58,597 nucleotides of DNA from Chthoniobacteraceae bacterium (GCA_031409335.1 JANNWY010000042.1:1-58597); one strand, 5' to 3'; shown: positions 1 through 58,597, counted from the stretch's first letter. The notes: generated by a model from the letters alone, not told the origin. Made by a program: numbers and translations.

Positions 1-135
1 CGGGCGTGGCTTCGGGTAACTCTCCTGCAAGCACCCAGAGTTCTTTTTGTTTTTCGCTGTCTTCGCGTCGCTCAAACATATTGCCTCTATCTATCCTTCT
101 AGCTCTGCCTTGTTGGAAGGTTTTTCAACAGGCTG
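1..135 (-). mobile_element. Left end of an insertion sequence (IS5/IS1182-like): terminal inverted repeat plus the first 26 codons of a transposase, truncated by the window edge
   Basis: Minus strand reads TTAA-CAGCCTGTTGAAAAA (139..121), a typical IS terminal repeat. ATG at 79 opens MFERREDSEKQKELWVLAGELPEATP, resembling the 'Q.ELWV...ELP..P' N-terminus of IS5/IS1182-type DDE transposases. Confidence 0.65.
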
Positions 136-438
136 TTAAGCTGACCACGCTCCAATGAGGTATGCGGTTCTAACGTCATGAAAAGAGAAAGGGTGAGTCC
201 GTGCATGTGTGCAGGAAAACTGAGACGTACACGATAGTAACAATTCGGTGACGCGAGTGAATGTGGATTTTGCACATATGGACGGACTGACCCTTTCCCT
301 TAAAAATCACGGGCCGAATCGATTAAGCCAATCAACAGCGTTCCGGCGAACCCGCCATCGCTGTAGTTGCCGGCGGGGTCCATGCGGTTTGCGCACTGTT
401 GGCGCGGCGGATTCGGGATTGAGCGGTATTGTCGCGCG

Positions 439-900
439 TTATTTCGCGGCGGGCTTGAAGCCGTCCAGCTTTGCGATGAAAGCCGCCGGGCCACCGGCGA
501 GATAACCGCGCTGCCGGCCAAGTTCCTTTCCGTCCTTGTCCACGATCACAAAAGTTGGGAATCCTTTCGCATCGAATTTTGTCTGGAGCTCGGCGTTCTG
601 TTTTTTGACCTCCTCGCTCTGTTCCTTCTTCCTGGGGAAATCGACTTCCACGAGCACGAGATTTTTTGCGGCGTAATCGGTGAATTCTTTCTGGCTGAGC
701 GTTTCCTTCACCATCTTGATGCACCAGCCACACCAATCGGACCCGGTGAAATCCAGGAGCACGGCTTTGTTCTCAGCCTTCGCCTGTTCGAGGGCTTTAT
801 TGTAGTCAGTCAACCAGGTTCCGTCTGCTGCATGGGCGGCGCCAGTGATGAGCGCGGCGCTCGCGAGGGCAATGAAACTGCGGAGTATTTGCGTTTTCAT
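439..900 (-). CDS. Exported thioredoxin-family protein (Thioredoxin_7/DsbD-gamma-like)
   Basis: Signal peptide MKTQILRSFIALASAALITGAAHA; DFTGSDWCGWC CxxC motif; GFPT cis-Pro loop. Confidence 0.9.
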   Translation of the reverse strand: MKTQILRSFIALASAALITGAAHAADGTWLTDYNKALEQAKAENKAVLLDFTGSDWCGWCIKMVKETLSQKEFTDYAAKNLVLVEVDFPRKKEQSEEVKKQNAELQTKFDAKGFPTFVIVDKDGKELGRQRGYLAGGPAAFIAKLDGFKPAAK

Positions 901-1301
901 AGTGATGAACCATCCGGCTGCTGTCGCGCGAACGCAATTCTCGACTTGCACGATCTCACTCTTGAATCACGCCACGTGAATCCCCACTATCGACTCATGT
1001 TCTCACGCCGCGGTTTCCTCGCGCTCTCGCTTCCCGCCACGGCTGACGTGCCTCGCGCGACGCGGGTGATTTTTCTGCCAAAACGGAACACTGGGTATGT
1101 GGAGAAGGCGCCAGACTCGCCGGGGTTACCGGTCGTGCTGGAAATCTGCATGCGACGCCGGGTTCCCGCTCGTTTTTACGACCTGCGGCGGACGGGAGCA
1201 CCAACCCCGCGGCATCATGGCCTGGCGGATGGTGCGGCTGGTTCCGTCTAAGGTTTGCATACATTTCGCATCGTTCCTGCGTAATCTGTGAACCAAATAT
1301 T

Positions 1302-2669
1302 ATGAGCACTGAGCGTTTCCAACTTCACCGACGGACATTTCTCCGCGGACTCGGCGCTTCGATCGCGCTTCCTCTGCTGGATGTGATGCGGCCGGCGCGG
1401 GCGCTAGCTGCCGCGGTCGGGGCAGCGAAGACGCCGGTGCGGATGGCGTTTCTGTTTGTGCCGAATGGGGTGAACATGAGCGCGTGGACGCCGGCGCTGG
1501 AGGGCGCGGATTTTGATTTGCCTTACACTTTGCAGCCGTTGAAGGCGCACAAACACGACATGCTGGTGCTGAGCGGACTGGCGCACGACAAGGGGCGCGC
1601 GAATGGGGATGGCGGGGGCGATCATGCGCGGTCGGCGGGGAGTTGGCTGACGGGTTCGCAGCCTTTGAAGAGCGAGGGGTCGCAGATCCGGCTGGGGACT
1701 TCGGCGGATCAGGTGGCAGCGGCGGCGATTGGGAAACAGACGCGGTTTTCCTCGATCGAACTCGGTCTGGAACCCGGACGGCAGGGGGGAAAATGCGACA
1801 CGGGTTATTCATGCGCTTATTCCAACAACATCTCGTGGATCAACGAATCGACGCCATCGAGCCGGGAGATCAATCCGCGGCTGGTGTTCGAGCGGCTGTT
1901 TTCAAATCAACTGCCGAAGGAAGTCGGCGAGAGTCAGGCGCGGCGTCAGCGTTACAAAAAGAGCATTCTCGATTTCGTGCGAGAAGATGCGAAGGCGCTG
2001 GGGTCGCGCGTCGGCGGGAGCGACAAGCAGAAGCTCGACGAGTATCTGGCGTCGGTGCGGGAGATCGAGATGCGGGTGGAAAATGCGGAACGCATGGTGG
2101 CGGCGGAGGCGCCGGTGATCGCGCCCGGTTACGAGATTCCCGAGGGTATTCCAGAGAGCTACGAGGATCATGCGCGGCTGATGATGGACATGCTGGTGCT
2201 GGCGTTTCAGACGGATGTGACGCGGGTTTGCACGTTCATGCTCGCGAATGAGGGCTCGAATCGCAGCTACCGGAACATCGGCGTGCGCGACGGGCATCAC
2301 TCGCTGTCGCATCATCAGGGCGATGCCGCGAAGCTGGAGAGGATTCGCGACATCAATCATTTTCACATGCAGCAGTTCGCGTATTTGCTCGATCGGCTGA
2401 AGGGGATTCGCGAAGGGGACGGCACGCTGCTGGACAATTCGATGATCGTGTATGGGGCGGGGCTCGCGGATGGAAACCAGCACGCGCACGATAATCTGCC
2501 ACTACTAATGGCGGGGCGGGCCGGGGGAAAGGTCACGCCGGGGCGGCACCTGCGCTACAGCGCGGAGACGCCGATGTGCAATCTGCTCGTGTCGATGCTG
2601 GAGCGCGTGGGTGCGCCGGTGGCGAGTTTTGGAGACAGCACGGGCGCGCTGCGCGGGCTGGATGCGTAG
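1302..2669 (+). CDS. DUF1552 (HXXSHH) domain protein, Tat-like N-terminus
   Basis: LHRRTFLRGLG...ALPLLD start; PNGV; CDTGYSCAY; GHHSLSHH; EGDGTLLDNS; H.HDNLP motifs. Confidence 0.9.
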   Translation: MSTERFQLHRRTFLRGLGASIALPLLDVMRPARALAAAVGAAKTPVRMAFLFVPNGVNMSAWTPALEGADFDLPYTLQPLKAHKHDMLVLSGLAHDKGRANGDGGGDHARSAGSWLTGSQPLKSEGSQIRLGTSADQVAAAAIGKQTRFSSIELGLEPGRQGGKCDTGYSCAYSNNISWINESTPSSREINPRLVFERLFSNQLPKEVGESQARRQRYKKSILDFVREDAKALGSRVGGSDKQKLDEYLASVREIEMRVENAERMVAAEAPVIAPGYEIPEGIPESYEDHARLMMDMLVLAFQTDVTRVCTFMLANEGSNRSYRNIGVRDGHHSLSHHQGDAAKLERIRDINHFHMQQFAYLLDRLKGIREGDGTLLDNSMIVYGAGLADGNQHAHDNLPLLMAGRAGGKVTPGRHLRYSAETPMCNLLVSMLERVGAPVASFGDSTGALRGLDA

Positions 2670-4878
2670 GGGCACGGAGCGGCGGACGCTTGCCCGCGGA
2701 GTCTTTGCGGCGTGGCTTTGCGCGGGGTCGGCGGGCGCGGCGGATGTGGCCGTTCTTTCCCAGGAACTCGGAGCGGCAAACGTCGCGGTGCGGCGCGATG
2801 CGGCATACACGCTCAATCGGATGGGAGTGGAGGCGAAGGCGGCGCTCCCGGCGTTGATCCGCGCGCTTGGCGATGCCGACAAGCAGGTCTGGTCGTTTTC
2901 GATCTCGGCGATCGCAAATCTCGGCCCCGATGCGAAGGATGCGATTCCGGCGTTGATCGACGGGCTTGGCAGTTCGCGAGCGCGCGGGCGGGAGCGGGAT
3001 CGGCGGCAGTCTGTGACGCGCGCCGCGTTTGCGCTTTCGCGGATCGGCGCGGCGGCGGTCCCGGCACTGAGCGATGCGCTGAAGTCCGACGATGACGGCC
3101 AGCGGGCCGGGGCGGCGCAGGCGCTCGCGGGAATGGGCGGCGCGGCGGCACCCGCGATTCCCGCTTTGATCGAAAATCTGAAGGGAGCCGATGAAGTCCG
3201 CCAGGAAAGCGCGGAGGCGCTGGGTGCGATCGGCGTGGCGGCGGTGAAGCCGCTGATCGATGCGGTGAAGTCGGCCGATGCGCGGGAGCGTGCCGGTGCG
3301 GTGATGGCGCTCGGGTTTGCGGGAACTGTGGCGAAGGAGTTTGCGCCGACGTTTCTCGAACTGCTGAAAGCGGAAGGCGATCCGCAGGTGCGGGTCGCGC
3401 TGCTGTCCGCGATTCCGAAATTCGCGATCCCTCCAGAGGAAGCGGCGCCTTTGCTCGCAGTCGCGATCAAAGACGATGACGAGCAGGTGAGGCACGCGGC
3501 GATCAATGCGCTGGTGCCGTTGCGTGGGGCTCGAGAACTCGCGCTCCCGGCACTTTCCGCGATGTTGAAGGACGAAAGCGCCACCATTCGGCAGCGTGCC
3601 GCGCGGGCGCTGGGACGGATGGGACCGGGCGCGGCGCAGGCGGTGCCGGCACTGATCGAGGCCGGGAAATTGTCGCCGGGAGATGCGTCGATTGCCGGGG
3701 CGCTTTCGGAAATCGGGCCAGCGGCGCTGCCGGCGCTGCTCGCGCAATTGCGCGATGCCCCCGCGCCGGATGCCGAGCGACTTTTCGGGCTTTTGCGCGG
3801 ATTCGGTGCGCCAGCGGTGCCGGTTTTGAAGGAAGCGATGAAGCATCCGGCGTCGGAAGTGCGCGCCTCGGCGGCGCGGACGCTGGGCGGGATGGGGAGC
3901 GATGCGAAGGGTGCCGTCGAGTTGCTGTTTGCGCAGGCCACCGATGCGGATGCGCGCGCCCGGGCCGCGGCGTTGCGTGCGCTGGTGGCCTTGGAAGCGG
4001 ATTCGCAGCGTTTGAAACCGACGCTCGAATCCGCGCTGAAGGATTCCGCGCCCGAAGTGCGCCGCGCGGCTGCGGCGGGTCTCGCGGGTTCCGGCGGTGG
4101 CAATGGACTCGGAGTGGCGGGTCTCGTTGATTTGCTCGACGACGAAAACGCCGCGAGCCGTCGTTCCGCGGTCGATGAACTCGGTAAGATGGGCGCGCCG
4201 GCAGCGGCTGCACTGCCAGCGTTGTTGGAACGGCTGACAGATCCGGAACTTCAATTGCCCGTGATTTCCGCGATCGGAAAGATCGGCCCGGCGGCGTCGG
4301 CGACTGTTCCACGGCTGGTCGAGTTGACCGCGGGCGGTGCGGTGCCGCAGCGCGTGGCAGTGCTGGCTGCGCTGGCCGGGATTGGGAAGACAGCCTCGGC
4401 GGCGCTTCCGCTCGTCCATGCCGCGGTGAAGGACGACGAGGGCGACGTGCGCGTCGCTGCCGTGTCGGCGGTGGCGGCGATCGAGAGCGATGAGTCGAAA
4501 GTGATCGCGATCCTCGTGGAGGCGCTGGCGGATCAGAGCGGACGCGTCCGGCGTCCGGCTGCGGCGGCATTGTCGAAATTTGGCGAGCGTGCCCGCGTTG
4601 CGACGCCGGGATTGGTGTCGATGCTGGAGCGGGACAACGAGCGCGGAGTGGCGCTGCTGGCGATGAAGGTGATCGGGGTCCGTTCCGTGCCGGATTTACT
4701 GCGCGCGCTCACCATGCGAGAGCCGCAGGTCCGGGTCTTTGCGTGTGAACAACTGGCGAGTCTTGGAGCGGAGGCAAAGGAAGCGATCCCGCGTCTGAAG
4801 GAGCTTTCAGAAGGTCAGCCCAAAGCCGTCGAGGAAGCCGCGCGCGGTGCGCTGGCGAAGATCGAGTCAACGCCGTAA
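2662..4878 (+). CDS. HEAT/PBS-lyase repeat protein, probably exported
   Basis: Many 'A.PAL..AL.D....VR..AA.ALG' repeats. The ATG at 2662 overlaps the DUF1552 stop; the start is approximate. Confidence 0.85.
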   Translation: MRRGTERRTLARGVFAAWLCAGSAGAADVAVLSQELGAANVAVRRDAAYTLNRMGVEAKAALPALIRALGDADKQVWSFSISAIANLGPDAKDAIPALIDGLGSSRARGRERDRRQSVTRAAFALSRIGAAAVPALSDALKSDDDGQRAGAAQALAGMGGAAAPAIPALIENLKGADEVRQESAEALGAIGVAAVKPLIDAVKSADARERAGAVMALGFAGTVAKEFAPTFLELLKAEGDPQVRVALLSAIPKFAIPPEEAAPLLAVAIKDDDEQVRHAAINALVPLRGARELALPALSAMLKDESATIRQRAARALGRMGPGAAQAVPALIEAGKLSPGDASIAGALSEIGPAALPALLAQLRDAPAPDAERLFGLLRGFGAPAVPVLKEAMKHPASEVRASAARTLGGMGSDAKGAVELLFAQATDADARARAAALRALVALEADSQRLKPTLESALKDSAPEVRRAAAAGLAGSGGGNGLGVAGLVDLLDDENAASRRSAVDELGKMGAPAAAALPALLERLTDPELQLPVISAIGKIGPAASATVPRLVELTAGGAVPQRVAVLAALAGIGKTASAALPLVHAAVKDDEGDVRVAAVSAVAAIESDESKVIAILVEALADQSGRVRRPAAAALSKFGERARVATPGLVSMLERDNERGVALLAMKVIGVRSVPDLLRALTMREPQVRVFACEQLASLGAEAKEAIPRLKELSEGQPKAVEEAARGALAKIESTP

Positions 4879-4919
4879 GCGCTCGTCCTCAAACGGCGGG
4901 ATGACCACAGCGATCCGAC

Positions 4920-5705
4920 TTACTTGTTCGGATTCTCGTTCTCTTCGGTCGATTTGCCCCAGATGATGTCACCTGGTTGTACCGGCCATTTGAATTGGCC
5001 ATTTTCCTCAAGGATGTCTTTTCCTTCGACCAATTCCGCGTGGCCATCCACAAAAGTCAGATACCCGAACCCGTTGTAACGGGCCGCAAACGATTTTGCA
5101 CTGCCCTTGGGGCTACCATCGTATTTCGGCTGTTGGGGCATCGCCTTTTTATCGTTCTTCAGACCCTGTTCGAGGAATAGAACGGTTCGTCCTGGGTTCG
5201 CAATTTGAGACAGCCGGGCGGATTTCTCATCCCCATTTTCGTTCTTCCGTTGCAGCTTGGTATTGATCGCAATCGCGAAGAGGGGTGAAGCGAGCTTTTT
5301 ATCAGACTCTGGATACTCCGCAGCAGGAAGGAAGAGGATGTTTTCGCGCGAATAGAAGGCCAGTGGATTGGACGCGTATTGCGCGACGCTTTTCTGGTTT
5401 AGGATCACTGGCAGCGCGTTGTACCACGCCTTGGCATTTTCCGGCAGCGCTGCCGCAGCCCAAGTGTCCGTGCCTTTCGCATCCTCCGCTGGCAGCAAAT
5501 TGTCGTTCTGCGAACTATACGCGCCCGCAGCCGAGCCCAAGCTCTGCATATTCTTCAACGCCACTACTCTATGCGCGCGGTTTTGCATCGTGGCGATGAC
5601 CGGGAACGCGATCGCGGCCAGCACGAGGATGATGGCGATGACAACCAAGATTTCCATGAGCGTGAAGCCCATGGAGCGGCGGGAGGTCGAAGAATTAGTT
5701 TTCAC
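4920..5705 (-). CDS. Prepilin-type N-terminal cleavage/methylation protein with H-X9-DG-like C-terminal motif
   Basis: GFTLMEILVVIAIILVLAAIAFP type IV pilin N-terminus; RY...GYLTFVDGHAE near the C-terminus. Confidence 0.85.
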   Translation of the reverse strand: MKTNSSTSRRSMGFTLMEILVVIAIILVLAAIAFPVIATMQNRAHRVVALKNMQSLGSAAGAYSSQNDNLLPAEDAKGTDTWAAAALPENAKAWYNALPVILNQKSVAQYASNPLAFYSRENILFLPAAEYPESDKKLASPLFAIAINTKLQRKNENGDEKSARLSQIANPGRTVLFLEQGLKNDKKAMPQQPKYDGSPKGSAKSFAARYNGFGYLTFVDGHAELVEGKDILEENGQFKWPVQPGDIIWGKSTEENENPNK

Positions 5706-5728
5706 GGGTGCGGGGATTTTGAGGTTTT

Positions 5729-6457
5729 TTAGTCTGTCGCGAGGACGCGATTTGGGGCGGTGGAACTCAGCATGACACGGTTGTTGCCGTTGAGTTGCTG
5801 GATGGCAGCGACGAACTCTCCGGGTTTCTTGGTGTCCTTCAGATGAATATTATATCGCAACTCCGTCATCATTCCAGCCTGAATTGATTCCACCGAAAGC
5901 AGATCGAAGTCGTGCAAAAACTTCACGAATGTCTCGCGGAAAACCATGTCGTAATCGATGTCATTCGTCACCCGGACGCGGAGCCGGTGCGAGGCGCGCT
6001 GGGGGGCGAAAAGATCGGCGCTGGAGAATATATAGACGATCGCGCAGATGATGATGGTGGTGGTCGAAGCCAGCACATAGGCACGCGCGCCGACGCCAAG
6101 CCCCGCAGCCATCGCGAGGAAAAGAAAGCCAATGTCCCGCGACTGCGACACGCTCGTGCGAAATCGGATGATCGAGAACGCCGCGAAAATTCCGAACGCG
6201 GTGGCCTGTGCCATCGCCGGATTGGGATCGAAGCGCACGACCATGACGATGACCGAAACCACCGTGCCGAGGATGAGCAGCGAATGCACATAATCCTGGG
6301 TGAACTCGCTGCCCCGATAGGTGGCGCGGTAAACCGCCGCGATGAGCAGATTAAGGAAAAAGCTCAACAAGAGCGCGAAGATGATCTCTTGAAGCGGTGC
6401 GACGGGTTGGGACAGGCCGAGGGCTTGGTTTATGATTTGGTAGAGATCGTTCATCAA
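5729..6457 (-). CDS. DUF4956 membrane protein (VTC-associated)
   Basis: Hydrophobic helices; AFGIFAAFSIIRFRT...RDIGFLF motif; adjacent to the VTC gene. Confidence 0.85.
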   Translation of the reverse strand: MMNDLYQIINQALGLSQPVAPLQEIIFALLLSFFLNLLIAAVYRATYRGSEFTQDYVHSLLILGTVVSVIVMVVRFDPNPAMAQATAFGIFAAFSIIRFRTSVSQSRDIGFLFLAMAAGLGVGARAYVLASTTTIIICAIVYIFSSADLFAPQRASHRLRVRVTNDIDYDMVFRETFVKFLHDFDLLSVESIQAGMMTELRYNIHLKDTKKPGEFVAAIQQLNGNNRVMLSSTAPNRVLATD

Positions 6458-6501
6458 TTCGGAGATGGGGAGTCTTGGTTGGTGGTCAGGTGGTTTGAAA
6501 A

Positions 6502-7347
6502 TTACGACGCAGCGGCGATCGGGGCCGGGCCGGAGTCCGGGGCCGCATTCACGCCGGCCGCGGCCAGTGAATCCGGCGTCAGGCCGTAGTGATGCTTGAT
6601 CATGCGCCCGCCGATCTGCCGATGCAGGATGGCGTCGCCGTCTTCGAGCGCGTTGTTGTACTTGCTGTGACTTTGCAAGATGCAGTGATGCTTCCCGATC
6701 ATCTGCGTGAGCCAGTAGGGCACCGTGCCAGTGACTTTCACCTCCATGACGGAATAGCCGTCCGGCAGCAGGAAATGCTCGAAGCGGCGATCATCGGGAA
6801 CGACGTGCAAGTTATCGAAGCGATACGCGATTCCGGTATCGAACGTGACCCGCAAATCCGATTCCGGATCCCGATCCGCGAAAGCGTGGCGGTCGTAGCG
6901 CATCGCGCAGCACGGCACGAAATGCCGCTCGTTCACGAGCGTGTGAATTTCCTCGACGAGCCTGCGGTCGAGAACCTTCGCGCGTGGCGCAATGTCGCGA
7001 CCGGCGGAGACTTCGTAGGCTTCATCCAGCGTGCAAAGCAACCGGCGCTTCACGCCGCGCCCATCGCACTTGTGCTTGATCTCGACAAAAATCGTCGGCG
7101 GCAATTTGCCGTCCTGACTCCCGTAAACCCGCACCCGCATCTTTCGCCGGTTCTGATACTGCTCGACCTTCTCCCAGTAGCACGCGCGCTCCAAGCTGTC
7201 GTAGTAAAGGCTCACGATCGGGTAGAACGCGCCGTCCACCGCATTCTCGTCCGCTTTCATCCGCGGCGTCGTATCCTGCTCCAGTGCCTCACGCTGTTCG
7301 CGCGTGATGACGAATTTCATTTCAAATCGGTCGAGTCGATAGCTCAA
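6502..7347 (-). CDS. VTC (polyphosphate polymerase)-domain protein
   Basis: RFEMKF, SLYYDS, RRKMRVRVY, FVEIKHK, YDRHAF, LRVTFD, VMEVK and SKY motifs. Confidence 0.88.
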   Translation of the reverse strand: MSYRLDRFEMKFVITREQREALEQDTTPRMKADENAVDGAFYPIVSLYYDSLERACYWEKVEQYQNRRKMRVRVYGSQDGKLPPTIFVEIKHKCDGRGVKRRLLCTLDEAYEVSAGRDIAPRAKVLDRRLVEEIHTLVNERHFVPCCAMRYDRHAFADRDPESDLRVTFDTGIAYRFDNLHVVPDDRRFEHFLLPDGYSVMEVKVTGTVPYWLTQMIGKHHCILQSHSKYNNALEDGDAILHRQIGGRMIKHHYGLTPDSLAAAGVNAAPDSGPAPIAAAS

Positions 7348-7459
7348 GAGTAGGGGAATTTGAAGAGGACGGGAAAAAACGAAGCGGTGTAATGACGATG
7401 CGCCAACAAAATTGCAACCGTGAAATATTGCGAAAATGTCACAAACTCATGACCTGCGT

Positions 7460-9598
7460 CTATTCGCCGCCGAAGAACTTCTTAAACGACCGGAAGATAC
7501 TCTGCGGGACCGAGCGCTTTGGCTTTGCCTCCGTCAGCGCCCCGCCGCGATGCACCGAGCACAAATCGCGGGGCATGCACGAAGGCGGCAGGTCGATCAT
7601 ATAAGATGCATCCGCATGGATGCACGCCTCGGTCGCCAGTTCGTTTGAAATCGCGCACACGCCGACGCGCCGCACGTTCGCGGGTTGCGGAAAAGCGTTC
7701 GCCGGATACCGCGCCGCCGGTGCGGCCTTCATCACGTCCACCCAGATCGGCAACGCAAGCGCCGCGCCGGATCCCTTCGGCACGATCGTCTTCGGCGTAT
7801 CCAGCCCGACCCACACGCCGCACGTCAGGCTCGTCGTGTATCCGACGAACCACGCGTCCACATAGTCATTCGTCGTCCCCGTTTTACCCGCCGCCGGTTT
7901 TGCAAAACCCATCTGCCGCGCGCTCGCTGCCGTCCCTTTCTCGATCACCTTGCTTAAAATACTCGTCGTCATCCACGCCACTCCCGCATCCATCGCCGGG
8001 CGCGAAATATGGGCCGCGCGATAAATGGTCTCACCGCTCGCATCGTCGATCCGCTCGATCAAATACGCCTGCCGCCGCACCCCGCCATTCGCCAGCACCG
8101 TGTAAGCCGCCGTCAGATCCCGCACCGTCGCCTCGAATGTCCCCAAATAAATCCCCGGAATTTGCGGCACATCCGCCAGCCCCGCCTCGCCCGCCAGTTT
8201 CGCGATCGCGGGCAAACCCGCGCGCTCGCCGATCCGCACACTCATCGTATTGCGCGAAAGGATCAGCCCCTCGTCCACCCGCAGCACACCCTTGTTCGAC
8301 CGATCCGAATTATCCGGCGTCCAATCCGGCGCGCCCTTCACCTCGCCGCGCCCCAGCGGCGCATCCGACACCGTCGCCCCCGGCAGCATCCCACGATCAA
8401 ACGCCGCCGCGTACACGAACGGCTTGAACGTCGAGCCCACCTGACGCTTCGCCATGAACGCCCGGTTCAGCTTACTCTCCGCATAGTCCCGCCCACCCAC
8501 CAGCGCGCGGATGCCCCCGCTCCGATTGTCGATCGCCACCAGCGCGCCCTGCAAATACGGCGTCGGCAATTCCTCCTCCTTCGCCTCCTGCGAGAAGTCC
8601 GCCCGCCGCGGATGCCCATAGCCCGCGCGCGATTCCACCTTCCGCAGCTCCCCATCCATCGCCGCCTCCGCCGGTCGCTGCACCGCCGGATCGAACGTCG
8701 TGTAAATCTTCATCCCGCCCTCCGCCCGCTGCTCATCCGTCAGCAGGATGTTCAGCTCCCGCTCCACCGCATCCATCGCGTAGTTTTCATGCACCAGCGC
8801 CACCCGTTTTCCCGCCACGCCCAGCCGCGCTTCCTGCGCCACGCGCGATTCCGCATCCGTGATTTTCTCCAGCTTCACCATCCGCGCCAGCACCTGATCC
8901 CGCTGCTTCAGCGCCCCCTTCAGATTGGTGAAAGGCGAAAAGTAAGATGGCGCGCGCACGATCCCCGCGATCATCGCCGACTCGCCCAGCGTCAGCTTCG
9001 ACGCACTTTTTCCAAAGTACGAAAGCGACGCCGTCTCGATCCCATATCCACCCGGCCCGAAATAAATCCGGTTCATGTAATGATCGAGGATTTCCTCCTT
9101 GGAATACGCCTGCTCGATCCGCAACGCCACGAACGCCTCCAGCAGCTTCCGATGCAGCGTCTTCCCCCCGAGCGGGAAAGAATTCCGCGCCAGTTGCTGC
9201 GTGATCGTGCTCGCCCCCTCCGACGCTTTCCCGCGCGAAAAATTCCGCACCAACGCCCGCGCGATCCCCACCGGATCGATCCCCCGGTGCCGGTAAAATC
9301 GCGAGTCCTCCCGTGCAAGCAGCGCGTCCTTGAAATTCCGCGCCACCGCATCCCCCGGCACCACGATCCGATTCTCGCCCGCCAGCCGCGAAAAAATCTT
9401 CCCGTCCATGTCGAACACCGTCGAGCGCTCCCGCATCTGCTTCACATCCTCCAGATTGAAAGTGGAAGCCCACATCGCATACACCACGCACACTGCCGCA
9501 AAAATCAGAAACGCCCCGATCAGCGCGCGCAGCCACCAGCGGCGGTGGGGACGCGATTTGTTGCGTCGGGTAGATTTGGATTTGCGGGAACTAGCCAA
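7460..9598 (-). CDS. Class A penicillin-binding protein (PBP1A family; transglycosylase + transpeptidase)
   Basis: EDSRFYRHRGID and GASTITQQLARN (TG); GSTFKPF (SxxK), SRN, KTGTTN (TP). The TTG start is approximate; the ORF track start at 9835 overlaps a divergent gene. Confidence 0.93.
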   Translation of the reverse strand: MASSRKSKSTRRNKSRPHRRWWLRALIGAFLIFAAVCVVYAMWASTFNLEDVKQMRERSTVFDMDGKIFSRLAGENRIVVPGDAVARNFKDALLAREDSRFYRHRGIDPVGIARALVRNFSRGKASEGASTITQQLARNSFPLGGKTLHRKLLEAFVALRIEQAYSKEEILDHYMNRIYFGPGGYGIETASLSYFGKSASKLTLGESAMIAGIVRAPSYFSPFTNLKGALKQRDQVLARMVKLEKITDAESRVAQEARLGVAGKRVALVHENYAMDAVERELNILLTDEQRAEGGMKIYTTFDPAVQRPAEAAMDGELRKVESRAGYGHPRRADFSQEAKEEELPTPYLQGALVAIDNRSGGIRALVGGRDYAESKLNRAFMAKRQVGSTFKPFVYAAAFDRGMLPGATVSDAPLGRGEVKGAPDWTPDNSDRSNKGVLRVDEGLILSRNTMSVRIGERAGLPAIAKLAGEAGLADVPQIPGIYLGTFEATVRDLTAAYTVLANGGVRRQAYLIERIDDASGETIYRAAHISRPAMDAGVAWMTTSILSKVIEKGTAASARQMGFAKPAAGKTGTTNDYVDAWFVGYTTSLTCGVWVGLDTPKTIVPKGSGAALALPIWVDVMKAAPAARYPANAFPQPANVRRVGVCAISNELATEACIHADASYMIDLPPSCMPRDLCSVHRGGALTEAKPKRSVPQSIFRSFKKFFGGE

Positions 9599-9731
9599 GG
9601 GTGAAGCGGGCAATCTCAAACACCACTGCCCGCGCTCCAAGAAGAAAGAAACGAGGTCAACCTCGCGCTCCGCTTCCGACCAAATCGCATTCGCTGGCGC
9701 TCGCCGACGACTCGGCCATATCATTCCCACC

Positions 9732-10343
9732 ATGCTGCCGACCCTCCTCAACCGCACCACCTTCCTTTCCCTCCTTCTCGTCCCCGGATGCGCCACCGAC
9801 AGCCGCGCCGAGCAGTTCGTGCTCTTCGACGTCACCTTTCCCTACACCAAAGCCGACGCCGACAACGCCAAGCCCAGCCAGTCGCACTACTACGTCAAAA
9901 GCGACCGCCTCAACGCCGAGCGACCGAAGGACTGGACCGCCCCCGTGGACTACCGCAACGGCACCGTCCATGTGCGCCTCGAAGTCATCGAGAAACCCGC
10001 AGGCAGCAAGCCCACCACCTGGAGCGTCTGTTACATCCCTTACAAGGGGCAGAACAAGGGCTACGGCTGCCTCGGCATCAGCGCTTACAAGGAGCCCGGT
10101 GTGCATGAACAGGACATCGCCATGACAAAGTTCTGGCAAAACAACGACATCGTCTGGAGCGAAGGCATCAAGCAAATGGACCTCGTCCTCAAGGACGGCA
10201 CCGGCACCAAAGCCCACACCCGCCCCGACCCCGAGAAGTTCTTCCCCACCAAGATCCGCCTGACCCTCATCCAAGTCTCCGCCGGGGCGAAATACGATCC
10301 GACACTGGTGCCGAATCTGCCGGCGGCGGGTGAGAAGAAGTAG
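9732..10343 (+). CDS. Hypothetical exported protein / lipoprotein
   Basis: Hydrophobic N-terminus ending LLVPG-C; strong coding-like codon bias; no family recognised. Confidence 0.7.
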   Translation: MLPTLLNRTTFLSLLLVPGCATDSRAEQFVLFDVTFPYTKADADNAKPSQSHYYVKSDRLNAERPKDWTAPVDYRNGTVHVRLEVIEKPAGSKPTTWSVCYIPYKGQNKGYGCLGISAYKEPGVHEQDIAMTKFWQNNDIVWSEGIKQMDLVLKDGTGTKAHTRPDPEKFFPTKIRLTLIQVSAGAKYDPTLVPNLPAAGEKK

Positions 10344-10347
10344 GCGG

Positions 10348-10467
10348 ACGCACGAGGAACCGCACCAGCGACTCCTTGTCATCGGGCTCATTGGAAAGAT
10401 CGGTCAAAACCACGACGCGGGGCCGGAGATCGTCTGTTTCGAAGGCTTCCGGCACCGCCCGCATCAA
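10348..10467 (-). pseudogene. N-terminal fragment of a DUF1593 (nucleoside-hydrolase-like) gene
   Basis: RPRVVVLTDLSNEPDDKESLVRFLV matches the DUF1593 N-terminal signature. Similarity ends at the stop of the convergent gene. Confidence 0.7.
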
Positions 10468-10468
10468 T

Positions 10469-11074
10469 TCAACGTGGAAACCATTCGCGGAGCTGATTCC
10501 GCATTCTAATAAAGGCGCTGTCCGCGCATTTCGATAGGCTGATTTTTTCCGCTATCCGCTGATAGAGAGCGGATGACCTCGGTGTTCCGGCAACCTTCAA
10601 AGCCGCCTCTATAGCCTCCTTTGGGCGGGTGGGCTTGTCGTTCGCATCGAAAGTGTAGCCTGCATCGCGAAGCCATTCTCGAAGGCGCTTTCCTGAACGC
10701 CATTCGATTACTTCCTCAACAGCGTTGTCTGAGCCCCAAATCCACACGTCAACTTCGGGTTCGATCACCACCGACTTAGCTGCGCTTTGCCAGGTCGCTT
10801 TCAATCGCGAATCCAGCTGCATTTCCAGTGCTTCGGCGTTCGGCCGGTCGCTGCCACACCCCTCAAAATCTAATACCAATAGCGCTTTCTTGAATCGACG
10901 ATGCTCCCGGGCCAACGCGTCGGGGCCAGTTTTTCGAACACCGCCGTCCCGTCCTGGATGGACGCGAAACTCAAAGTCGATCGGAGCGATTCCAAGAGCC
11001 TCCGGTCTTCCCAATGCACCTTTTAGTGCAAAATGGGCATTCTGGTCCGCAACCAACAGAACAAGATCTTTCAT
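10469..11074 (-). CDS. mad4: MAD4-like protein (partner of the ATPase; TOPRIM/DUF4276-like)
   Basis: MKDLVLLVAD...RPEALGI..HPGRDGG..LVLDFEGCG..PEVDVWIW..PKE..PRSSALY..C.D.AF, recalled as the MADS MAD4 family; not searched. Confidence 0.7.
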   Translation of the reverse strand: MKDLVLLVADQNAHFALKGALGRPEALGIAPIDFEFRVHPGRDGGVRKTGPDALAREHRRFKKALLVLDFEGCGSDRPNAEALEMQLDSRLKATWQSAAKSVVIEPEVDVWIWGSDNAVEEVIEWRSGKRLREWLRDAGYTFDANDKPTRPKEAIEAALKVAGTPRSSALYQRIAEKISLSKCADSAFIRMRNQLREWFPR

Positions 11075-11082
11075 TCTCTGAG

Positions 11083-12348
11083 TTAGCTAAGAATTCCCAT
11101 CGCGAACAACACTCCCAAGTCGGGCTCGCCCTTTTTCCAATCCCGAAGTGCTGGGTGTCGGTCGCCCGACACAATGTCCGTCGCGCCTGCTGCGTCTTTG
11201 GCGAAGCAAAGCACGTCGCGCGGCTCTAGCATGTTCAACGCAACCGGGCTGTGAGTCGCCACGAGCACCTGACTTCGATATATTGAGGACAGGGATTGCA
11301 AAACTGTCTCTATCGCGCGGGGATGAATTCCGTTCTCTGGCTCTTCAATAAGGAACGTGCCTTCCAAGTCAGGTAGATACGTCGGAATAGTGAGTGCCAG
11401 CAGGCGCAACGTTCCATCGGAGGCAAGCCACGAGGGAACCTTAGCTCCGTTAGAATACTCGATGATGAGGTATCGGTGTTTGTCCTCCGGTCTCTCGAAT
11501 GTATCTATATCCTTGACGTCTTCTAACGCCGTCTGCACATGCGCGAGCCAAGCGTAAAAGCGCTTCTCGTTCTTTCGCAACTCCGCAATTACCCAGGGCA
11601 GATTCGACCCGTCGGTTTGGAATCGCTGGCGCAAGCCGGGAGGACTGGGCTGCTTGATCACTTGACTGTTTAATACGAACGTCTGAACACCCTTCTCCAA
11701 GAGATCGCGAAACCAACTGCTGACCGGGAAACTATCTGTATCTGCGGGAAGATTGGCGAGCGCGGATTTGCCTCGCCCAAGCTTGAATGACGGCGTGTAG
11801 GAGGGACGTCCCTCAGGATAGAAGTTGTCATTTCCGCCCGGCGCTTTCGTCACTGCTGCGTTCCGGCCTTTTTGCGAACGGATTTGGCTCACAATGGAGT
11901 GCAACTCTGTTTGAGGCGCAGGGAAGAAATCCGGCTGAACAACGGGCTTCTCGACGTCTGGCTCCATCAGCCAAAGGGTTTCGTGATCGAGGCCAATTTC
12001 ATTGGTTGCATCCTCCAGCCCAATCCGAACCTCGTAGCGCACTCGCGAAAATCGCTGTTTTTCGTCAGCCATGAGCTTCTTTACGGTTGTCGGAATCTCA
12101 GCCTCGACAGCAAGTTCGAACGATCGGCCGGCCCCCATCCATACGAGCTTCTCGAAATCCTTGCTCCGCTTCTGAACTGTCTCAATGACCTCGCCCCGGT
12201 TTCTCGCGAGTTCCCCAAGGAATCCAATCACATCCAAAAATGTTGTCTTGCCGCTGGCATTCGGGCCGACGAGCGCGCGGAATGGTCCCAGCGCCTGATC
12301 CACTGACTTTAGGCAGCGAAAGGAACTGGTTTGAATGCGCGTAAACAT
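11083..12348 (-). CDS. mad3: AAA_21/ABC-type ATPase, MAD3-like
   Basis: Walker A GPNASGKT; signature SDGTLRLL; Walker B/D-loop LIEEPENGIHP; H-loop ATHSP. GC is lower than in the flanks. Confidence 0.8.
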   Translation of the reverse strand: MFTRIQTSSFRCLKSVDQALGPFRALVGPNASGKTTFLDVIGFLGELARNRGEVIETVQKRSKDFEKLVWMGAGRSFELAVEAEIPTTVKKLMADEKQRFSRVRYEVRIGLEDATNEIGLDHETLWLMEPDVEKPVVQPDFFPAPQTELHSIVSQIRSQKGRNAAVTKAPGGNDNFYPEGRPSYTPSFKLGRGKSALANLPADTDSFPVSSWFRDLLEKGVQTFVLNSQVIKQPSPPGLRQRFQTDGSNLPWVIAELRKNEKRFYAWLAHVQTALEDVKDIDTFERPEDKHRYLIIEYSNGAKVPSWLASDGTLRLLALTIPTYLPDLEGTFLIEEPENGIHPRAIETVLQSLSSIYRSQVLVATHSPVALNMLEPRDVLCFAKDAAGATDIVSGDRHPALRDWKKGEPDLGVLFAMGILS

Positions 12349-12444
12349 AATTAGGACGATGGCCGATTGCTGCTCAGGCGACAATACCTTGTGAAGGTGT
12401 GTTGAATTTTGCGTGAGCCGCAGGATACGCGAGCCGGGCAGCAC

Positions 12445-13275
12445 TCATCGCTGATTATTGAGGCAAGCGCCGCCGAGCGAACCCACCACCTCATCCAGCA
12501 GCGGCGCTTCCATTTCCACCAGATGCCCTCTCTCGGGGAAGCGGCCTTCATTCACATCGGCGATGTACTCGCGGAAGGCGGCGAGGCGTTCCTGCTGGAG
12601 GCGGCGGTGTTCGGCGGCGAAGTTGCGGTAGGCTTTGGCGTGGCGCGGCAGGCGTTCGTCGTAGTCGCCGAGGATGTCGTCGGAGAAGAGGAACTGGGTG
12701 TCGCAGCCGGAGCCGGAGCCGAGGGACATGAGGAGCATCTTCGTCTGCGATGAAAGGAAGTGCGCGAGGTTGTGCGGGACGACTTCGAGTTCCGCGGCGT
12801 AAGCGCCGGCGTTTTCCAGCTCCTTCATTTTGTGGCAAAGCTGAGTGGCTTCCTCGACGGTGCGGCCGATCGCGCGGTAGCCAGTCCAGGTGACATGCCG
12901 CGGGACCATGCCGAGATGCCCGACGACGGGGATGCACTCGCGCGCCATGGCTTCGATGATGAACGGGCTGGCCGAGCAATAGACGCTACTCGCGCCAAGT
13001 TCGAGGGCGCGGAAGGCGACGCGGATCGCCTCCTCCGGCGAGGCGAGGCCGTGCGGTGTGGCGCACGAGAGAAAGCTATTGGGTGCGGCGGCGACGAGCG
13101 CGGGCAGACGCGCCTGCGCTTCGGGGCCGTCGAAGCTGCAACTCATCAAATCCACGCCGGCCTCTTCCGCGGCGGCGGCTTCCTCCGGGGATTTGACGTG
13201 AATGTGCGTGAGCACGCGTTTGCCCTTGAGCTGCTGGAGGTCGAAGACGGTATATTTTTTGCGCGCGCGGAGCAT
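12445..13275 (-). CDS. Divergent ketopantoate hydroxymethyltransferase (PanB-like)
   Basis: IPVVGHLGMVP..TGYRAIGRT, LENAGA...LEVVP, GSGSGCDTQFLFSDDILG, PRHAKAY and G.FP motifs. The canonical LVGDS motif is missing. Confidence 0.8.
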   Translation of the reverse strand: MLRARKKYTVFDLQQLKGKRVLTHIHVKSPEEAAAAEEAGVDLMSCSFDGPEAQARLPALVAAAPNSFLSCATPHGLASPEEAIRVAFRALELGASSVYCSASPFIIEAMARECIPVVGHLGMVPRHVTWTGYRAIGRTVEEATQLCHKMKELENAGAYAAELEVVPHNLAHFLSSQTKMLLMSLGSGSGCDTQFLFSDDILGDYDERLPRHAKAYRNFAAEHRRLQQERLAAFREYIADVNEGRFPERGHLVEMEAPLLDEVVGSLGGACLNNQR

Positions 13276-13357
13276 GACGCTCACAGCACTATGAAAACCG
13301 GAGTTTGAACTCAACCGCCATCCGCCCTTTTGCCGGAGCCATTTCCAGAGAAGAAAA

Positions 13358-13449
13358 TGGCGGAAGGGGTGGGATTCGAACCCACGGTGCCTTTAACAGC
13401 ACGTTCGATTTCGAGTCGAGTGCCTTAAACCGGACTCAGCCACCCTTCC
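13358..13449 (-). tRNA. tRNA-Ser(CGA)
   Basis: GGAAGGGTGGCTGAGTCCGGTTTAAGGC...anticodon loop CT-CGA-AA, long variable arm, GGTTCGAATCC T-loop, encoded CCA end. Confidence 0.95.
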
Positions 13450-13621
13450 GTTTTGCGTCGGAACTATGTGCGGAGATTTCGGGCTGGCAAGCGGGAATTC
13501 CGCGATGCTGCCGCAGGGAGTGATGTTTGTTTTCCATGGAATGGAAATGCTGAACGGTAATTCGCAGCGGCAGCGGTGTGTCGGATGCGTCGTTTTGTCA
13601 GTCGTCCGTGCGAGCAGCAAA

Positions 13622-16048
13622 TCAGCGCGGCGGGACAGTGTCGGCGCGGATCGTCGTTGGGGCGGCGGGTTGGGGAAGTGGCGGGAGCCCGTTCACCGTG
13701 ACGGCGAGTTTTTCCGCCACGGGCGTGATCGGTTTTTTGTCGAGGACCTTGCCGCGGCCGACCACAGCGACGCTGCGCGGCTGGCTGGCTTCGGGAACGT
13801 TGACGTGAAACTTGTTCATGTAGCGGCCGCCGAGGCGCGAGTTGGCGAGGCGGAAACGCAGCACGCCGGTGCGCGTCTCGACCTGCAGCTCGCAGTCGGA
13901 AGCGTTCAAGGTGCTGCTGTCGTCGGCGTAGCAAAAGCCGTAGGCACCGTGCAACGCGGGGTAGATGTAAGTCGGCTGCTGCCCGGCCGGATCGTAATAG
14001 CCAACGAGCGTCACCACCGGCACGCCGAAGAGGTGCGGCTTGCGTTCGAGGCCGCGCTCCGCGGCGGCACCTTCGTTCCAGCGTTTGCCGTCGGAGGTGT
14101 AGCTTTTCTTGAAGCCGCGCGTGACGTTCACCTTCTGGCCGTTCAGCAGCAGCGCGCTGGCGTAGCTGGCGTCGTGATCGATCGCGACGACGCGGCCGCG
14201 ATTCGCCGCCGAGGCGGCGGGAAGCGGAATGTCGCGGGTCCAGTTGCCATCGCCCATCGCGACCGTCACCACGTCGTTTTCGGCGAGCAGCGCCGCGAGC
14301 CTGGCTTCGTTGAGTTCCTTGATCGGCGCGCCCTTCTCGCGCCTGACCTCGACGCTGTGGCGGTAAGGTTCCATCCGTGCGGTGCTCTCGTTCCATTTGC
14401 TGAAGCCGGTCGGCGAGCTGGCGTCGAAGACGGCTTTGCTCTCGAGGAAACGCTGGATGATCGCCGCCGAGTTCGGCGTGTAGAGCGTGAAGCGGTTGAA
14501 GCCCGAGAACGGCGCGCCGCTCGCCATGGCGTCGAGGCCGAAGGAGCGACCGTCGAACGGCGGCTGGCATTCCTTTTCCACACACGTCTCCTTGCCGCTG
14601 CGGGTCGGGGCGAAGTTCGGAATGAAGCGCGCTTTGTCCGCGTCCCAGCCCCATGTGGAATTGATCTGGTCGGCGGGGCGATGCACCGAGCCTTTGAAGC
14701 CATCGACGTAATGCCCGAGGCCGTAGTTGTGCCCGACCTCGTGGCTCAGCTCGTTGCCGATCGACTCGTCGAGCGTCACGATCCCGCCGCCGCCGGAGCC
14801 GCCATGCACCTGAATGCCGTTCGAATATTTCCCGCGGTTATTGTGTGCCGCGAGTTGGGCCACGACGTAAGGGTGGCCTTTCTCGCCCTGGCCGGACGTG
14901 CTGTTCAGCCCGTAGTTCGCGTTGTCGATGCCGTGCGAGATCAACTCCTTGCCAATGCTCTGGCGCATGTTGCCGGTGTGCCAGCCGCCTTCGCTTTCAT
15001 CGAGATCCTTGAGCAGCGTGCCCGTCGGCATCATCACTTCGCTGAGCGAAAGCGGCGCGTATTGCGCCACGATGAGGCGGCTCGTCGGCACGGTCTGGAA
15101 ATACTCGCGATGCGCCTCGGCATCTTTGGCAAAAGCGAACGCGCCGCGCGGCGTGGTGAGCATGCCGACATCGATCGTGTGAATGAGCAGCTGCGTCGGC
15201 GCGCCGACTTTCAGCCCGGTGAGTTCGCCCGTGAGATTGCCCTGGCGAATCTGGAGCGAAAAGCCGGGCACGATCCACTCCGCCGCGAGCCCGCCGCTCC
15301 ACGCGTCGGTCGCGTAGGTGATCGCATTGTTCTCGAGATCGCCGTCGCGAAACCACTGCCCATTCGCGCACTTAAACTCCAGCGTCTGCCCGCGCGCCAG
15401 CGCCACCTGCCGACCGCTGTAATAGATCGTCGAGCCGTAGCCCGCCTGCGACTTCGCCCGCACCATTTTTCCGTCGAGCGCCTTGTCCTGCGGCAGGTAA
15501 ATATCACGCACCCACTGACCGTCCGCAGTCTCGATCTCGACCAGCGCTTTGTCTTTCAACTGGCTCAACAAAAACGCGCCGCTCTTGTCGCTCAGCTTTT
15601 CCAAATCGCCCCGCGCGCGCACCGTGCCGGTGGAACCGACCGGCGGAGTGAAATCGATCCCGCCTTCCGGCGCGCCATCCACCGAGTAGGCAGTCTTCGG
15701 CAGCAGCCTCGGCGGATTGAGATTCAACGTGCCGACCGGCTTGCCCTGGGCATTGAGCACGACCACCGACATGGGCGTTTTGTCGTCGGCCTTCAGCGGC
15801 CGGACCAGCAGCAGGCTTTTGCGCAAGCTCGTGAGATGCGGCTGATTGTCCCCCGCGCGCGGATGCGCCGGGAGAATCTGGCTCTGGGCAAAAAGCACCT
15901 GCGCCGTGAGCGAACCCGTCAGATCGTTGACCGGATTCGTCGTGTTAAAAACGAGTGGCGGAGCGGCGTGCAGCGGACAGCGCGAGGGTCCGGCGAGAAT
16001 TGCGGCAGTCAGCAAACTGGCGAGCGGGAGGAGATGTTTGGTGATCAT
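13622..16048 (-). CDS. Secreted M66-family zinc metalloprotease (StcE/TagA-like)
   Basis: Signal peptide; FAQSQI; HREYFQT.P.SRLIV; metzincin motif HEVGHNYGLGH; WGWD; C-terminal GVPVVTLVGYYDP...IYPALHGAYG. Confidence 0.88.
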   Translation of the reverse strand: MITKHLLPLASLLTAAILAGPSRCPLHAAPPLVFNTTNPVNDLTGSLTAQVLFAQSQILPAHPRAGDNQPHLTSLRKSLLLVRPLKADDKTPMSVVVLNAQGKPVGTLNLNPPRLLPKTAYSVDGAPEGGIDFTPPVGSTGTVRARGDLEKLSDKSGAFLLSQLKDKALVEIETADGQWVRDIYLPQDKALDGKMVRAKSQAGYGSTIYYSGRQVALARGQTLEFKCANGQWFRDGDLENNAITYATDAWSGGLAAEWIVPGFSLQIRQGNLTGELTGLKVGAPTQLLIHTIDVGMLTTPRGAFAFAKDAEAHREYFQTVPTSRLIVAQYAPLSLSEVMMPTGTLLKDLDESEGGWHTGNMRQSIGKELISHGIDNANYGLNSTSGQGEKGHPYVVAQLAAHNNRGKYSNGIQVHGGSGGGGIVTLDESIGNELSHEVGHNYGLGHYVDGFKGSVHRPADQINSTWGWDADKARFIPNFAPTRSGKETCVEKECQPPFDGRSFGLDAMASGAPFSGFNRFTLYTPNSAAIIQRFLESKAVFDASSPTGFSKWNESTARMEPYRHSVEVRREKGAPIKELNEARLAALLAENDVVTVAMGDGNWTRDIPLPAASAANRGRVVAIDHDASYASALLLNGQKVNVTRGFKKSYTSDGKRWNEGAAAERGLERKPHLFGVPVVTLVGYYDPAGQQPTYIYPALHGAYGFCYADDSSTLNASDCELQVETRTGVLRFRLANSRLGGRYMNKFHVNVPEASQPRSVAVVGRGKVLDKKPITPVAEKLAVTVNGLPPLPQPAAPTTIRADTVPPR

Positions 16049-16160
16049 TGGCGGCGGTCGAAAGCTGGCGAGATTGCATCTCACCAGTGCCATCGCCAGA
16101 CTTAATTTCGCGCTCCACTTCCCGCATTTCTCTCGCGTCAGGGCGCGCTGACGCAGCGCG

Positions 16161-16448
16161 CTATTTCTCCGCCTTCCGCCGCACCCCACGCGAATCGCTC
16201 TCGCGTTCCCAATACCGCATCGGCTCCTCGAAGCACGTCCCCGACAAATCCTCGACCGCCCGCCGCAGAAACTTCTGCGCATCCTCCACGCCCAAATTGT
16301 TAAGCAGCGGCCCGATCTCCTTCAGGAAATATTCGAGGACAAACCCGGCCCGCACCTCGCTCCACTCCGCATCCAATTCCTCCGCCGCAAACCGCCGCGG
16401 CGACCCAACGATTTCAGCCTTCTGTTCCTTGGCGACATTCCGATTCAT
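16161..16448 (-). CDS. Small hypothetical protein
   Basis: 95-aa ORF from ATG 16448, co-oriented with its neighbours; no family recognised. Confidence 0.45.
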   Translation of the reverse strand: MNRNVAKEQKAEIVGSPRRFAAEELDAEWSEVRAGFVLEYFLKEIGPLLNNLGVEDAQKFLRRAVEDLSGTCFEEPMRYWERESDSRGVRRKAEK

Positions 16449-16542
16449 GCCCGCGAGCACGTCGCTCCCGTTCCCGTCTGCGAAGGAGAACTTCGCCTTC
16501 GCGCGCGTTCCCAAACGCAAATGGGACGGAGGAAGTGGACGG

Positions 16543-17403
16543 CTATAGTACGGCAGGAATGGCGTTCGCTGCTTTGAGACGGCGGGCCAGATCAACGATC
16601 CTACTCGTCCCATCTGCGGCGATTAAAATCATCTGTCCATTTTGGCGGAGCGTAAACTTTTGAACAATGGCGGGAGGGATATGACCAAGAGCCAGAATGC
16701 TTACGTCGAAATTGAAGCCTCCCGCAACGATGCGGCAGACACGGCAATTGTCGGGGTCTCGATGGACGCCGGGTTGCGCAATAAACTGGCCCAAATCGTC
16801 GCCTATCTCATCCCTCAGATCCGTCATCAAAAATGGGTATTCATTTTCGTCGAGTGGATCTTCGGCCAGGAGCGCTTGCGCTAGCCGTCGCTCATGCGAA
16901 AAACCAAGCGAAGTGCCTCCGACAAAATGACCGTCGGCCACACTGATTCTCCAAAGTAGCGACAGGATAAACAGCTTGAGCAACTTGTAGTCGCACTGGA
17001 CAACGCGCACCGAGCAAACTTTTTGAGTGCTGACCTGGAATGGCGCGCTGACTAGCTTGCCGACGTTCTCTTTTTGCAAAGAGCCAGGCGTGTTGCCGTA
17101 GAAAAGCTTGCGAAAATAATCTTCGTATTGGCTGAACCGCTCTTCGCATGTTTTGCAGAGCAGGCGGTATTTGATCTTCAAGATTCTCTCCCAGTGGCCG
17201 CGTTGCTTTCTGCCTCCTTTGATTTTCGGATCAACGCTGAGTGTGATTGAAAAAGGCTGTGTTGCGCCCTTGCTTCCGGTCACCAGGTGGTCCTCCAAAC
17301 CCTTTATGAAAAAGTCAGGGAAGATGTGAGATTCTCGCAAAGGTCCTAATCCACCGCAAAGGCGGCAGGTGTTGGAGTTTTGGGAGATCGCGGCGTTCAT
17401 CAA
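16543..17403 (-). CDS. HNH-like / Zn-binding hypothetical protein, low GC
   Basis: CRLC...ESHIFP...LLCKTCEERFS pattern typical of HNH-type nuclease N-domains; AT-richer codons than the flanks. Confidence 0.65.
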   Translation of the reverse strand: MMNAAISQNSNTCRLCGGLGPLRESHIFPDFFIKGLEDHLVTGSKGATQPFSITLSVDPKIKGGRKQRGHWERILKIKYRLLCKTCEERFSQYEDYFRKLFYGNTPGSLQKENVGKLVSAPFQVSTQKVCSVRVVQCDYKLLKLFILSLLWRISVADGHFVGGTSLGFSHERRLAQALLAEDPLDENEYPFLMTDLRDEIGDDLGQFIAQPGVHRDPDNCRVCRIVAGGFNFDVSILALGHIPPAIVQKFTLRQNGQMILIAADGTSRIVDLARRLKAANAIPAVL

Positions 17404-17469
17404 TCAACTATTAATCCATTTTGGCTTTAGCCCAAAATGGCCTGCCAAGTCTTACAGATCCGTGCCCTA

Positions 17470-19755
17470 CTACTTCTTCTGCTGCGCCATGTCGAACCAG
17501 CTTGGGCCGCTCGCGGGGGCGGGTTTCGCGGGTGGTTGAAAGCGTTGCATGTCGCGTTTGCCGGCTTCGTTTTTTCGGTCGGTGCGCGGGGCGAGATCGA
17601 CTTTCGTTTTTAGCGAAAGGGCGATGCGTTTTCGGACCATGTCCACTTCCATCACGGTCGCTTGCACTCGCTGGCCGACTTTCAGCACGTCGGCGGGATT
17701 TTTTACGAATTCGTCGCTCATCTGGCTGATGTGGACGAGGCCGTCTTGATGCACGCCGATGTCCACGAACGCGCCGAACGCGGTCACGTTGGTGACGACG
17801 CCGGGGAGTTTTAGGCCGGGCTGGAGGTCTTCCATTTTCTCCACGCCTTCGGCGAAAGAGAACGCTTCGAATTGCTGGCGCGGGTCGCGGCCCGGTTTGG
17901 CCAGCTCGGCGAGGATGTCTTTGAGCGTGGGCAGGCCGACTTCTTCGCTGACGTATTTCTGCGGCTGGATACGGTCGCGCTTCGCTTTGTCGCGCAGGAG
18001 TTCGTGAACGTCGCAGCCGAGGTCGCCCGCGATGCGATCGACGAGCGCGTATCGTTCGGGATGCACGGCGCTCGCGTCGAGCGGATGTTCGCCGTCGCGG
18101 ATGCGCAGGAAGCCCGCCGCTTGCTCGAATGCCTTCGGCCCGAGCCCGGTCACTTTCTGCAATTCCTTCCGCGATTTGAACGGCCCGTTCTCATCGCGAT
18201 GCGCGACGATGTTCGCGGCAACGCGCGAGTTCAGTCCGGCCACGTAGCTGAGCAGGCTTTTGCTCGCGGTGTTCAGCTCGACGCCCACGTTGTTCACGCA
18301 CGAAGTCACCACGTCATCGAGCGAACGCTTCAACGCGTTTTGATCCACGTCGTGCTGATACTGCCCGACGCCGATGCTCTTCGGATCGAGCTTCACGAGT
18401 TCCGCCAGCGGGTCCATGAGCCGCCGCCCGATCGACACCGCGCCGCGCACGGTGATGTCGTGATTCGGAAATTCTTCCCGCGCCACTTCGCTCGCCGAGT
18501 AAATCGACGCGCCGCTTTCATTCACCATCACGATCGGGATGGAAGGCGGCAGCCCGAGTTTGCGGATGAACGTCTCCGTCTCGCGCCCCGCCGTGCCATT
18601 GCCGATCGCGATGGCCTGCACGTGGAATTTTTTCACGACCGCCTTCACCAGTTCCCCCGCCTCCGCCGTATCGCGCGCACCTTTTTCGGGATAGATGACA
18701 TCGTTCGCGAGCAGCTTTCCCTGCTGATCGAGCAGCACCACTTTGCAGCCCGTGCGAAAGCCCGGATCGATCGCCAGCATGTTCTTCTGCCCGAGCGGCG
18801 AGGCCAGCAGCAGCTCGCGCAAATTGTCCGCGAAAACCCGGATCGCTTCCTCGTCCGCGCGCTTTTTGTAAAGGATGCGCGCCTCGCCCTCCATCGCGAA
18901 ACCGAGCAGCCGCTTGTAGCAATCCGCCGCCGCCGCCTTCACCTCGATTGCCGCGGGCGAGGTGCCTTTCACAAAGAGCCGTTCCAGCGTGGCCGCCGCC
19001 TCGATTTCATCCGGCGTGAGCCGCGAAAAAAGAAAGCCTTCCGCCTCGCCTCGACGGATCGCCAGGATGCGATGCGAAGGCGCGGCGGACGCCGGTTCGC
19101 TCCAGTCAAAGTAATCCTTAAACTTCGCGCCCTCCTCCTCCTTCCCGCTGATCACCTTCGATTTGATCACGCCCTTGTTCACATAAAGCTCGCGCAGTTT
19201 CGCCCGTGCCGTCGCATCATCGCTCATCCGCTCCGCCAAAATATCGCGCGCTCCCGCCAGCGCCGCCGCCACGTCTTTCACGTCGTATTTCTTCGCATCA
19301 ATCTCGATCTCCTTCCCGATGAAAGGCAGCGCCGCCGCCTTCGGATCAGTCCCCGCATCCTGCGCCCACAGCAGCTCCGCGAGCGGCTCCAGCCCTAGAT
19401 CGCGGGCGATCGTCGCTTTCGTTTTCTTCTTCGGTCGGAACGGCAGGTAAATATCCTCCAGCGCTGTCATCGTCTCCGCCGCGTCGATCTTCGCCCGCAG
19501 CGAATCCGTCATCAGCTTCCGCTCATCCAGCGAGCAAACGATCGCGCCGCGCCGCTTGTCGAGTTCCTCCAATTGCTCCAGCCGATCCCGGATCGCCATG
19601 ATCTGCACCTCGTCCAGTTCGCCCGTCTTTTCCTTCCGATAGCGCGCGATGAAAGGCACCGTCGCCCCCTCTTCCAATAACACCGCGGTGGCGGCGACCT
19701 GCCGCGGCTGGAGCTTCAGTTCCTGGACGATTTTGAGGACGTGTTTTTCGATCAT
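17470..19755 (-). CDS. tex: Tex/YhgF RNA-binding transcriptional accessory protein
   Basis: GATVPFIARYRKE, DPGFRTGCK, VNESGASIYSAS, IGVGQYQHDV and a C-terminal S1 domain. Confidence 0.96.
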   Translation of the reverse strand: MIEKHVLKIVQELKLQPRQVAATAVLLEEGATVPFIARYRKEKTGELDEVQIMAIRDRLEQLEELDKRRGAIVCSLDERKLMTDSLRAKIDAAETMTALEDIYLPFRPKKKTKATIARDLGLEPLAELLWAQDAGTDPKAAALPFIGKEIEIDAKKYDVKDVAAALAGARDILAERMSDDATARAKLRELYVNKGVIKSKVISGKEEEGAKFKDYFDWSEPASAAPSHRILAIRRGEAEGFLFSRLTPDEIEAAATLERLFVKGTSPAAIEVKAAAADCYKRLLGFAMEGEARILYKKRADEEAIRVFADNLRELLLASPLGQKNMLAIDPGFRTGCKVVLLDQQGKLLANDVIYPEKGARDTAEAGELVKAVVKKFHVQAIAIGNGTAGRETETFIRKLGLPPSIPIVMVNESGASIYSASEVAREEFPNHDITVRGAVSIGRRLMDPLAELVKLDPKSIGVGQYQHDVDQNALKRSLDDVVTSCVNNVGVELNTASKSLLSYVAGLNSRVAANIVAHRDENGPFKSRKELQKVTGLGPKAFEQAAGFLRIRDGEHPLDASAVHPERYALVDRIAGDLGCDVHELLRDKAKRDRIQPQKYVSEEVGLPTLKDILAELAKPGRDPRQQFEAFSFAEGVEKMEDLQPGLKLPGVVTNVTAFGAFVDIGVHQDGLVHISQMSDEFVKNPADVLKVGQRVQATVMEVDMVRKRIALSLKTKVDLAPRTDRKNEAGKRDMQRFQPPAKPAPASGPSWFDMAQQKK

Positions 19756-19902
19756 GTGTGCAATGAGGGGCGGGATGATGGGCAGCCAAATCGCGGAGTC
19801 AATCCGCACCGCGCAATTTCACCCGGCCTGCATTCCGCGTCGCGAGCGAGGGTGTGGGACACAGTTAGGTCCACCCCGGACCATCGGCGCACCGCATCCG
19901 CT

Positions 19903-20985
19903 TTATCTCGGGAGATGGTTTGCGTCTGCGCTGCGGACGAGGTGGGCGACGACTTCGATCTCGGCGGTTTGCGGGAACATGTCGAGCGGGGTGACGGATG
20001 AGAGCGTGTAGGCGCTCGCGAGCAGCGCGAGGTCGCGGGCGAGCGTGGCGGGATTGCAGGAGACGTAGAGAATTTCGGAAGGCAGCGCGCCGAGCAAAAT
20101 GTCCACGACACGAGCGACGACGCCGACCGCGGGGGGATCGAGAATGACAGTCGTGCGGGAAGCATCGTGGACGGAAAGAATGTCGCCGAGGAGGGCGGCG
20201 ACATCGCCCGCGACGTAGCGCTCGTGCGGAGCAGCGGTGCGCGTGGCGCGTGCGACCGCGTTCTCGTTTTCCTCGATGCCGATGAGGGTTTCAAAGAGCG
20301 GCGCGAGGCGCTTCGCGAAAATCCCGGCACCGCAATAGGCATCGACGAGCAGCGATTGCCCGCGGCGCACGAGCGATTCGAGCAGCGCGAGCAACTCGCG
20401 GGTGACGCCGGCATTGGTCTGCTCGAAATAGGGTCCGCCGCCGCTCGCGCGCAGCGAGTAATCGCCGTCGCGGACCGCCGCGCCGCGCAGCCGCCGCAGC
20501 GCTTCATTCACCTCGGGAGAGGCGATGGCGCAGTGCTCGACATCGACGATCGAGTGCGCATCGTGCGTGAAAAATCCGGTGACGCCACCGGCCACGTGGA
20601 CGCGAATGCGATTGCGATATTCGTACGGCTCGGGAGCGGGAATCGCGGCGCGCATCGGCACGTCGGCAAGCCGCCCGACTCGGCGGAGCGTCTGCTCGAC
20701 TTGGGCGCTTTTGAGCGCGACTTGGTGCCCATAGGCGATGTGCTGATAGCTGCACCCGCCGCATGTCCCGAAATATTCGCAGCGCGGCTCGACCCGATCG
20801 GGCGATGGCTGATCGACCGAGATCAGTTCGGCTTCGGCAAACTTTTTTTTCTGCTTCACGACGCGGACCGTGGCGACATCGCCGGGCGCGACGAACGGGA
20901 TGAAGAAGACTTTGCCATCGTGACGCGCGACACCTTTTCCGCCGAAGGCGATGTCGGTGATGGTGAGTTGGAGCGTTTCGTTCAT
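19903..20985 (-). CDS. rlmD: TRAM-domain RNA m5U methyltransferase (RlmD/TrmA family)
   Basis: TRAM N-terminus; C...CGGCSYQH Fe-S motif; FEQTN; DAYCGAG; LDPP; YVSCNPATLARD; DMFPQT. Confidence 0.88.
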   Translation of the reverse strand: MNETLQLTITDIAFGGKGVARHDGKVFFIPFVAPGDVATVRVVKQKKKFAEAELISVDQPSPDRVEPRCEYFGTCGGCSYQHIAYGHQVALKSAQVEQTLRRVGRLADVPMRAAIPAPEPYEYRNRIRVHVAGGVTGFFTHDAHSIVDVEHCAIASPEVNEALRRLRGAAVRDGDYSLRASGGGPYFEQTNAGVTRELLALLESLVRRGQSLLVDAYCGAGIFAKRLAPLFETLIGIEENENAVARATRTAAPHERYVAGDVAALLGDILSVHDASRTTVILDPPAVGVVARVVDILLGALPSEILYVSCNPATLARDLALLASAYTLSSVTPLDMFPQTAEIEVVAHLVRSADANHLPR

Positions 20986-20987
20986 GG

Positions 20988-21024
20988 AAAAAAAAGAGGC
21001 TTCCGCGATGAACGGAAGCCTCTT
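20988..21024 (-). terminator. Rho-independent terminator of the TIGR04073-like gene
   Basis: 12-bp stem AAGAGGCTTCCG / CGGAAGCCTCTT with a 7-nt loop; A-run at 20988-20995 reads as a U-tract on the minus strand. Confidence 0.8.
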
Positions 21025-21042
21025 CTGGAAGAGTGTGAAATC

Positions 21043-21456
21043 TTAGTAACCGTAATTGCCGCGCACGTAGCGGTAGCGTGACTGGAAGCCAAGCTCGGGC
21101 GGGAATTCCGACATTCCTCCGTGAATCCACGGCACGTCGCTCTTGTATGGCGCGCGGTAGGAGCTGCGGGTGGTCGGGAACGGGAAGGTGAGCACGTCAT
21201 ACACACCGTAGCGGATGCGCAGCAGGGTCTTGCCGACTCCCCTGATCACGCCGTAGGTGGCCGCTTCGGCGTTGCCTTCGCGGTCATTGATTTTGCAAAC
21301 GGTGTCGAAAATTTCCGCGGAGCCAAATGCGAGATTGGCAATGCCGCGGGCAAGCTTGCGCGTCGGCCCTTGGTCATTCATCGGCGGATCCTGAATGTCA
21401 GCGAAGGCGCTGGCAGCAAAGGCGGTGAGGGCACACAGGGAAAGGAGGGTTTTCAT
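21043..21456 (-). CDS. Exosortase-system-associated protein (TIGR04073-like)
   Basis: Signal peptide, then RKLARGIANLAFG..E...GVYDVLTFPFP motif. Confidence 0.8.
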   Translation of the reverse strand: MKTLLSLCALTAFAASAFADIQDPPMNDQGPTRKLARGIANLAFGSAEIFDTVCKINDREGNAEAATYGVIRGVGKTLLRIRYGVYDVLTFPFPTTRSSYRAPYKSDVPWIHGGMSEFPPELGFQSRYRYVRGNYGY

Positions 21457-21523
21457 GGTTGATGTCGGCGTTATATCGGCGTGATTCGGAAAGGCAATGG
21501 GGGATTTGGAGAAATTTCGGTCT

Positions 21524-22186
21524 TCACACAAAGAAATGCCAGATCCAGCGCAGCGTGGCGACAAAGGCACTCCACCAGAAGCCAATGTAGATCCATGAAA
21601 ATACGCCCACCACGTAACCCCAGAGCACGAGCAGCCCGTCCCGCTCCATCAATCCCGCGGCCAGCAGGATGATCGAAAGCGCCGGAAACCCATTGCTGAA
21701 CGGGATGGGCAGCGGGAGCGAAAGCAGGAAGCCGCCGGACATGATGCCAACGCCGATCAGATTGATGGCCCACGGATGATTCTGCAGGTAATGCATCCGC
21801 GGGCGGATGTGCTTTTCAAAACGCTCCGCGATTTTCGCCAGTGGCGAGATCACGCGGTCGAGCAATTTGTAAGTCAGCGTGCGGCGCAGGAGGAAACCTG
21901 GCAGTCGCGCTTTTTGACCGATCGCGATGCGCAGGCCGAGCAGCATGAGCGCGATGCCGAAAGGGATCGAGAGCCCCGGAGCGGGCACGACGAAGGGGGC
22001 GGAAAGCAGCAGGATGAACATCGCGAAGCCGCGCCCCTGGAGGATGGATTCGAGTTCCGCGATGGTCATGGCGCGACCATTGGCCTCGCGCAAAATCGCC
22101 CGCAAATCCTGCGAGAGCCGACGCACCACTGGCGGGACGGGAGTCTCGCTGGCAGGTGGAAGGACTTCTGGGCTCACCGCGGGCAT
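21524..22186 (-). CDS. exoD: Exopolysaccharide synthesis protein ExoD
   Basis: RGFAMFILLLSAPF.VP.PG; LPLPIPFSN..PA...GLMERDG. Confidence 0.9.
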   Translation of the reverse strand: MPAVSPEVLPPASETPVPPVVRRLSQDLRAILREANGRAMTIAELESILQGRGFAMFILLLSAPFVVPAPGLSIPFGIALMLLGLRIAIGQKARLPGFLLRRTLTYKLLDRVISPLAKIAERFEKHIRPRMHYLQNHPWAINLIGVGIMSGGFLLSLPLPIPFSNGFPALSIILLAAGLMERDGLLVLWGYVVGVFSWIYIGFWWSAFVATLRWIWHFFV

Positions 22187-22232
22187 GCTTTTGCTTTAGC
22201 ACGGATCGAACCTCGTGACACGAGTGTTCGCT

Positions 22233-22925
22233 TCAAATCGCCTCCGGTGGTTTCCCACGATCCGTCCACCAGCCGAGAATCCCGATGGCGGCTGCGAGCG
22301 CGAGCGGAACATAGCGATCCACGGCTGCCAGGAGCTGCCCGAGCTGCCCGACCATCCACGGATCTTTCAAGATCATGTGGGCGGCAACGTAACCGAGCAC
22401 GGCGCCACCGAGCCAGATGATGAAGCGGAATTTGTTCATCATTTTTGCCAGCAATCCGCTCCCCCAGACGACGAGCGGGATCGACAGCAAGAGTCCAAAG
22501 ATCACGAGCTTGAAATCCCCCTTCGCCGCGCCGGCGATCGCGATGACATTGTCGAGACTCATCGCGAGGTCGGCGACAATGATGATGCGGATGGCCTCGC
22601 GAAGCGATGCGCCGGGGCGCGCGTGCTCACTTTCGGGAGCGCCGGGGCGGACCAGTTTCACCGCGATCCACACCAGCACGATCCCGCCAATGAGTTGCAG
22701 GAGCGGGACTTTCAAAAGCTGGCTGATGATGAGCACGAAAAAGATGCGCAGGATCACCGCGCCGGCCGTGCCCCACATGCGTCCCCAGAATTGCTCTCGC
22801 TCCGGCAGCGTGCGCACCGCGAGCGCGATCACGAGCGCGTTGTCGCCCGCGAGCACGAGGTCGATCAGGACGATTTGCAGCCAGCGTCCCCAAAAGGTCG
22901 GATCGGTCAGGAAATGAAAATCCAT
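22233..22925 (-). CDS. TerC-family (YjbE-like) membrane protein
   Basis: IDLVLAGDNALVIALA; IIVADLAMSLDNVIAIAGAA. Confidence 0.92.
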   Translation of the reverse strand: MDFHFLTDPTFWGRWLQIVLIDLVLAGDNALVIALAVRTLPEREQFWGRMWGTAGAVILRIFFVLIISQLLKVPLLQLIGGIVLVWIAVKLVRPGAPESEHARPGASLREAIRIIIVADLAMSLDNVIAIAGAAKGDFKLVIFGLLLSIPLVVWGSGLLAKMMNKFRFIIWLGGAVLGYVAAHMILKDPWMVGQLGQLLAAVDRYVPLALAAAIGILGWWTDRGKPPEAI

Positions 22926-22964
22926 CGTGCCGCTAAAATCTAAAACCGCAGCCGTGCCGCACGT

Positions 22965-24575
22965 CTATTCGGCGCCTTTTTCGGACGTGGATACTTCCAC
23001 GCTTTCCGCCATCACCTCGGGCGGATCGGCGACCTCCGCGGTCACGGCGCGGTCTTCGACCGTCAGTTCCACGTCGGCTTCCGGGATTTCCGGTGCTTCA
23101 GCGGAAGGTGCCACCGCAGCCGGGTCCGCGGCGTCCTGCATCGGCGCGGAAGGCTGCGCGGGCTTTTCCTGCGCGGGTTTTTCCCCAGGGATCAGCGGCA
23201 GATCCAGCGTGCCATCGTGAAACTCGATCACGTGTCCCGCCTGGATGAGATAATGCAAATCGGAGGCCATCTCGGATTTCTTCGGGCCCGACTCCTCGGC
23301 GTCGTGCTGCGCTCCGAGAATCTTCACCGCGAGATCGTGGCGCGTGCATTTTCCCGCCCCCTCGATCGCCGACAAAATCGTGGCGATGCCTTCGGAAAAA
23401 ACCTGCCCTTTCGGCGCGCGCTGCGGACGAATCGACGAGACGAAGACCATCCGTTTGCGGTGTTTGATGTAATGCAGACCTGCGTCGTGAAACGCGGGTC
23501 GCAGCAGATTCACCAGATTCTGCGGAAAGTGTTTTTCGCTTTCCCAACTCGTGCGCAACGTCGCGCCGATCACACGATCATTCGCCGCGCGGCTCGCCGG
23601 CCCGGATGTTTCCAGCGTCACGCCGGTTTTCAGCAGGCCCGGCAGATACTGCTTGCGAAAATGCGCCTCGGCGTCGGCGAGCGATTTGAAGGTGAGCGGC
23701 TCGGGCTCTTGCAACGTCACGAAAGTCGTCGTCGTGCGCGCCTGCTCCTTCCAGTCCGCCACGGCCTGTTCGTCATTCACGACTTCGATTTCGTCCCGCT
23801 GAAATTCCGGGAACGACATCCGCCGGCTGAAGCGCTCCTCGTAAAGTTTCCGCAGCCCCGGCTGGTAGGCGTGATAATTCGTCGGCCCCAGCAGCGTCCC
23901 CGTCGAGCGACAGCGCGCGACGTTTGAAAAATTCCCCTTCAACGGTTCGCCCTGTACGATTTCCTCTTTGTAAAATTCCGCGCGCGCCGCGCGAAAGGCG
24001 TTCCGCTCGATCGCCACCTGGTCGAACGAAATCGGACCATCGCCAATCTGGTAAAGCAGCACGTTCGGATCGAGTGATGTGATCCGCACGCGATGCCGCT
24101 CGGGACGTTCCAGAAAAAGCCGTGCCGTCCCGAACAGCGGATACGCGCGATTGCCGGATTTGATCTGCCGCGTGATTCCGGCGACGCCCTGGGGCTCCGG
24201 CAAGAATTCAATTCGCACATCCGCCGTCCGCACCACGGGCGGCGCAGGCTGGCGATCGCGCGGCTGCTCGAAACTTCTTCCGCCACCACCACGACGATCT
24301 CCCCCGCCCCGATCATCGCGACGACCACCCTTCGGCGGACCACCCGGACGCGGCCCGCGTTTGTCATCGCGCCCGCCGGGACGCGGAGGCCCGTCGCGAC
24401 GCGGCCCGCGATCATTCCGATCCCCGCGCGGCGGTCCACCGCGACGCTCACCGCCATCGCGGCGCGGGCGGTCGCCGGTATCTCCCTGGTAGTCGGCATA
24501 ACGATTCGTCGTCGGGCTTTCCTTCACCCAGTCGGGGAGAAATTTCAGGTCAAATTCGACAGGCGCATCACTCAT
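22965..24575 (-). CDS. Hypothetical protein with RG-rich disordered N-terminus
   Basis: Long [11 protein letters not shown] start, RGG/RRD low-complexity region, globular core ([19 protein letters not shown]), acidic tail. Confidence 0.75.
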
Positions 24576-24738
24576 TGGAATCGTGTTACCCCCTTTTCCG
24601 AAGATTGTAAATGAGCCGCTTCCCGCGTGTTTTTACTTCGTGGAAAAACTCTTAATTATTTATTGCCATCCCCTCCCCTCACTTCTAAAGCGTAACTTCC
24701 AAAACCAACCAAACCACCACTCCACACCAACCATTTTT

Positions 24739-24984
24739 ATGTCGGAAAAATCCATTGAGGAGAAAGTCAAAGATATCATCGTCGAACAGCTCGGAGTGAA
24801 TCCCGAGCAAGTCACCCCGGCCGCTTCGTTCATCGAAGACCTCGGCGCCGATTCGCTCGACACCGTCGAACTCGTGATGGCCTTCGAGGAAGTGTTTTCC
24901 GTCGAAGTGCCCGATGAGGACGCCGAGAAACTCCAAACCGTCGGCGACGTGGTGAAATACATCGAGGACAAGACCTCGAAGTAA
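24739..24984 (+). CDS. acpP: Acyl carrier protein
   Basis: [18 protein letters not shown] phosphopantetheine motif. Confidence 0.97.
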
Positions 24985-25013
24985 GCTCCGCTTTTCCAAA
25001 CCAAATTTGCCAG

Positions 25014-25051
25014 GAGCCACGGTGGAAACGCCGTGGCTCTTTTCTTTTTTT
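25014..25051 (+). terminator. Rho-independent terminator of acpP
   Basis: GAGCCACGGTG-GAAA-CGCCGTGGCTC hairpin followed by a T-rich tract. Confidence 0.9.
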
Positions 25052-25115
25052 CCACGACGCGCGTCTTTTTTTGGAACTCCGGCAACTTTTCCCGACGCGC
25101 GGAGTTTTGCCGCGC

Positions 25116-25511
25116 ATGAACCGATTCCTATTCACCATCCCCGTCGCCGCCGCGGCGATTCTCGCCACCTCCATCACCGCCTTCGCCGCGGACGAAAAGC
25201 CGAAAGCACCGGACGCGCCGGAAGCCGCACGCGCCAAACACGCCGCTGGCGACCGCCTCAAGGAAATGACCGAGAAACTCGCGCTCACCGAAGAGCAGCA
25301 GGGCAAGCTGAAGGAGGTCTTCGCGAAATACGCACCGAAAGCCCAGGAAGTCCGCAAAGACACCGCCCTTTCCCAGGAAGACAAGCGCGCGAAGATGACC
25401 GAAATCCGCAAGAGCGAGACGGAGGAAATCCGCGCCCTGCTCACGCCAGAGCAGAAGGAAAAAATGAAGGAAATGCGCGGCGCCGGCAAAGGCAAGAAAG
25501 CCGAGAAGTAA
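25116..25511 (+). CDS. Spy/CpxP-like (LTXXQ) periplasmic protein
   Basis: Signal peptide; LTEEQ and LTPEQ motifs; K/E-rich helical sequence. Confidence 0.8.
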   Translation: MNRFLFTIPVAAAAILATSITAFAADEKPKAPDAPEAARAKHAAGDRLKEMTEKLALTEEQQGKLKEVFAKYAPKAQEVRKDTALSQEDKRAKMTEIRKSETEEIRALLTPEQKEKMKEMRGAGKGKKAEK

Positions 25512-25522
25512 GGTCTTGCCGC

Positions 25523-28500
25523 CTATTTCAGCGTCTCCAAAAACGCGACGAGATCGGCGAAATCTTCGGGCTTTAAGCCGAGCGTCAGGCCTGTCGGCAT
25601 GAGCGATTGCGCGACCGGTTTGTGGGTTTTCACGTCGGCTTTGTTGATGACGTGAGGCTGTCCATCCACGCCGACCAGCGTGAATGCCTCGCCGGTTTCC
25701 TGCCGCAGCGCGCCGATGAATGTCTCACCGCCATTCGTCTCGATCACGCTTTGCTCAAAGCCGAGCGCGATGGTTTTGCCCGGTTCGAGGATCGAGACGA
25801 TGAGGTCGGCGCGTTTGTAAATGCTGCCGACGAGGCTGAGGTCGGGGCCGATTTCTTTGCCGAGGCCGCGCACTTTGTGGCACGTCGCGCAGAGGCCGCC
25901 GAGGGCGGCGGCGGGGTCGTGGAAAAGTTTTTCGCCGCGCGTGGCGTTGCCGGGGTTTTGCCAGGTGCCGTCGGGTTTGGTGGCGAGGGCGTAGGCGCGT
26001 TGTTTGGCGTCGGGCGCGGGTTCTTGGTTCGGCGTGAATTTTCCGCCGTCGAGGCCGGGGATGCGGGCGGCGAATTCCCAGCCTCCACCGACGTTGCCGA
26101 TTTTCACGAGGAGGGCGTTGCGGCCTTTGGTGAAATGGATGGGCACTTCGTCTTGATCGGCGTTCAGGCTGCGGCTGCCGGGGCCGCTGTCGTGCAGCTT
26201 TTTGCCGTTGAGCCACACGGCGATTTGATCGTCGCTGCCGCAGAGCAGCTTGGCGTCGGCGTCTTCGGGCGATTCGATTTCGGTGAAGGCGTAGGCGCAG
26301 ACCATGCCGCTGGTTTTGAAAATCTTCCCGAGATCGACGCGGCCTTCGGTGGCGCTGGCGCTCACGTCGTTCCAGCCGGTTTCTTTTCCTTCGGCATTGG
26401 TATAACGCAACGCGAGGGACTCCGCGACGTGGCTGGCCGCTCCTGCGGCGAGCGGGTTCGACGGCGGTCCCTCCACTTGCCCCGCTCGCCGCTGGAGCGG
26501 CAAGCCACGCAGCAAATCCGCCTCCGGCGGATGCACGGCCTCCCACACATTCTCGAAAGGCCCGATCACCTTCCATTTCGCGATCACCCCGCTGTCGAAC
26601 GCCATGCCAATCTCCTGCGCGAACTCCGGCGGGATTCTCCCGCTCGCGAGATTCTCCTCAATCATCGGCCACGCTTCCGCGCGCATTTTTTTCAGCGCGG
26701 TGAGCGCGCTGCGGCGCTCGCCGCCGCCCTTTTCGCGCAGCGCATCGACGAGAAAAGACAGCGCCTGCGTGTCGGGCATGAGCGCGGCGACTGCATTGAT
26801 CGTTTCGCGGCGGGCGCGTTTGGTTTTGGAAAAATCGAGCAGCGCGGGCAGCGCGCGTTTGTCTTTGAAACTGCCGAGGGCTTCGACGGCGGCGGTTTGC
26901 ACTTTCACGTCTATTTCGGGGCGGAGGAGAGTGAGGAATGCATCAGTCGCACCCGATTTCGGACCGAGTTGTGCGAGTGAATTGATTGCGGCCATTTGGT
27001 CGGCGACATTTCCAGAAACGAGGAACAGCATTAACATAGGCGCGGTTTCGAGCATCCGTAGTTCGCCAGCGGCGACGATGACGGTGTGCCTCGCGGCGGG
27101 CGAAAGTTTATCCAGCGGAAGCTGCGCGATGGTCTTCCTCGCGTCGTCCCCGCCGAAGTGTACGATGGCTTTGATGGCGGTGTCGCGGAAGTCGGCGTCG
27201 GCTTTTTCATCGAGCGCGATCTGGCGGAAGACTTCCATGGCCTGCGGGTCTTTCTGGACGCCGAGGCTTTCGATGAGCTGGCGGCGGATGGCAGGGTCGG
27301 TTTCGCCTTTCAACCTCTCGCGCAGACTCGCGCAGGTACTCTCGAAAAAATTGACGTGCGCGGGTGCCGATTTATCCACCTTGAAATCGGTGAACGCTTT
27401 CGCTGCGACGAGTCGCACTGCGGCGTCTCCATCGGCCAATGCCGCGGTGAGTGCGCCGAGCGCTTTGGGAGTTCCCTTCCAAACGACGTTTGGAATCTCT
27501 GGGAGATTTTTTACTGGTTGCGTCCCCCACCAATGGCCGTCCCACTCTTTGTGTCGGTACGCGATGCGACCAAGTGCGGCGATGGCCCGGATTTTGAGAT
27601 CCTTGTCTTGCTCATTTGCAAGCGCCAGAAAGATCCTTTCAACGTAGTCCCCGGTAAAATTGCTGCCGGGCGCTTGAGGTTGCGAAAAGCTTACCTGCCT
27701 CCAAACCATTTTTCGTGTTAGCGGATCGGGATCGCTTAACAATACTTCAAGCGACCGAACTAGGAGTGGCGCGACCCGTAAGGCCGTGAAACCGACAAAC
27801 CGATCGGTATCTCGAATACGTTCGCACAAAATGTAGCTAATCCTTTCTTCTTCCTCTGACCAAGGTGGCCGATGCAGGCATGCGCTTATCGCTTCCCGTC
27901 GAACCGAGGCATCCCAATCGTTTAATTTTTGGAGAAGGGCTTCACCAATGATCGAGTCATTTTTTGTGTATCCTTCGCCTCCGCCAAACGATCCGAAGCC
28001 TGGCACCTTCTGAAACATCCGAATCGATGCGCAACCAATGCTCGGAAACAAATCGTCCGACGCCTTGAGAAGAATCTGAATCCACTGATTCGTCGTCTCC
28101 TGAATGAGCGCGTTTTGCTGATTCGCTTCCTTCTCTTTGTGAGTGGTTACGAGATCAAGGTTTCTACCCAAGGCTTGGAACGCATTCAACGCGTGCAGGC
28201 GCGCATTCAAGGGCGCATCCAAATCGACAATCTTCGCACCCAGCTTCTTCGTGGTTTCGATGCCGGTTTTTGCCAGCACCCCCTGCGCCCGCAGCCGCTG
28301 GTCGCGGTCGGGATGGGCGAGGGCGGCGAGGAGTTCTTCGACGGTGGCTTTCCTCTCGTCCTTAAGGCGCGGGGCGGGCTGGGCTTCGGGCCAGCTCAGG
28401 CGCCAGATGGTGCCGACGGTTTTGGGGCCTTTCCAGCCGCCCCATTGCCAGTCGGCGATGAGGAGGGAGCCGTCGGCGGCGACGCTGAGCTGCATGGGGC

Positions 28501-29614
28501 GGAAGTCGCTGCCGTTGCCGCCCTGGAGGAGCGGGGTGTTTTTGACGAAGCGAAAGGTGGCGCCGTCGCGGGCGACTTCGATCACGGATATGTTCTGCTT
28601 TCCCCACTCGCTGAACAGGAGCTTGCCGCGATAGGGCTCGGGGAGGCCGTCGCTGAGGTAGCAGAGGCCGCCGGTGGGGGAGCCGCCGCCGAAGTCGGCC
28701 AATGCGGGCAGAAATGACCAATGACCAGTGACCAATGACCTCGGAGCGCGCTCTCTGCTTTGGTCATTGGTCATTGGACCCTGGTCATTTCCGAAATGCC
28801 GCTTCGCTGCTTCCAGCGTTTCCTTGCTTGGCTGCGTAACTCCGAAGTTCTCCGCCTTCTGATAGTCATACGGGTAGCCGTAGTAGCCGCCCTCGATGTG
28901 ATGCGTGAGGCGGGTCCACCAGCCGTTGCCGTCGTCGGTGTTGTCGAGGGTGAAGGCGTTGTCTTCGGCGTCGAGGCAGACGGCGAGGTGATTGCGGGTG
29001 CCGGTGGAGAAGATTTCGAGCGCGGTGCCGTCGGGGCGGAAGCGGATGATGCCGCCGCCTTGCATCGAGATGGTGCTGCCGTCTTTGACACTCCGCGTTT
29101 GAAAAGTGCCGCGGTCGCCGATGCTCATGTAAAAGAAGCCATCCATGCCGAGGGTGAAACCGCTGGCGCAATGGTCATTCAGGCCGGGGTAGGGCTGGTG
29201 GCCGAGATTGGTGATGAGGTCTTCGCGCATGTCGGCGATGCCATCGCGGTCGGTGTCCCGGAAGCGGGTGAGGAAGGGATCATGCGCGACGTAGAGCCAG
29301 CCGTCGTGCCAGGCGCTGCCGGCGGGGGAATAGATTTTGTCGGCGAAGACGGTGCGCTTCTTCTCCGCGCCCATGCTGGAGAAACGGACGACGTAACACT
29401 CGGGCCGCTCCGTGTTCAGCCGCGTGTCGCGCGGGTCGCAGCCGACGTAGAAGGAGCCATCCGGCGCGCCGACGACGGTGGTGGGGGCTTCAATGTCGGG
29501 GACGGTGCAGAGGGCTTCCAGCTTGAGCGCGGGGTCGAGGAGTTTGGGCGGGTCCATCGCGTGGAGTCGCGAGAGGCCGAGGAGGATTGCGATGAGGGTG
29601 AGGCGGGAAGGCAT
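25523..29614 (-). CDS. PVC-type membrane-bound dehydrogenase domain / HEAT repeat / PA14-like / c-type heme protein
   Basis: Beta-propeller ([22 protein letters not shown]); HEAT repeats; [12 protein letters not shown] domain; CATCH heme motif; GPDLS; SLMP.GL. Confidence 0.88.
26428..26509. repeat. Palindromic REP-like element inside the coding frame
   Basis: 29-nt arms CGTGGCTGGCCGCTCCTGCGGCGAGCGGG / CCCGCTCGCCGCTGGAGCGGCAAGCCACG with 2 mismatches. Confidence 0.85.
28711..28791. repeat. Inverted heptamer tandem-repeat element (AATGACC)x4...(GGTCATT)x4 inside the coding frame
   Basis: Directly visible. 81 nt, translated as ..[26 protein letters not shown]. Confidence 0.9.
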
Positions 29615-29626
29615 CAGAGGTCAGAA

Positions 29627-29851
29627 TTGAACATCGAACGTCGAACGTCGAACGCAGAAAACGGTGCGAACGCTTTGCGCGCTGTGGCGGGCTTTCCGAT
29701 CCTTCGATGTTCGATGTTCGACGTTCAATGTTCGATGTTCAGCCCCGCGCAGCGGCGGTGGAATTTGGGAAGCGCATTCGGACCACCACGGCGCTTGCGG
29801 CGGGCTGAACGTCGAACGTCGAACATCGAACATCGAACATCGAACGTCGAA
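29627..29851. repeat. Three tracts of TCGAAC(A/G) heptamer repeats in alternating orientation
   Basis: Tracts at 29627-29654 (+), 29703-29741 (inverted) and 29805-29851 (+). Tracts 2 and 3 form a long hairpin. Confidence 0.9.
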
Positions 29852-29932
29852 AGAAGCGGAGTGCGCGCACTCTGTCATAAGCGCGCCTTCCCGTTGCCAC
29901 CCGCGCATTTTCCCGAATACGCTCCGGCCCAC

Positions 29933-30967
29933 ATGAAAGCCCTCGTCAAAGCGAAACCCGAACCCGGCCTCTGGCTGGAAGACCGGCCCGTCCCTAAGTG
30001 CGGCCTCAATGATGTGCTGATCCGCGTCGATCGCACCGGCATTTGCGGGACCGATCTGCACATTTACAAATGGGACGCGTGGGCGCAAAAGACGATTCCG
30101 GTGCCGATGGTCGTCGGGCATGAATTCGTCGGCGAAATCGTGGAGGTCGGCACGAATGTGAACGACTTTTTTCCCGGCGAAATCGTGAGCGGCGAGGGTC
30201 ACGTCGTCTGCGGGCGCTGCCGGAATTGCCTCGCGGGGCGGCGGCATCTTTGCGCGCACACGAGCGGGATCGGCGTGAACCGGCCCGGCGCTTTCGCGGA
30301 ATACATCGCGCTGCCAATGACGAATGTGTGGCATCACCGGCCCGGCATCGATCTCGATGTCGCGAGCATTTTCGATCCGCTGGGAAATGCGGTGCATACG
30401 GCGTTGTCATTCGATGTGCTCGGCGAGGATGTGCTCATCACCGGCGCGGGGCCGATCGGGCTGATGGCGGCGGCGGTGGTGCGGCACGCGGGGGCGCGCT
30501 TTGTCGTCATCACCGATGTGAATCAGCACCGGCTCGATATTGCGAAAACGATGGGAGTCGATGTGGCGCTCAACGTTTCAAAACGCTCGCTCGCCGACGT
30601 GCAAAAGGAACTCGGCATGGCCGAAGGCTTCGACGTGGGCCTCGAGATGAGCGGGAATGCGGCGGCGTTTCGCTCGATGATCGACGCGATGTGTCACGGC
30701 GGGAAAATCGCGATGCTCGGCATCCCGAGCGAGGAGATCGCGATTGATTGGAACAAGGTGGTTTTCAACATGCTCACGATCAAAGGCATCTACGGACGCG
30801 AGATGTATGAGACCTGGTACAAGATGACGGTGATGATCCAGAGCGGGCTGAACATCGCGCCGGTCATCACGCACCGCTTTGGCGCGGATGAATTTCAGCG
30901 CGGGTTTGACGCGATGAAATCGGGGGAAAGCGGGAAGGTGATTTTGGATTGGAAAGTATTCAGGTAG
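29933..30967 (+). CDS. tdh: L-threonine 3-dehydrogenase
   Basis: [63 protein letters not shown]. Confidence 0.97.
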
Positions 30968-30981
30968 CACGCGGACACGGA

Positions 30982-31130
30982 TTTCCGGGCAGCACACTCG
31001 TCCCGCCTTCGCGGACTTTCAGAACGTGTCTTCCCGGAATTCGTTCACGCACTTTCCAGCGATGCGTTATGGAAGTTCGTCTCCGCGGGACGCGAAGACC
31101 AACGCTCGGGACGAGCGTGCTACCCGGAAA
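30982..31130. repeat. REP-like inverted-repeat element between convergent genes
   Basis: 23-nt arms TTTCCGGGCAGCACACTCGTCCC / GGGACGAGCGTGCTACCCGGAAA with 2 mismatches; partial extra copy GGTAGCACGC at 30963. Confidence 0.8.
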
Positions 31131-31148
31131 CCCTAGCGCCGCGGCCAA

Positions 31149-33092
31149 TCAGGGCTTCGCTTCGAGCAGCTTCACTTCCTCGGGCCGCAGCCGTTTTGCG
31201 TCGATCGTTTCGCGCAGCGTTTTCGCGTCGTCTTTTTTTCCGACGGCATCGAGCACCGCGACGCGCACCGCTTTGAAACGATCCTGCGCCGTCGTCCAGT
31301 CGATCTGCCAGCCGTCGTAGATTTGCGCGGCGCCGGCGGGATTTCCCGAGCGCAATTCGTAGAGCGCGGCGGTCGTGCGATAGGCGAGCACGGCGCGGTT
31401 TTTTTCGAGCAAATCCCGCAGCCGCGCGCGCATCGATTCCGCCGGGCCTTCGGTGATGAGGCGCAGGTAAATCGCGTCGTTCACCGCCTCCGCCATGTCG
31501 GGAAATTCCTCCACCAATCCCTCGAACAACGGGAGCAGCTCCGCGGCGGGCGCGGTGCCGGGAGTGAGCCGGATCATGGCGGAATAACACGCGAATTTTT
31601 CCTCCTTCGAGAGGTCCATCTGGAATTTCGCACCGGGTCGCGCTTCATCGAGCAGTCGCCGGAAGATGAGCGCCGCCTGCCGGCCTTCACCGACTTTTTC
31701 CGCATACTGCGCGACGTACAGTTTGTTCTGCACCGTCTCGCCCGGCACCAGCAGATGGATGTCCCGCCAGGCTTCGCTCTTGTCGAATTTTTGCCCCAAC
31801 TCCGTCCGCGCGCGCATCGAAAAAACGGCGCGCAGGACCGCCGGCATCGCGGCGGCGGAACCCGCGGGGTTCTGCAATTTTTCCAGCACCGCATCCCATC
31901 GGCCGGTCGCGGCGAGCGCATCGAGATGGACGAGGAACCAGTCGCTGGAAACATCCAACTGCAATTCAGAAAGCTGGAGGCTCATCGCGGGTTTGTTGTG
32001 TTGATTCAGCCAGCGCGCCGCTGCCAGCCGCTCGGGCAGCGGGCCGTCGCGCCATTTCGCGAGGAAGTCGGAAAACGTTTGATCGCGATCCGCCGGGCGG
32101 GCGACGAGCAGCAGATCCCACGCGGCCACGCGCGGCTGCGGCGCGAGGGATGGATGGCGGGTCGCAGCCTCGACCCACGCCGTGACATCGCGCCCCGCGA
32201 GCAAAGCCGCCGCTGCCGGATCGCGCGCGAGCGAGACCAGCGACATCACGGCGCGCGCGCCGGAATCATCGGGTGCATTCATGAGACTGACGAGGATGTC
32301 GATCGCTTCGCCACGGAGCTTGCCGCGCTCCGCCGCGGAAGCCGCGTCCGCCCGCGTGAGCAGCATGGCGAACACCAGTTTCTCCTCGCCGCCAGCACTG
32401 GGGTCGGCGGCCGCATTTCGCCCGAGGTCGAGCGCCTGCGGCCATTTTCCCTCGACCGCCGCGAGTTGCGCTTCGAGCGAAATGACCAACGGCTTCTTGT
32501 TCCAGGCGTCGTCGCGGCGAAGTTCCGCCAGCCATTTTTTTGCAAACTCGATCCTGCCAAATGTGAACGCGAGCCGGCACGCGCGCGCCAGGTCCTCCGG
32601 CGTGGCCTCCGGCGTCGCGAGCAGGCTTTCATAAAGTGGCAGCGCGGCCGCCTCGCCGCGCGATTCGTGATAACGCGCCGCAGCCCGCATCGTGAGCGGC
32701 GTCGAGGGCGCGATGACAAATGCGCGGCGCAACAGCGCGAATTGTTCGGCGTAGTTGTTTGCCCGCCCGGCTTTCTCCGACTGGGCGACGAGCCTTCCCG
32801 CCCGCCAGAGTTTCACGCCCTTGTAAATCGCCTGCCCATTCCAGCCAAATCCGACCAGCAGCAGCACGGCGACCGCGACGATGATCCCCGTCCGCGATCG
32901 GAGCCACTGCACAAATCGCTGCCACCACCGCAACTCAACTTCCAACTCATAGTCGGAAGTCGCATCGGATGGAGTCGATGACGAAGGTTTGTTCACGGGA
33001 GCTTTGTTTTGAAATGGGAAACGCAGCCTGCGACCAAGCCAGCGGAGCACGCCAGCTTGTGTCAAAAGCACGTGGAATTCCAGTGGCTTCAT
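31149..33092 (-). CDS. Membrane-anchored TPR-like alpha-helical protein
   Basis: One N-terminal TM segment (IIVAVAVLLLVGFGW), then Ala/Leu-rich helical repeats. The start is uncertain. Confidence 0.7.
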   Translation of the reverse strand: MKPLEFHVLLTQAGVLRWLGRRLRFPFQNKAPVNKPSSSTPSDATSDYELEVELRWWQRFVQWLRSRTGIIVAVAVLLLVGFGWNGQAIYKGVKLWRAGRLVAQSEKAGRANNYAEQFALLRRAFVIAPSTPLTMRAAARYHESRGEAAALPLYESLLATPEATPEDLARACRLAFTFGRIEFAKKWLAELRRDDAWNKKPLVISLEAQLAAVEGKWPQALDLGRNAAADPSAGGEEKLVFAMLLTRADAASAAERGKLRGEAIDILVSLMNAPDDSGARAVMSLVSLARDPAAAALLAGRDVTAWVEAATRHPSLAPQPRVAAWDLLLVARPADRDQTFSDFLAKWRDGPLPERLAAARWLNQHNKPAMSLQLSELQLDVSSDWFLVHLDALAATGRWDAVLEKLQNPAGSAAAMPAVLRAVFSMRARTELGQKFDKSEAWRDIHLLVPGETVQNKLYVAQYAEKVGEGRQAALIFRRLLDEARPGAKFQMDLSKEEKFACYSAMIRLTPGTAPAAELLPLFEGLVEEFPDMAEAVNDAIYLRLITEGPAESMRARLRDLLEKNRAVLAYRTTAALYELRSGNPAGAAQIYDGWQIDWTTAQDRFKAVRVAVLDAVGKKDDAKTLRETIDAKRLRPEEVKLLEAKP

Positions 33093-33129
33093 TTCGTCAT
33101 CGCTCCGGTGCGGGCAGCCGCGGCGCGCG

Positions 33130-36100
33130 CTACGGCGCAGTGAGGCTCGCGACGTATTCGAGGATGTCGCGGATTTCGCGCTTCGTCAGCAGCTCGCCGA
33201 GATTTGGCAGCATCCCGCTCGGCGCATTTTCCCGCGATTTTATGTCGGCCTTTGCCAGTACCATCGGCGGCGCTTCGGGCGCGGGAGTCTGGAGCGTGAG
33301 CGCGGTTTCCGACTCGGATTTGACTGTGCCCACAAGCACGTCCCCGTTGTTTTTCGTAACCACCGCCATCTGGAATCCTTCGGCGATTTTAGCGTTCGGC
33401 GCGACCAGCGCTTCAAGGAGGTATTTGCGATCCTTCTTCGACGCAATGCCGGTGAGCACCGGCCCCGCTTCACCGCCAGAGCCATTCACGATGTGGCAGC
33501 GCAGACACGCGGCGATGGCGTGCTCTTTGAAAAGTCGTTCGCCGACCTCCTTGCTGCCGCCGACGAGCGTCGGGGCGAATGCGGCCAGCGGGTCGTCTTT
33601 CGGAAGGTTTGCGTTGTACGCGGCGAGCTTGTTTTTAACTTCCGGCGCGGTGCGTTTCGCCGCGGACTCGATCAACTCCAGTTGCACTTCGGCAGGGATT
33701 TTTCCGCCAGCGAGATCTTCGAGAAGTCCGGCAAGCGATTGATCGGCGACCGCGCTTTTGAGATCGGCGAGGGCGAGAATGACCGCCTTTTTTTCCGGCA
33801 GCGCCGCGTCGCCAAATGCCGCTCCCAGTTGCCGCGCGGCCTCGTCCGCGTCGAGCTTGCCGAGCAGCGAACTCGCCTCGACGCGGAGCGCGGGGTCCTT
33901 GTCCGCGACGGCGAGTTTGATGGCGTCGCCGAGCTTTGGATCGTCGAACGCCGCGAGCGTGATGAGCGCGGCGCGACGCACTTTCGGGGATGCGTCAGAG
34001 CGGGCCATCAGCGCGAGTAGCGCCGGGCTCATGTCACTCATCCCGAGCGACTGCGCCGCTTCGATCGCGGCGATGGCGACGGTCGCGGAATCCGCAGCGA
34101 TCAGTTTCTCGAAACTAGCGCCCAACGCTTTGATCGCCGGCTCCGCAGAACGTTCCGCGAGCGGACGGTAAAGCGCGGCGACACGATCGCGGGCAAACGG
34201 TTTCGGGAAAGTGGCGAGCAGCGCGAGGGCCTCGGCGCGGAGGCGTTCCGCATTCGTCCCATCGGTCGCATATGTCACAAGCGCGGCCGCATTCCCGGTG
34301 CGAAAATTGGCATTGATGACGCGCAGCATCAGCATCTCGTCGCCATTCTGATTCTCGATGAGTTTCGCGAGCGCCGGGAGCGCGCCAGCGATGCCTTCGT
34401 CGTTGATCGCACGCGCGGCTTCCTTCGCAATTCGCAGATCGTTGTCGGTGAGAAATTGCGAGATTTCCGGTCTCGCGAGGCGGCGCATGGCGAGCAAAGC
34501 AGCGAGCCTCACTTCGGCAGACGAATCCGTGGCGACCTGGGTGAGCGCACTTTCACCTGCCCTCGACGCGAGCAGCATCACTCCGGCGTGGCGCAGGAAT
34601 TCATCGGCACCGATTTGATCGCGGAGAAAACTCGTGACGGTTTCCGGCGGCAACGATTCCGCACGATTGGCGAGTGCCATCGCTGCCTGGAAACGCACCC
34701 GCGGCGCGGGGTCCGCGAGCTTCGCCGCCACCGCGCGCGTCGTGTCCGCAGAGAATGGCGCGGGCACTTCACCGACCACCTTCAAAAACTGCATGCACAC
34801 TTCCGCGTCGTCATCCTTCAAAAGCGTGGTCTCAAAATCACCAGGCGATCCGGTCGTTTGCTCCGGGTGGCTGCGCGCATATCTCCGCGCGGCGTCCCCG
34901 AGCGCCCACAGCGCGTGCAATCGCGAGAGCCGTTTTTCCGCGCCGTCCATCCCGTGCAACGCGATTCTTTTCAGCGCGGCGAGCGTGGCTTCGGTGCCCG
35001 CCTTTTCCGCGAGCGCCCACTGCGCATTCAGCCGCACGCGCTGATCGCCATGCGCCAGTAGTTTTCCGAGTTCCTCGATTCCGCGCTGGCGAAATCCCTC
35101 GCCGAGCAACCGCTTCACTTCCGCGATTTGCGCGGCCTGCTCCTTCTGCGCGGCGTTGTGCGCAAGGGTGAAAATGCGTCCGCCTTTCGTGCTCTCCCAA
35201 CCTTCGCCCCACTCGGAAAAATACATTTTTGAGTCCGGCCCGAAATCGACATCCGTCGCCTGCACGCTGCCGAGAAAAATCTCGGGCGCTTTTTCCACCG
35301 CGAAACCCGCGCCGCTCTCCTTCACGCTCAACGACGAGATCGCGCTGCGTGCGCTCGATCCCTTGAATCCGCAGACGAAGAACCGGCCCGCAAATTCAGC
35401 AGGCAGGCCCGTTCCGGGGTAATGCGCGACGCCGCTCGGACCGTCGGGAAGCAGGAGGATTGGCGAGAGCACATACGCCGGCGTCTCCGCCGCACGCGGT
35501 TCCCACAGCCGCTCCGCCAGCCACGGATTCCGCTCTTTTCCCAGCGGATGATGCTGCCAGACCACGCGCCAGCCGTAGTCGCCGCCCGGCACCAGATATT
35601 CCCAGCGCTCGCGGTCGCCCTGATCGCTATCGTTGTCGCCGGTGAAAAGATTTCCGTGATTGTCGAACGCGAGTTCCTGCGGATTGCGCAGGCCGCGGCA
35701 GAAAATTTCGAGCTGCGAGCCGTCGCGCTCGCAGCGAAAGACCCCGCCTTCATCGGGCAGCGCGAGCGTCTTTCCCTCCTTCGTCACGACATGCGCGCCA
35801 CGATCGCCGAGGGAAAAATACAGCCGCCCGTCCGGCCCGAGCGCGAGCCCGTGGAGATCGTGGCCGGTGAAGGAAAAGCGCACGCCGTAGCCGGAGCTGA
35901 GCACCTCACGTTTCTCCGCCTTGCCGTCGTTTGTGAGGCCGCTGAATGCCCACAGATTCGGCATGTTTGTACACCAAACTTTGCCATCGTGCGCAAGCAC
36001 GCCAGAATTGATGCCATCGAGCAGCGTCGTCATCCCGGCCGCATACACGCTCGCTTTGTCGGCTTTGCCGTCGCCGTCGCTGTCTTCGACGCGGCGGACG

Positions 36101-36531
36101 AGTTCCGTTTCGACGCCCAGCATTCCCCAGTCCCGCGGGAAATTCCGCTTGGTGGATGCGATGCGATCATCCGTCGTGCGGTTCGCGAGGTCGTCTTCCA
36201 ACATGAACATGTAGTGCCGGATATCGAGCGCGCTCGTCCGGTAGCGATAGGTCTCAGCCACATACACCACGCCTTTTTCATCGATCGTGAATGCGACAGG
36301 ATTTGCCAGCATCGGCTCGGCGGCAAAAAGCCCGAGCGCGAAACCCTCCGGCACCTGCATCTTTTTCATCTGCTTTGACCATGCGTCAGACGCCGGGGCG
36401 ACCTGCGGTTCGGCCACGCGCTCCGGCGGTTTCAAACCCGTGCGAACCGGCCCGGTGCTGGAAATTTCAGCGGAATGAGCGAACGAAACGGCGATGCACA
36501 CGGGGGCAAGGAACAAGGGAATTCGTGACAT
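33130..36531 (-). CDS. PVC-type dehydrogenase / HEAT / c-type heme protein
   Basis: FAAEPMLANPVAF; GPDGRLYFSLGD; GLRNPQEL; DNDSDQGD; HEAT repeats; CLRCH; SGM. Confidence 0.9.
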   Translation of the reverse strand: MSRIPLFLAPVCIAVSFAHSAEISSTGPVRTGLKPPERVAEPQVAPASDAWSKQMKKMQVPEGFALGLFAAEPMLANPVAFTIDEKGVVYVAETYRYRTSALDIRHYMFMLEDDLANRTTDDRIASTKRNFPRDWGMLGVETELVRRVEDSDGDGKADKASVYAAGMTTLLDGINSGVLAHDGKVWCTNMPNLWAFSGLTNDGKAEKREVLSSGYGVRFSFTGHDLHGLALGPDGRLYFSLGDRGAHVVTKEGKTLALPDEGGVFRCERDGSQLEIFCRGLRNPQELAFDNHGNLFTGDNDSDQGDRERWEYLVPGGDYGWRVVWQHHPLGKERNPWLAERLWEPRAAETPAYVLSPILLLPDGPSGVAHYPGTGLPAEFAGRFFVCGFKGSSARSAISSLSVKESGAGFAVEKAPEIFLGSVQATDVDFGPDSKMYFSEWGEGWESTKGGRIFTLAHNAAQKEQAAQIAEVKRLLGEGFRQRGIEELGKLLAHGDQRVRLNAQWALAEKAGTEATLAALKRIALHGMDGAEKRLSRLHALWALGDAARRYARSHPEQTTGSPGDFETTLLKDDDAEVCMQFLKVVGEVPAPFSADTTRAVAAKLADPAPRVRFQAAMALANRAESLPPETVTSFLRDQIGADEFLRHAGVMLLASRAGESALTQVATDSSAEVRLAALLAMRRLARPEISQFLTDNDLRIAKEAARAINDEGIAGALPALAKLIENQNGDEMLMLRVINANFRTGNAAALVTYATDGTNAERLRAEALALLATFPKPFARDRVAALYRPLAERSAEPAIKALGASFEKLIAADSATVAIAAIEAAQSLGMSDMSPALLALMARSDASPKVRRAALITLAAFDDPKLGDAIKLAVADKDPALRVEASSLLGKLDADEAARQLGAAFGDAALPEKKAVILALADLKSAVADQSLAGLLEDLAGGKIPAEVQLELIESAAKRTAPEVKNKLAAYNANLPKDDPLAAFAPTLVGGSKEVGERLFKEHAIAACLRCHIVNGSGGEAGPVLTGIASKKDRKYLLEALVAPNAKIAEGFQMAVVTKNNGDVLVGTVKSESETALTLQTPAPEAPPMVLAKADIKSRENAPSGMLPNLGELLTKREIRDILEYVASLTAP

Positions 36532-36638
36532 GGGCGCGCAAGATAAACGGCGGACCTCCCTAATCAAGATGCAGCGCATTGCGAAGAATCCGGGTTGAAC
36601 ATGCACCGCTTCATCATGTCAGATGCGTATCCGAAACC

Positions 36639-38165
36639 ATGAAAAGTATCCAACTGCTCAAACCTCTCTCCTTATCGATCGCCATTCTCCTCGCGGGATG
36701 GCCTTCTGCGCACGGCGCGGATGATCTCGAAAAGAAACCGCCGACGGTGACGGTCGATCCGACGCCGGTCGCACCGAAGCCGGGGATGGTGATGACGTTT
36801 GCACCGATCGTCGAGAAAGTGTCTCCGAGCGTGGTAACGATCTCGACTTCGCAAATGGTGAATCCCAGCGCGCGCCGGCAAAATCCGATGTTCAACGATC
36901 CGATGTTCCGGCGCTTCTTCGGCATTCCCGAGCCGGATGAAAACGAGGAAACGACCCCCGCGCCGAAGCGGAAGGACGCCAAGCCCGAGAAAATGCGCAA
37001 ACAACCGATGGGCCTCGGCTCCGGCGTCATCGTGAGCCCGGAGGGACATATTTTGACGAACAATCATGTCATCGCCGAAGCGTCCGAAATCCTCGTGAAG
37101 CTCGGCAAGAATGGCCGTGAATACAAAGCAACGATCATCGGCTCCGATCCGGAGTCCGATCTCGCGGTGCTGAAGATCGACGCCAAAGACCTGACTGCCG
37201 TGACCTTCACGGACAGCGACAAAGTGCGCGTCGGCGACGTGGTGCTCGCGGTTGGAAATCCGTTTGGCTTTACCCAATCCGTGACGATGGGAATCGTCAG
37301 CGCGCTGGGTCGTGGGATGAACGAACTGAATCTGAGCTTTCAAAGTTTCATCCAGACCGATGCCTCGATCAATCCCGGCAACTCGGGCGGCGCGCTGGTG
37401 GACACCGACGGACGCTTGATCGGGGTGAACACCGCGATTTACAGCCGCACCGGTGGCAATCAGGGAATCGGATTCGCCGTGCCCGGCAATATGGTCCGCA
37501 GCGTGATGGACAGCATCATCAAGAATGGACGCGTGATCCGCGGCTTCCTCGGTGTGTCGCTACAGGCATTGAGTGAAGAACTCGCAAAGGAATTTAAGAT
37601 CGAGGGAGACAGGGGTGCGCTCGTCAACGGCGTGACCGATGGCAGCCCGGCTCAGACGGCGGGAATGAAGGACGGCGACATCGTGGTCGCCGTCGATGGG
37701 AAGCAGGTGGAGGGCGTGGGTGAACTCATGCTGATGATCGGCGCGAAGCCACCGGGCACTGATGTAAATTTGAAGCTGCTGCGCGACGGGAAGGAGAAGG
37801 CGTTAAGCGTAAAGCTCGGCGAGCGGCCTGGAAAAATCGCGGTGACGAAGGCGGAGCCTGCTGACGAAGGCCCGGACGTGCTGGACGGAGTGACCGTGGC
37901 GGACATCGATGCCGAAGCCCGGAAGAAATACGAAATTCCCGACAACCTCAAAGGTGCCGTGGTCACACAGCTCGATCCCGATTCCGACTGCTTCGCAAAA
38001 GGCATCCGCGAGGGCGACGTGATCCACCAGATCAAGAAAGAGGAAGTCGCCAACTCGAAACAGGCAGTCGAGCTCAGCGAAAAAGTGAAGAAGGAAAAAT
38101 CCGTCTTGCTCCGTGTTTCCACCAAGGGGGCGAGCCGCTACGTGGTGGTCGTGCCGAAGGAGTAA
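36639..38165 (+). CDS. degP: Do/DegP-family serine endoprotease with two PDZ domains
   Basis: GSGVIV; TNNHVI; DLAVLK; QTDASINPGNSGGAL; two PDZ domains. Confidence 0.93.
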   Translation: MKSIQLLKPLSLSIAILLAGWPSAHGADDLEKKPPTVTVDPTPVAPKPGMVMTFAPIVEKVSPSVVTISTSQMVNPSARRQNPMFNDPMFRRFFGIPEPDENEETTPAPKRKDAKPEKMRKQPMGLGSGVIVSPEGHILTNNHVIAEASEILVKLGKNGREYKATIIGSDPESDLAVLKIDAKDLTAVTFTDSDKVRVGDVVLAVGNPFGFTQSVTMGIVSALGRGMNELNLSFQSFIQTDASINPGNSGGALVDTDGRLIGVNTAIYSRTGGNQGIGFAVPGNMVRSVMDSIIKNGRVIRGFLGVSLQALSEELAKEFKIEGDRGALVNGVTDGSPAQTAGMKDGDIVVAVDGKQVEGVGELMLMIGAKPPGTDVNLKLLRDGKEKALSVKLGERPGKIAVTKAEPADEGPDVLDGVTVADIDAEARKKYEIPDNLKGAVVTQLDPDSDCFAKGIREGDVIHQIKKEEVANSKQAVELSEKVKKEKSVLLRVSTKGASRYVVVVPKE

Positions 38166-38179
38166 CGCGGCTGCGCCGC

Positions 38180-38677
38180 TCAGTTGTAGAGGCTCTGGAG
38201 ATCGGGATCGACTTTCGCGTTGCGTGCCATCGCGGAGTTGATCTGGATCGCCTCGTCGATACAGCGCCGGGCCATCGAGAGATCGCCGAGGCGCGCTTCG
38301 TAGCACGCGAGATTGTAGTGGAGAATGCCCGTGCGCCGAATCCACGCTGGCGCGGCCTCGATCACCTCGATCGCGACATCCGCGGTCTTCGTGCGGCAGA
38401 GCGCGAATGCCCGCTGCACGGTGAATTCCTCGACCTCGGGAAAAGCCTCGACGCAGCGGATCGCGAGTTCCTCCGCGTCGGACCAATCGCGCCGGTGCAG
38501 GAGGACGCGCACCCGCGCGAGCAGCACGGCAGGATCGCTCTGCGAGACGAGCGGGACGGTATTCAGCTCGCCCATCGCCTCGTTGTGCATTCCCAGAAAA
38601 AGGTAGCCGTCCGCCGCATGCAAAGCGCGCTGGGCTTGCTGACTTTCGACGCGCGGTTGTTGAGCAAGATAAAGCAT
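38180..38677 (-). CDS. TPR-repeat protein
   Basis: ADGYLFLGM..EA; LHYNLACYEARLG...A; A..DPDL ending. Confidence 0.8.
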   Translation of the reverse strand: MLYLAQQPRVESQQAQRALHAADGYLFLGMHNEAMGELNTVPLVSQSDPAVLLARVRVLLHRRDWSDAEELAIRCVEAFPEVEEFTVQRAFALCRTKTADVAIEVIEAAPAWIRRTGILHYNLACYEARLGDLSMARRCIDEAIQINSAMARNAKVDPDLQSLYN

Positions 38678-38849
38678 GAAAGTGCGGCGAGGGAATAAAC
38701 GCTTCCACGTCCAGCACCTTCTGAGCCACCAGCTCCGCGCGCCCCTTCTCCACGGAAATGACCGTCAAAACCGCGCTCCGTCCGCCAGGGCTGCGAATCG
38801 CGCATCATTTTTGGGAACGACCTGGCGCAGCGATCCCCGCCTTTCGCCA

Positions 38850-40088
38850 CTATCGAAATCGCTCAAACAAATCTTCCGCCGGCCACTCACCCGTCGCGTC
38901 CGCAGCGCGATGCAGCGCGGAGTCGATCGCGCCATCGGGCAGCGCGCGATCATTCGAACGCCGATTGAAAAGCACCGCCCAGCTCAACCCATCGTGCCGC
39001 CGCACGAGCAGGCTAGCCGTGCCGGGCAGACTGCCATCGTGCCAGTAATTCGCCTTGCCCCCCTGCCCCACCGGGCGCACCGACCAACCGCACGCGTAGT
39101 AGGAATTCTGAAGCTCCCCGTCCGGCTTCCGCGAAACCGGCGAGGACGGCGGCTGATACATTTGCGTGAACGTCTTCTCCTTCAAAACCGGACTCCGCAA
39201 CGGATCATCCAACGCCCGCGCACGGCGCGCGAGATCGACAGCGGACGCGATCCAGCCGCCATGCGCATCCATCGCCTCCAGGCAAAATGCCCCGTATGAA
39301 AACGGGACCTTCTTTCCCTCCTCAAAAACGCTCTCCCCTTCCCCACCGCCGCGCGCGTAGGAGCGGACTTCCTTCCCAGCCTGGCGGCCCTCGATCGAGG
39401 CTCCGATCCGCATTTCGTGAATGCCCATCGGCGCGAGAATCTCCCCGCGCACAAACTCCTCGTAGCCGCGGCCCGTGATTTTTTCGATCACCCGGCCGAG
39501 CACACAGTAGCCGAAATTCGAATACGCGTACCGGCTCCCGGGATCGAAATCCAGCGGCTGCCCGAGCATGTAGCGGATGACCACCTCCGGTGGCGCGGGC
39601 GATGGCACGCCGGCGACTTTTGCGATCTCGCGGGAAAGAAACATCGGATCGAAACTCTTGTCCCGGTCCCATCCGCCGGTGTGCTGGAGCAAATGCCGGA
39701 TCGTGATTTCCTGAAGCCGCGCATCGCCTTTTTGCAAAGGATCGACCCGCACGATTTCAAATGCCTTTTGATCGAAGGCGAGCATGCCATCTTCGATCAA
39801 TTTCAAAACCGCGACCGCGGTGATCGGCTTCGAGATGCTCGCGATGCGAAAAAGCGAATCCGGCTGCACGGCGCTATTTTTCTCCCGATCCACCAGACCA
39901 TAACCGCGCGCGTAAACCAGCCGCCCATCCTTCACGACCGCGAGCGCGCCGCCGGGAATCCCGCGCGCTTTCATGAACGCCTCCATCTCCCGATCAAACG
40001 CTTCCGCGATCGGGACACCCGCAGCTTCGCCACACGCCGCACCCGCAAGCGCGGCGAATCCCGTCGCGAAAAACGTGCGCCGCTTCAT
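38850..40088 (-). CDS. Serine hydrolase, beta-lactamase class C family
   Basis: Tat-like MKRRTFF; FRIASISK (SxxK); LLQHTGG; YSNFGY; HDGSLPG. Confidence 0.9.
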   Translation of the reverse strand: MKRRTFFATGFAALAGAACGEAAGVPIAEAFDREMEAFMKARGIPGGALAVVKDGRLVYARGYGLVDREKNSAVQPDSLFRIASISKPITAVAVLKLIEDGMLAFDQKAFEIVRVDPLQKGDARLQEITIRHLLQHTGGWDRDKSFDPMFLSREIAKVAGVPSPAPPEVVIRYMLGQPLDFDPGSRYAYSNFGYCVLGRVIEKITGRGYEEFVRGEILAPMGIHEMRIGASIEGRQAGKEVRSYARGGGEGESVFEEGKKVPFSYGAFCLEAMDAHGGWIASAVDLARRARALDDPLRSPVLKEKTFTQMYQPPSSPVSRKPDGELQNSYYACGWSVRPVGQGGKANYWHDGSLPGTASLLVRRHDGLSWAVLFNRRSNDRALPDGAIDSALHRAADATGEWPAEDLFERFR

Positions 40089-40092
40089 CCCG

Positions 40093-40413
40093 CTACACCC
40101 AGTCCACACACGGATCGGTGCGGCCTTCGCGCTCATCGAGTCGCTGCCAGTACGGCGCGGAAAGAGGCGCGCACGACTCCACCTGCCCCCATCGAAACCA
40201 TGATCGGAAAGCGTGATACGCGGGCGATTGCGGAATCGGGAAGCGGTCGAAAACGTGTTTCCAACCGCGCATCTCGCGCACCGCTTCCGCTTCCGGAACG
40301 ACCCCGAAATCCCACGCGCCGCAGAGCCGGTGAATGTAGTCCGCCTTGTCCTCGTTGGTCGGCAAATCGTCCGGCGGTTCGACATCGGGATATACGCTGT
40401 GGTCGATGATCAT
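40093..40413 (-). CDS. Hypothetical protein coupled to the upstream small ORF (possible antitoxin/partner)
   Basis: 106-aa ORF with an ATGA overlap with 40410..40664. Confidence 0.6.
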   Translation of the reverse strand: MIIDHSVYPDVEPPDDLPTNEDKADYIHRLCGAWDFGVVPEAEAVREMRGWKHVFDRFPIPQSPAYHAFRSWFRWGQVESCAPLSAPYWQRLDEREGRTDPCVDWV

Positions 40414-40664
40414 GAGTTCGCCTCGCCGCTAGCACACAATCGCTCCCGGATAAACTCCCGCACGGCGATGGCGCGCTGTTTCGCGTCGGGATCGTTGATC
40501 CGCTCGATCGGACGCCGCACTTCAATTTCCGCGAGAGAGCGCAGCACGGTGAATTTTGCCTCGTCACTGTCGCGCCGCGCCGCCGGCTGGCCGCGCAGCA
40601 TTTTGAGCAGCTCGCGGGCGTAGGGATTCAGGTTGGATGGGACGCGAGGTTCGAGCGGGCGCAT
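40410..40664 (-). pseudogene. Probable internally deleted nucleotidyltransferase (AbiEii-like) gene
   Basis: N-terminus (P..L.PYARELL..LRGQPAA) and C-terminus (L..IE.RRP.E.I.DP..K..A..VR.F) resemble the two ends of a recalled AbiEii-type family. The GG..L / D.D catalytic core is absent. Confidence 0.4.
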
Positions 40665-40673
40665 CGGGCGGGA

Positions 40674-42392
40674 TCACGGCGCGAGTTCGATCGTCAGATC
40701 TTTCAGCGCGACTTCAGCGCCTTCGCCGAAAATGTAGAAGGCGGGCACTGTGCGCGGCGCGGTTTCGAGTGTGGGAATCTCGACGGTGGCGCGGCCATTG
40801 AGGCGAACCGTCGTCTTCGCGCCGCGCGATTCGATTTCGCACGCTATCCATTTGCCAGCTTCGATCGCCGTGCCGTTGGCCGCGGGTTGCGGTTTGGCAG
40901 CTTTGTAAATCCAGATGTTCGACGGCGAGCTGCCTCCCAGACTGAGCGAAACGCCGCGGAAGCCGTCCGCCTGGTCGCTCCCGCGCACGACGATTTCCGC
41001 GACGGCGTTCGCGCCGGTGATTTTGATCTGCGCGCTGAGTTTGAAATCCGCGGCGATCATTTCGCTGACGAGCGATTCGGGCCGCTGCGCATTTCCCCGC
41101 GCGAGGATCACGCCATCCGCGATGCTCCACGCATCGCTGGAAATTTTCCACCGGGTAAAATCGCGCCCGTTGAAAAAGTCGGCGGCATTCAATGAAGTGC
41201 CGAGCACGGGCACCTGGCGCGGGCTCGCGAGATACGCGAAAAGATCGGGCACTTGCTCCGGTGTGAGCGCGGAGATCAGGCCCTCGGGCATCATCGAGAC
41301 TTCGCTGACGGTCACATTTTTCACGTCGCCACGCGGGACGATGGTCGCACCCGCGAGCGTCTTGAGCGTGATCGCGTTTGCGTCGTCACCGCGCACCAAG
41401 CCGACGAGGATGCGCCCGTCGGTCGTCTCGATCGTCGTGCTTTGGTAGTCTTTTCCGATCAGCGCGTTTGGATCGAGGATGTTCTGGAGCAGGTAATCGA
41501 CGTCAGTGCGATTCGCGCCGGTGATCTCCGGGCCGAGGTCCGCGCCCGCGTCGAAGAGCCGATGGCAAAGCGCGCAGCTCTGCGCGAAAAGCGCGCGTCC
41601 GCGGTTCGCGTCGCCGGCCTTGATCGTCTCGGGCGTGAGCACGGTTTTCAGGCGCGCGATTTCGCCCTGCTTGTTTGAAATGGCGATCGTCAGCGCGGGA
41701 TGCGCGCGGAGCCAGTCCACGATCTGCGCGTCCTTGAATCCCGCGAGTTGGCGGATTTGCGGCGCGGCGAGATCGGCGGGTGGGATGGCTTTTGCATCGA
41801 GCGCGGCGATGAGCGCCTTTGCGGAAGTGGCGCGCGCGAGGAGCGTGGCGAGGACTTCCTGTTTCTCCTCGGAATCCAGCACAGCATACGCGCCGATGAC
41901 GAAGGGCGGAACGCGCGGATCGTCGTATGATGAAAGCCCGCGCAACGACGCGCGGCGCAGCGGACCGGGCGCTTTCGCGATGTCGAGCAGCAGCGGCAGC
42001 GTTTCCTTGTCCTTCGCGGCGAGGAGCGATTCGAGCGCCTTCTCCCGCGCGCCGCGCTCGGCGTTAGGATCGGCGAAAGCTTTCCGCATCCCAGCGAGCG
42101 CGCCGCTGCTTCCGAAGGTGACACCGAGCGTCTGCACCTGCTCGCGCACCTCGGCGCTCTCGCTCTTGCTGAGTTTCGCAGCGAGCGCTTCCCACTCGGG
42201 CGGCGCGGTGAGGCCGCGGCGGCCTTCGAGCGCTTTGTTGATGCCGCGCAGCAGGTTCGCTTGCGTCTCGGCATCCTCGCTGCCGTCGAGCGCTTCCATT
42301 AAAAACTTGAGCGCCGGCGGCGCTTCCTCCGCGCGCAGTGGCGCGAGCGCGAGGATCAGACTGGCGGCGAGGAGGATCGCGCGTCTCATCAT
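40674..42392 (-). CDS. HEAT + c-type heme + DUF1080-like protein
   Basis: Signal peptide; CALCH; GPEITG; SMMPEGL; C-terminal FNGRDFTRW...W...DG.I domain. Confidence 0.82.
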   Translation of the reverse strand: MMRRAILLAASLILALAPLRAEEAPPALKFLMEALDGSEDAETQANLLRGINKALEGRRGLTAPPEWEALAAKLSKSESAEVREQVQTLGVTFGSSGALAGMRKAFADPNAERGAREKALESLLAAKDKETLPLLLDIAKAPGPLRRASLRGLSSYDDPRVPPFVIGAYAVLDSEEKQEVLATLLARATSAKALIAALDAKAIPPADLAAPQIRQLAGFKDAQIVDWLRAHPALTIAISNKQGEIARLKTVLTPETIKAGDANRGRALFAQSCALCHRLFDAGADLGPEITGANRTDVDYLLQNILDPNALIGKDYQSTTIETTDGRILVGLVRGDDANAITLKTLAGATIVPRGDVKNVTVSEVSMMPEGLISALTPEQVPDLFAYLASPRQVPVLGTSLNAADFFNGRDFTRWKISSDAWSIADGVILARGNAQRPESLVSEMIAADFKLSAQIKITGANAVAEIVVRGSDQADGFRGVSLSLGGSSPSNIWIYKAAKPQPAANGTAIEAGKWIACEIESRGAKTTVRLNGRATVEIPTLETAPRTVPAFYIFGEGAEVALKDLTIELAP

Positions 42393-44242
42393 TTCGGCGC
42401 CGCGACGATCGAGGCCATGCGGCGCGCGATGTATTCCTGCAGTTTCGGGATGTTCGAGCCTTTCAAAAGCGACGCCGCGCGCGCGGGATCGGATTGGATC
42501 ATCGGCTCGATTCCATACCAGATCATCAGCGTGAGATTCGGATCGGTCTGATCCTGCGGATGCATCATCAGACCCGCGGCGATATCCCAGCGATTCTCGA
42601 CCGGGATGCGCTGTAGCGCGCTCGCGAGGTAGAGCCGGACGATTTGCGAATCGCCGAGGCGGGCGATGCGCGCGAGATCCTTCAGGAACGCATCGGACGC
42701 GACGCCTTTCTCGAAGAACAACTGAACCGCCCACGCGGTCAGCCACGGTTCTTTGCCTTTGAAAATTTCCTTCGCCACCGACTCATCAAAACCTCCGCTT
42801 ACATGCAGCGCCCACAGCGCGCGCAGCCGCTGCGGCACGGTGAGTTTCGCATCGCCCATCATTTCGCGCAGCGCGCCGTGCGACTCCACATTTGCCCCGC
42901 GCTCTTGCAAAATGCGGCGCGCGTGGCGCACGAACCAATCGTTCGCGTGGAGTTGCAGCTTCACGAGTTCGGCACCGCTGAGCTTCGCGAGATCGACGGG
43001 TGCCTGCTTCGCGTTGCCGTACACGATTTTGTAAATGCGCCCGTTGCGCCGGTCGTGCGGCTTTTGCTGATGACACGCGCGCGCATCATACCAATCGCTC
43101 ACAAACATGCTGCCATCCGGCCCGTAGCCCATGTCGAGTCCGCGATACCATTTGTCCGCGCTCTTCATGAAATCCGGCAGCCGGTCGCCGCTGTATCCGC
43201 TCCCGTCCTGCATCAGCGAGTCGTTGTTGATGCGATTGCCGTGAATGTTGTTCATGAAAACCGTGTTGCGATATTTCGCCGGCCACGAGTCGCCGAGGTA
43301 GATCATCGCGCCCGCGTGCGCATGGCCGCCGCCCGCGGCATCGGTGGAGCTTTCCTGCGCGCGCGAGCCAGCGGCCCAATCCGCGCCGCCCCAGTGCCGG
43401 TGCCGCGCGATCGTCTTGATGTCGTCGAATGCGAATGGATTGAAATGTTTCCCCGCCTGCCGCTGATAGAGCCCGCCCTGCGTGAGATGATAGAGATGCG
43501 GGATGACGCACGCGGTGATGAAACACTGGCCGTAATCGTTCCAATCCACGCCCCACGGATTGCTCGTCCCGTGCGCGAAGACCTCGAACTTCCGCGTCTG
43601 CGGATGCAGCCGCCACACGCCGGCATTGAACGGCACGCGCGCGTGGTCCGGCGTGCCTGGCTTGCCGACTTTTGCATTCGTGAAAACGCCCTGCGTTCCG
43701 TAAAGCCAGCCGTCCGGCCCCCACGCGAACGAGTTCAAAATCTCGTGCATGTCTTCGTGGCCCCAGCCATCGAGCACCACTTCCGGCGCGGCATCGGGCA
43801 CGTCGTCGGCGTTTTTATCCGGGATGAAAAGGACGTGCGGATTCGAGCCGACCCACACGCCGCCAAAGCCGGTCTCGATCGCGGAGACGTTGTTCAACTT
43901 GTCGTAAAAAAGCGTCTTCTTGTCGAACTTCCCGTCGCCATCCGAGTCTTCGAGAATGACGATGCGATCGTTCCCCTCCGGCTTCCAATCAGGATAGGAA
44001 AGGTTTTCACAAACCCAAAGCCGCCCGCGATCGTCGATCGAAAACGCGATCGGCTGGACGATGTCCGGCTCGGCGGCAAAGACCTTCACGGAAAATCCCT
44101 CGGGCACTTTCATCCCCGCCGCAGTCTCGGCGGGAGAGAGGCCGTCGCCGGGCTGGACGAGGAAGCCGGGAGGATCGTCGGCGGCAAAAAGCGCGACGGT
44201 CGGAAGCAGGAGTGCGGCGAGCAGCAGGGCGGGAATGCGCAT
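42389..44242 (-). CDS. PVC-type membrane-bound dehydrogenase domain protein
   Basis: FAAEPDIVQPIAF..DDRGRLWV; WGPDGWLYG; GTSNPWG; GGGHAHAG; GPDGS.FVSDWYD. Confidence 0.9.
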   Translation of the reverse strand: MRIPALLLAALLLPTVALFAADDPPGFLVQPGDGLSPAETAAGMKVPEGFSVKVFAAEPDIVQPIAFSIDDRGRLWVCENLSYPDWKPEGNDRIVILEDSDGDGKFDKKTLFYDKLNNVSAIETGFGGVWVGSNPHVLFIPDKNADDVPDAAPEVVLDGWGHEDMHEILNSFAWGPDGWLYGTQGVFTNAKVGKPGTPDHARVPFNAGVWRLHPQTRKFEVFAHGTSNPWGVDWNDYGQCFITACVIPHLYHLTQGGLYQRQAGKHFNPFAFDDIKTIARHRHWGGADWAAGSRAQESSTDAAGGGHAHAGAMIYLGDSWPAKYRNTVFMNNIHGNRINNDSLMQDGSGYSGDRLPDFMKSADKWYRGLDMGYGPDGSMFVSDWYDARACHQQKPHDRRNGRIYKIVYGNAKQAPVDLAKLSGAELVKLQLHANDWFVRHARRILQERGANVESHGALREMMGDAKLTVPQRLRALWALHVSGGFDESVAKEIFKGKEPWLTAWAVQLFFEKGVASDAFLKDLARIARLGDSQIVRLYLASALQRIPVENRWDIAAGLMMHPQDQTDPNLTLMIWYGIEPMIQSDPARAASLLKGSNIPKLQEYIARRMASIVAAPK

Positions 44243-44370
44243 GGCGTGGATGACATTGAGAAGCTGCCCTGGCGTCAATCCTTTGGCGGCAATCTCATCT
44301 CCGCAGCGCGCGATTCGGGGGACGGGTAGAGTTTCCATTTTCGCCGCGCGCGTGTTCGTGTGGAAAGCCC

Positions 44371-46707
44371 ATGAACGCCTCGCCTGATCCCGCCGCGCCG
44401 CTCGCGCACGACGAAGCCGGTCGTCTGGCGCTGCTTGCGGAATGCGGCATCCTCGATACGACGACCGACCCCGACTTCGATGATCTCTCGCGTCTGGCCG
44501 CGGAAATTTGCGGGACGCCGATCGCCTTGATCTCGCTGGTGGATGAGACGCGGCAGTGGTTCAAGTCGCGGGTCGGTTTGGACGCGACGGAAACGCCGCG
44601 GCACCTCGCGTTTTGCGCGCATGCGATCGTCGATTCCACGCAGTTGATGATCGTGCCCGATGCGGCCGTGGATCCGCGCTTTTCCGCAAACGAACTCGTC
44701 ACCGGTCCGGTGGGCATCCGGTTTTATGCCGGGGCGCCGCTGGTCATGGAAGGCGGGCACGCTCTGGGGACGCTTTGTGTGATCGATCGACAGCCGCGTG
44801 ATATGACCGCCGGCCAGCGGGAGGCGCTCGCGGCATTGGCGCGGCAGGTCGTTTCGCAGATCCAGCTCCGGCGGCAAAATCTCGCGCTGGAGCGTGCCCG
44901 GATCGAGCAGAAGCAAATGGCGGAAACGCTGCGGCAGCAGAAAAGCGAGCTGCGGGTGCTCTTCGACTGCATTCCCGCGCTCGTCGTTTTCAAGGACACT
45001 CAGGACCGTCTCGTGCGGGTGAATCAAAGGCTGGCGGATTCGGTGGGAAAAACGGTCGCGGAGATCGAAGGGAAATTGACCGCCGAAATTTTTCCGCATG
45101 ATGCAGCGAGGTTTCATGCGGAAGATTTGGAAGTGATCCGCTCCGGGGTGCCGAAGCTGGAGATCGTCGGAACATTTCGCGATCGCGACGGCAGGGATGT
45201 CTGGATTCAGACCGATAAAGTTCCGGTCCGCGATCCGGAGGGTAAGGTGATCGGCCTCATCGGCATGGCGCAGGACATCACCAAGCGCAAGGAATCGGAA
45301 GCAGCGCTGGAAGATTTGGCGCGCAGGCTCCAGCTTGCCACCAAGGCTTCCGGCACGGGTGTGTGGGATTGGGATCTCGAGACCGACCGCGTGGTGTGGG
45401 ATGAGCAGATGTTCGCGCTCTACGGGCTCGACCCGACGGAGGTGACCTACGAGACGTGGGCGAGGGCCGTCCACCCCGAGGATCTGGACGGACAGGCAGC
45501 GATCCTGGATGAGACGGTGCGGAGGCGCTGGCGCAGCGAGCGCCAGTTTCGCATTCGCCGCGGGAGCGACGGCGCGGAGCGCATCATCTACGCAGCGGAG
45601 ATGACGGTGACGGGGAATGACGGCGAAGCGGTGCGTGTGGTCGGCGTCAACCGTGACGTGACTGATCTCGAAACCGCCGCGGCGAGTCTCGCGGCGAGCG
45701 ATGAATTGCTCCGCCGCTTGATCCAGCACACGCCGGCTGCGATCGCGATGCTCGACCGGGAAATGTGCTATCTGCAAGTGAGCGACCGGTGGATCAAGGA
45801 CTACCACCTCGAAGGGCGCGACCTCATCGGCCTTTCGCATTACGAGGTTTTTCCGGACATCCCCGATCGCTGGAAAAGCGTGCATCAGCGCGTGCTGGCT
45901 GGCGCGGTCGAGCGTTGCGACGAGGGTCCTTTTCCCGGCGCGGATGGCAGGACGGAGTGGCTGCAATGGGAAGCCCGCCCGTGGTTCAATGCGAGCCGCG
46001 AGATTGGCGGGCTGGTTTTTTTCACCCAAATCATCACCGGACAGCGCGAGGCGAAGGAATTTCTCAAGGCCTCACTGGCGGAAAAGGAGACGCTGCTGAA
46101 GGAGGTGCATCACCGGGTGAAGAACAATCTCCAAGTCATCTCGAGCCTGCTGCAGCTCCAGTCCGAAGGGCTCGTGGAGCCGCGCCTGCTGACGCTCTTT
46201 CGCGAAGCGCAGGATCGCGTGCGCGCGATGGCGCAGGTCCACGAATCGCTCCACCGATCGGGCAATCTCGCGGCGGTGAATTTCGGCGCGCAAGTCGTGG
46301 AACTCGCGGGCAATCTCCTGCGCTCCTATCGCACCGACGGTGCTCCCGTGCGGCTGGAAACCGAGACGCAGCCAGTGCAGATCGACATCGACTTGGCGGT
46401 GCCGCTCAGCCTCATCGTCAATGAACTGGTGACGAACACCTTCAAATACGCTTTTTCAAACGGGCGCGGCGGCGTGCTCCGCGTGATCTTTCGCGAGTGC
46501 GCGGATGGCGCGCTTTTCCTCTCGATCGGCGACGACAGGCCGGGGCTGCCCGCGACCTGCGAGCTGGAATATTCGACTTCCCTGGGCCTGAAAGTCGTGC
46601 GCACTCTCGCTGGGCAAATCGGCGGGCGGCTCGAAATTCTGCGCGGCCACGGCACGGTCTTCACCCTGACCTTCCCGCGCTCCCGCAAGCTGCCCCATTC
46701 ACCATGA
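44371..46707 (+). CDS. GAF-PAS-PAS-PAS sensor histidine kinase (HisKA_2/HWE type)
   Basis: GAF (IRFYAGAPL..GTLCVID); PAS repeats; LLKEVHHRVKNNLQ; NELVTN; SLGL. Confidence 0.92.
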   Translation: MNASPDPAAPLAHDEAGRLALLAECGILDTTTDPDFDDLSRLAAEICGTPIALISLVDETRQWFKSRVGLDATETPRHLAFCAHAIVDSTQLMIVPDAAVDPRFSANELVTGPVGIRFYAGAPLVMEGGHALGTLCVIDRQPRDMTAGQREALAALARQVVSQIQLRRQNLALERARIEQKQMAETLRQQKSELRVLFDCIPALVVFKDTQDRLVRVNQRLADSVGKTVAEIEGKLTAEIFPHDAARFHAEDLEVIRSGVPKLEIVGTFRDRDGRDVWIQTDKVPVRDPEGKVIGLIGMAQDITKRKESEAALEDLARRLQLATKASGTGVWDWDLETDRVVWDEQMFALYGLDPTEVTYETWARAVHPEDLDGQAAILDETVRRRWRSERQFRIRRGSDGAERIIYAAEMTVTGNDGEAVRVVGVNRDVTDLETAAASLAASDELLRRLIQHTPAAIAMLDREMCYLQVSDRWIKDYHLEGRDLIGLSHYEVFPDIPDRWKSVHQRVLAGAVERCDEGPFPGADGRTEWLQWEARPWFNASREIGGLVFFTQIITGQREAKEFLKASLAEKETLLKEVHHRVKNNLQVISSLLQLQSEGLVEPRLLTLFREAQDRVRAMAQVHESLHRSGNLAAVNFGAQVVELAGNLLRSYRTDGAPVRLETETQPVQIDIDLAVPLSLIVNELVTNTFKYAFSNGRGGVLRVIFRECADGALFLSIGDDRPGLPATCELEYSTSLGLKVVRTLAGQIGGRLEILRGHGTVFTLTFPRSRKLPHSP

Positions 46708-48647
46708 AACATCCGCCCAGTTTGTTGATCGTTGAAGACGAGGGTCTCGTCGCCCTTGATCTCGAATCGCGCCTTCAACGACTCGGTTACAGCGTGGTCG
46801 GGATCGCCGAAACCGGCGCGCGCGCCATGGCCATCGCGCGCGATAAACAGCCGGACCTGGTGCTGATGGACATCCATCTCGCCAGCGGCTCCGATGGGAT
46901 CACCGCGGCACGGGAGATTCATGAAGCGCTCGGCCTGCCCGTTGTTTTTCTCACTGCGTATGCCGATAGCGTGACGCTGGATCGCGCCGCGATGGCCGTC
47001 CCGTTCGGCTATCTCGTAAAGCCTTTCGAGGAGCGCAGCCTCGCGTCCACGCTGAAGATGGCGCTGGCCCGCCGCGAGTCGGAACTCAAAGTGCAGCGGA
47101 TGGAGCGCTGGCTCGCGACGACGCTGCGCTCCATCGGCGATGCCGTGATCTCGGTGGATCGCGAAGGTCGCGTGGATTTTTTCAACCATGAAGCCGAGCG
47201 CCTCACCGGCTGGCGGCGCGGGGAAGCGCTCGGCGCGGACTACCGCGAGGTGCTGCCCTTTGTCCACGAGCAACCCGGAATGCCCGCGCCACCGCATCCG
47301 ATCGCGGAGGCTTTGCAAACCGGCCTCGTGCTCCATCTCGCGCCGGAGAGCGGGCTCATGACGAAAACCGGAGTGAAGCTGCCCGTGGACGACAGCGCCG
47401 CGCCAACGCGCAATGAGAACGGCGAGGTGACCGGCGTCATCATGATCCTGCGCGACCGCTCGGAGCAGCGGCGCGATGCCGAGGAGCGGCGGAAGATCGA
47501 GCAAAAGATGCAGGAAGCGCAGCGCCTCGAAAGTCTCGGCGTGCTCGCCGGCGGCATCGCGCACGATTTTAACAATCTCCTCGGCATCATGATGCTGAAC
47601 GCGGACCTGATGAAATCCGGGATGCTGAAGGGCAGGCCAAGCGAGGAGGGGCTCAACGACATCCTGCTCGCCGGCGAGCGCGCAGCCGAACTCTGCCAGC
47701 AGATGCTCGCCTACGCGGGCAAGGGCAAATACGAGGAGACTCATTTCGATCTTAGTCTTTTGGCGCAGGAAACATCCGCGCTGCTGCGAACCGCCATCAG
47801 CAAAAAAGTGGACACGCGCATCACGCTGGATCGCGCGCTGCCGCCCGCGGTGGGCGACGCCAGCCAGATTCGCCAACTCATCATGAATCTCGCGATCAAT
47901 GCTTCGGAGGCGCTCGGCGAAAATTCCGGAAGCATCATCATCGAGACCCGGCTCGCGTCGGTCGATCGTGCGGCATTGGACGCGGCGGTGGTGGGGAAGG
48001 ATGCGAGCGAGGGCGAATACGCGGTGATCGAGGTCCGCGATACTGGCTGCGGGATGAGCGAGGAAACCAAGGCGCGAATTTTCGATCCGTTTTTCACCAC
48101 CAAATTCACCGGGCGCGGACTCGGTCTGGCATCCGCGCTCGGCATCGTGCGCAGACACCGCGGCGCGCTTTTTTTGGAATCAAAGCCGGACGCGGGTGCC
48201 ACCTTCCGCGTCCTGCTGCCGATCGCCGCCGCCCCGGTGAAAACATCCCCGCCAGCGAGCGAAATCGCCGATCCATAGAAAAGCCACGGCGCGATCCTCG
48301 TCGTCGATGACGAAGCCCCGATCCGCGCCACCGCTGCGCGCGTGCTGGGGCAGTTCGGCCTCACCGTGGTGCCGGCGTGCGACGGCTTGGAAGCACTCGA
48401 AATCCTCGCACGCTCACACACCGAGATACGGCTCGTCATCACCGATCTCACCATGCCACGCATGAATGGCTTCGACATGGCGACCGAAGCCACGCGGCTG
48501 TATCCCGATCTGCCGCTACTGGTGATGAGCGGCTTTTCCGCGGATGCGGCCGAGGAGCGATTTGCGAAGCTGCCCATCCGCGGCTTCCTGCAAAAGCCGT
48601 TCACGGTGCAAATGCTGGAGGACGCCGTGCGCGGGATTTTGGCGTAG
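46704..48647 (+). pseudogene. Hybrid REC-PAS-HisKA-HATPase-REC kinase interrupted by an in-frame TAG at 48276-48278
   Basis: LIVEDE; AGGIAHDFNN; FFTTKFTGRGLGL. The same frame continues after TAG as KSHGAILVVDDE...TDLTMP...QKPF. Confidence 0.85.
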
Positions 48648-48650
48648 GCG

Positions 48651-49613
48651 CTACCGGTCGCCGGAGAATTCGCCGATGCGGCGGAATTTTGCGTAGCGCT
48701 CTTTGAGCAGGCGCTCGATCGGGATTTTGGCGAGTTCGGCGAGGTTGCGCGCGATCGCTTCCTTCACGCTGGCAAGGGCCGCGGTGTGATCCTGATGCGC
48801 GCCGCCCATCGGCTCGGGGATGACTTCGTCGATCAGTTTCAGCTCGAGCAAATCTTTCGCGGTGAGTTTCAGCGCGGCGGCGGCTTCGGGGGCGTGCTTG
48901 CGATGTTTCCAGAGGATGGCGGCGCAACCCTCGGGACTGATGACCGAGTAGTAGGCATTCTCCAGCATCAGCACGCGATCCGCGACGCCGATACCGAGCG
49001 CGCCGCCGCTGCCGCCTTCACCGATGATGACGGCGACGCTCGGCGTGCGCAGGATCATGAGTTCGCGAAGATTGACGGCGATGGCTTCTGAAATGTGGCG
49101 CTCTTCGGAGCCAATGCCGGGATACGCGCCGGGGGTGTCGATGAGCGCGACGAACGGATGGCCGAATTTCTCCGCCATTTTCATGATGCGCAGCGCCTTG
49201 CGGTACCCTTCCGGATTCGCGCAGCCGAAGTTGCGCTTGATGTTCTCGCGCAGTTCGCGGCCTTTTTGGTGACCGACCACGGCACACTTCCGGCCCTGAA
49301 TCGTGGCGAGCCCGCCGGGCATCGCGCGGTCGTCGGCGAAGAGCCGGTCGCCGCGCAATTCCAGGAAATCGCCAAAGGCCAGTTGGATGTAATCGAGCGC
49401 GTAAGGCCGCCCGGGATGCCGGGCGATCTGCACGCGCTCCCACGCGGTGAGGTTCAGATAAATCCGCTTTTTCGTTTCCTCGATCTTCTCCTCCATGCGC
49501 CGCACTTCGGTGTCGAAATTGATGTCGTTTTCCCGCGAGTGCTGCTTCAGGTCCGCGAGTTTTTCCTCGAGTTCGACGATCGGCTTTTCAAATTCGAGCG
49601 GGTGAATCTTCAT
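48651..49613 (-). CDS. accA: Acetyl-CoA carboxylase carboxyltransferase alpha subunit
   Basis: LEFEKPI; ARHPGRP; PEGYRKALR; IDTPGAYPG; GEGGSGGAL; VISPEGCAAILW. Confidence 0.97.
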   Translation of the reverse strand: MKIHPLEFEKPIVELEEKLADLKQHSRENDINFDTEVRRMEEKIEETKKRIYLNLTAWERVQIARHPGRPYALDYIQLAFGDFLELRGDRLFADDRAMPGGLATIQGRKCAVVGHQKGRELRENIKRNFGCANPEGYRKALRIMKMAEKFGHPFVALIDTPGAYPGIGSEERHISEAIAVNLRELMILRTPSVAVIIGEGGSGGALGIGVADRVLMLENAYYSVISPEGCAAILWKHRKHAPEAAAALKLTAKDLLELKLIDEVIPEPMGGAHQDHTAALASVKEAIARNLAELAKIPIERLLKERYAKFRRIGEFSGDR

Positions 49614-49626
49614 CAGGCGCAAAATG

Positions 49627-50457
49627 TCACTCGATCGTGACGGGATCGTTCTTTTTGAGCAAGACCCCGATTTCCTCCATGTCCTCCGCGGCAAGGCCGA
49701 TGCCATTTCGCGCGGCGGGCTTTGGCTCCGCAGGCACCGCGTAAAGGCTGTGGCCAGGGATCGAGAGCGACACCTCGTGCAGCGCGCCGGCGTAGCCTTT
49801 GTCCTGAAACGTGACGCGATTTCCCGCGCTGTCCGTGGCCAGTTTCGCGACGACTTTGCCGGTGCGCTTTTGCACGGCGGCAGTGCCATCGCGGGCCGGC
49901 ACGGCGAGGATGCGGTATTGCTTGAAGAAGCGTTTCGCGTTGAACAGCGTGACTTTGTTTTCCTTCAGCGAAATGACAGTGGTGAAATCGGCTGGCGCGA
50001 TCACCAGTTTCTGGCCGATGCGGAGCATGCTGCCGGTCAGATTGTTCGAGCGAAAGATCAGCTCCGGGGTGCTGTGGGTGCGCATCGCGACGCGATTCAG
50101 CACGTCATTTTTTGCGACGATGTAGAGCTGCTTTTCCGGCGCGGGTGCTTGCGAAAAGAACAGGTCGGCATTGATCTCGCCGAGCAGATCGCGGGCTTCA
50201 TCGGCCTTGGTCGAGCGGGGATAGTGCTCGATGAATTCGGCGAGCGCAGCGCGAGTCGCGGCAGTGTTGCCCTTCTTTTTGAGTTCCAGACAGGCGGCGA
50301 ATTCCGGGAGCGCTGGATCGGGCGGCAGCGCTGGCGGCCCGCGCTGCTTCTCGGCGCGCAGGGCGCGCTCCGGTTTTACATAGAGCTCGTAAACGAAATA
50401 CGAGGCAGTGCCAAACACGGCGACGGTGAGGAACAGAATGATGAGCGCCTTGACCAT
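49627..50457 (-). CDS. LysM-domain protein with a degenerate L,D-transpeptidase-like C-terminus
   Basis: YIVAKNDVLNRVA...N.L....LRIGQKL (LysM); C-terminal GIGLAAEDMEEI lacks HxxC. Confidence 0.75.
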   Translation of the reverse strand: MVKALIILFLTVAVFGTASYFVYELYVKPERALRAEKQRGPPALPPDPALPEFAACLELKKKGNTAATRAALAEFIEHYPRSTKADEARDLLGEINADLFFSQAPAPEKQLYIVAKNDVLNRVAMRTHSTPELIFRSNNLTGSMLRIGQKLVIAPADFTTVISLKENKVTLFNAKRFFKQYRILAVPARDGTAAVQKRTGKVVAKLATDSAGNRVTFQDKGYAGALHEVSLSIPGHSLYAVPAEPKPAARNGIGLAAEDMEEIGVLLKKNDPVTIE

Positions 50458-50481
50458 GCCGGGCGGATGGGTCGCCCCGCG

Positions 50482-51003
50482 CTAGAAAAGGCCCCGCCGG
50501 CGAAAATCGCGGGCGTTCTCCCCAGCCGACTGCTGGATGAGATCGGCCGCGAATTTCAGCAGGCACACTTCCCAACCCTCATCCACACCGATGACTATCG
50601 CGCGCAGCGGATCCTCGGAGCGATCGAGCTCGATCTGCAATTCGGCCACCACCGTCTCGAGCGGGCGATGAACGATCCACTCGCTGATGTCGGTTTTGCG
50701 AAGGCGGAAGCCATATTTGAGAAGCGCCAAATCGGCGGCGTTCTCGCGCATCCAATTCACGAAAGACTCGGCGCGTTCCCCGAAGCCCTCCACCAGCGTG
50801 TTCTGCAAATACTCCGGCGAGAGGATCTGCGGACGCTCGGCGTGCAGGCGACCCTGGCGGACGCGGACCTGCTCGGTGGTATCCATCAATTCCGAGACGA
50901 GGTGGAAGTTAAATTCGGTGTCGCCGAGCGTCGAAATCCGGCGCTCGGGTGCTCGCACGACTTCGGTGTGCTCGATGGCAAATTGAAAAGTATCCTCGTT
51001 CAA
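50482..51003 (-). CDS. Conserved hypothetical protein
   Basis: Coding-like ORF (FAIEHTEV...LG.T.F.FHLVSELMD...VR.G...AERPQI; GVDEGWEVCLLKF). The TTG start is approximate. Confidence 0.7.
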   Translation of the reverse strand: MNEDTFQFAIEHTEVVRAPERRISTLGDTEFNFHLVSELMDTTEQVRVRQGRLHAERPQILSPEYLQNTLVEGFGERAESFVNWMRENAADLALLKYGFRLRKTDISEWIVHRPLETVVAELQIELDRSEDPLRAIVIGVDEGWEVCLLKFAADLIQQSAGENARDFRRRGLF

Positions 51004-51225
51004 AATGAAGTGCGGGAGACTACGTTGGCGCGATGGCGGCGCAAGATCAGTTTTCCGCAACGACGGTGGCACCACATCTGCTAGTCTCGCGGATGCGTAG
51101 CCACTCGGGCGTTTTCCCGGTCGGGTGCGCGTATTTGAACCCCTCGGTGCTCCGCAAAAAACACAATCATCGACAAGCTGGCGGCGGTTCTGAAATCGCC
51201 CGCCGAAACATTCACCCCCGATTGC

Positions 51226-51289
51226 TTGACACCACAATCTGTTGTGTTAAACGCCGCTATCACTCCCATTCCCATACAAGATGTATTGC
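51226..51289 (+). promoter_or_regulatory. nrdR promoter with candidate NrdR boxes
   Basis: TTGACA at 51226-51231. CCACAATCTGTTGTGT at 51232-51247 matches acaCwAtATaTwGtgt at 13/16. A weaker copy ATACAAGATGTATTGC at 51274-51289 lies 42 nt downstream. Confidence 0.6.
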
Positions 51290-51769
51290 TCAAAATGCGG
51301 GAGCCTTGAAGACAAGGTCATCGATTCCCGGCTGGCAAAAGATGGGCGCAGCATCCGTCGCCGCCGCGAATGCATCGCCTGCGGCCACCGCTATACGACC
51401 TATGAAGAAATCGAGCGCGCCGACCTCCGGGTCGTCAAGCGTGACGGTCGCTCCGAGCCATTCGACCGGCACAAGCTCCAGACTGGCATGGTAAAGGCCT
51501 GCGAAAAACGCCCGGTTTCCGTGGAGACGATCGAACTCGCGGCGGAGGAAATCATCCGCGACATCGAGGCCGATTTTACCAAGGAAATCCCGAGCCACGT
51601 CGTCGGCGCGAAAGTGATGGAAAGGCTCCACGCGCTGGATGCGGTGGCCTACGTCCGGTATGCCAGCGTTTACCGCCATTTTCAGGACATTGGAGAATTC
51701 ATCGACGAAATCCAGGCCCTCGAAAAGCGCCCGCGCAAGAGCGCGCTGCAACCGGAGCTATTCAAATAA
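51281..51769 (+). CDS. nrdR: Transcriptional repressor NrdR
   Basis: CSKC...KVIDSR...IRRRREC..C..RYTTYE Zn ribbon; ATP cone; VAYVRYASVYR.F. Confidence 0.97.
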   Translation: MYCSKCGSLEDKVIDSRLAKDGRSIRRRRECIACGHRYTTYEEIERADLRVVKRDGRSEPFDRHKLQTGMVKACEKRPVSVETIELAAEEIIRDIEADFTKEIPSHVVGAKVMERLHALDAVAYVRYASVYRHFQDIGEFIDEIQALEKRPRKSALQPELFK

Positions 51770-51775
51770 CGCGGC

Positions 51776-52336
51776 ATGATCGCCCTGCTCGACGACCTCC
51801 CGATGGTGCGATTCGCTGACGGCATGACCGCGCCTTTCCAGCGCGACTGGCTGCAGCGCGCGCTCATCACCGCCGCGCGAAAAGCCGGCTACCCGCAATG
51901 GTGGCTCGCCGAGCACGTCGCCGCGAGCGTCACCGAATTTCTCCGCACTCAGCGCGAGACGCCGGTGCTGACCGTGGACGCCCTGACGCGCTCCGTGCGC
52001 CAGGTCCTGCAAGTCATTGGCTACGCCGAAGTGGGTCGCCAGTTTGAAGCCGGCCGCCCCGTCGTGAAAATCTCGCTCGTCGAGCTCGCCCAAGCCGCCG
52101 GGGCCGGATACGAACTCGCGTTCTTCGATCTGCTCGGACGCCGCCTCGATGAAGTCGTGCGCAATGAAGGCGGCTGCTTTGAGCTTTTCGGACTCCTGCG
52201 TTGCGTGAGAATGTTGCGCGGAAAGAAGACTTGGGGACGGGACTGCGACACGCTGCGCGATGAAATCGTGGCATTCACGCGCGAACACACCGGAGTCGCC
52301 AGCGCCCGCACCGAAGTCCAATTCTCCCTCGCGTGA
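51776..52336 (+). CDS. Conserved hypothetical protein
   Basis: ORF 7 nt after nrdR with coding-like codon use; no function recognised. Confidence 0.7.
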   Translation: MIALLDDLPMVRFADGMTAPFQRDWLQRALITAARKAGYPQWWLAEHVAASVTEFLRTQRETPVLTVDALTRSVRQVLQVIGYAEVGRQFEAGRPVVKISLVELAQAAGAGYELAFFDLLGRRLDEVVRNEGGCFELFGLLRCVRMLRGKKTWGRDCDTLRDEIVAFTREHTGVASARTEVQFSLA

Positions 52337-52345
52337 GGATGCTCC

Positions 52346-52684
52346 ATGACTCTCTTTGAAAAAATCGCAGCGCGTGAAATCCCCGCCCGCATCGTCGCTG
52401 AAACCGCGGAGTGGCTCGCCTTTCACGACGTCAATCCGCAAGCGCCCACCCACGTCATAATCGTGCCCAAACGCGCGATCCCGCGCCTGGGACTAGCCGC
52501 GCCACAAGACAGCGGGCTGCTCGGACGAATGCTGCTGGCGGCGAATGAAATCGCGAAAACGCTCGGCATCTCCGAGACGGGATTTCGCGTTGTGATCAAC
52601 AACGGAGCCGACGCCGGCGAATCCGTCCCGCACCTCCATATCCACGTCCTCGGCGGACGCCCGCTGCAATGGCCTCCGGGGTAA
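52346..52684 (+). CDS. HIT-family nucleotide-binding protein (HinT-like)
   Basis: TLFEKI...EIPA; AFHDVNPQAPTH; VPHLHIHVLGGR; WPPG. Confidence 0.95.
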   Translation: MTLFEKIAAREIPARIVAETAEWLAFHDVNPQAPTHVIIVPKRAIPRLGLAAPQDSGLLGRMLLAANEIAKTLGISETGFRVVINNGADAGESVPHLHIHVLGGRPLQWPPG

Positions 52685-52715
52685 ATCCAGCGCCATTCAA
52701 CCGGGATCGTTGGCA

Positions 52716-53282
52716 ATGATTTTCTATGTCCCGATCCTAATCGCGCTCGCAGTCTATGTGCTGCGCCTCGTCGAGATCAGCCGCAAGCGGGCCACCGTGC
52801 CCGGCAAAGTCCAGGAAAGTCTGACCCTCCGGCTGTTTGTGCTCGTCGGCACGATCATGACGTTCGGATCAATGCTGGAATACGTCGTCCGGGGCGGGGG
52901 ATTTTCCCGGATTGCGCTCGTGTGCGGCATCGTGTGCGCCATCGCCTCATTCAAACTCCGCTGGAGCGCGATCGCTGCGCTGGGCAAGTTCTGGAGCCTG
53001 CACGTCGAGATTCGCGAAAACCATGAATTCGTCCAGAACGGCCCGTTTCGGTTCGTACGCCACCCGACGTATTTCTCCATGATCCTTGAGTTGCTCGCGT
53101 TCGGATTGATCTGCAGCGCGTGGTGGATGCTCGCCGTCATTCCGTTTCTCTTTGTGCCGGCCTTGATTCTGCGCCTCCGGCTGGAAGAACCGGCGCTCAT
53201 TGAAAAATTTGGTGATGCCTATCGCGACTACCAGCGCCGGGTGCCGATGCTCCTTCCCTACAAATGGCCTCGGACGAAATAA
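52716..53282 (+). CDS. Isoprenylcysteine carboxyl methyltransferase (ICMT/PEMT)-family membrane protein
   Basis: LGKFWS..V.I...H..V..GPFRFVRHPTY; EEPAL..FG..YRDY..RVP. Confidence 0.88.
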   Translation: MIFYVPILIALAVYVLRLVEISRKRATVPGKVQESLTLRLFVLVGTIMTFGSMLEYVVRGGGFSRIALVCGIVCAIASFKLRWSAIAALGKFWSLHVEIRENHEFVQNGPFRFVRHPTYFSMILELLAFGLICSAWWMLAVIPFLFVPALILRLRLEEPALIEKFGDAYRDYQRRVPMLLPYKWPRTK

Positions 53283-54532
53283 CTGACCCGCTGGCTCGCC
53301 GCCGCGTGGTGATCACGGGTATGGGCGTCATCACGGCTCCGGCGCTGAGCCTCGACAGGCTGTGGACGTGCATCCGGGAAGGCACCAGCGCGGCTACGAA
53401 AATGACGCGTTTTCCGATCGGAAACGCGCCGACTCATTTCGCCGCGCAAATAAATGATTTCGACGCCGGTAACTTTATGGACGCGAAAATGGCGCGTCGG
53501 CTCGACTACTCGCATCAGTATAGCGTGGCCGCCGCGCGGCTCGCTCGCGACGATGCGCGAATCGACTTCTCACAATTCGATGCGGATCGGGTGGGAGTGG
53601 TCGAAGGCTCCTCCGCGAGCAGCAACGAGACAGCATCAAAGGCCGATGTGGGCTATGCGAAAAGTGGTTACAAAGGAGTTGGGCCGTTCGCGCTCCTCAA
53701 CGGTTACAGTGGAGCCGGCTCCGGTGAGATCGCGCGTGAGTTGAACATTCGCGGACACGCGATTACACTGAGTTCCAGCAGCGCGTCGGGCAACGATGCC
53801 ATCGGCTACGCGCTTTCCATGATTCGCCATGAGGAAGTGGACATCATGATCGCGGGCGGCGCGGAGGCCCCGCTCGTGCCGCATATTTGGGGGGCGCTTT
53901 GCCTCAGCCAGGTTTTGAGCCGTCGCAATGATGACCCGCTCTCGGCCATGCGCCCTTTCGACAAATCGCGGGACGGAATCCTCCTGGGCGAAGGATCCGC
54001 TTATCTGGTCCTTGAGGAATTGACCCACGCCCTTGCCCGTGGCGCGCGAATTTATGCGGAAGTCCTGGGTCATGGTCGCAGTTGCGAGGCATATCATCCC
54101 GTGGCGCCGCATCCCGATGGCATCGGGCTATTCGCCGCGATGAAATGGGCGTTGCGCCAATCTCGTATCAGCGCGGATTGCGTGGACTACGTCAATGCGC
54201 ATGGCACCGCCACCGACGCAAATGATCTCGTCGAAACAAAAGCCATCAAGCGGATATTCGGTTCTCGCGCAAATCAACTGGCGGTTAGTTCGACGAAACC
54301 TGTCACCGGGCACCTTTTGGGCGCGGCTGGTGCTCTGGAGTCGGTAATTTGTGCTCTTTCGCTATATCATCAGGTTATCCCATTGACCCTCAATCACCAC
54401 GACCCAGCCGCCGGATGCGACTTGGATTATGTTTCCGGCAAGAGTCGGCCGTACCCGATTCGAGTTGCGATGAATCTCAGTAGCGGGTTCGGGGGCAAGA
54501 ACTCCTGTTTGATCATGCAACATTACGGATGA
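53264..54532 (+). CDS. FabF-like beta-ketoacyl-ACP synthase homologue with active-site Cys replaced by Ser
   Basis: RRVVITGMG; RPFDKSRDG..LGEG; YVNAHGTAT; STKPVTGHLLGAAG; SGFGGKN. The active-site segment is SSSSASG instead of TACASG. Confidence 0.88.
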   Translation: MASDEITDPLARRRVVITGMGVITAPALSLDRLWTCIREGTSAATKMTRFPIGNAPTHFAAQINDFDAGNFMDAKMARRLDYSHQYSVAAARLARDDARIDFSQFDADRVGVVEGSSASSNETASKADVGYAKSGYKGVGPFALLNGYSGAGSGEIARELNIRGHAITLSSSSASGNDAIGYALSMIRHEEVDIMIAGGAEAPLVPHIWGALCLSQVLSRRNDDPLSAMRPFDKSRDGILLGEGSAYLVLEELTHALARGARIYAEVLGHGRSCEAYHPVAPHPDGIGLFAAMKWALRQSRISADCVDYVNAHGTATDANDLVETKAIKRIFGSRANQLAVSSTKPVTGHLLGAAGALESVICALSLYHQVIPLTLNHHDPAAGCDLDYVSGKSRPYPIRVAMNLSSGFGGKNSCLIMQHYG

Positions 54533-56691
54533 AATTCGCCGAACTCATCCCTCTGACAGGTGCGCTGCTGAATTTCTCGCTGGCGGCCTTCGTTCTGATC
54601 CAAAACCCAAGGACGATCGTCGCGCGGGTCTATTTTCTCCTCGGACTGAGCTTTGCTGTTTGGAACTTCGGAACGTTCCAAATGTTCCGGGTGACCGATT
54701 ATGACAGCGCGCTTTTTTGGGCTCGCTTCCTTCAGTTTGGAGTCATTTTCATTCCGCTGACCTTCTGTCACCTCTCACTTTTGGTGGCGCGGCTATCCGT
54801 CCCGAAGCTCTACCTGCGGACACTCTACTCGCTTCACGTTCTGCTATTCATCAGCAATTTCACTGACTTCTTTTTGGCCGGAGTCAAGAATGTGGGCTAT
54901 GCTTGGTACTCGGTCGCGGGCACGGGTTTTTGGATTCTCAGCGGAGTGTTCTCTTTGATGTGGGTGTCGGTTGGAGTCCTCGTCGTCCATCGCCGAAAGC
55001 TGACACCAAACGGCAAGCGCCGGATCACTCCATTGATCATCGCCCAGACAGCCTTTGCACTTTTCGGTTGCAACGACATCCTCCCGATCCTCGGAATCTA
55101 CTATTACCCGATCATAGGATATCAGGTTTATCCGTTCGGAAGCATGGCCGTGATTCTCTACGGCATGATTGTTGGATACAGCGTTCTCCAGCATCAATTG
55201 CTTGATGTTCAGGTCACGCTCAATCGCAGCACGGCGAAGCTCGTCCGCGTGCTATTCATCTTTCTCACCGGTCTCTGCACGCTGCTCGTTTTGTGGTTGA
55301 TCGCACGCGACGAATTCAGCCCTTTCGCGTTTTTCGCCGGCCTCGTATCGCTGATGACGGGTGCGGTCTGTGCCGCAGTCCTTTTTCCCCGTCTGTTTGG
55401 CGAAAGCAGCGAAACGGTGGAGCGGCGTGTCCTTGGGGACACCTTTGAGTATCAGGATCAAGTGCGCAATTTCATCGAAGGGATGACTTGGTACATCGAC
55501 ACCTATCCACTGCTGAATGACCTCCACGATCTGCTCATCAAGGCATTCAAGCTGAAAGGCTACCAGATCATCCTCCGCGACGAGACTACCCGTGTTTTTA
55601 CGTTGGCCCGTTCGTATCCTGAGCAAGCCCAACGGCAGTTGCCGGATCTCAAGGTGGAGTCTCCGATCTTTCGATTTTTCGACTGGGGTAATGCCGCCTA
55701 CCTTGCCCTGAACTCGGAGTATCTGCGCCACGCAAACTCTTCGCTGGAACGCCAGGCGGTCGAACAACTCGCGGAATTCGGCGGACAGTTTTGTTTTCCC
55801 CTGGCGTCGCAGAGCGACCCGTTCGGTCTCTTCATTATCGGCGAAAAGGTGAACGGCGAACCGTTCACTGCAACCAACATCAACCTGCTGGTCGCTTTGA
55901 TGAAAAACCTAAGCCTGATGGTGAACCAAATCCGGCTCAAAAATCACATCATGCAGACGCAGGAGCTCGACTTGTTGGGTAGGATGAGCCGGGGCATGGC
56001 CCACGACCTGAACAACCTTCTCACTCCCGTGTGGACACTTTTTCAGCTTTCCGCGGAGGTGAACGAAAGCGGGAAACCACCGCAGTTTGACGATGAACTC
56101 CTCCCTTCCGCCCTGCGCAACATCCAGGTCATGCGCACTTACATCCGGGAGGCGCTTTTCTTCTCGGAGAATCTGCGGCCGGACATCCAATTGGGACGCC
56201 TCGACATGATCGTGAAACAGGCCGCCGAACTTGGCCGGGCAAGTCGCAAGAAGCCCGTCAACCTCATCACCGAAACGCCGGACAATGTGCTTGTCGAACT
56301 GGATGAAGTCCTGATCCAACGCCTCATCGCCAACCTGATCTCCAACGCCATCGACGCCTCGCCGGAGAACTCCACTATCCGCGTGGAACTCGTGCGTCTC
56401 GCCAAGACCGAAGCCAGCCGCGACTGGCTCCGCGTGCGAATCATCGATCAAGGCGAGGGCATTCGGAAAGAGGATCTCAACCGGATTTTCACACCCTATT
56501 TCACCACCAAAACCACCGGCGACGAAAACCGTGGATTCGGACTCGGACTCGCCATTTGCAGAAAGATCGTGAACTTGCACGGCGGGAATGTTTCCATCAC
56601 CAGCGAATTGAAAAAAGGCACGACGGTCGAACTCGACCTTCCCAGCCGCCAACAAAAGATCCAGCCCCCAAATGTGCCCCAACCCGCGTAA
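54529..56691 (+). CDS. Multi-TM (HisKA_7TM-like) + GAF-like sensor histidine kinase
   Basis: About 9 hydrophobic segments; GEKVNGEPF; MAHDLNN (H-box); NLISNAIDAS; DQGEGI; FTPYFTTK; GFGLGL. Confidence 0.9.
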   Translation: MKFAELIPLTGALLNFSLAAFVLIQNPRTIVARVYFLLGLSFAVWNFGTFQMFRVTDYDSALFWARFLQFGVIFIPLTFCHLSLLVARLSVPKLYLRTLYSLHVLLFISNFTDFFLAGVKNVGYAWYSVAGTGFWILSGVFSLMWVSVGVLVVHRRKLTPNGKRRITPLIIAQTAFALFGCNDILPILGIYYYPIIGYQVYPFGSMAVILYGMIVGYSVLQHQLLDVQVTLNRSTAKLVRVLFIFLTGLCTLLVLWLIARDEFSPFAFFAGLVSLMTGAVCAAVLFPRLFGESSETVERRVLGDTFEYQDQVRNFIEGMTWYIDTYPLLNDLHDLLIKAFKLKGYQIILRDETTRVFTLARSYPEQAQRQLPDLKVESPIFRFFDWGNAAYLALNSEYLRHANSSLERQAVEQLAEFGGQFCFPLASQSDPFGLFIIGEKVNGEPFTATNINLLVALMKNLSLMVNQIRLKNHIMQTQELDLLGRMSRGMAHDLNNLLTPVWTLFQLSAEVNESGKPPQFDDELLPSALRNIQVMRTYIREALFFSENLRPDIQLGRLDMIVKQAAELGRASRKKPVNLITETPDNVLVELDEVLIQRLIANLISNAIDASPENSTIRVELVRLAKTEASRDWLRVRIIDQGEGIRKEDLNRIFTPYFTTKTTGDENRGFGLGLAICRKIVNLHGGNVSITSELKKGTTVELDLPSRQQKIQPPNVPQPA

Positions 56692-58597
56692 ATGCGCACC
56701 CTCCTTGTCCTCGCCAAACATCCATCGTTCGCAGCAGCCATCCAATCGGTTCTCGACCCGGTCAAATTCCAACTCATCGCGAAAGAGTCCGTCAGCGAGG
56801 CGGAGATGCTGTTGGTTCGTGGAGCAATTGATCTCATCGTCCTCGACATCGAGCTGAGCGACGCGCGGGAAATCCGCACCATCGAGGAACTCAAAGGCTT
56901 TGCACCCAGGTGTCCCATCATCGCGGTTGCCGGCCCGGGCCGGACGGAGTGGGAGGAGGATGCCTACCTGCTCGGTGTCGAACACGTCCTCGCGAAGCCC
57001 TTGCGCGGAAAACTTCTGAACACCCTGCTCAACCGCGTCTTTCCGCAGAACGAACAACAGGCCATCGCCATCGCTCCTCCGCCCGCCCACGACATCGGCG
57101 GGGCGCGAACCTCCGCCGAGCAGACCCGCGGACTTCAAGCGTTGCGTCGCTTTTCCGGCGTGCTGGCTCACAGCCTGGATTCCGCCGCGCTCTTGAAGCA
57201 GTTTCTGCTGCTCCTGCGCGAGATCATCGGCGTCAATCGCGCCATCATCTTTCTGCGCAAACCAGCCGCGATCCTCAATGACAGCCCGCTCGCGCCCGAT
57301 GATCGCTGGCTCCGCAGCGCGTGCGCGATCGGGCTCGACCACACGGTGCTCCAGCATTTCGCCCTCTCCTTGGGCGCGGGTATCGGCGGTCACCTCCACC
57401 GGCAGGGTCGCATCCTCCGCGTCTCGCACCCCGACGCGCAATCCAGCCGGGAGATATCGAAGGAATTCCAACTGCTCGGCGTGCAAGTCGCGATCCCAAT
57501 TCTCGATCGTGAATCGCTGATCGGAGTCGCCGTACTCGATGAACGCCTCACCGGTGAACCGTACGGAAACGAGGAACTCGCGCTGATCTTTCACATGCTG
57601 GAAGAAGTCGGCCTCGCGATCCGCAACTCGTGGCTGTACGACCAACTCAGTGCCAATCATGGCATGATCGCCGACATCCTCAGCCATCTCGGCAGCGGCT
57701 GCGTCGTCATCGGTGGAAATCTCACCACGCTTCATGCGAACGCCGCCGCCGTCCGGTTCCTGCAACATGACCGACCCGGCCGGACGACGATTGAATTCTC
57801 CGATCTTCCCCAGCAAATCGGCAGCATGGCATTCACCGTCATCAAGTCGGGCATCCCGATTGCCCCCTTCAAACAGCACAACGTGACCGCGCCGGGCACC
57901 ACCCACCGCATCAGCATCGTTCCGTTTCGGACCCAGACTGCCGCGGCGACAAACTCCGCGCTCTTGCTGATCGAAGACATTACCGAGAACGAGCGCGCCA
58001 TCCGGCTCGAAACGGAGGCTTCCAATCTGCGACTCGTCAAGTCGATGGCCGAACATCTCGCGCATGAAATCGGCAACGCGCTCGTGCCGCTCTCCACCCA
58101 CCAACAGTTGCTCAAGGATTCCATCAACGATCCCGAGTTTCAGGAATCGCTCTCAGGCGCGATGTCCAGCGGGGTAAAGCGGATCGCGCGGCTCGCAAAT
58201 CAAATGGTCTTCCTCGCGCGGGAATGGCAGGGCGACTTCGGCGAATCCGTGATGCTCTCGGACCTCATCGTCGAGGCGTTCCACGAGGCCCACACGTATC
58301 ATCCGGGAAAAAAGGTCGCCCAACTCGCATTCAACAAGAGCGTCGCGCCATGGAAGATCTCCGGCGATCACAAGGCGCTGCGACACGCGTTCTCCGAGAT
58401 CATCCTCAACGCCCTTCAAGCCAACCCCGACGATCCGAATGTCGCCGTCAGCATGACTCCGGAGCACATGCTCGACGACCAGCGGTTCGCGGCGTCACGC
58501 ACGGATGTGCTGGTGTATCAGTCCGATATTCTGGAGGAGGACGTGACCATTGCGGGGCCGGTCACTGCGAGCCTGCACGGCTCGACGACCGGCACGG
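56692..58597 (+). CDS. REC-like/GAF/PAS/HisKA signalling protein; runs off the window, last ~48 codons are unrelated sequence
   Basis: ATG follows the kinase stop directly: MRTLLVLAKH...LIVLD...LAKP; GAF; LAHEIGN (H-box); EIILNALQA (N-box). Absent from the ORF track because no stop lies in the window. Confidence 0.85.
   Translation, partial: MRTLLVLAKHPSFAAAIQSVLDPVKFQLIAKESVSEAEMLLVRGAIDLIVLDIELSDAREIRTIEELKGFAPRCPIIAVAGPGRTEWEEDAYLLGVEHVLAKPLRGKLLNTLLNRVFPQNEQQAIAIAPPPAHDIGGARTSAEQTRGLQALRRFSGVLAHSLDSAALLKQFLLLLREIIGVNRAIIFLRKPAAILNDSPLAPDDRWLRSACAIGLDHTVLQHFALSLGAGIGGHLHRQGRILRVSHPDAQSSREISKEFQLLGVQVAIPILDRESLIGVAVLDERLTGEPYGNEELALIFHMLEEVGLAIRNSWLYDQLSANHGMIADILSHLGSGCVVIGGNLTTLHANAAAVRFLQHDRPGRTTIEFSDLPQQIGSMAFTVIKSGIPIAPFKQHNVTAPGTTHRISIVPFRTQTAAATNSALLLIEDITENERAIRLETEASNLRLVKSMAEHLAHEIGNALVPLSTHQQLLKDSINDPEFQESLSGAMSSGVKRIARLANQMVFLAREWQGDFGESVMLSDLIVEAFHEAHTYHPGKKVAQLAFNKSVAPWKISGDHKALRHAFSEIILNALQANPDDPNVAVSMTPEHMLDDQRFAASRTDVLVYQSDILEEDVTIAGPVTASLHGSTTGT

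What the first reader, a model, noticed from the sequence alone, without database searches (positions are those of the whole stretch)
7900..13300. Strand C/G skew flips across the accessory insert, independent of gene direction
Seen (hand counts, + strand): left of the low-GC ATPase insert the DNA is C-rich in both a minus-strand gene (8701-8760: 25 C vs 11 G) and a plus-strand gene (9721-9780: 31 C vs 5 G). Right of it the DNA is G-rich (12601-12660: 29 G vs 14 C), although that gene has the same orientation as the PBP gene. So synonymous codon choice in core genes follows position relative to the insert, over kilobases. The same C-left/G-right polarity recurs at other variable spots in the window (see the 15300-20100, 26400-28800 and 40093-40664 findings). 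Inference: either a mutational footprint of repeated break, resection and repair at insertion hotspots, or selection so that any transcript heading into the hotspot is C-rich/G-poor (Rho rut-like) and gets terminated. Either would be a poorly described way of marking or insulating plasticity sites.
Basis: partly seen in the sequence, partly recalled or inferred. Interest (0 to 1): 0.75.

Follow-up and report, generated by a model that had tools for sequence, protein, structure and literature searches.

The report
Genome-wide synonymous G/C skew sawtooth
The C-to-G strand flip across the defence-gene insert is real at synonymous codon sites, but the same polarity occurs at gene boundaries all over this genome, so it is likely a lineage-wide compositional imprint and not a mark of insertion hotspots.

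Summary
The flip survives restriction to fourfold-degenerate sites. Coding-strand skew is PBP +0.67 (99.85th percentile), the lipoprotein-like gene -0.57 (0.6th) and the panB-like gene -0.41 (3.9th). The plus-strand jump across the insert is 1.05, and only 2 of 4348 gene boundaries reach that.

It is not specific to the insert. Genome-wide, plus-strand synonymous skew forms a sawtooth, with sharp upward (C-left/G-right) jumps and gradual declines. Steps of 0.8 or more: 107 up, 19 down. The cause is a 5'->3' fall of G3 relative to C3 inside ORFs (73% of 2061 genes). On top of this lie kb-scale patches that keep one DNA-strand polarity across oppositely oriented neighbours.

Low-GC3 islands show no larger jump (0.146±0.039) than ordinary boundaries with gaps over 50 nt (0.10-0.11).

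The pattern is strong in this genus, weak in the family and absent in a more distant relative. Orthologue skews correlate within the genus (r=0.59) but not beyond it (r=-0.01).

The insert is a MAD3/MAD4 defence-gene pair lying between two convergent 3' ends.

The mechanism is unresolved. I favour an inherited strand-asymmetric mutational imprint plus an ORF-anchored co-transcriptional effect.

The parts
7460..9835 (-). Class A penicillin-binding protein gene. The start is uncertain; the conserved part is 7460-9400. Its synonymous sites are extremely G-rich on the coding strand.
   Evidence: Pfam Transgly 2.1e-58 and Transpeptidase 3.3e-25. s4 +0.67, n=403, 99.85th percentile. The same-genus orthologue has +0.53; ten orthologues from other genera range from -0.31 to +0.17.
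9732..10343 (+). Lipoprotein-like ORF with a signal peptide ending in Cys. It is divergent from PBP and shares PBP's DNA-strand polarity, so its coding strand is C-rich.
   Evidence: No Pfam or NCBIfam hit. Nearest Atlas clusters are hypothetical proteins, commonest phylum Planctomycetota, score 0.94. s4 -0.57, n=92, 0.61st percentile.
7201..10500 (.). Skew patch: the plus strand is C-rich at fourfold sites across a minus-strand and a plus-strand gene.
   Evidence: 600-nt windows give -0.44 to -0.80. Raw GC skew is -0.24 to -0.30.
10469..11074 (-). MAD4-like gene, the small partner of the ATPase. It has low GC3 and is skew-neutral.
   Evidence: NCBIfam NF047734 antiphage_MADS4, 190.9 bits against a cut-off of 160. 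PADLOC mad4 3.8e-4. GC3 0.54.
11083..12444 (-). It is skew-neutral.
   Evidence: NCBIfam NF047739 antiphage_MADS3, 476.6 bits against a cut-off of 420. PADLOC HEC-01A 1.1e-41 and mad3 9.8e-29. Pfam AAA_21 3.8e-29. GC3 0.62, s4 +0.03.
12445..13314 (-). Divergent ketopantoate-hydroxymethyltransferase-family gene ('panB-like'). Its coding strand is C-rich and it converges on the lipoprotein-like gene.
   Evidence: Pfam Pantoate_transf 3.6e-34. It falls below the NCBIfam panB cut-off (92 vs 207 bits). s4 -0.41. Same-genus orthologues have +0.05 and +0.18 in other neighbourhoods. Found in 4 of 19 genomes searched, G000 included.
13358..13449 (-). tRNA-Ser(CGA) between the panB-like and M66 genes.
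   Evidence: ARAGORN. Very high metagenome word depth at 13318-13551.
12301..15000 (.). Skew patch: the plus strand is G-rich at fourfold sites. It decays rightwards and changes sign inside the M66 gene.
   Evidence: +0.33 to +0.46 at 12301-13200, +0.10 at 14701-15300, -0.30 at 15301-15900.
13622..16282 (-). M66/StcE-like metallopeptidase gene. It shows the intragenic fall from G3 (5') to C3 (3').
   Evidence: Pfam Peptidase_M66 8.6e-78, StcE_b-sandwich and TagA. Profile.

Best explanation
The flip is real. It is an extreme local case of a genome-wide pattern at synonymous sites, and it likely reflects a lineage-specific strand-asymmetric compositional imprint and not anything done by or for the insert.

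Shown: two components add up at this locus.

(1) An ORF-anchored polarity. Inside ORFs the coding strand goes from G-ending to C-ending codons 5'->3'. As a result, every kind of gene boundary tends to be C-left/G-right on the plus strand, which gives a sawtooth.

(2) Patches of 2-6 kb that keep one DNA-strand polarity across genes of either direction.

The insert (MAD3/MAD4) sits between the 3' ends of two convergent, C3-rich genes. It lies next to the PBP/lipoprotein patch, one of the most skewed in the genome. The insert itself is compositionally young and skew-neutral.

Inferred: the patch component is probably a DNA-level mutational imprint. The data fit an asymmetry in C->T versus G->A transitions under strong pressure for G/C-ending codons. 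This imprint would be inherited with the DNA in this genus and reshuffled by rearrangement, so polarity breaks would fall at rearrangement and insertion junctions. The ORF-anchored component is probably co-transcriptional or co-translational. Its cause is not resolved.
For: Locus values. Jump of 1.05, reached by 2 of 4348 boundaries.

Heterogeneity: gene s4 variance is 0.046 against a sampling variance of 0.0057.

Sawtooth: step skewness is 0.34 (p about 1e-37). Peaks of 0.8 or more number 107 up and 19 down, and 86 of the 107 up-peaks lie at gene boundaries, which make up 34% of the genome. Boundary jumps of 0.8 or more: 26, against 3 at -0.8 or below.

ORF gradient: skew is +0.13 to +0.15 near the 5' end and -0.17 to -0.20 near the 3' end in long genes. 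73% of 2061 genes fall 5'->3'; 560 have z<-2 and 62 have z>2. Only codon position 3 shows this; positions 1 and 2 are flat.

Mean jumps are convergent +0.166, divergent +0.138 and tandem +0.119, with +0.081 at gaps of 10 nt or less.

Strand-coherent patches: correlation of coding-strand skew between neighbours is +0.35 (same strand), -0.30 (divergent) and -0.14 (convergent). This holds under strict gene filters and falls to about 0 by 6-8 kb. Intergenic skew follows the flanks (rho 0.21, p 1e-11).

Nucleotide-level effect: all 8 fourfold codon families shift in parallel. Log-odds shifts match at 2-fold and 4-fold sites, and A4/T4 are unchanged.

Not translational selection: s4 is uncorrelated with GC4 (rho 0.004). 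L2 has +0.01 and EF-G +0.02.

Lineage-specific and inherited: orthologue s4 correlation is r=0.59 with same-genus G004 (n=58). Split by synteny it is 0.58 (syntenic, n=42) and 0.63 (non-syntenic, n=16). It is r=-0.01 with G006 (n=121) and r=0.17 with G024 (n=42). In G004 the PBP gene lies in a domain of 20 kb or more with one polarity across both gene directions. G024 has gene s4 SD 0.11 and no ORF gradient.

Islands are not special.
Against: If the cause were purely mutational, neutral DNA should share it. Average 3'UTR and 5'UTR skew is about 0. The intergenic response is about one fifth of that at fourfold sites. The slope at position 1 is only 0.045. AT skew at fourfold sites does not co-vary with GC skew (rho -0.02).

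G000 shows no contig-scale skew from which such an imprint could derive. Contig means have SD 0.075.

The panB-like orthologues at 83-85% identity do not share the skew, which fits context dependence better than inheritance.

The ORF-anchored resets, even at overlapping genes, are hard to obtain from a DNA-level process.

The size of the jump at this locus is about 2.8 SD above the mean for convergent boundaries. The generic components do not fully predict it.

Gene calls come from a crude home-made caller (4966 genes, 85% of bases). The genome is a metagenome-assembled draft. The relatives' samples are small and the genomes are kin.
Confidence: 0.55

Rival explanations
1. Reader's hypothesis 1. 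Repeated breakage, resection and repair at an insertion hotspot leaves opposite strand-biased mutations on its two sides.
For: The jump across the insert is among the largest in the genome (2 of 4348 reach 1.05). Islands have a higher mean jump than the skip-one-core-gene control (0.146 vs 0.060, p=0.024). Synteny breaks just upstream of PBP in all 11 relatives examined.
Against: Islands do not differ from ordinary boundaries with gaps over 50 nt (0.10-0.11). Strong jumps occur at overlapping or 2-nt-spaced genes. PBP's skew is shared by G004, which has other neighbours. By textbook reasoning, deamination of the 3' tails left by resection would give G-left/C-right, the opposite sign. No insert-free form was seen in 4 runs.
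Confidence: 0.06
2. Reader's hypothesis 2, generalised. Selection keeps transcripts C-rich and G-poor (rut-like) towards ORF 3' ends so that Rho terminates them, and keeps them G-rich near 5' ends to avoid premature termination.
For: The last 600 nt or so of ORFs is C-rich at synonymous sites. Strong upward jumps are most frequent per boundary at convergent (33/769), then tandem (48/3184), then divergent (5/696) boundaries. Jumps are smaller inside operons. The effect is confined to synonymous sites. Two Rho paralogues are present.
Against: 3'UTRs, where C-richness would cost nothing, have a skew of -0.02 to -0.04. 5'UTRs are not G-rich. Gene-level patches keep DNA-strand polarity, not transcript polarity. 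There is no conservation between genera. G024 also has Rho but shows no gradient. The scale of 600 nt or more exceeds that of typical rut sites (recalled).
Confidence: 0.15
3. Translational selection. C-ending (and GAA/AAA) codons are optimal, and selection for them grows along ORFs and differs among genes.
For: The pattern is ORF-anchored and synonymous-only. C over T at NNY sites and A over G at NNR sites co-vary with C over G. EF-Tu has s4 -0.40.
Against: All codon families shift in parallel whatever their baseline. L2 (+0.01) and EF-G (+0.02) are not C-rich, and s4 is uncorrelated with GC4. Orthologue skews are uncorrelated across genera. Opposite-strand neighbours are anticorrelated. PBP at +0.67 lies far beyond any neutral baseline of 0.
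Confidence: 0.08
4. Mosaic of inverted blocks in a genome with strong replication skew. Each flip would be an inversion breakpoint.
For: One-polarity domains of 20 kb or more cross both gene directions in G004 C300 and in G000 C275 and C319. Skew travels with orthologues that are no longer syntenic (r=0.63, n=16).
Against: The gene skew distribution is unimodal. There is no contig-scale equilibrium skew in G000. Flips occur inside genes. A mosaic would not give the up/down asymmetry.
Confidence: 0.12
5. Artefact: a chimeric metagenome contig, or chance in hand-picked 60-nt windows.
For: The genome is a 326-contig metagenome bin.
Against: Unitigs from two runs bridge both insert junctions with 0 differences. 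Kilobase windows and fourfold sites give the same result. The pattern is genome-wide.
Confidence: 0.02

Closest known systems
Replication-associated GC skew (leading strand G>C; recalled textbook knowledge)
   Same: The polarity belongs to a DNA strand and is independent of gene direction. A C-to-G upward jump has the sign of an origin.
   Different: The coherence length here is 2-6 kb, not a replichore. Contig means are about 0. There are hundreds of jumps, and fourfold AT skew does not co-vary. A relative, G024, shows the ordinary weak replichore pattern of about ±0.05.
GC skew at the 5' and 3' ends of human genes linked to R-loops (PMC3787257; I saw only the listing and the start of the abstract), and sawtooth 'N-domains' of skew in mammalian genomes (recalled)
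   Same: Skew is anchored at gene ends. The shape is a sawtooth with sharp upward jumps and gradual declines.
   Different: This is a bacterium. The period is one to a few genes. The 3' ends are C-rich, not G-rich, on the coding strand. The effect is limited to synonymous sites.
Position-dependent codon usage in E. coli (PMC4069614; passages read)
   Same: Synonymous codon choice depends on position in the ORF.
   Different: That paper fits each codon's usage with its own exponential decay in distance from the start codon (passages read). Here all G-ending versus C-ending codons shift in parallel, over 300 codons or more from both ends, with amplitudes up to ±0.7 in single genes.
Per-gene GC-skew sign used as a marker of gene inversion, and its critique (PMC6220195, PMC9098844; listing and abstract starts only)
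   Same: Local departures of skew from the surroundings are read as history of the DNA.
   Different: Here there is no replichore background to depart from, and flips also occur inside genes.
Rho utilisation (rut) sites: C-rich, G-poor RNA (PMC6144790, PMC6407284; listing only)
   Same: Transcripts are C>G towards ORF 3' ends.
   Different: The C-richness stops at the stop codon, spans 600 nt or more, and the gene-level patches ignore transcript direction.

Membership tests
Replication-strand GC skew | One sign over a whole replichore, flipping only at origin and terminus | tested here: not met
   Neighbour correlation falls to about 0 by 6-8 kb. 140 contigs of 20 kb or more have mean plus-strand skew -0.009, SD 0.075.
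Replication-strand GC skew | Independent of gene direction | tested here: met
   Opposite-strand neighbours have anticorrelated coding-strand skew (-0.30 and -0.14).
Replication-strand GC skew | G>C accompanied by T>A on the same strand at free sites | tested here: not met
   Spearman correlation of s4 with fourfold AT skew is -0.02. T does rise at NNY sites and A falls at NNR sites.
Transcription-associated strand asymmetry | Coding (non-template) strand G>C in transcribed genes | tested here: not met
   Mean coding-strand s4 is -0.03. The distribution is unimodal and spans -0.9 to +0.74.
Transcription-associated strand asymmetry | Strongest near the 5' end, decaying downstream | tested here: met
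   +0.145 at codons 100-150, falling along the ORF.
Rho-dependent terminator (rut) region | C-rich, G-poor RNA upstream of the termination point, including untranslated RNA | tested here: inconclusive
   ORF 3' parts have -0.17 to -0.20 at fourfold sites, but 3'UTR skew is -0.02 to -0.04.
Rho-dependent terminator (rut) region | Termination depends on Rho | not testable with these tools
   Rho_RNA_bind genes are present. No RNA run was listed.
Translational codon-optimality gradient | Preferred codons enriched in highly expressed genes | tested here: not met
   L2 s4 0.01, EF-G 0.02, EF-Tu -0.40. These genes differ mainly by low GC4, which is uncorrelated with s4.
MADS (methylation-associated defence system) genes, for the insert | MAD3 and MAD4 equivalog models scored above their curated cut-offs | tested here: met
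   476.6 vs 420 bits and 190.9 vs 160 bits.
MADS (methylation-associated defence system) genes, for the insert | The other system genes (methyltransferase and the rest) alongside | tested here: not met
   The flanks are the lipoprotein-like and panB-like genes. The rest of the genome was not searched for other mad genes.
Horizontally acquired island | Atypical composition and absence at the orthologous site in relatives | tested here: inconclusive
   GC3 is 0.54 and 0.62 against a genome median of 0.76. tblastn of these two proteins found nothing near panB-like in G002, G003 or G009, but those neighbourhoods are not syntenic. No insert-free joint was seen in 4 runs.

The most novel reading that the evidence does not exclude
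In this genus every gene boundary acts as a small 'origin-like' skew source. A pervasive process that starts at ORF ends and runs outward leaves the outward 5'->3' strand G-rich for about 1 kb. Candidates are untranslated antisense or read-through transcription that forms R-loops, or dispersed R-loop-primed DNA synthesis. G-rich RNA favours R-loops, so the state would reinforce itself. That would explain the extreme, heritable, kb-scale patches in a bacterium that has almost no replichore skew.
Probability: 0.15. Interest if true: 0.75.

Novelty: new variant of a known kind. Interest (0 to 1): 0.45.

Why it matters
For this finding, the flip does not mark or insulate plasticity sites. It should not be used to locate insertion hotspots.

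More broadly, this is a bacterial lineage with very little replichore skew. Yet its synonymous G/C choice swings between -0.8 and +0.8 over a few kilobases, with an ORF-anchored polarity. That is unusual.

It is a caution for methods that read per-gene GC skew as evidence of inversion, misassembly or replication direction.

If the cause is mutational, it would give a natural system for studying local strand-asymmetric mutation in bacteria. If the cause is selection on RNA, it would bear on how high-GC bacteria set transcript ends.

I found no bacterial description of this pattern in four literature searches. That is not proof that none exists.

Tried and rejected
- RNA evidence: no RNA holder was listed for 7000-14000, so transcription-based ideas could not be tested.
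- Insert-free strains: contigs of 4 runs were laid on the stretch and no joint skips the insert.
The lipoprotein-like, panB-like and M66 genes are not next to PBP in any of 11 relatives. The three panB-like orthologues sit in other neighbourhoods.
- Common motif at strong jumps: none seen by eye in the 22 strongest boundary jumps, out of 86 boundary jumps of 0.8 or more. No formal motif search was run.
- Operon position as the cause of gene means: the effect is 0.05 or less.
- Lineage-specific loss of UDG, RNase H or Rho: not seen. UDG and Rho are present in 5 of 5 genomes searched. RNase H is present in G000, G004 and G006 and was not found in G008 or G024.
- Wrong-strand gene calls as the source of the opposite-strand anticorrelation: rejected. 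It persists with GC1-GC2 of 0.15 or more and n4 of 150 or more.
- A Pfam check of 75 random opposite-strand gene pairs was prepared but not run, because it would have needed very long typed input or many region fetches.
- Earlier notes of this scan: nothing shown.

Full report
**What the window is.** The window is the whole of contig C42 of a 7.94-Mb draft with 326 contigs and 62% GC. DNA runs that hold the stretch are freshwater-sediment metagenomes, so the genome is a metagenome bin.

**Genes around the finding.**
- 4920-5705 (-): protein with an N-terminal methylation motif.
- 5729-6457 (-): DUF4956.
- 6502-7347 (-): VTC domain.
- 7460-9835 (-): class A PBP.
- 9732-10343 (+): lipoprotein-like ORF without a family.
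- 10469-11074 (-): MAD4 equivalog.
- 11083-12444 (-): MAD3 equivalog, an AAA_21 ATPase. It also matches PADLOC HEC-01A.
- 12445-13314 (-): a divergent Pantoate_transf gene, below the panB cut-off.
- 13358-13449 (-): tRNA-Ser(CGA).
- 13622-16282 (-): M66/StcE-like peptidase.

The 'insert' is therefore a two-gene defence-like module. It lies between the 3' ends of a convergent gene pair, lipoprotein-like (+) and panB-like (-).

**The observation.** The three hand counts are exact. Raw 1-kb GC skew is -0.24 to -0.30 over 7.5-10 kb and +0.12 to +0.14 over 12.5-14 kb.

Restricting to fourfold-degenerate sites removes amino-acid effects. Coding-strand skew (s4) is then PBP +0.67, lipoprotein-like -0.57, panB-like -0.41 and MAD3 +0.03. 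On the plus strand this reads -0.44 to -0.80 from 7.2 to 10.2 kb, across a minus-strand and a plus-strand gene. It is about 0 over the insert and +0.33 to +0.46 over the panB-like gene. It then declines and changes sign inside the M66 gene.

The three genes sit at the 99.85th, 0.61st and 3.85th percentiles of 4073 genes. The jump across the insert is 1.05, and 2 of 4348 boundaries reach that.

Unitigs from two runs bridge both insert junctions with no differences, so the junctions are not a chimera.

**Is it special to the insert? Method.** I called genes with a simple codon-model caller. It gave 4966 genes covering 85% of bases, with starts set at the longest ORF. I then analysed fourfold sites across the genome.

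**Gene-level heterogeneity.** Gene s4 is unimodal with mean -0.03. Its variance is 0.046, against 0.0057 expected from sampling.

**The sawtooth.** Plus-strand skew forms a sawtooth. Differences between adjacent 100-site blocks are positively skewed (0.34, p about 1e-37). Peaks of 0.8 or more number 107 upward and 19 downward. Of the 107 upward peaks, 86 lie at gene boundaries, although only 34% of the genome is within 150 nt of a gene end or intergenic. Counts per boundary type are convergent 33/769, tandem 48/3184 and divergent 5/696.

**The ORF gradient behind it.** Inside ORFs the coding strand falls from G3 towards C3, 5'->3'.
- In genes of 800 codons or more, skew is +0.145 at codons 100-150 and -0.17 to -0.20 at 25-150 codons before the stop.
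- 73% of 2061 genes of 1200 nt or more fall. 560 have z<-2 and 62 have z>2.
- Only codon position 3 shows it.

A 5'->3' fall in either gene direction reads as a decline along the plus strand. So every boundary type becomes C-left/G-right. Mean jumps are +0.166 (convergent), +0.138 (divergent) and +0.119 (tandem), with +0.081 where genes overlap or nearly touch.

I used low-GC3 gene runs flanked by core-like genes as a crude proxy for inserts.
- 78 islands give a mean jump of 0.146±0.039.
- A control that skips one core gene gives 0.060±0.010 (p=0.024).
- With the identical procedure, ordinary core-core boundaries give 0.011 (gap 10 nt or less), 0.048 (10-50 nt) and 0.099-0.110 for all gaps above 50 nt.

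So inserts behave like any boundary between separate transcription units. The polarity is a property of gene ends, not of plasticity sites.

**A second component.** Gene means are not explained by the ORF gradient or by operon position (effect 0.05 or less). Neighbours share DNA-strand polarity whatever their direction. Correlation of coding-strand s4 is +0.35 for same-strand neighbours, -0.30 for divergent ones and -0.14 for convergent ones. This is unchanged under strict filters on gene confidence and decays to zero by 6-8 kb.

Adjacent 600-nt segments correlate at 0.64 within genes. Across tandem, divergent and convergent boundaries the values are 0.27, 0.26 and 0.125. The PBP/lipoprotein pair is an instance of this.

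There is no contig-scale skew in G000. Contig means have SD 0.075. Two contigs, C275 and C319, do carry one polarity over about 20 kb.

**Nature of the signal.**
- All eight fourfold families shift G<->C in parallel, both between genes (log-odds span 1.3-2.1) and along ORFs (-0.19 to -0.50).
- From the most C-rich to the most G-rich genes, G4 rises from 0.22 to 0.65 and C4 falls from 0.64 to 0.21, while A4 and T4 stay at 0.06-0.09.
- At two-fold sites G rises over A (0.40 to 0.65) and C falls against T (0.74 to 0.50), with the same log-odds change as at fourfold sites.

By my own reasoning this is what an asymmetry in C->T versus G->A transitions would produce if A/T-ending codons are strongly disfavoured.

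The signal is not the translational-selection axis. s4 is uncorrelated with GC4 (rho 0.004). L2 and EF-G have s4 about 0, while EF-Tu has -0.40.

Three results count against a simple mutational reading. 5' and 3' UTR skews are about 0. Intergenic skew follows the flanks only weakly (rho 0.21, about one fifth of the fourfold response). Position 1 barely responds (slope 0.045).

**Comparison with relatives.** The PBP orthologue has s4 +0.53 in same-genus G004. In ten other genera it ranges from -0.31 to +0.17.

In G004 the PBP gene sits in a domain of 20 kb or more with one polarity across both gene directions, and with different upstream genes.

Orthologue skews correlate with G004 at r=0.59 (n=58). 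This holds about equally for syntenic pairs (0.58, n=42) and non-syntenic pairs (0.63, n=16). The correlation is r=-0.01 with G006 from another genus (n=121) and r=0.17 with G024 (n=42).

The panB-like orthologues in G002 and G003 (83-85% identity, other neighbourhoods) have +0.05 and +0.18, against -0.41 here.

The ORF gradient is -0.12 in G000, -0.07 in G004, -0.04 in G006 and -0.01 in G024. Gene s4 SD is 0.22, 0.26, 0.16 and 0.11 in the same order. G024 shows only an ordinary weak replichore pattern of about ±0.05.

The trait is therefore a derived feature of this genus, weaker in its family. The skew of a gene is not a conserved, function-linked property.

**Reading.** The flip across the insert is where two differently polarised blocks meet, at a convergent 3'-3' junction.

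On the left is the PBP/lipoprotein patch. Its polarity is inherited within the genus. On the right is the panB-like/tRNA/M66-3' block, which shows the usual C3-rich 3' ends. The MAD3/MAD4 pair itself is skew-neutral and has low GC3, as young DNA would.

I favour a DNA-level, heritable, strand-asymmetric imprint for the patches, plus an ORF-anchored co-transcriptional or co-translational effect for the sawtooth. The mechanism of neither is shown.

A generalised Rho reading explains the ranking of boundary types, but it fails at the UTRs and on strand coherence. Break-repair at hotspots fails the island test. Translational selection fails on expression proxies and on orthologues. A pure inversion mosaic fails on intragenic flips and on the up/down asymmetry.

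UDG, RNase H and Rho genes are present in G000 and show no genus-specific loss.

**Limits.**
- The gene caller is home-made.
- The genome is a draft metagenome bin.
- There are no RNA data.
- The relatives' samples are small (169-400 kb) and the genomes are kin.
- Islands were defined by GC3 only.
- Literature was checked by four searches. Only passages of one paper were read (PMC4069614). The others were seen as listings or abstract starts.

Noticed in passing
window 10469-12444: The 'ATPase insert' is a MAD3 + MAD4 pair. Both score above the NCBIfam equivalog cut-offs, and the ATPase also matches PADLOC HEC-01A. No other methylation-associated defence genes sit beside it, so it may be an orphan or minimal two-gene module.
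   Followed up: partly
window 13358-13449: A tRNA-Ser(CGA) gene lies between the panB-like and M66 genes. The panB-like gene was found in only 4 of 19 genomes searched, G000 included. The stretch from the tRNA leftwards to the insert may therefore be a composite tRNA-side accessory region.
   Followed up: partly
window 13622-16282: An 886-aa M66/StcE-like metallopeptidase with StcE beta-sandwich and TagA lipoprotein domains, in a sediment bacterium. Its synonymous skew changes sign mid-gene.
   Followed up: no
G000 contigs C275 (21 kb) and C319 (23.5 kb): Unlike the rest of the genome, these contigs keep one plus-strand polarity throughout (means -0.39 and +0.28), across genes of both directions. 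C275 has long stretches where my caller found no gene.
   Followed up: no
window 25523-29614: A 1363-aa gene has several intragenic skew flips: +0.68, about 0, +0.41, -0.21, +0.66. This includes an upward jump at 28295 and a downward step at 26378. It may be mosaic or repeat-built.
   Followed up: no
window 9732-9835: The longest PBP ORF runs about 100 nt into the start of the divergent lipoprotein-like ORF. The true PBP start is probably further downstream. The transmembrane anchor begins near residue 100 of the long ORF.
   Followed up: no
G000 C160:54091-54303 and C33:58737-58946, and relatives: Each of the five genomes searched carries two Rho_RNA_bind-containing ORFs of different lengths (in G000, 598 and 450 aa).
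   Followed up: no
window 1302-4878: Two plus-strand genes have high GC (up to 0.69) and strongly G-rich synonymous sites (s4 +0.60 and +0.38). One is a HEAT/PBS-lyase-repeat-like protein. They form the left, G-rich end of a decline that runs through to the PBP gene.
   Followed up: partly
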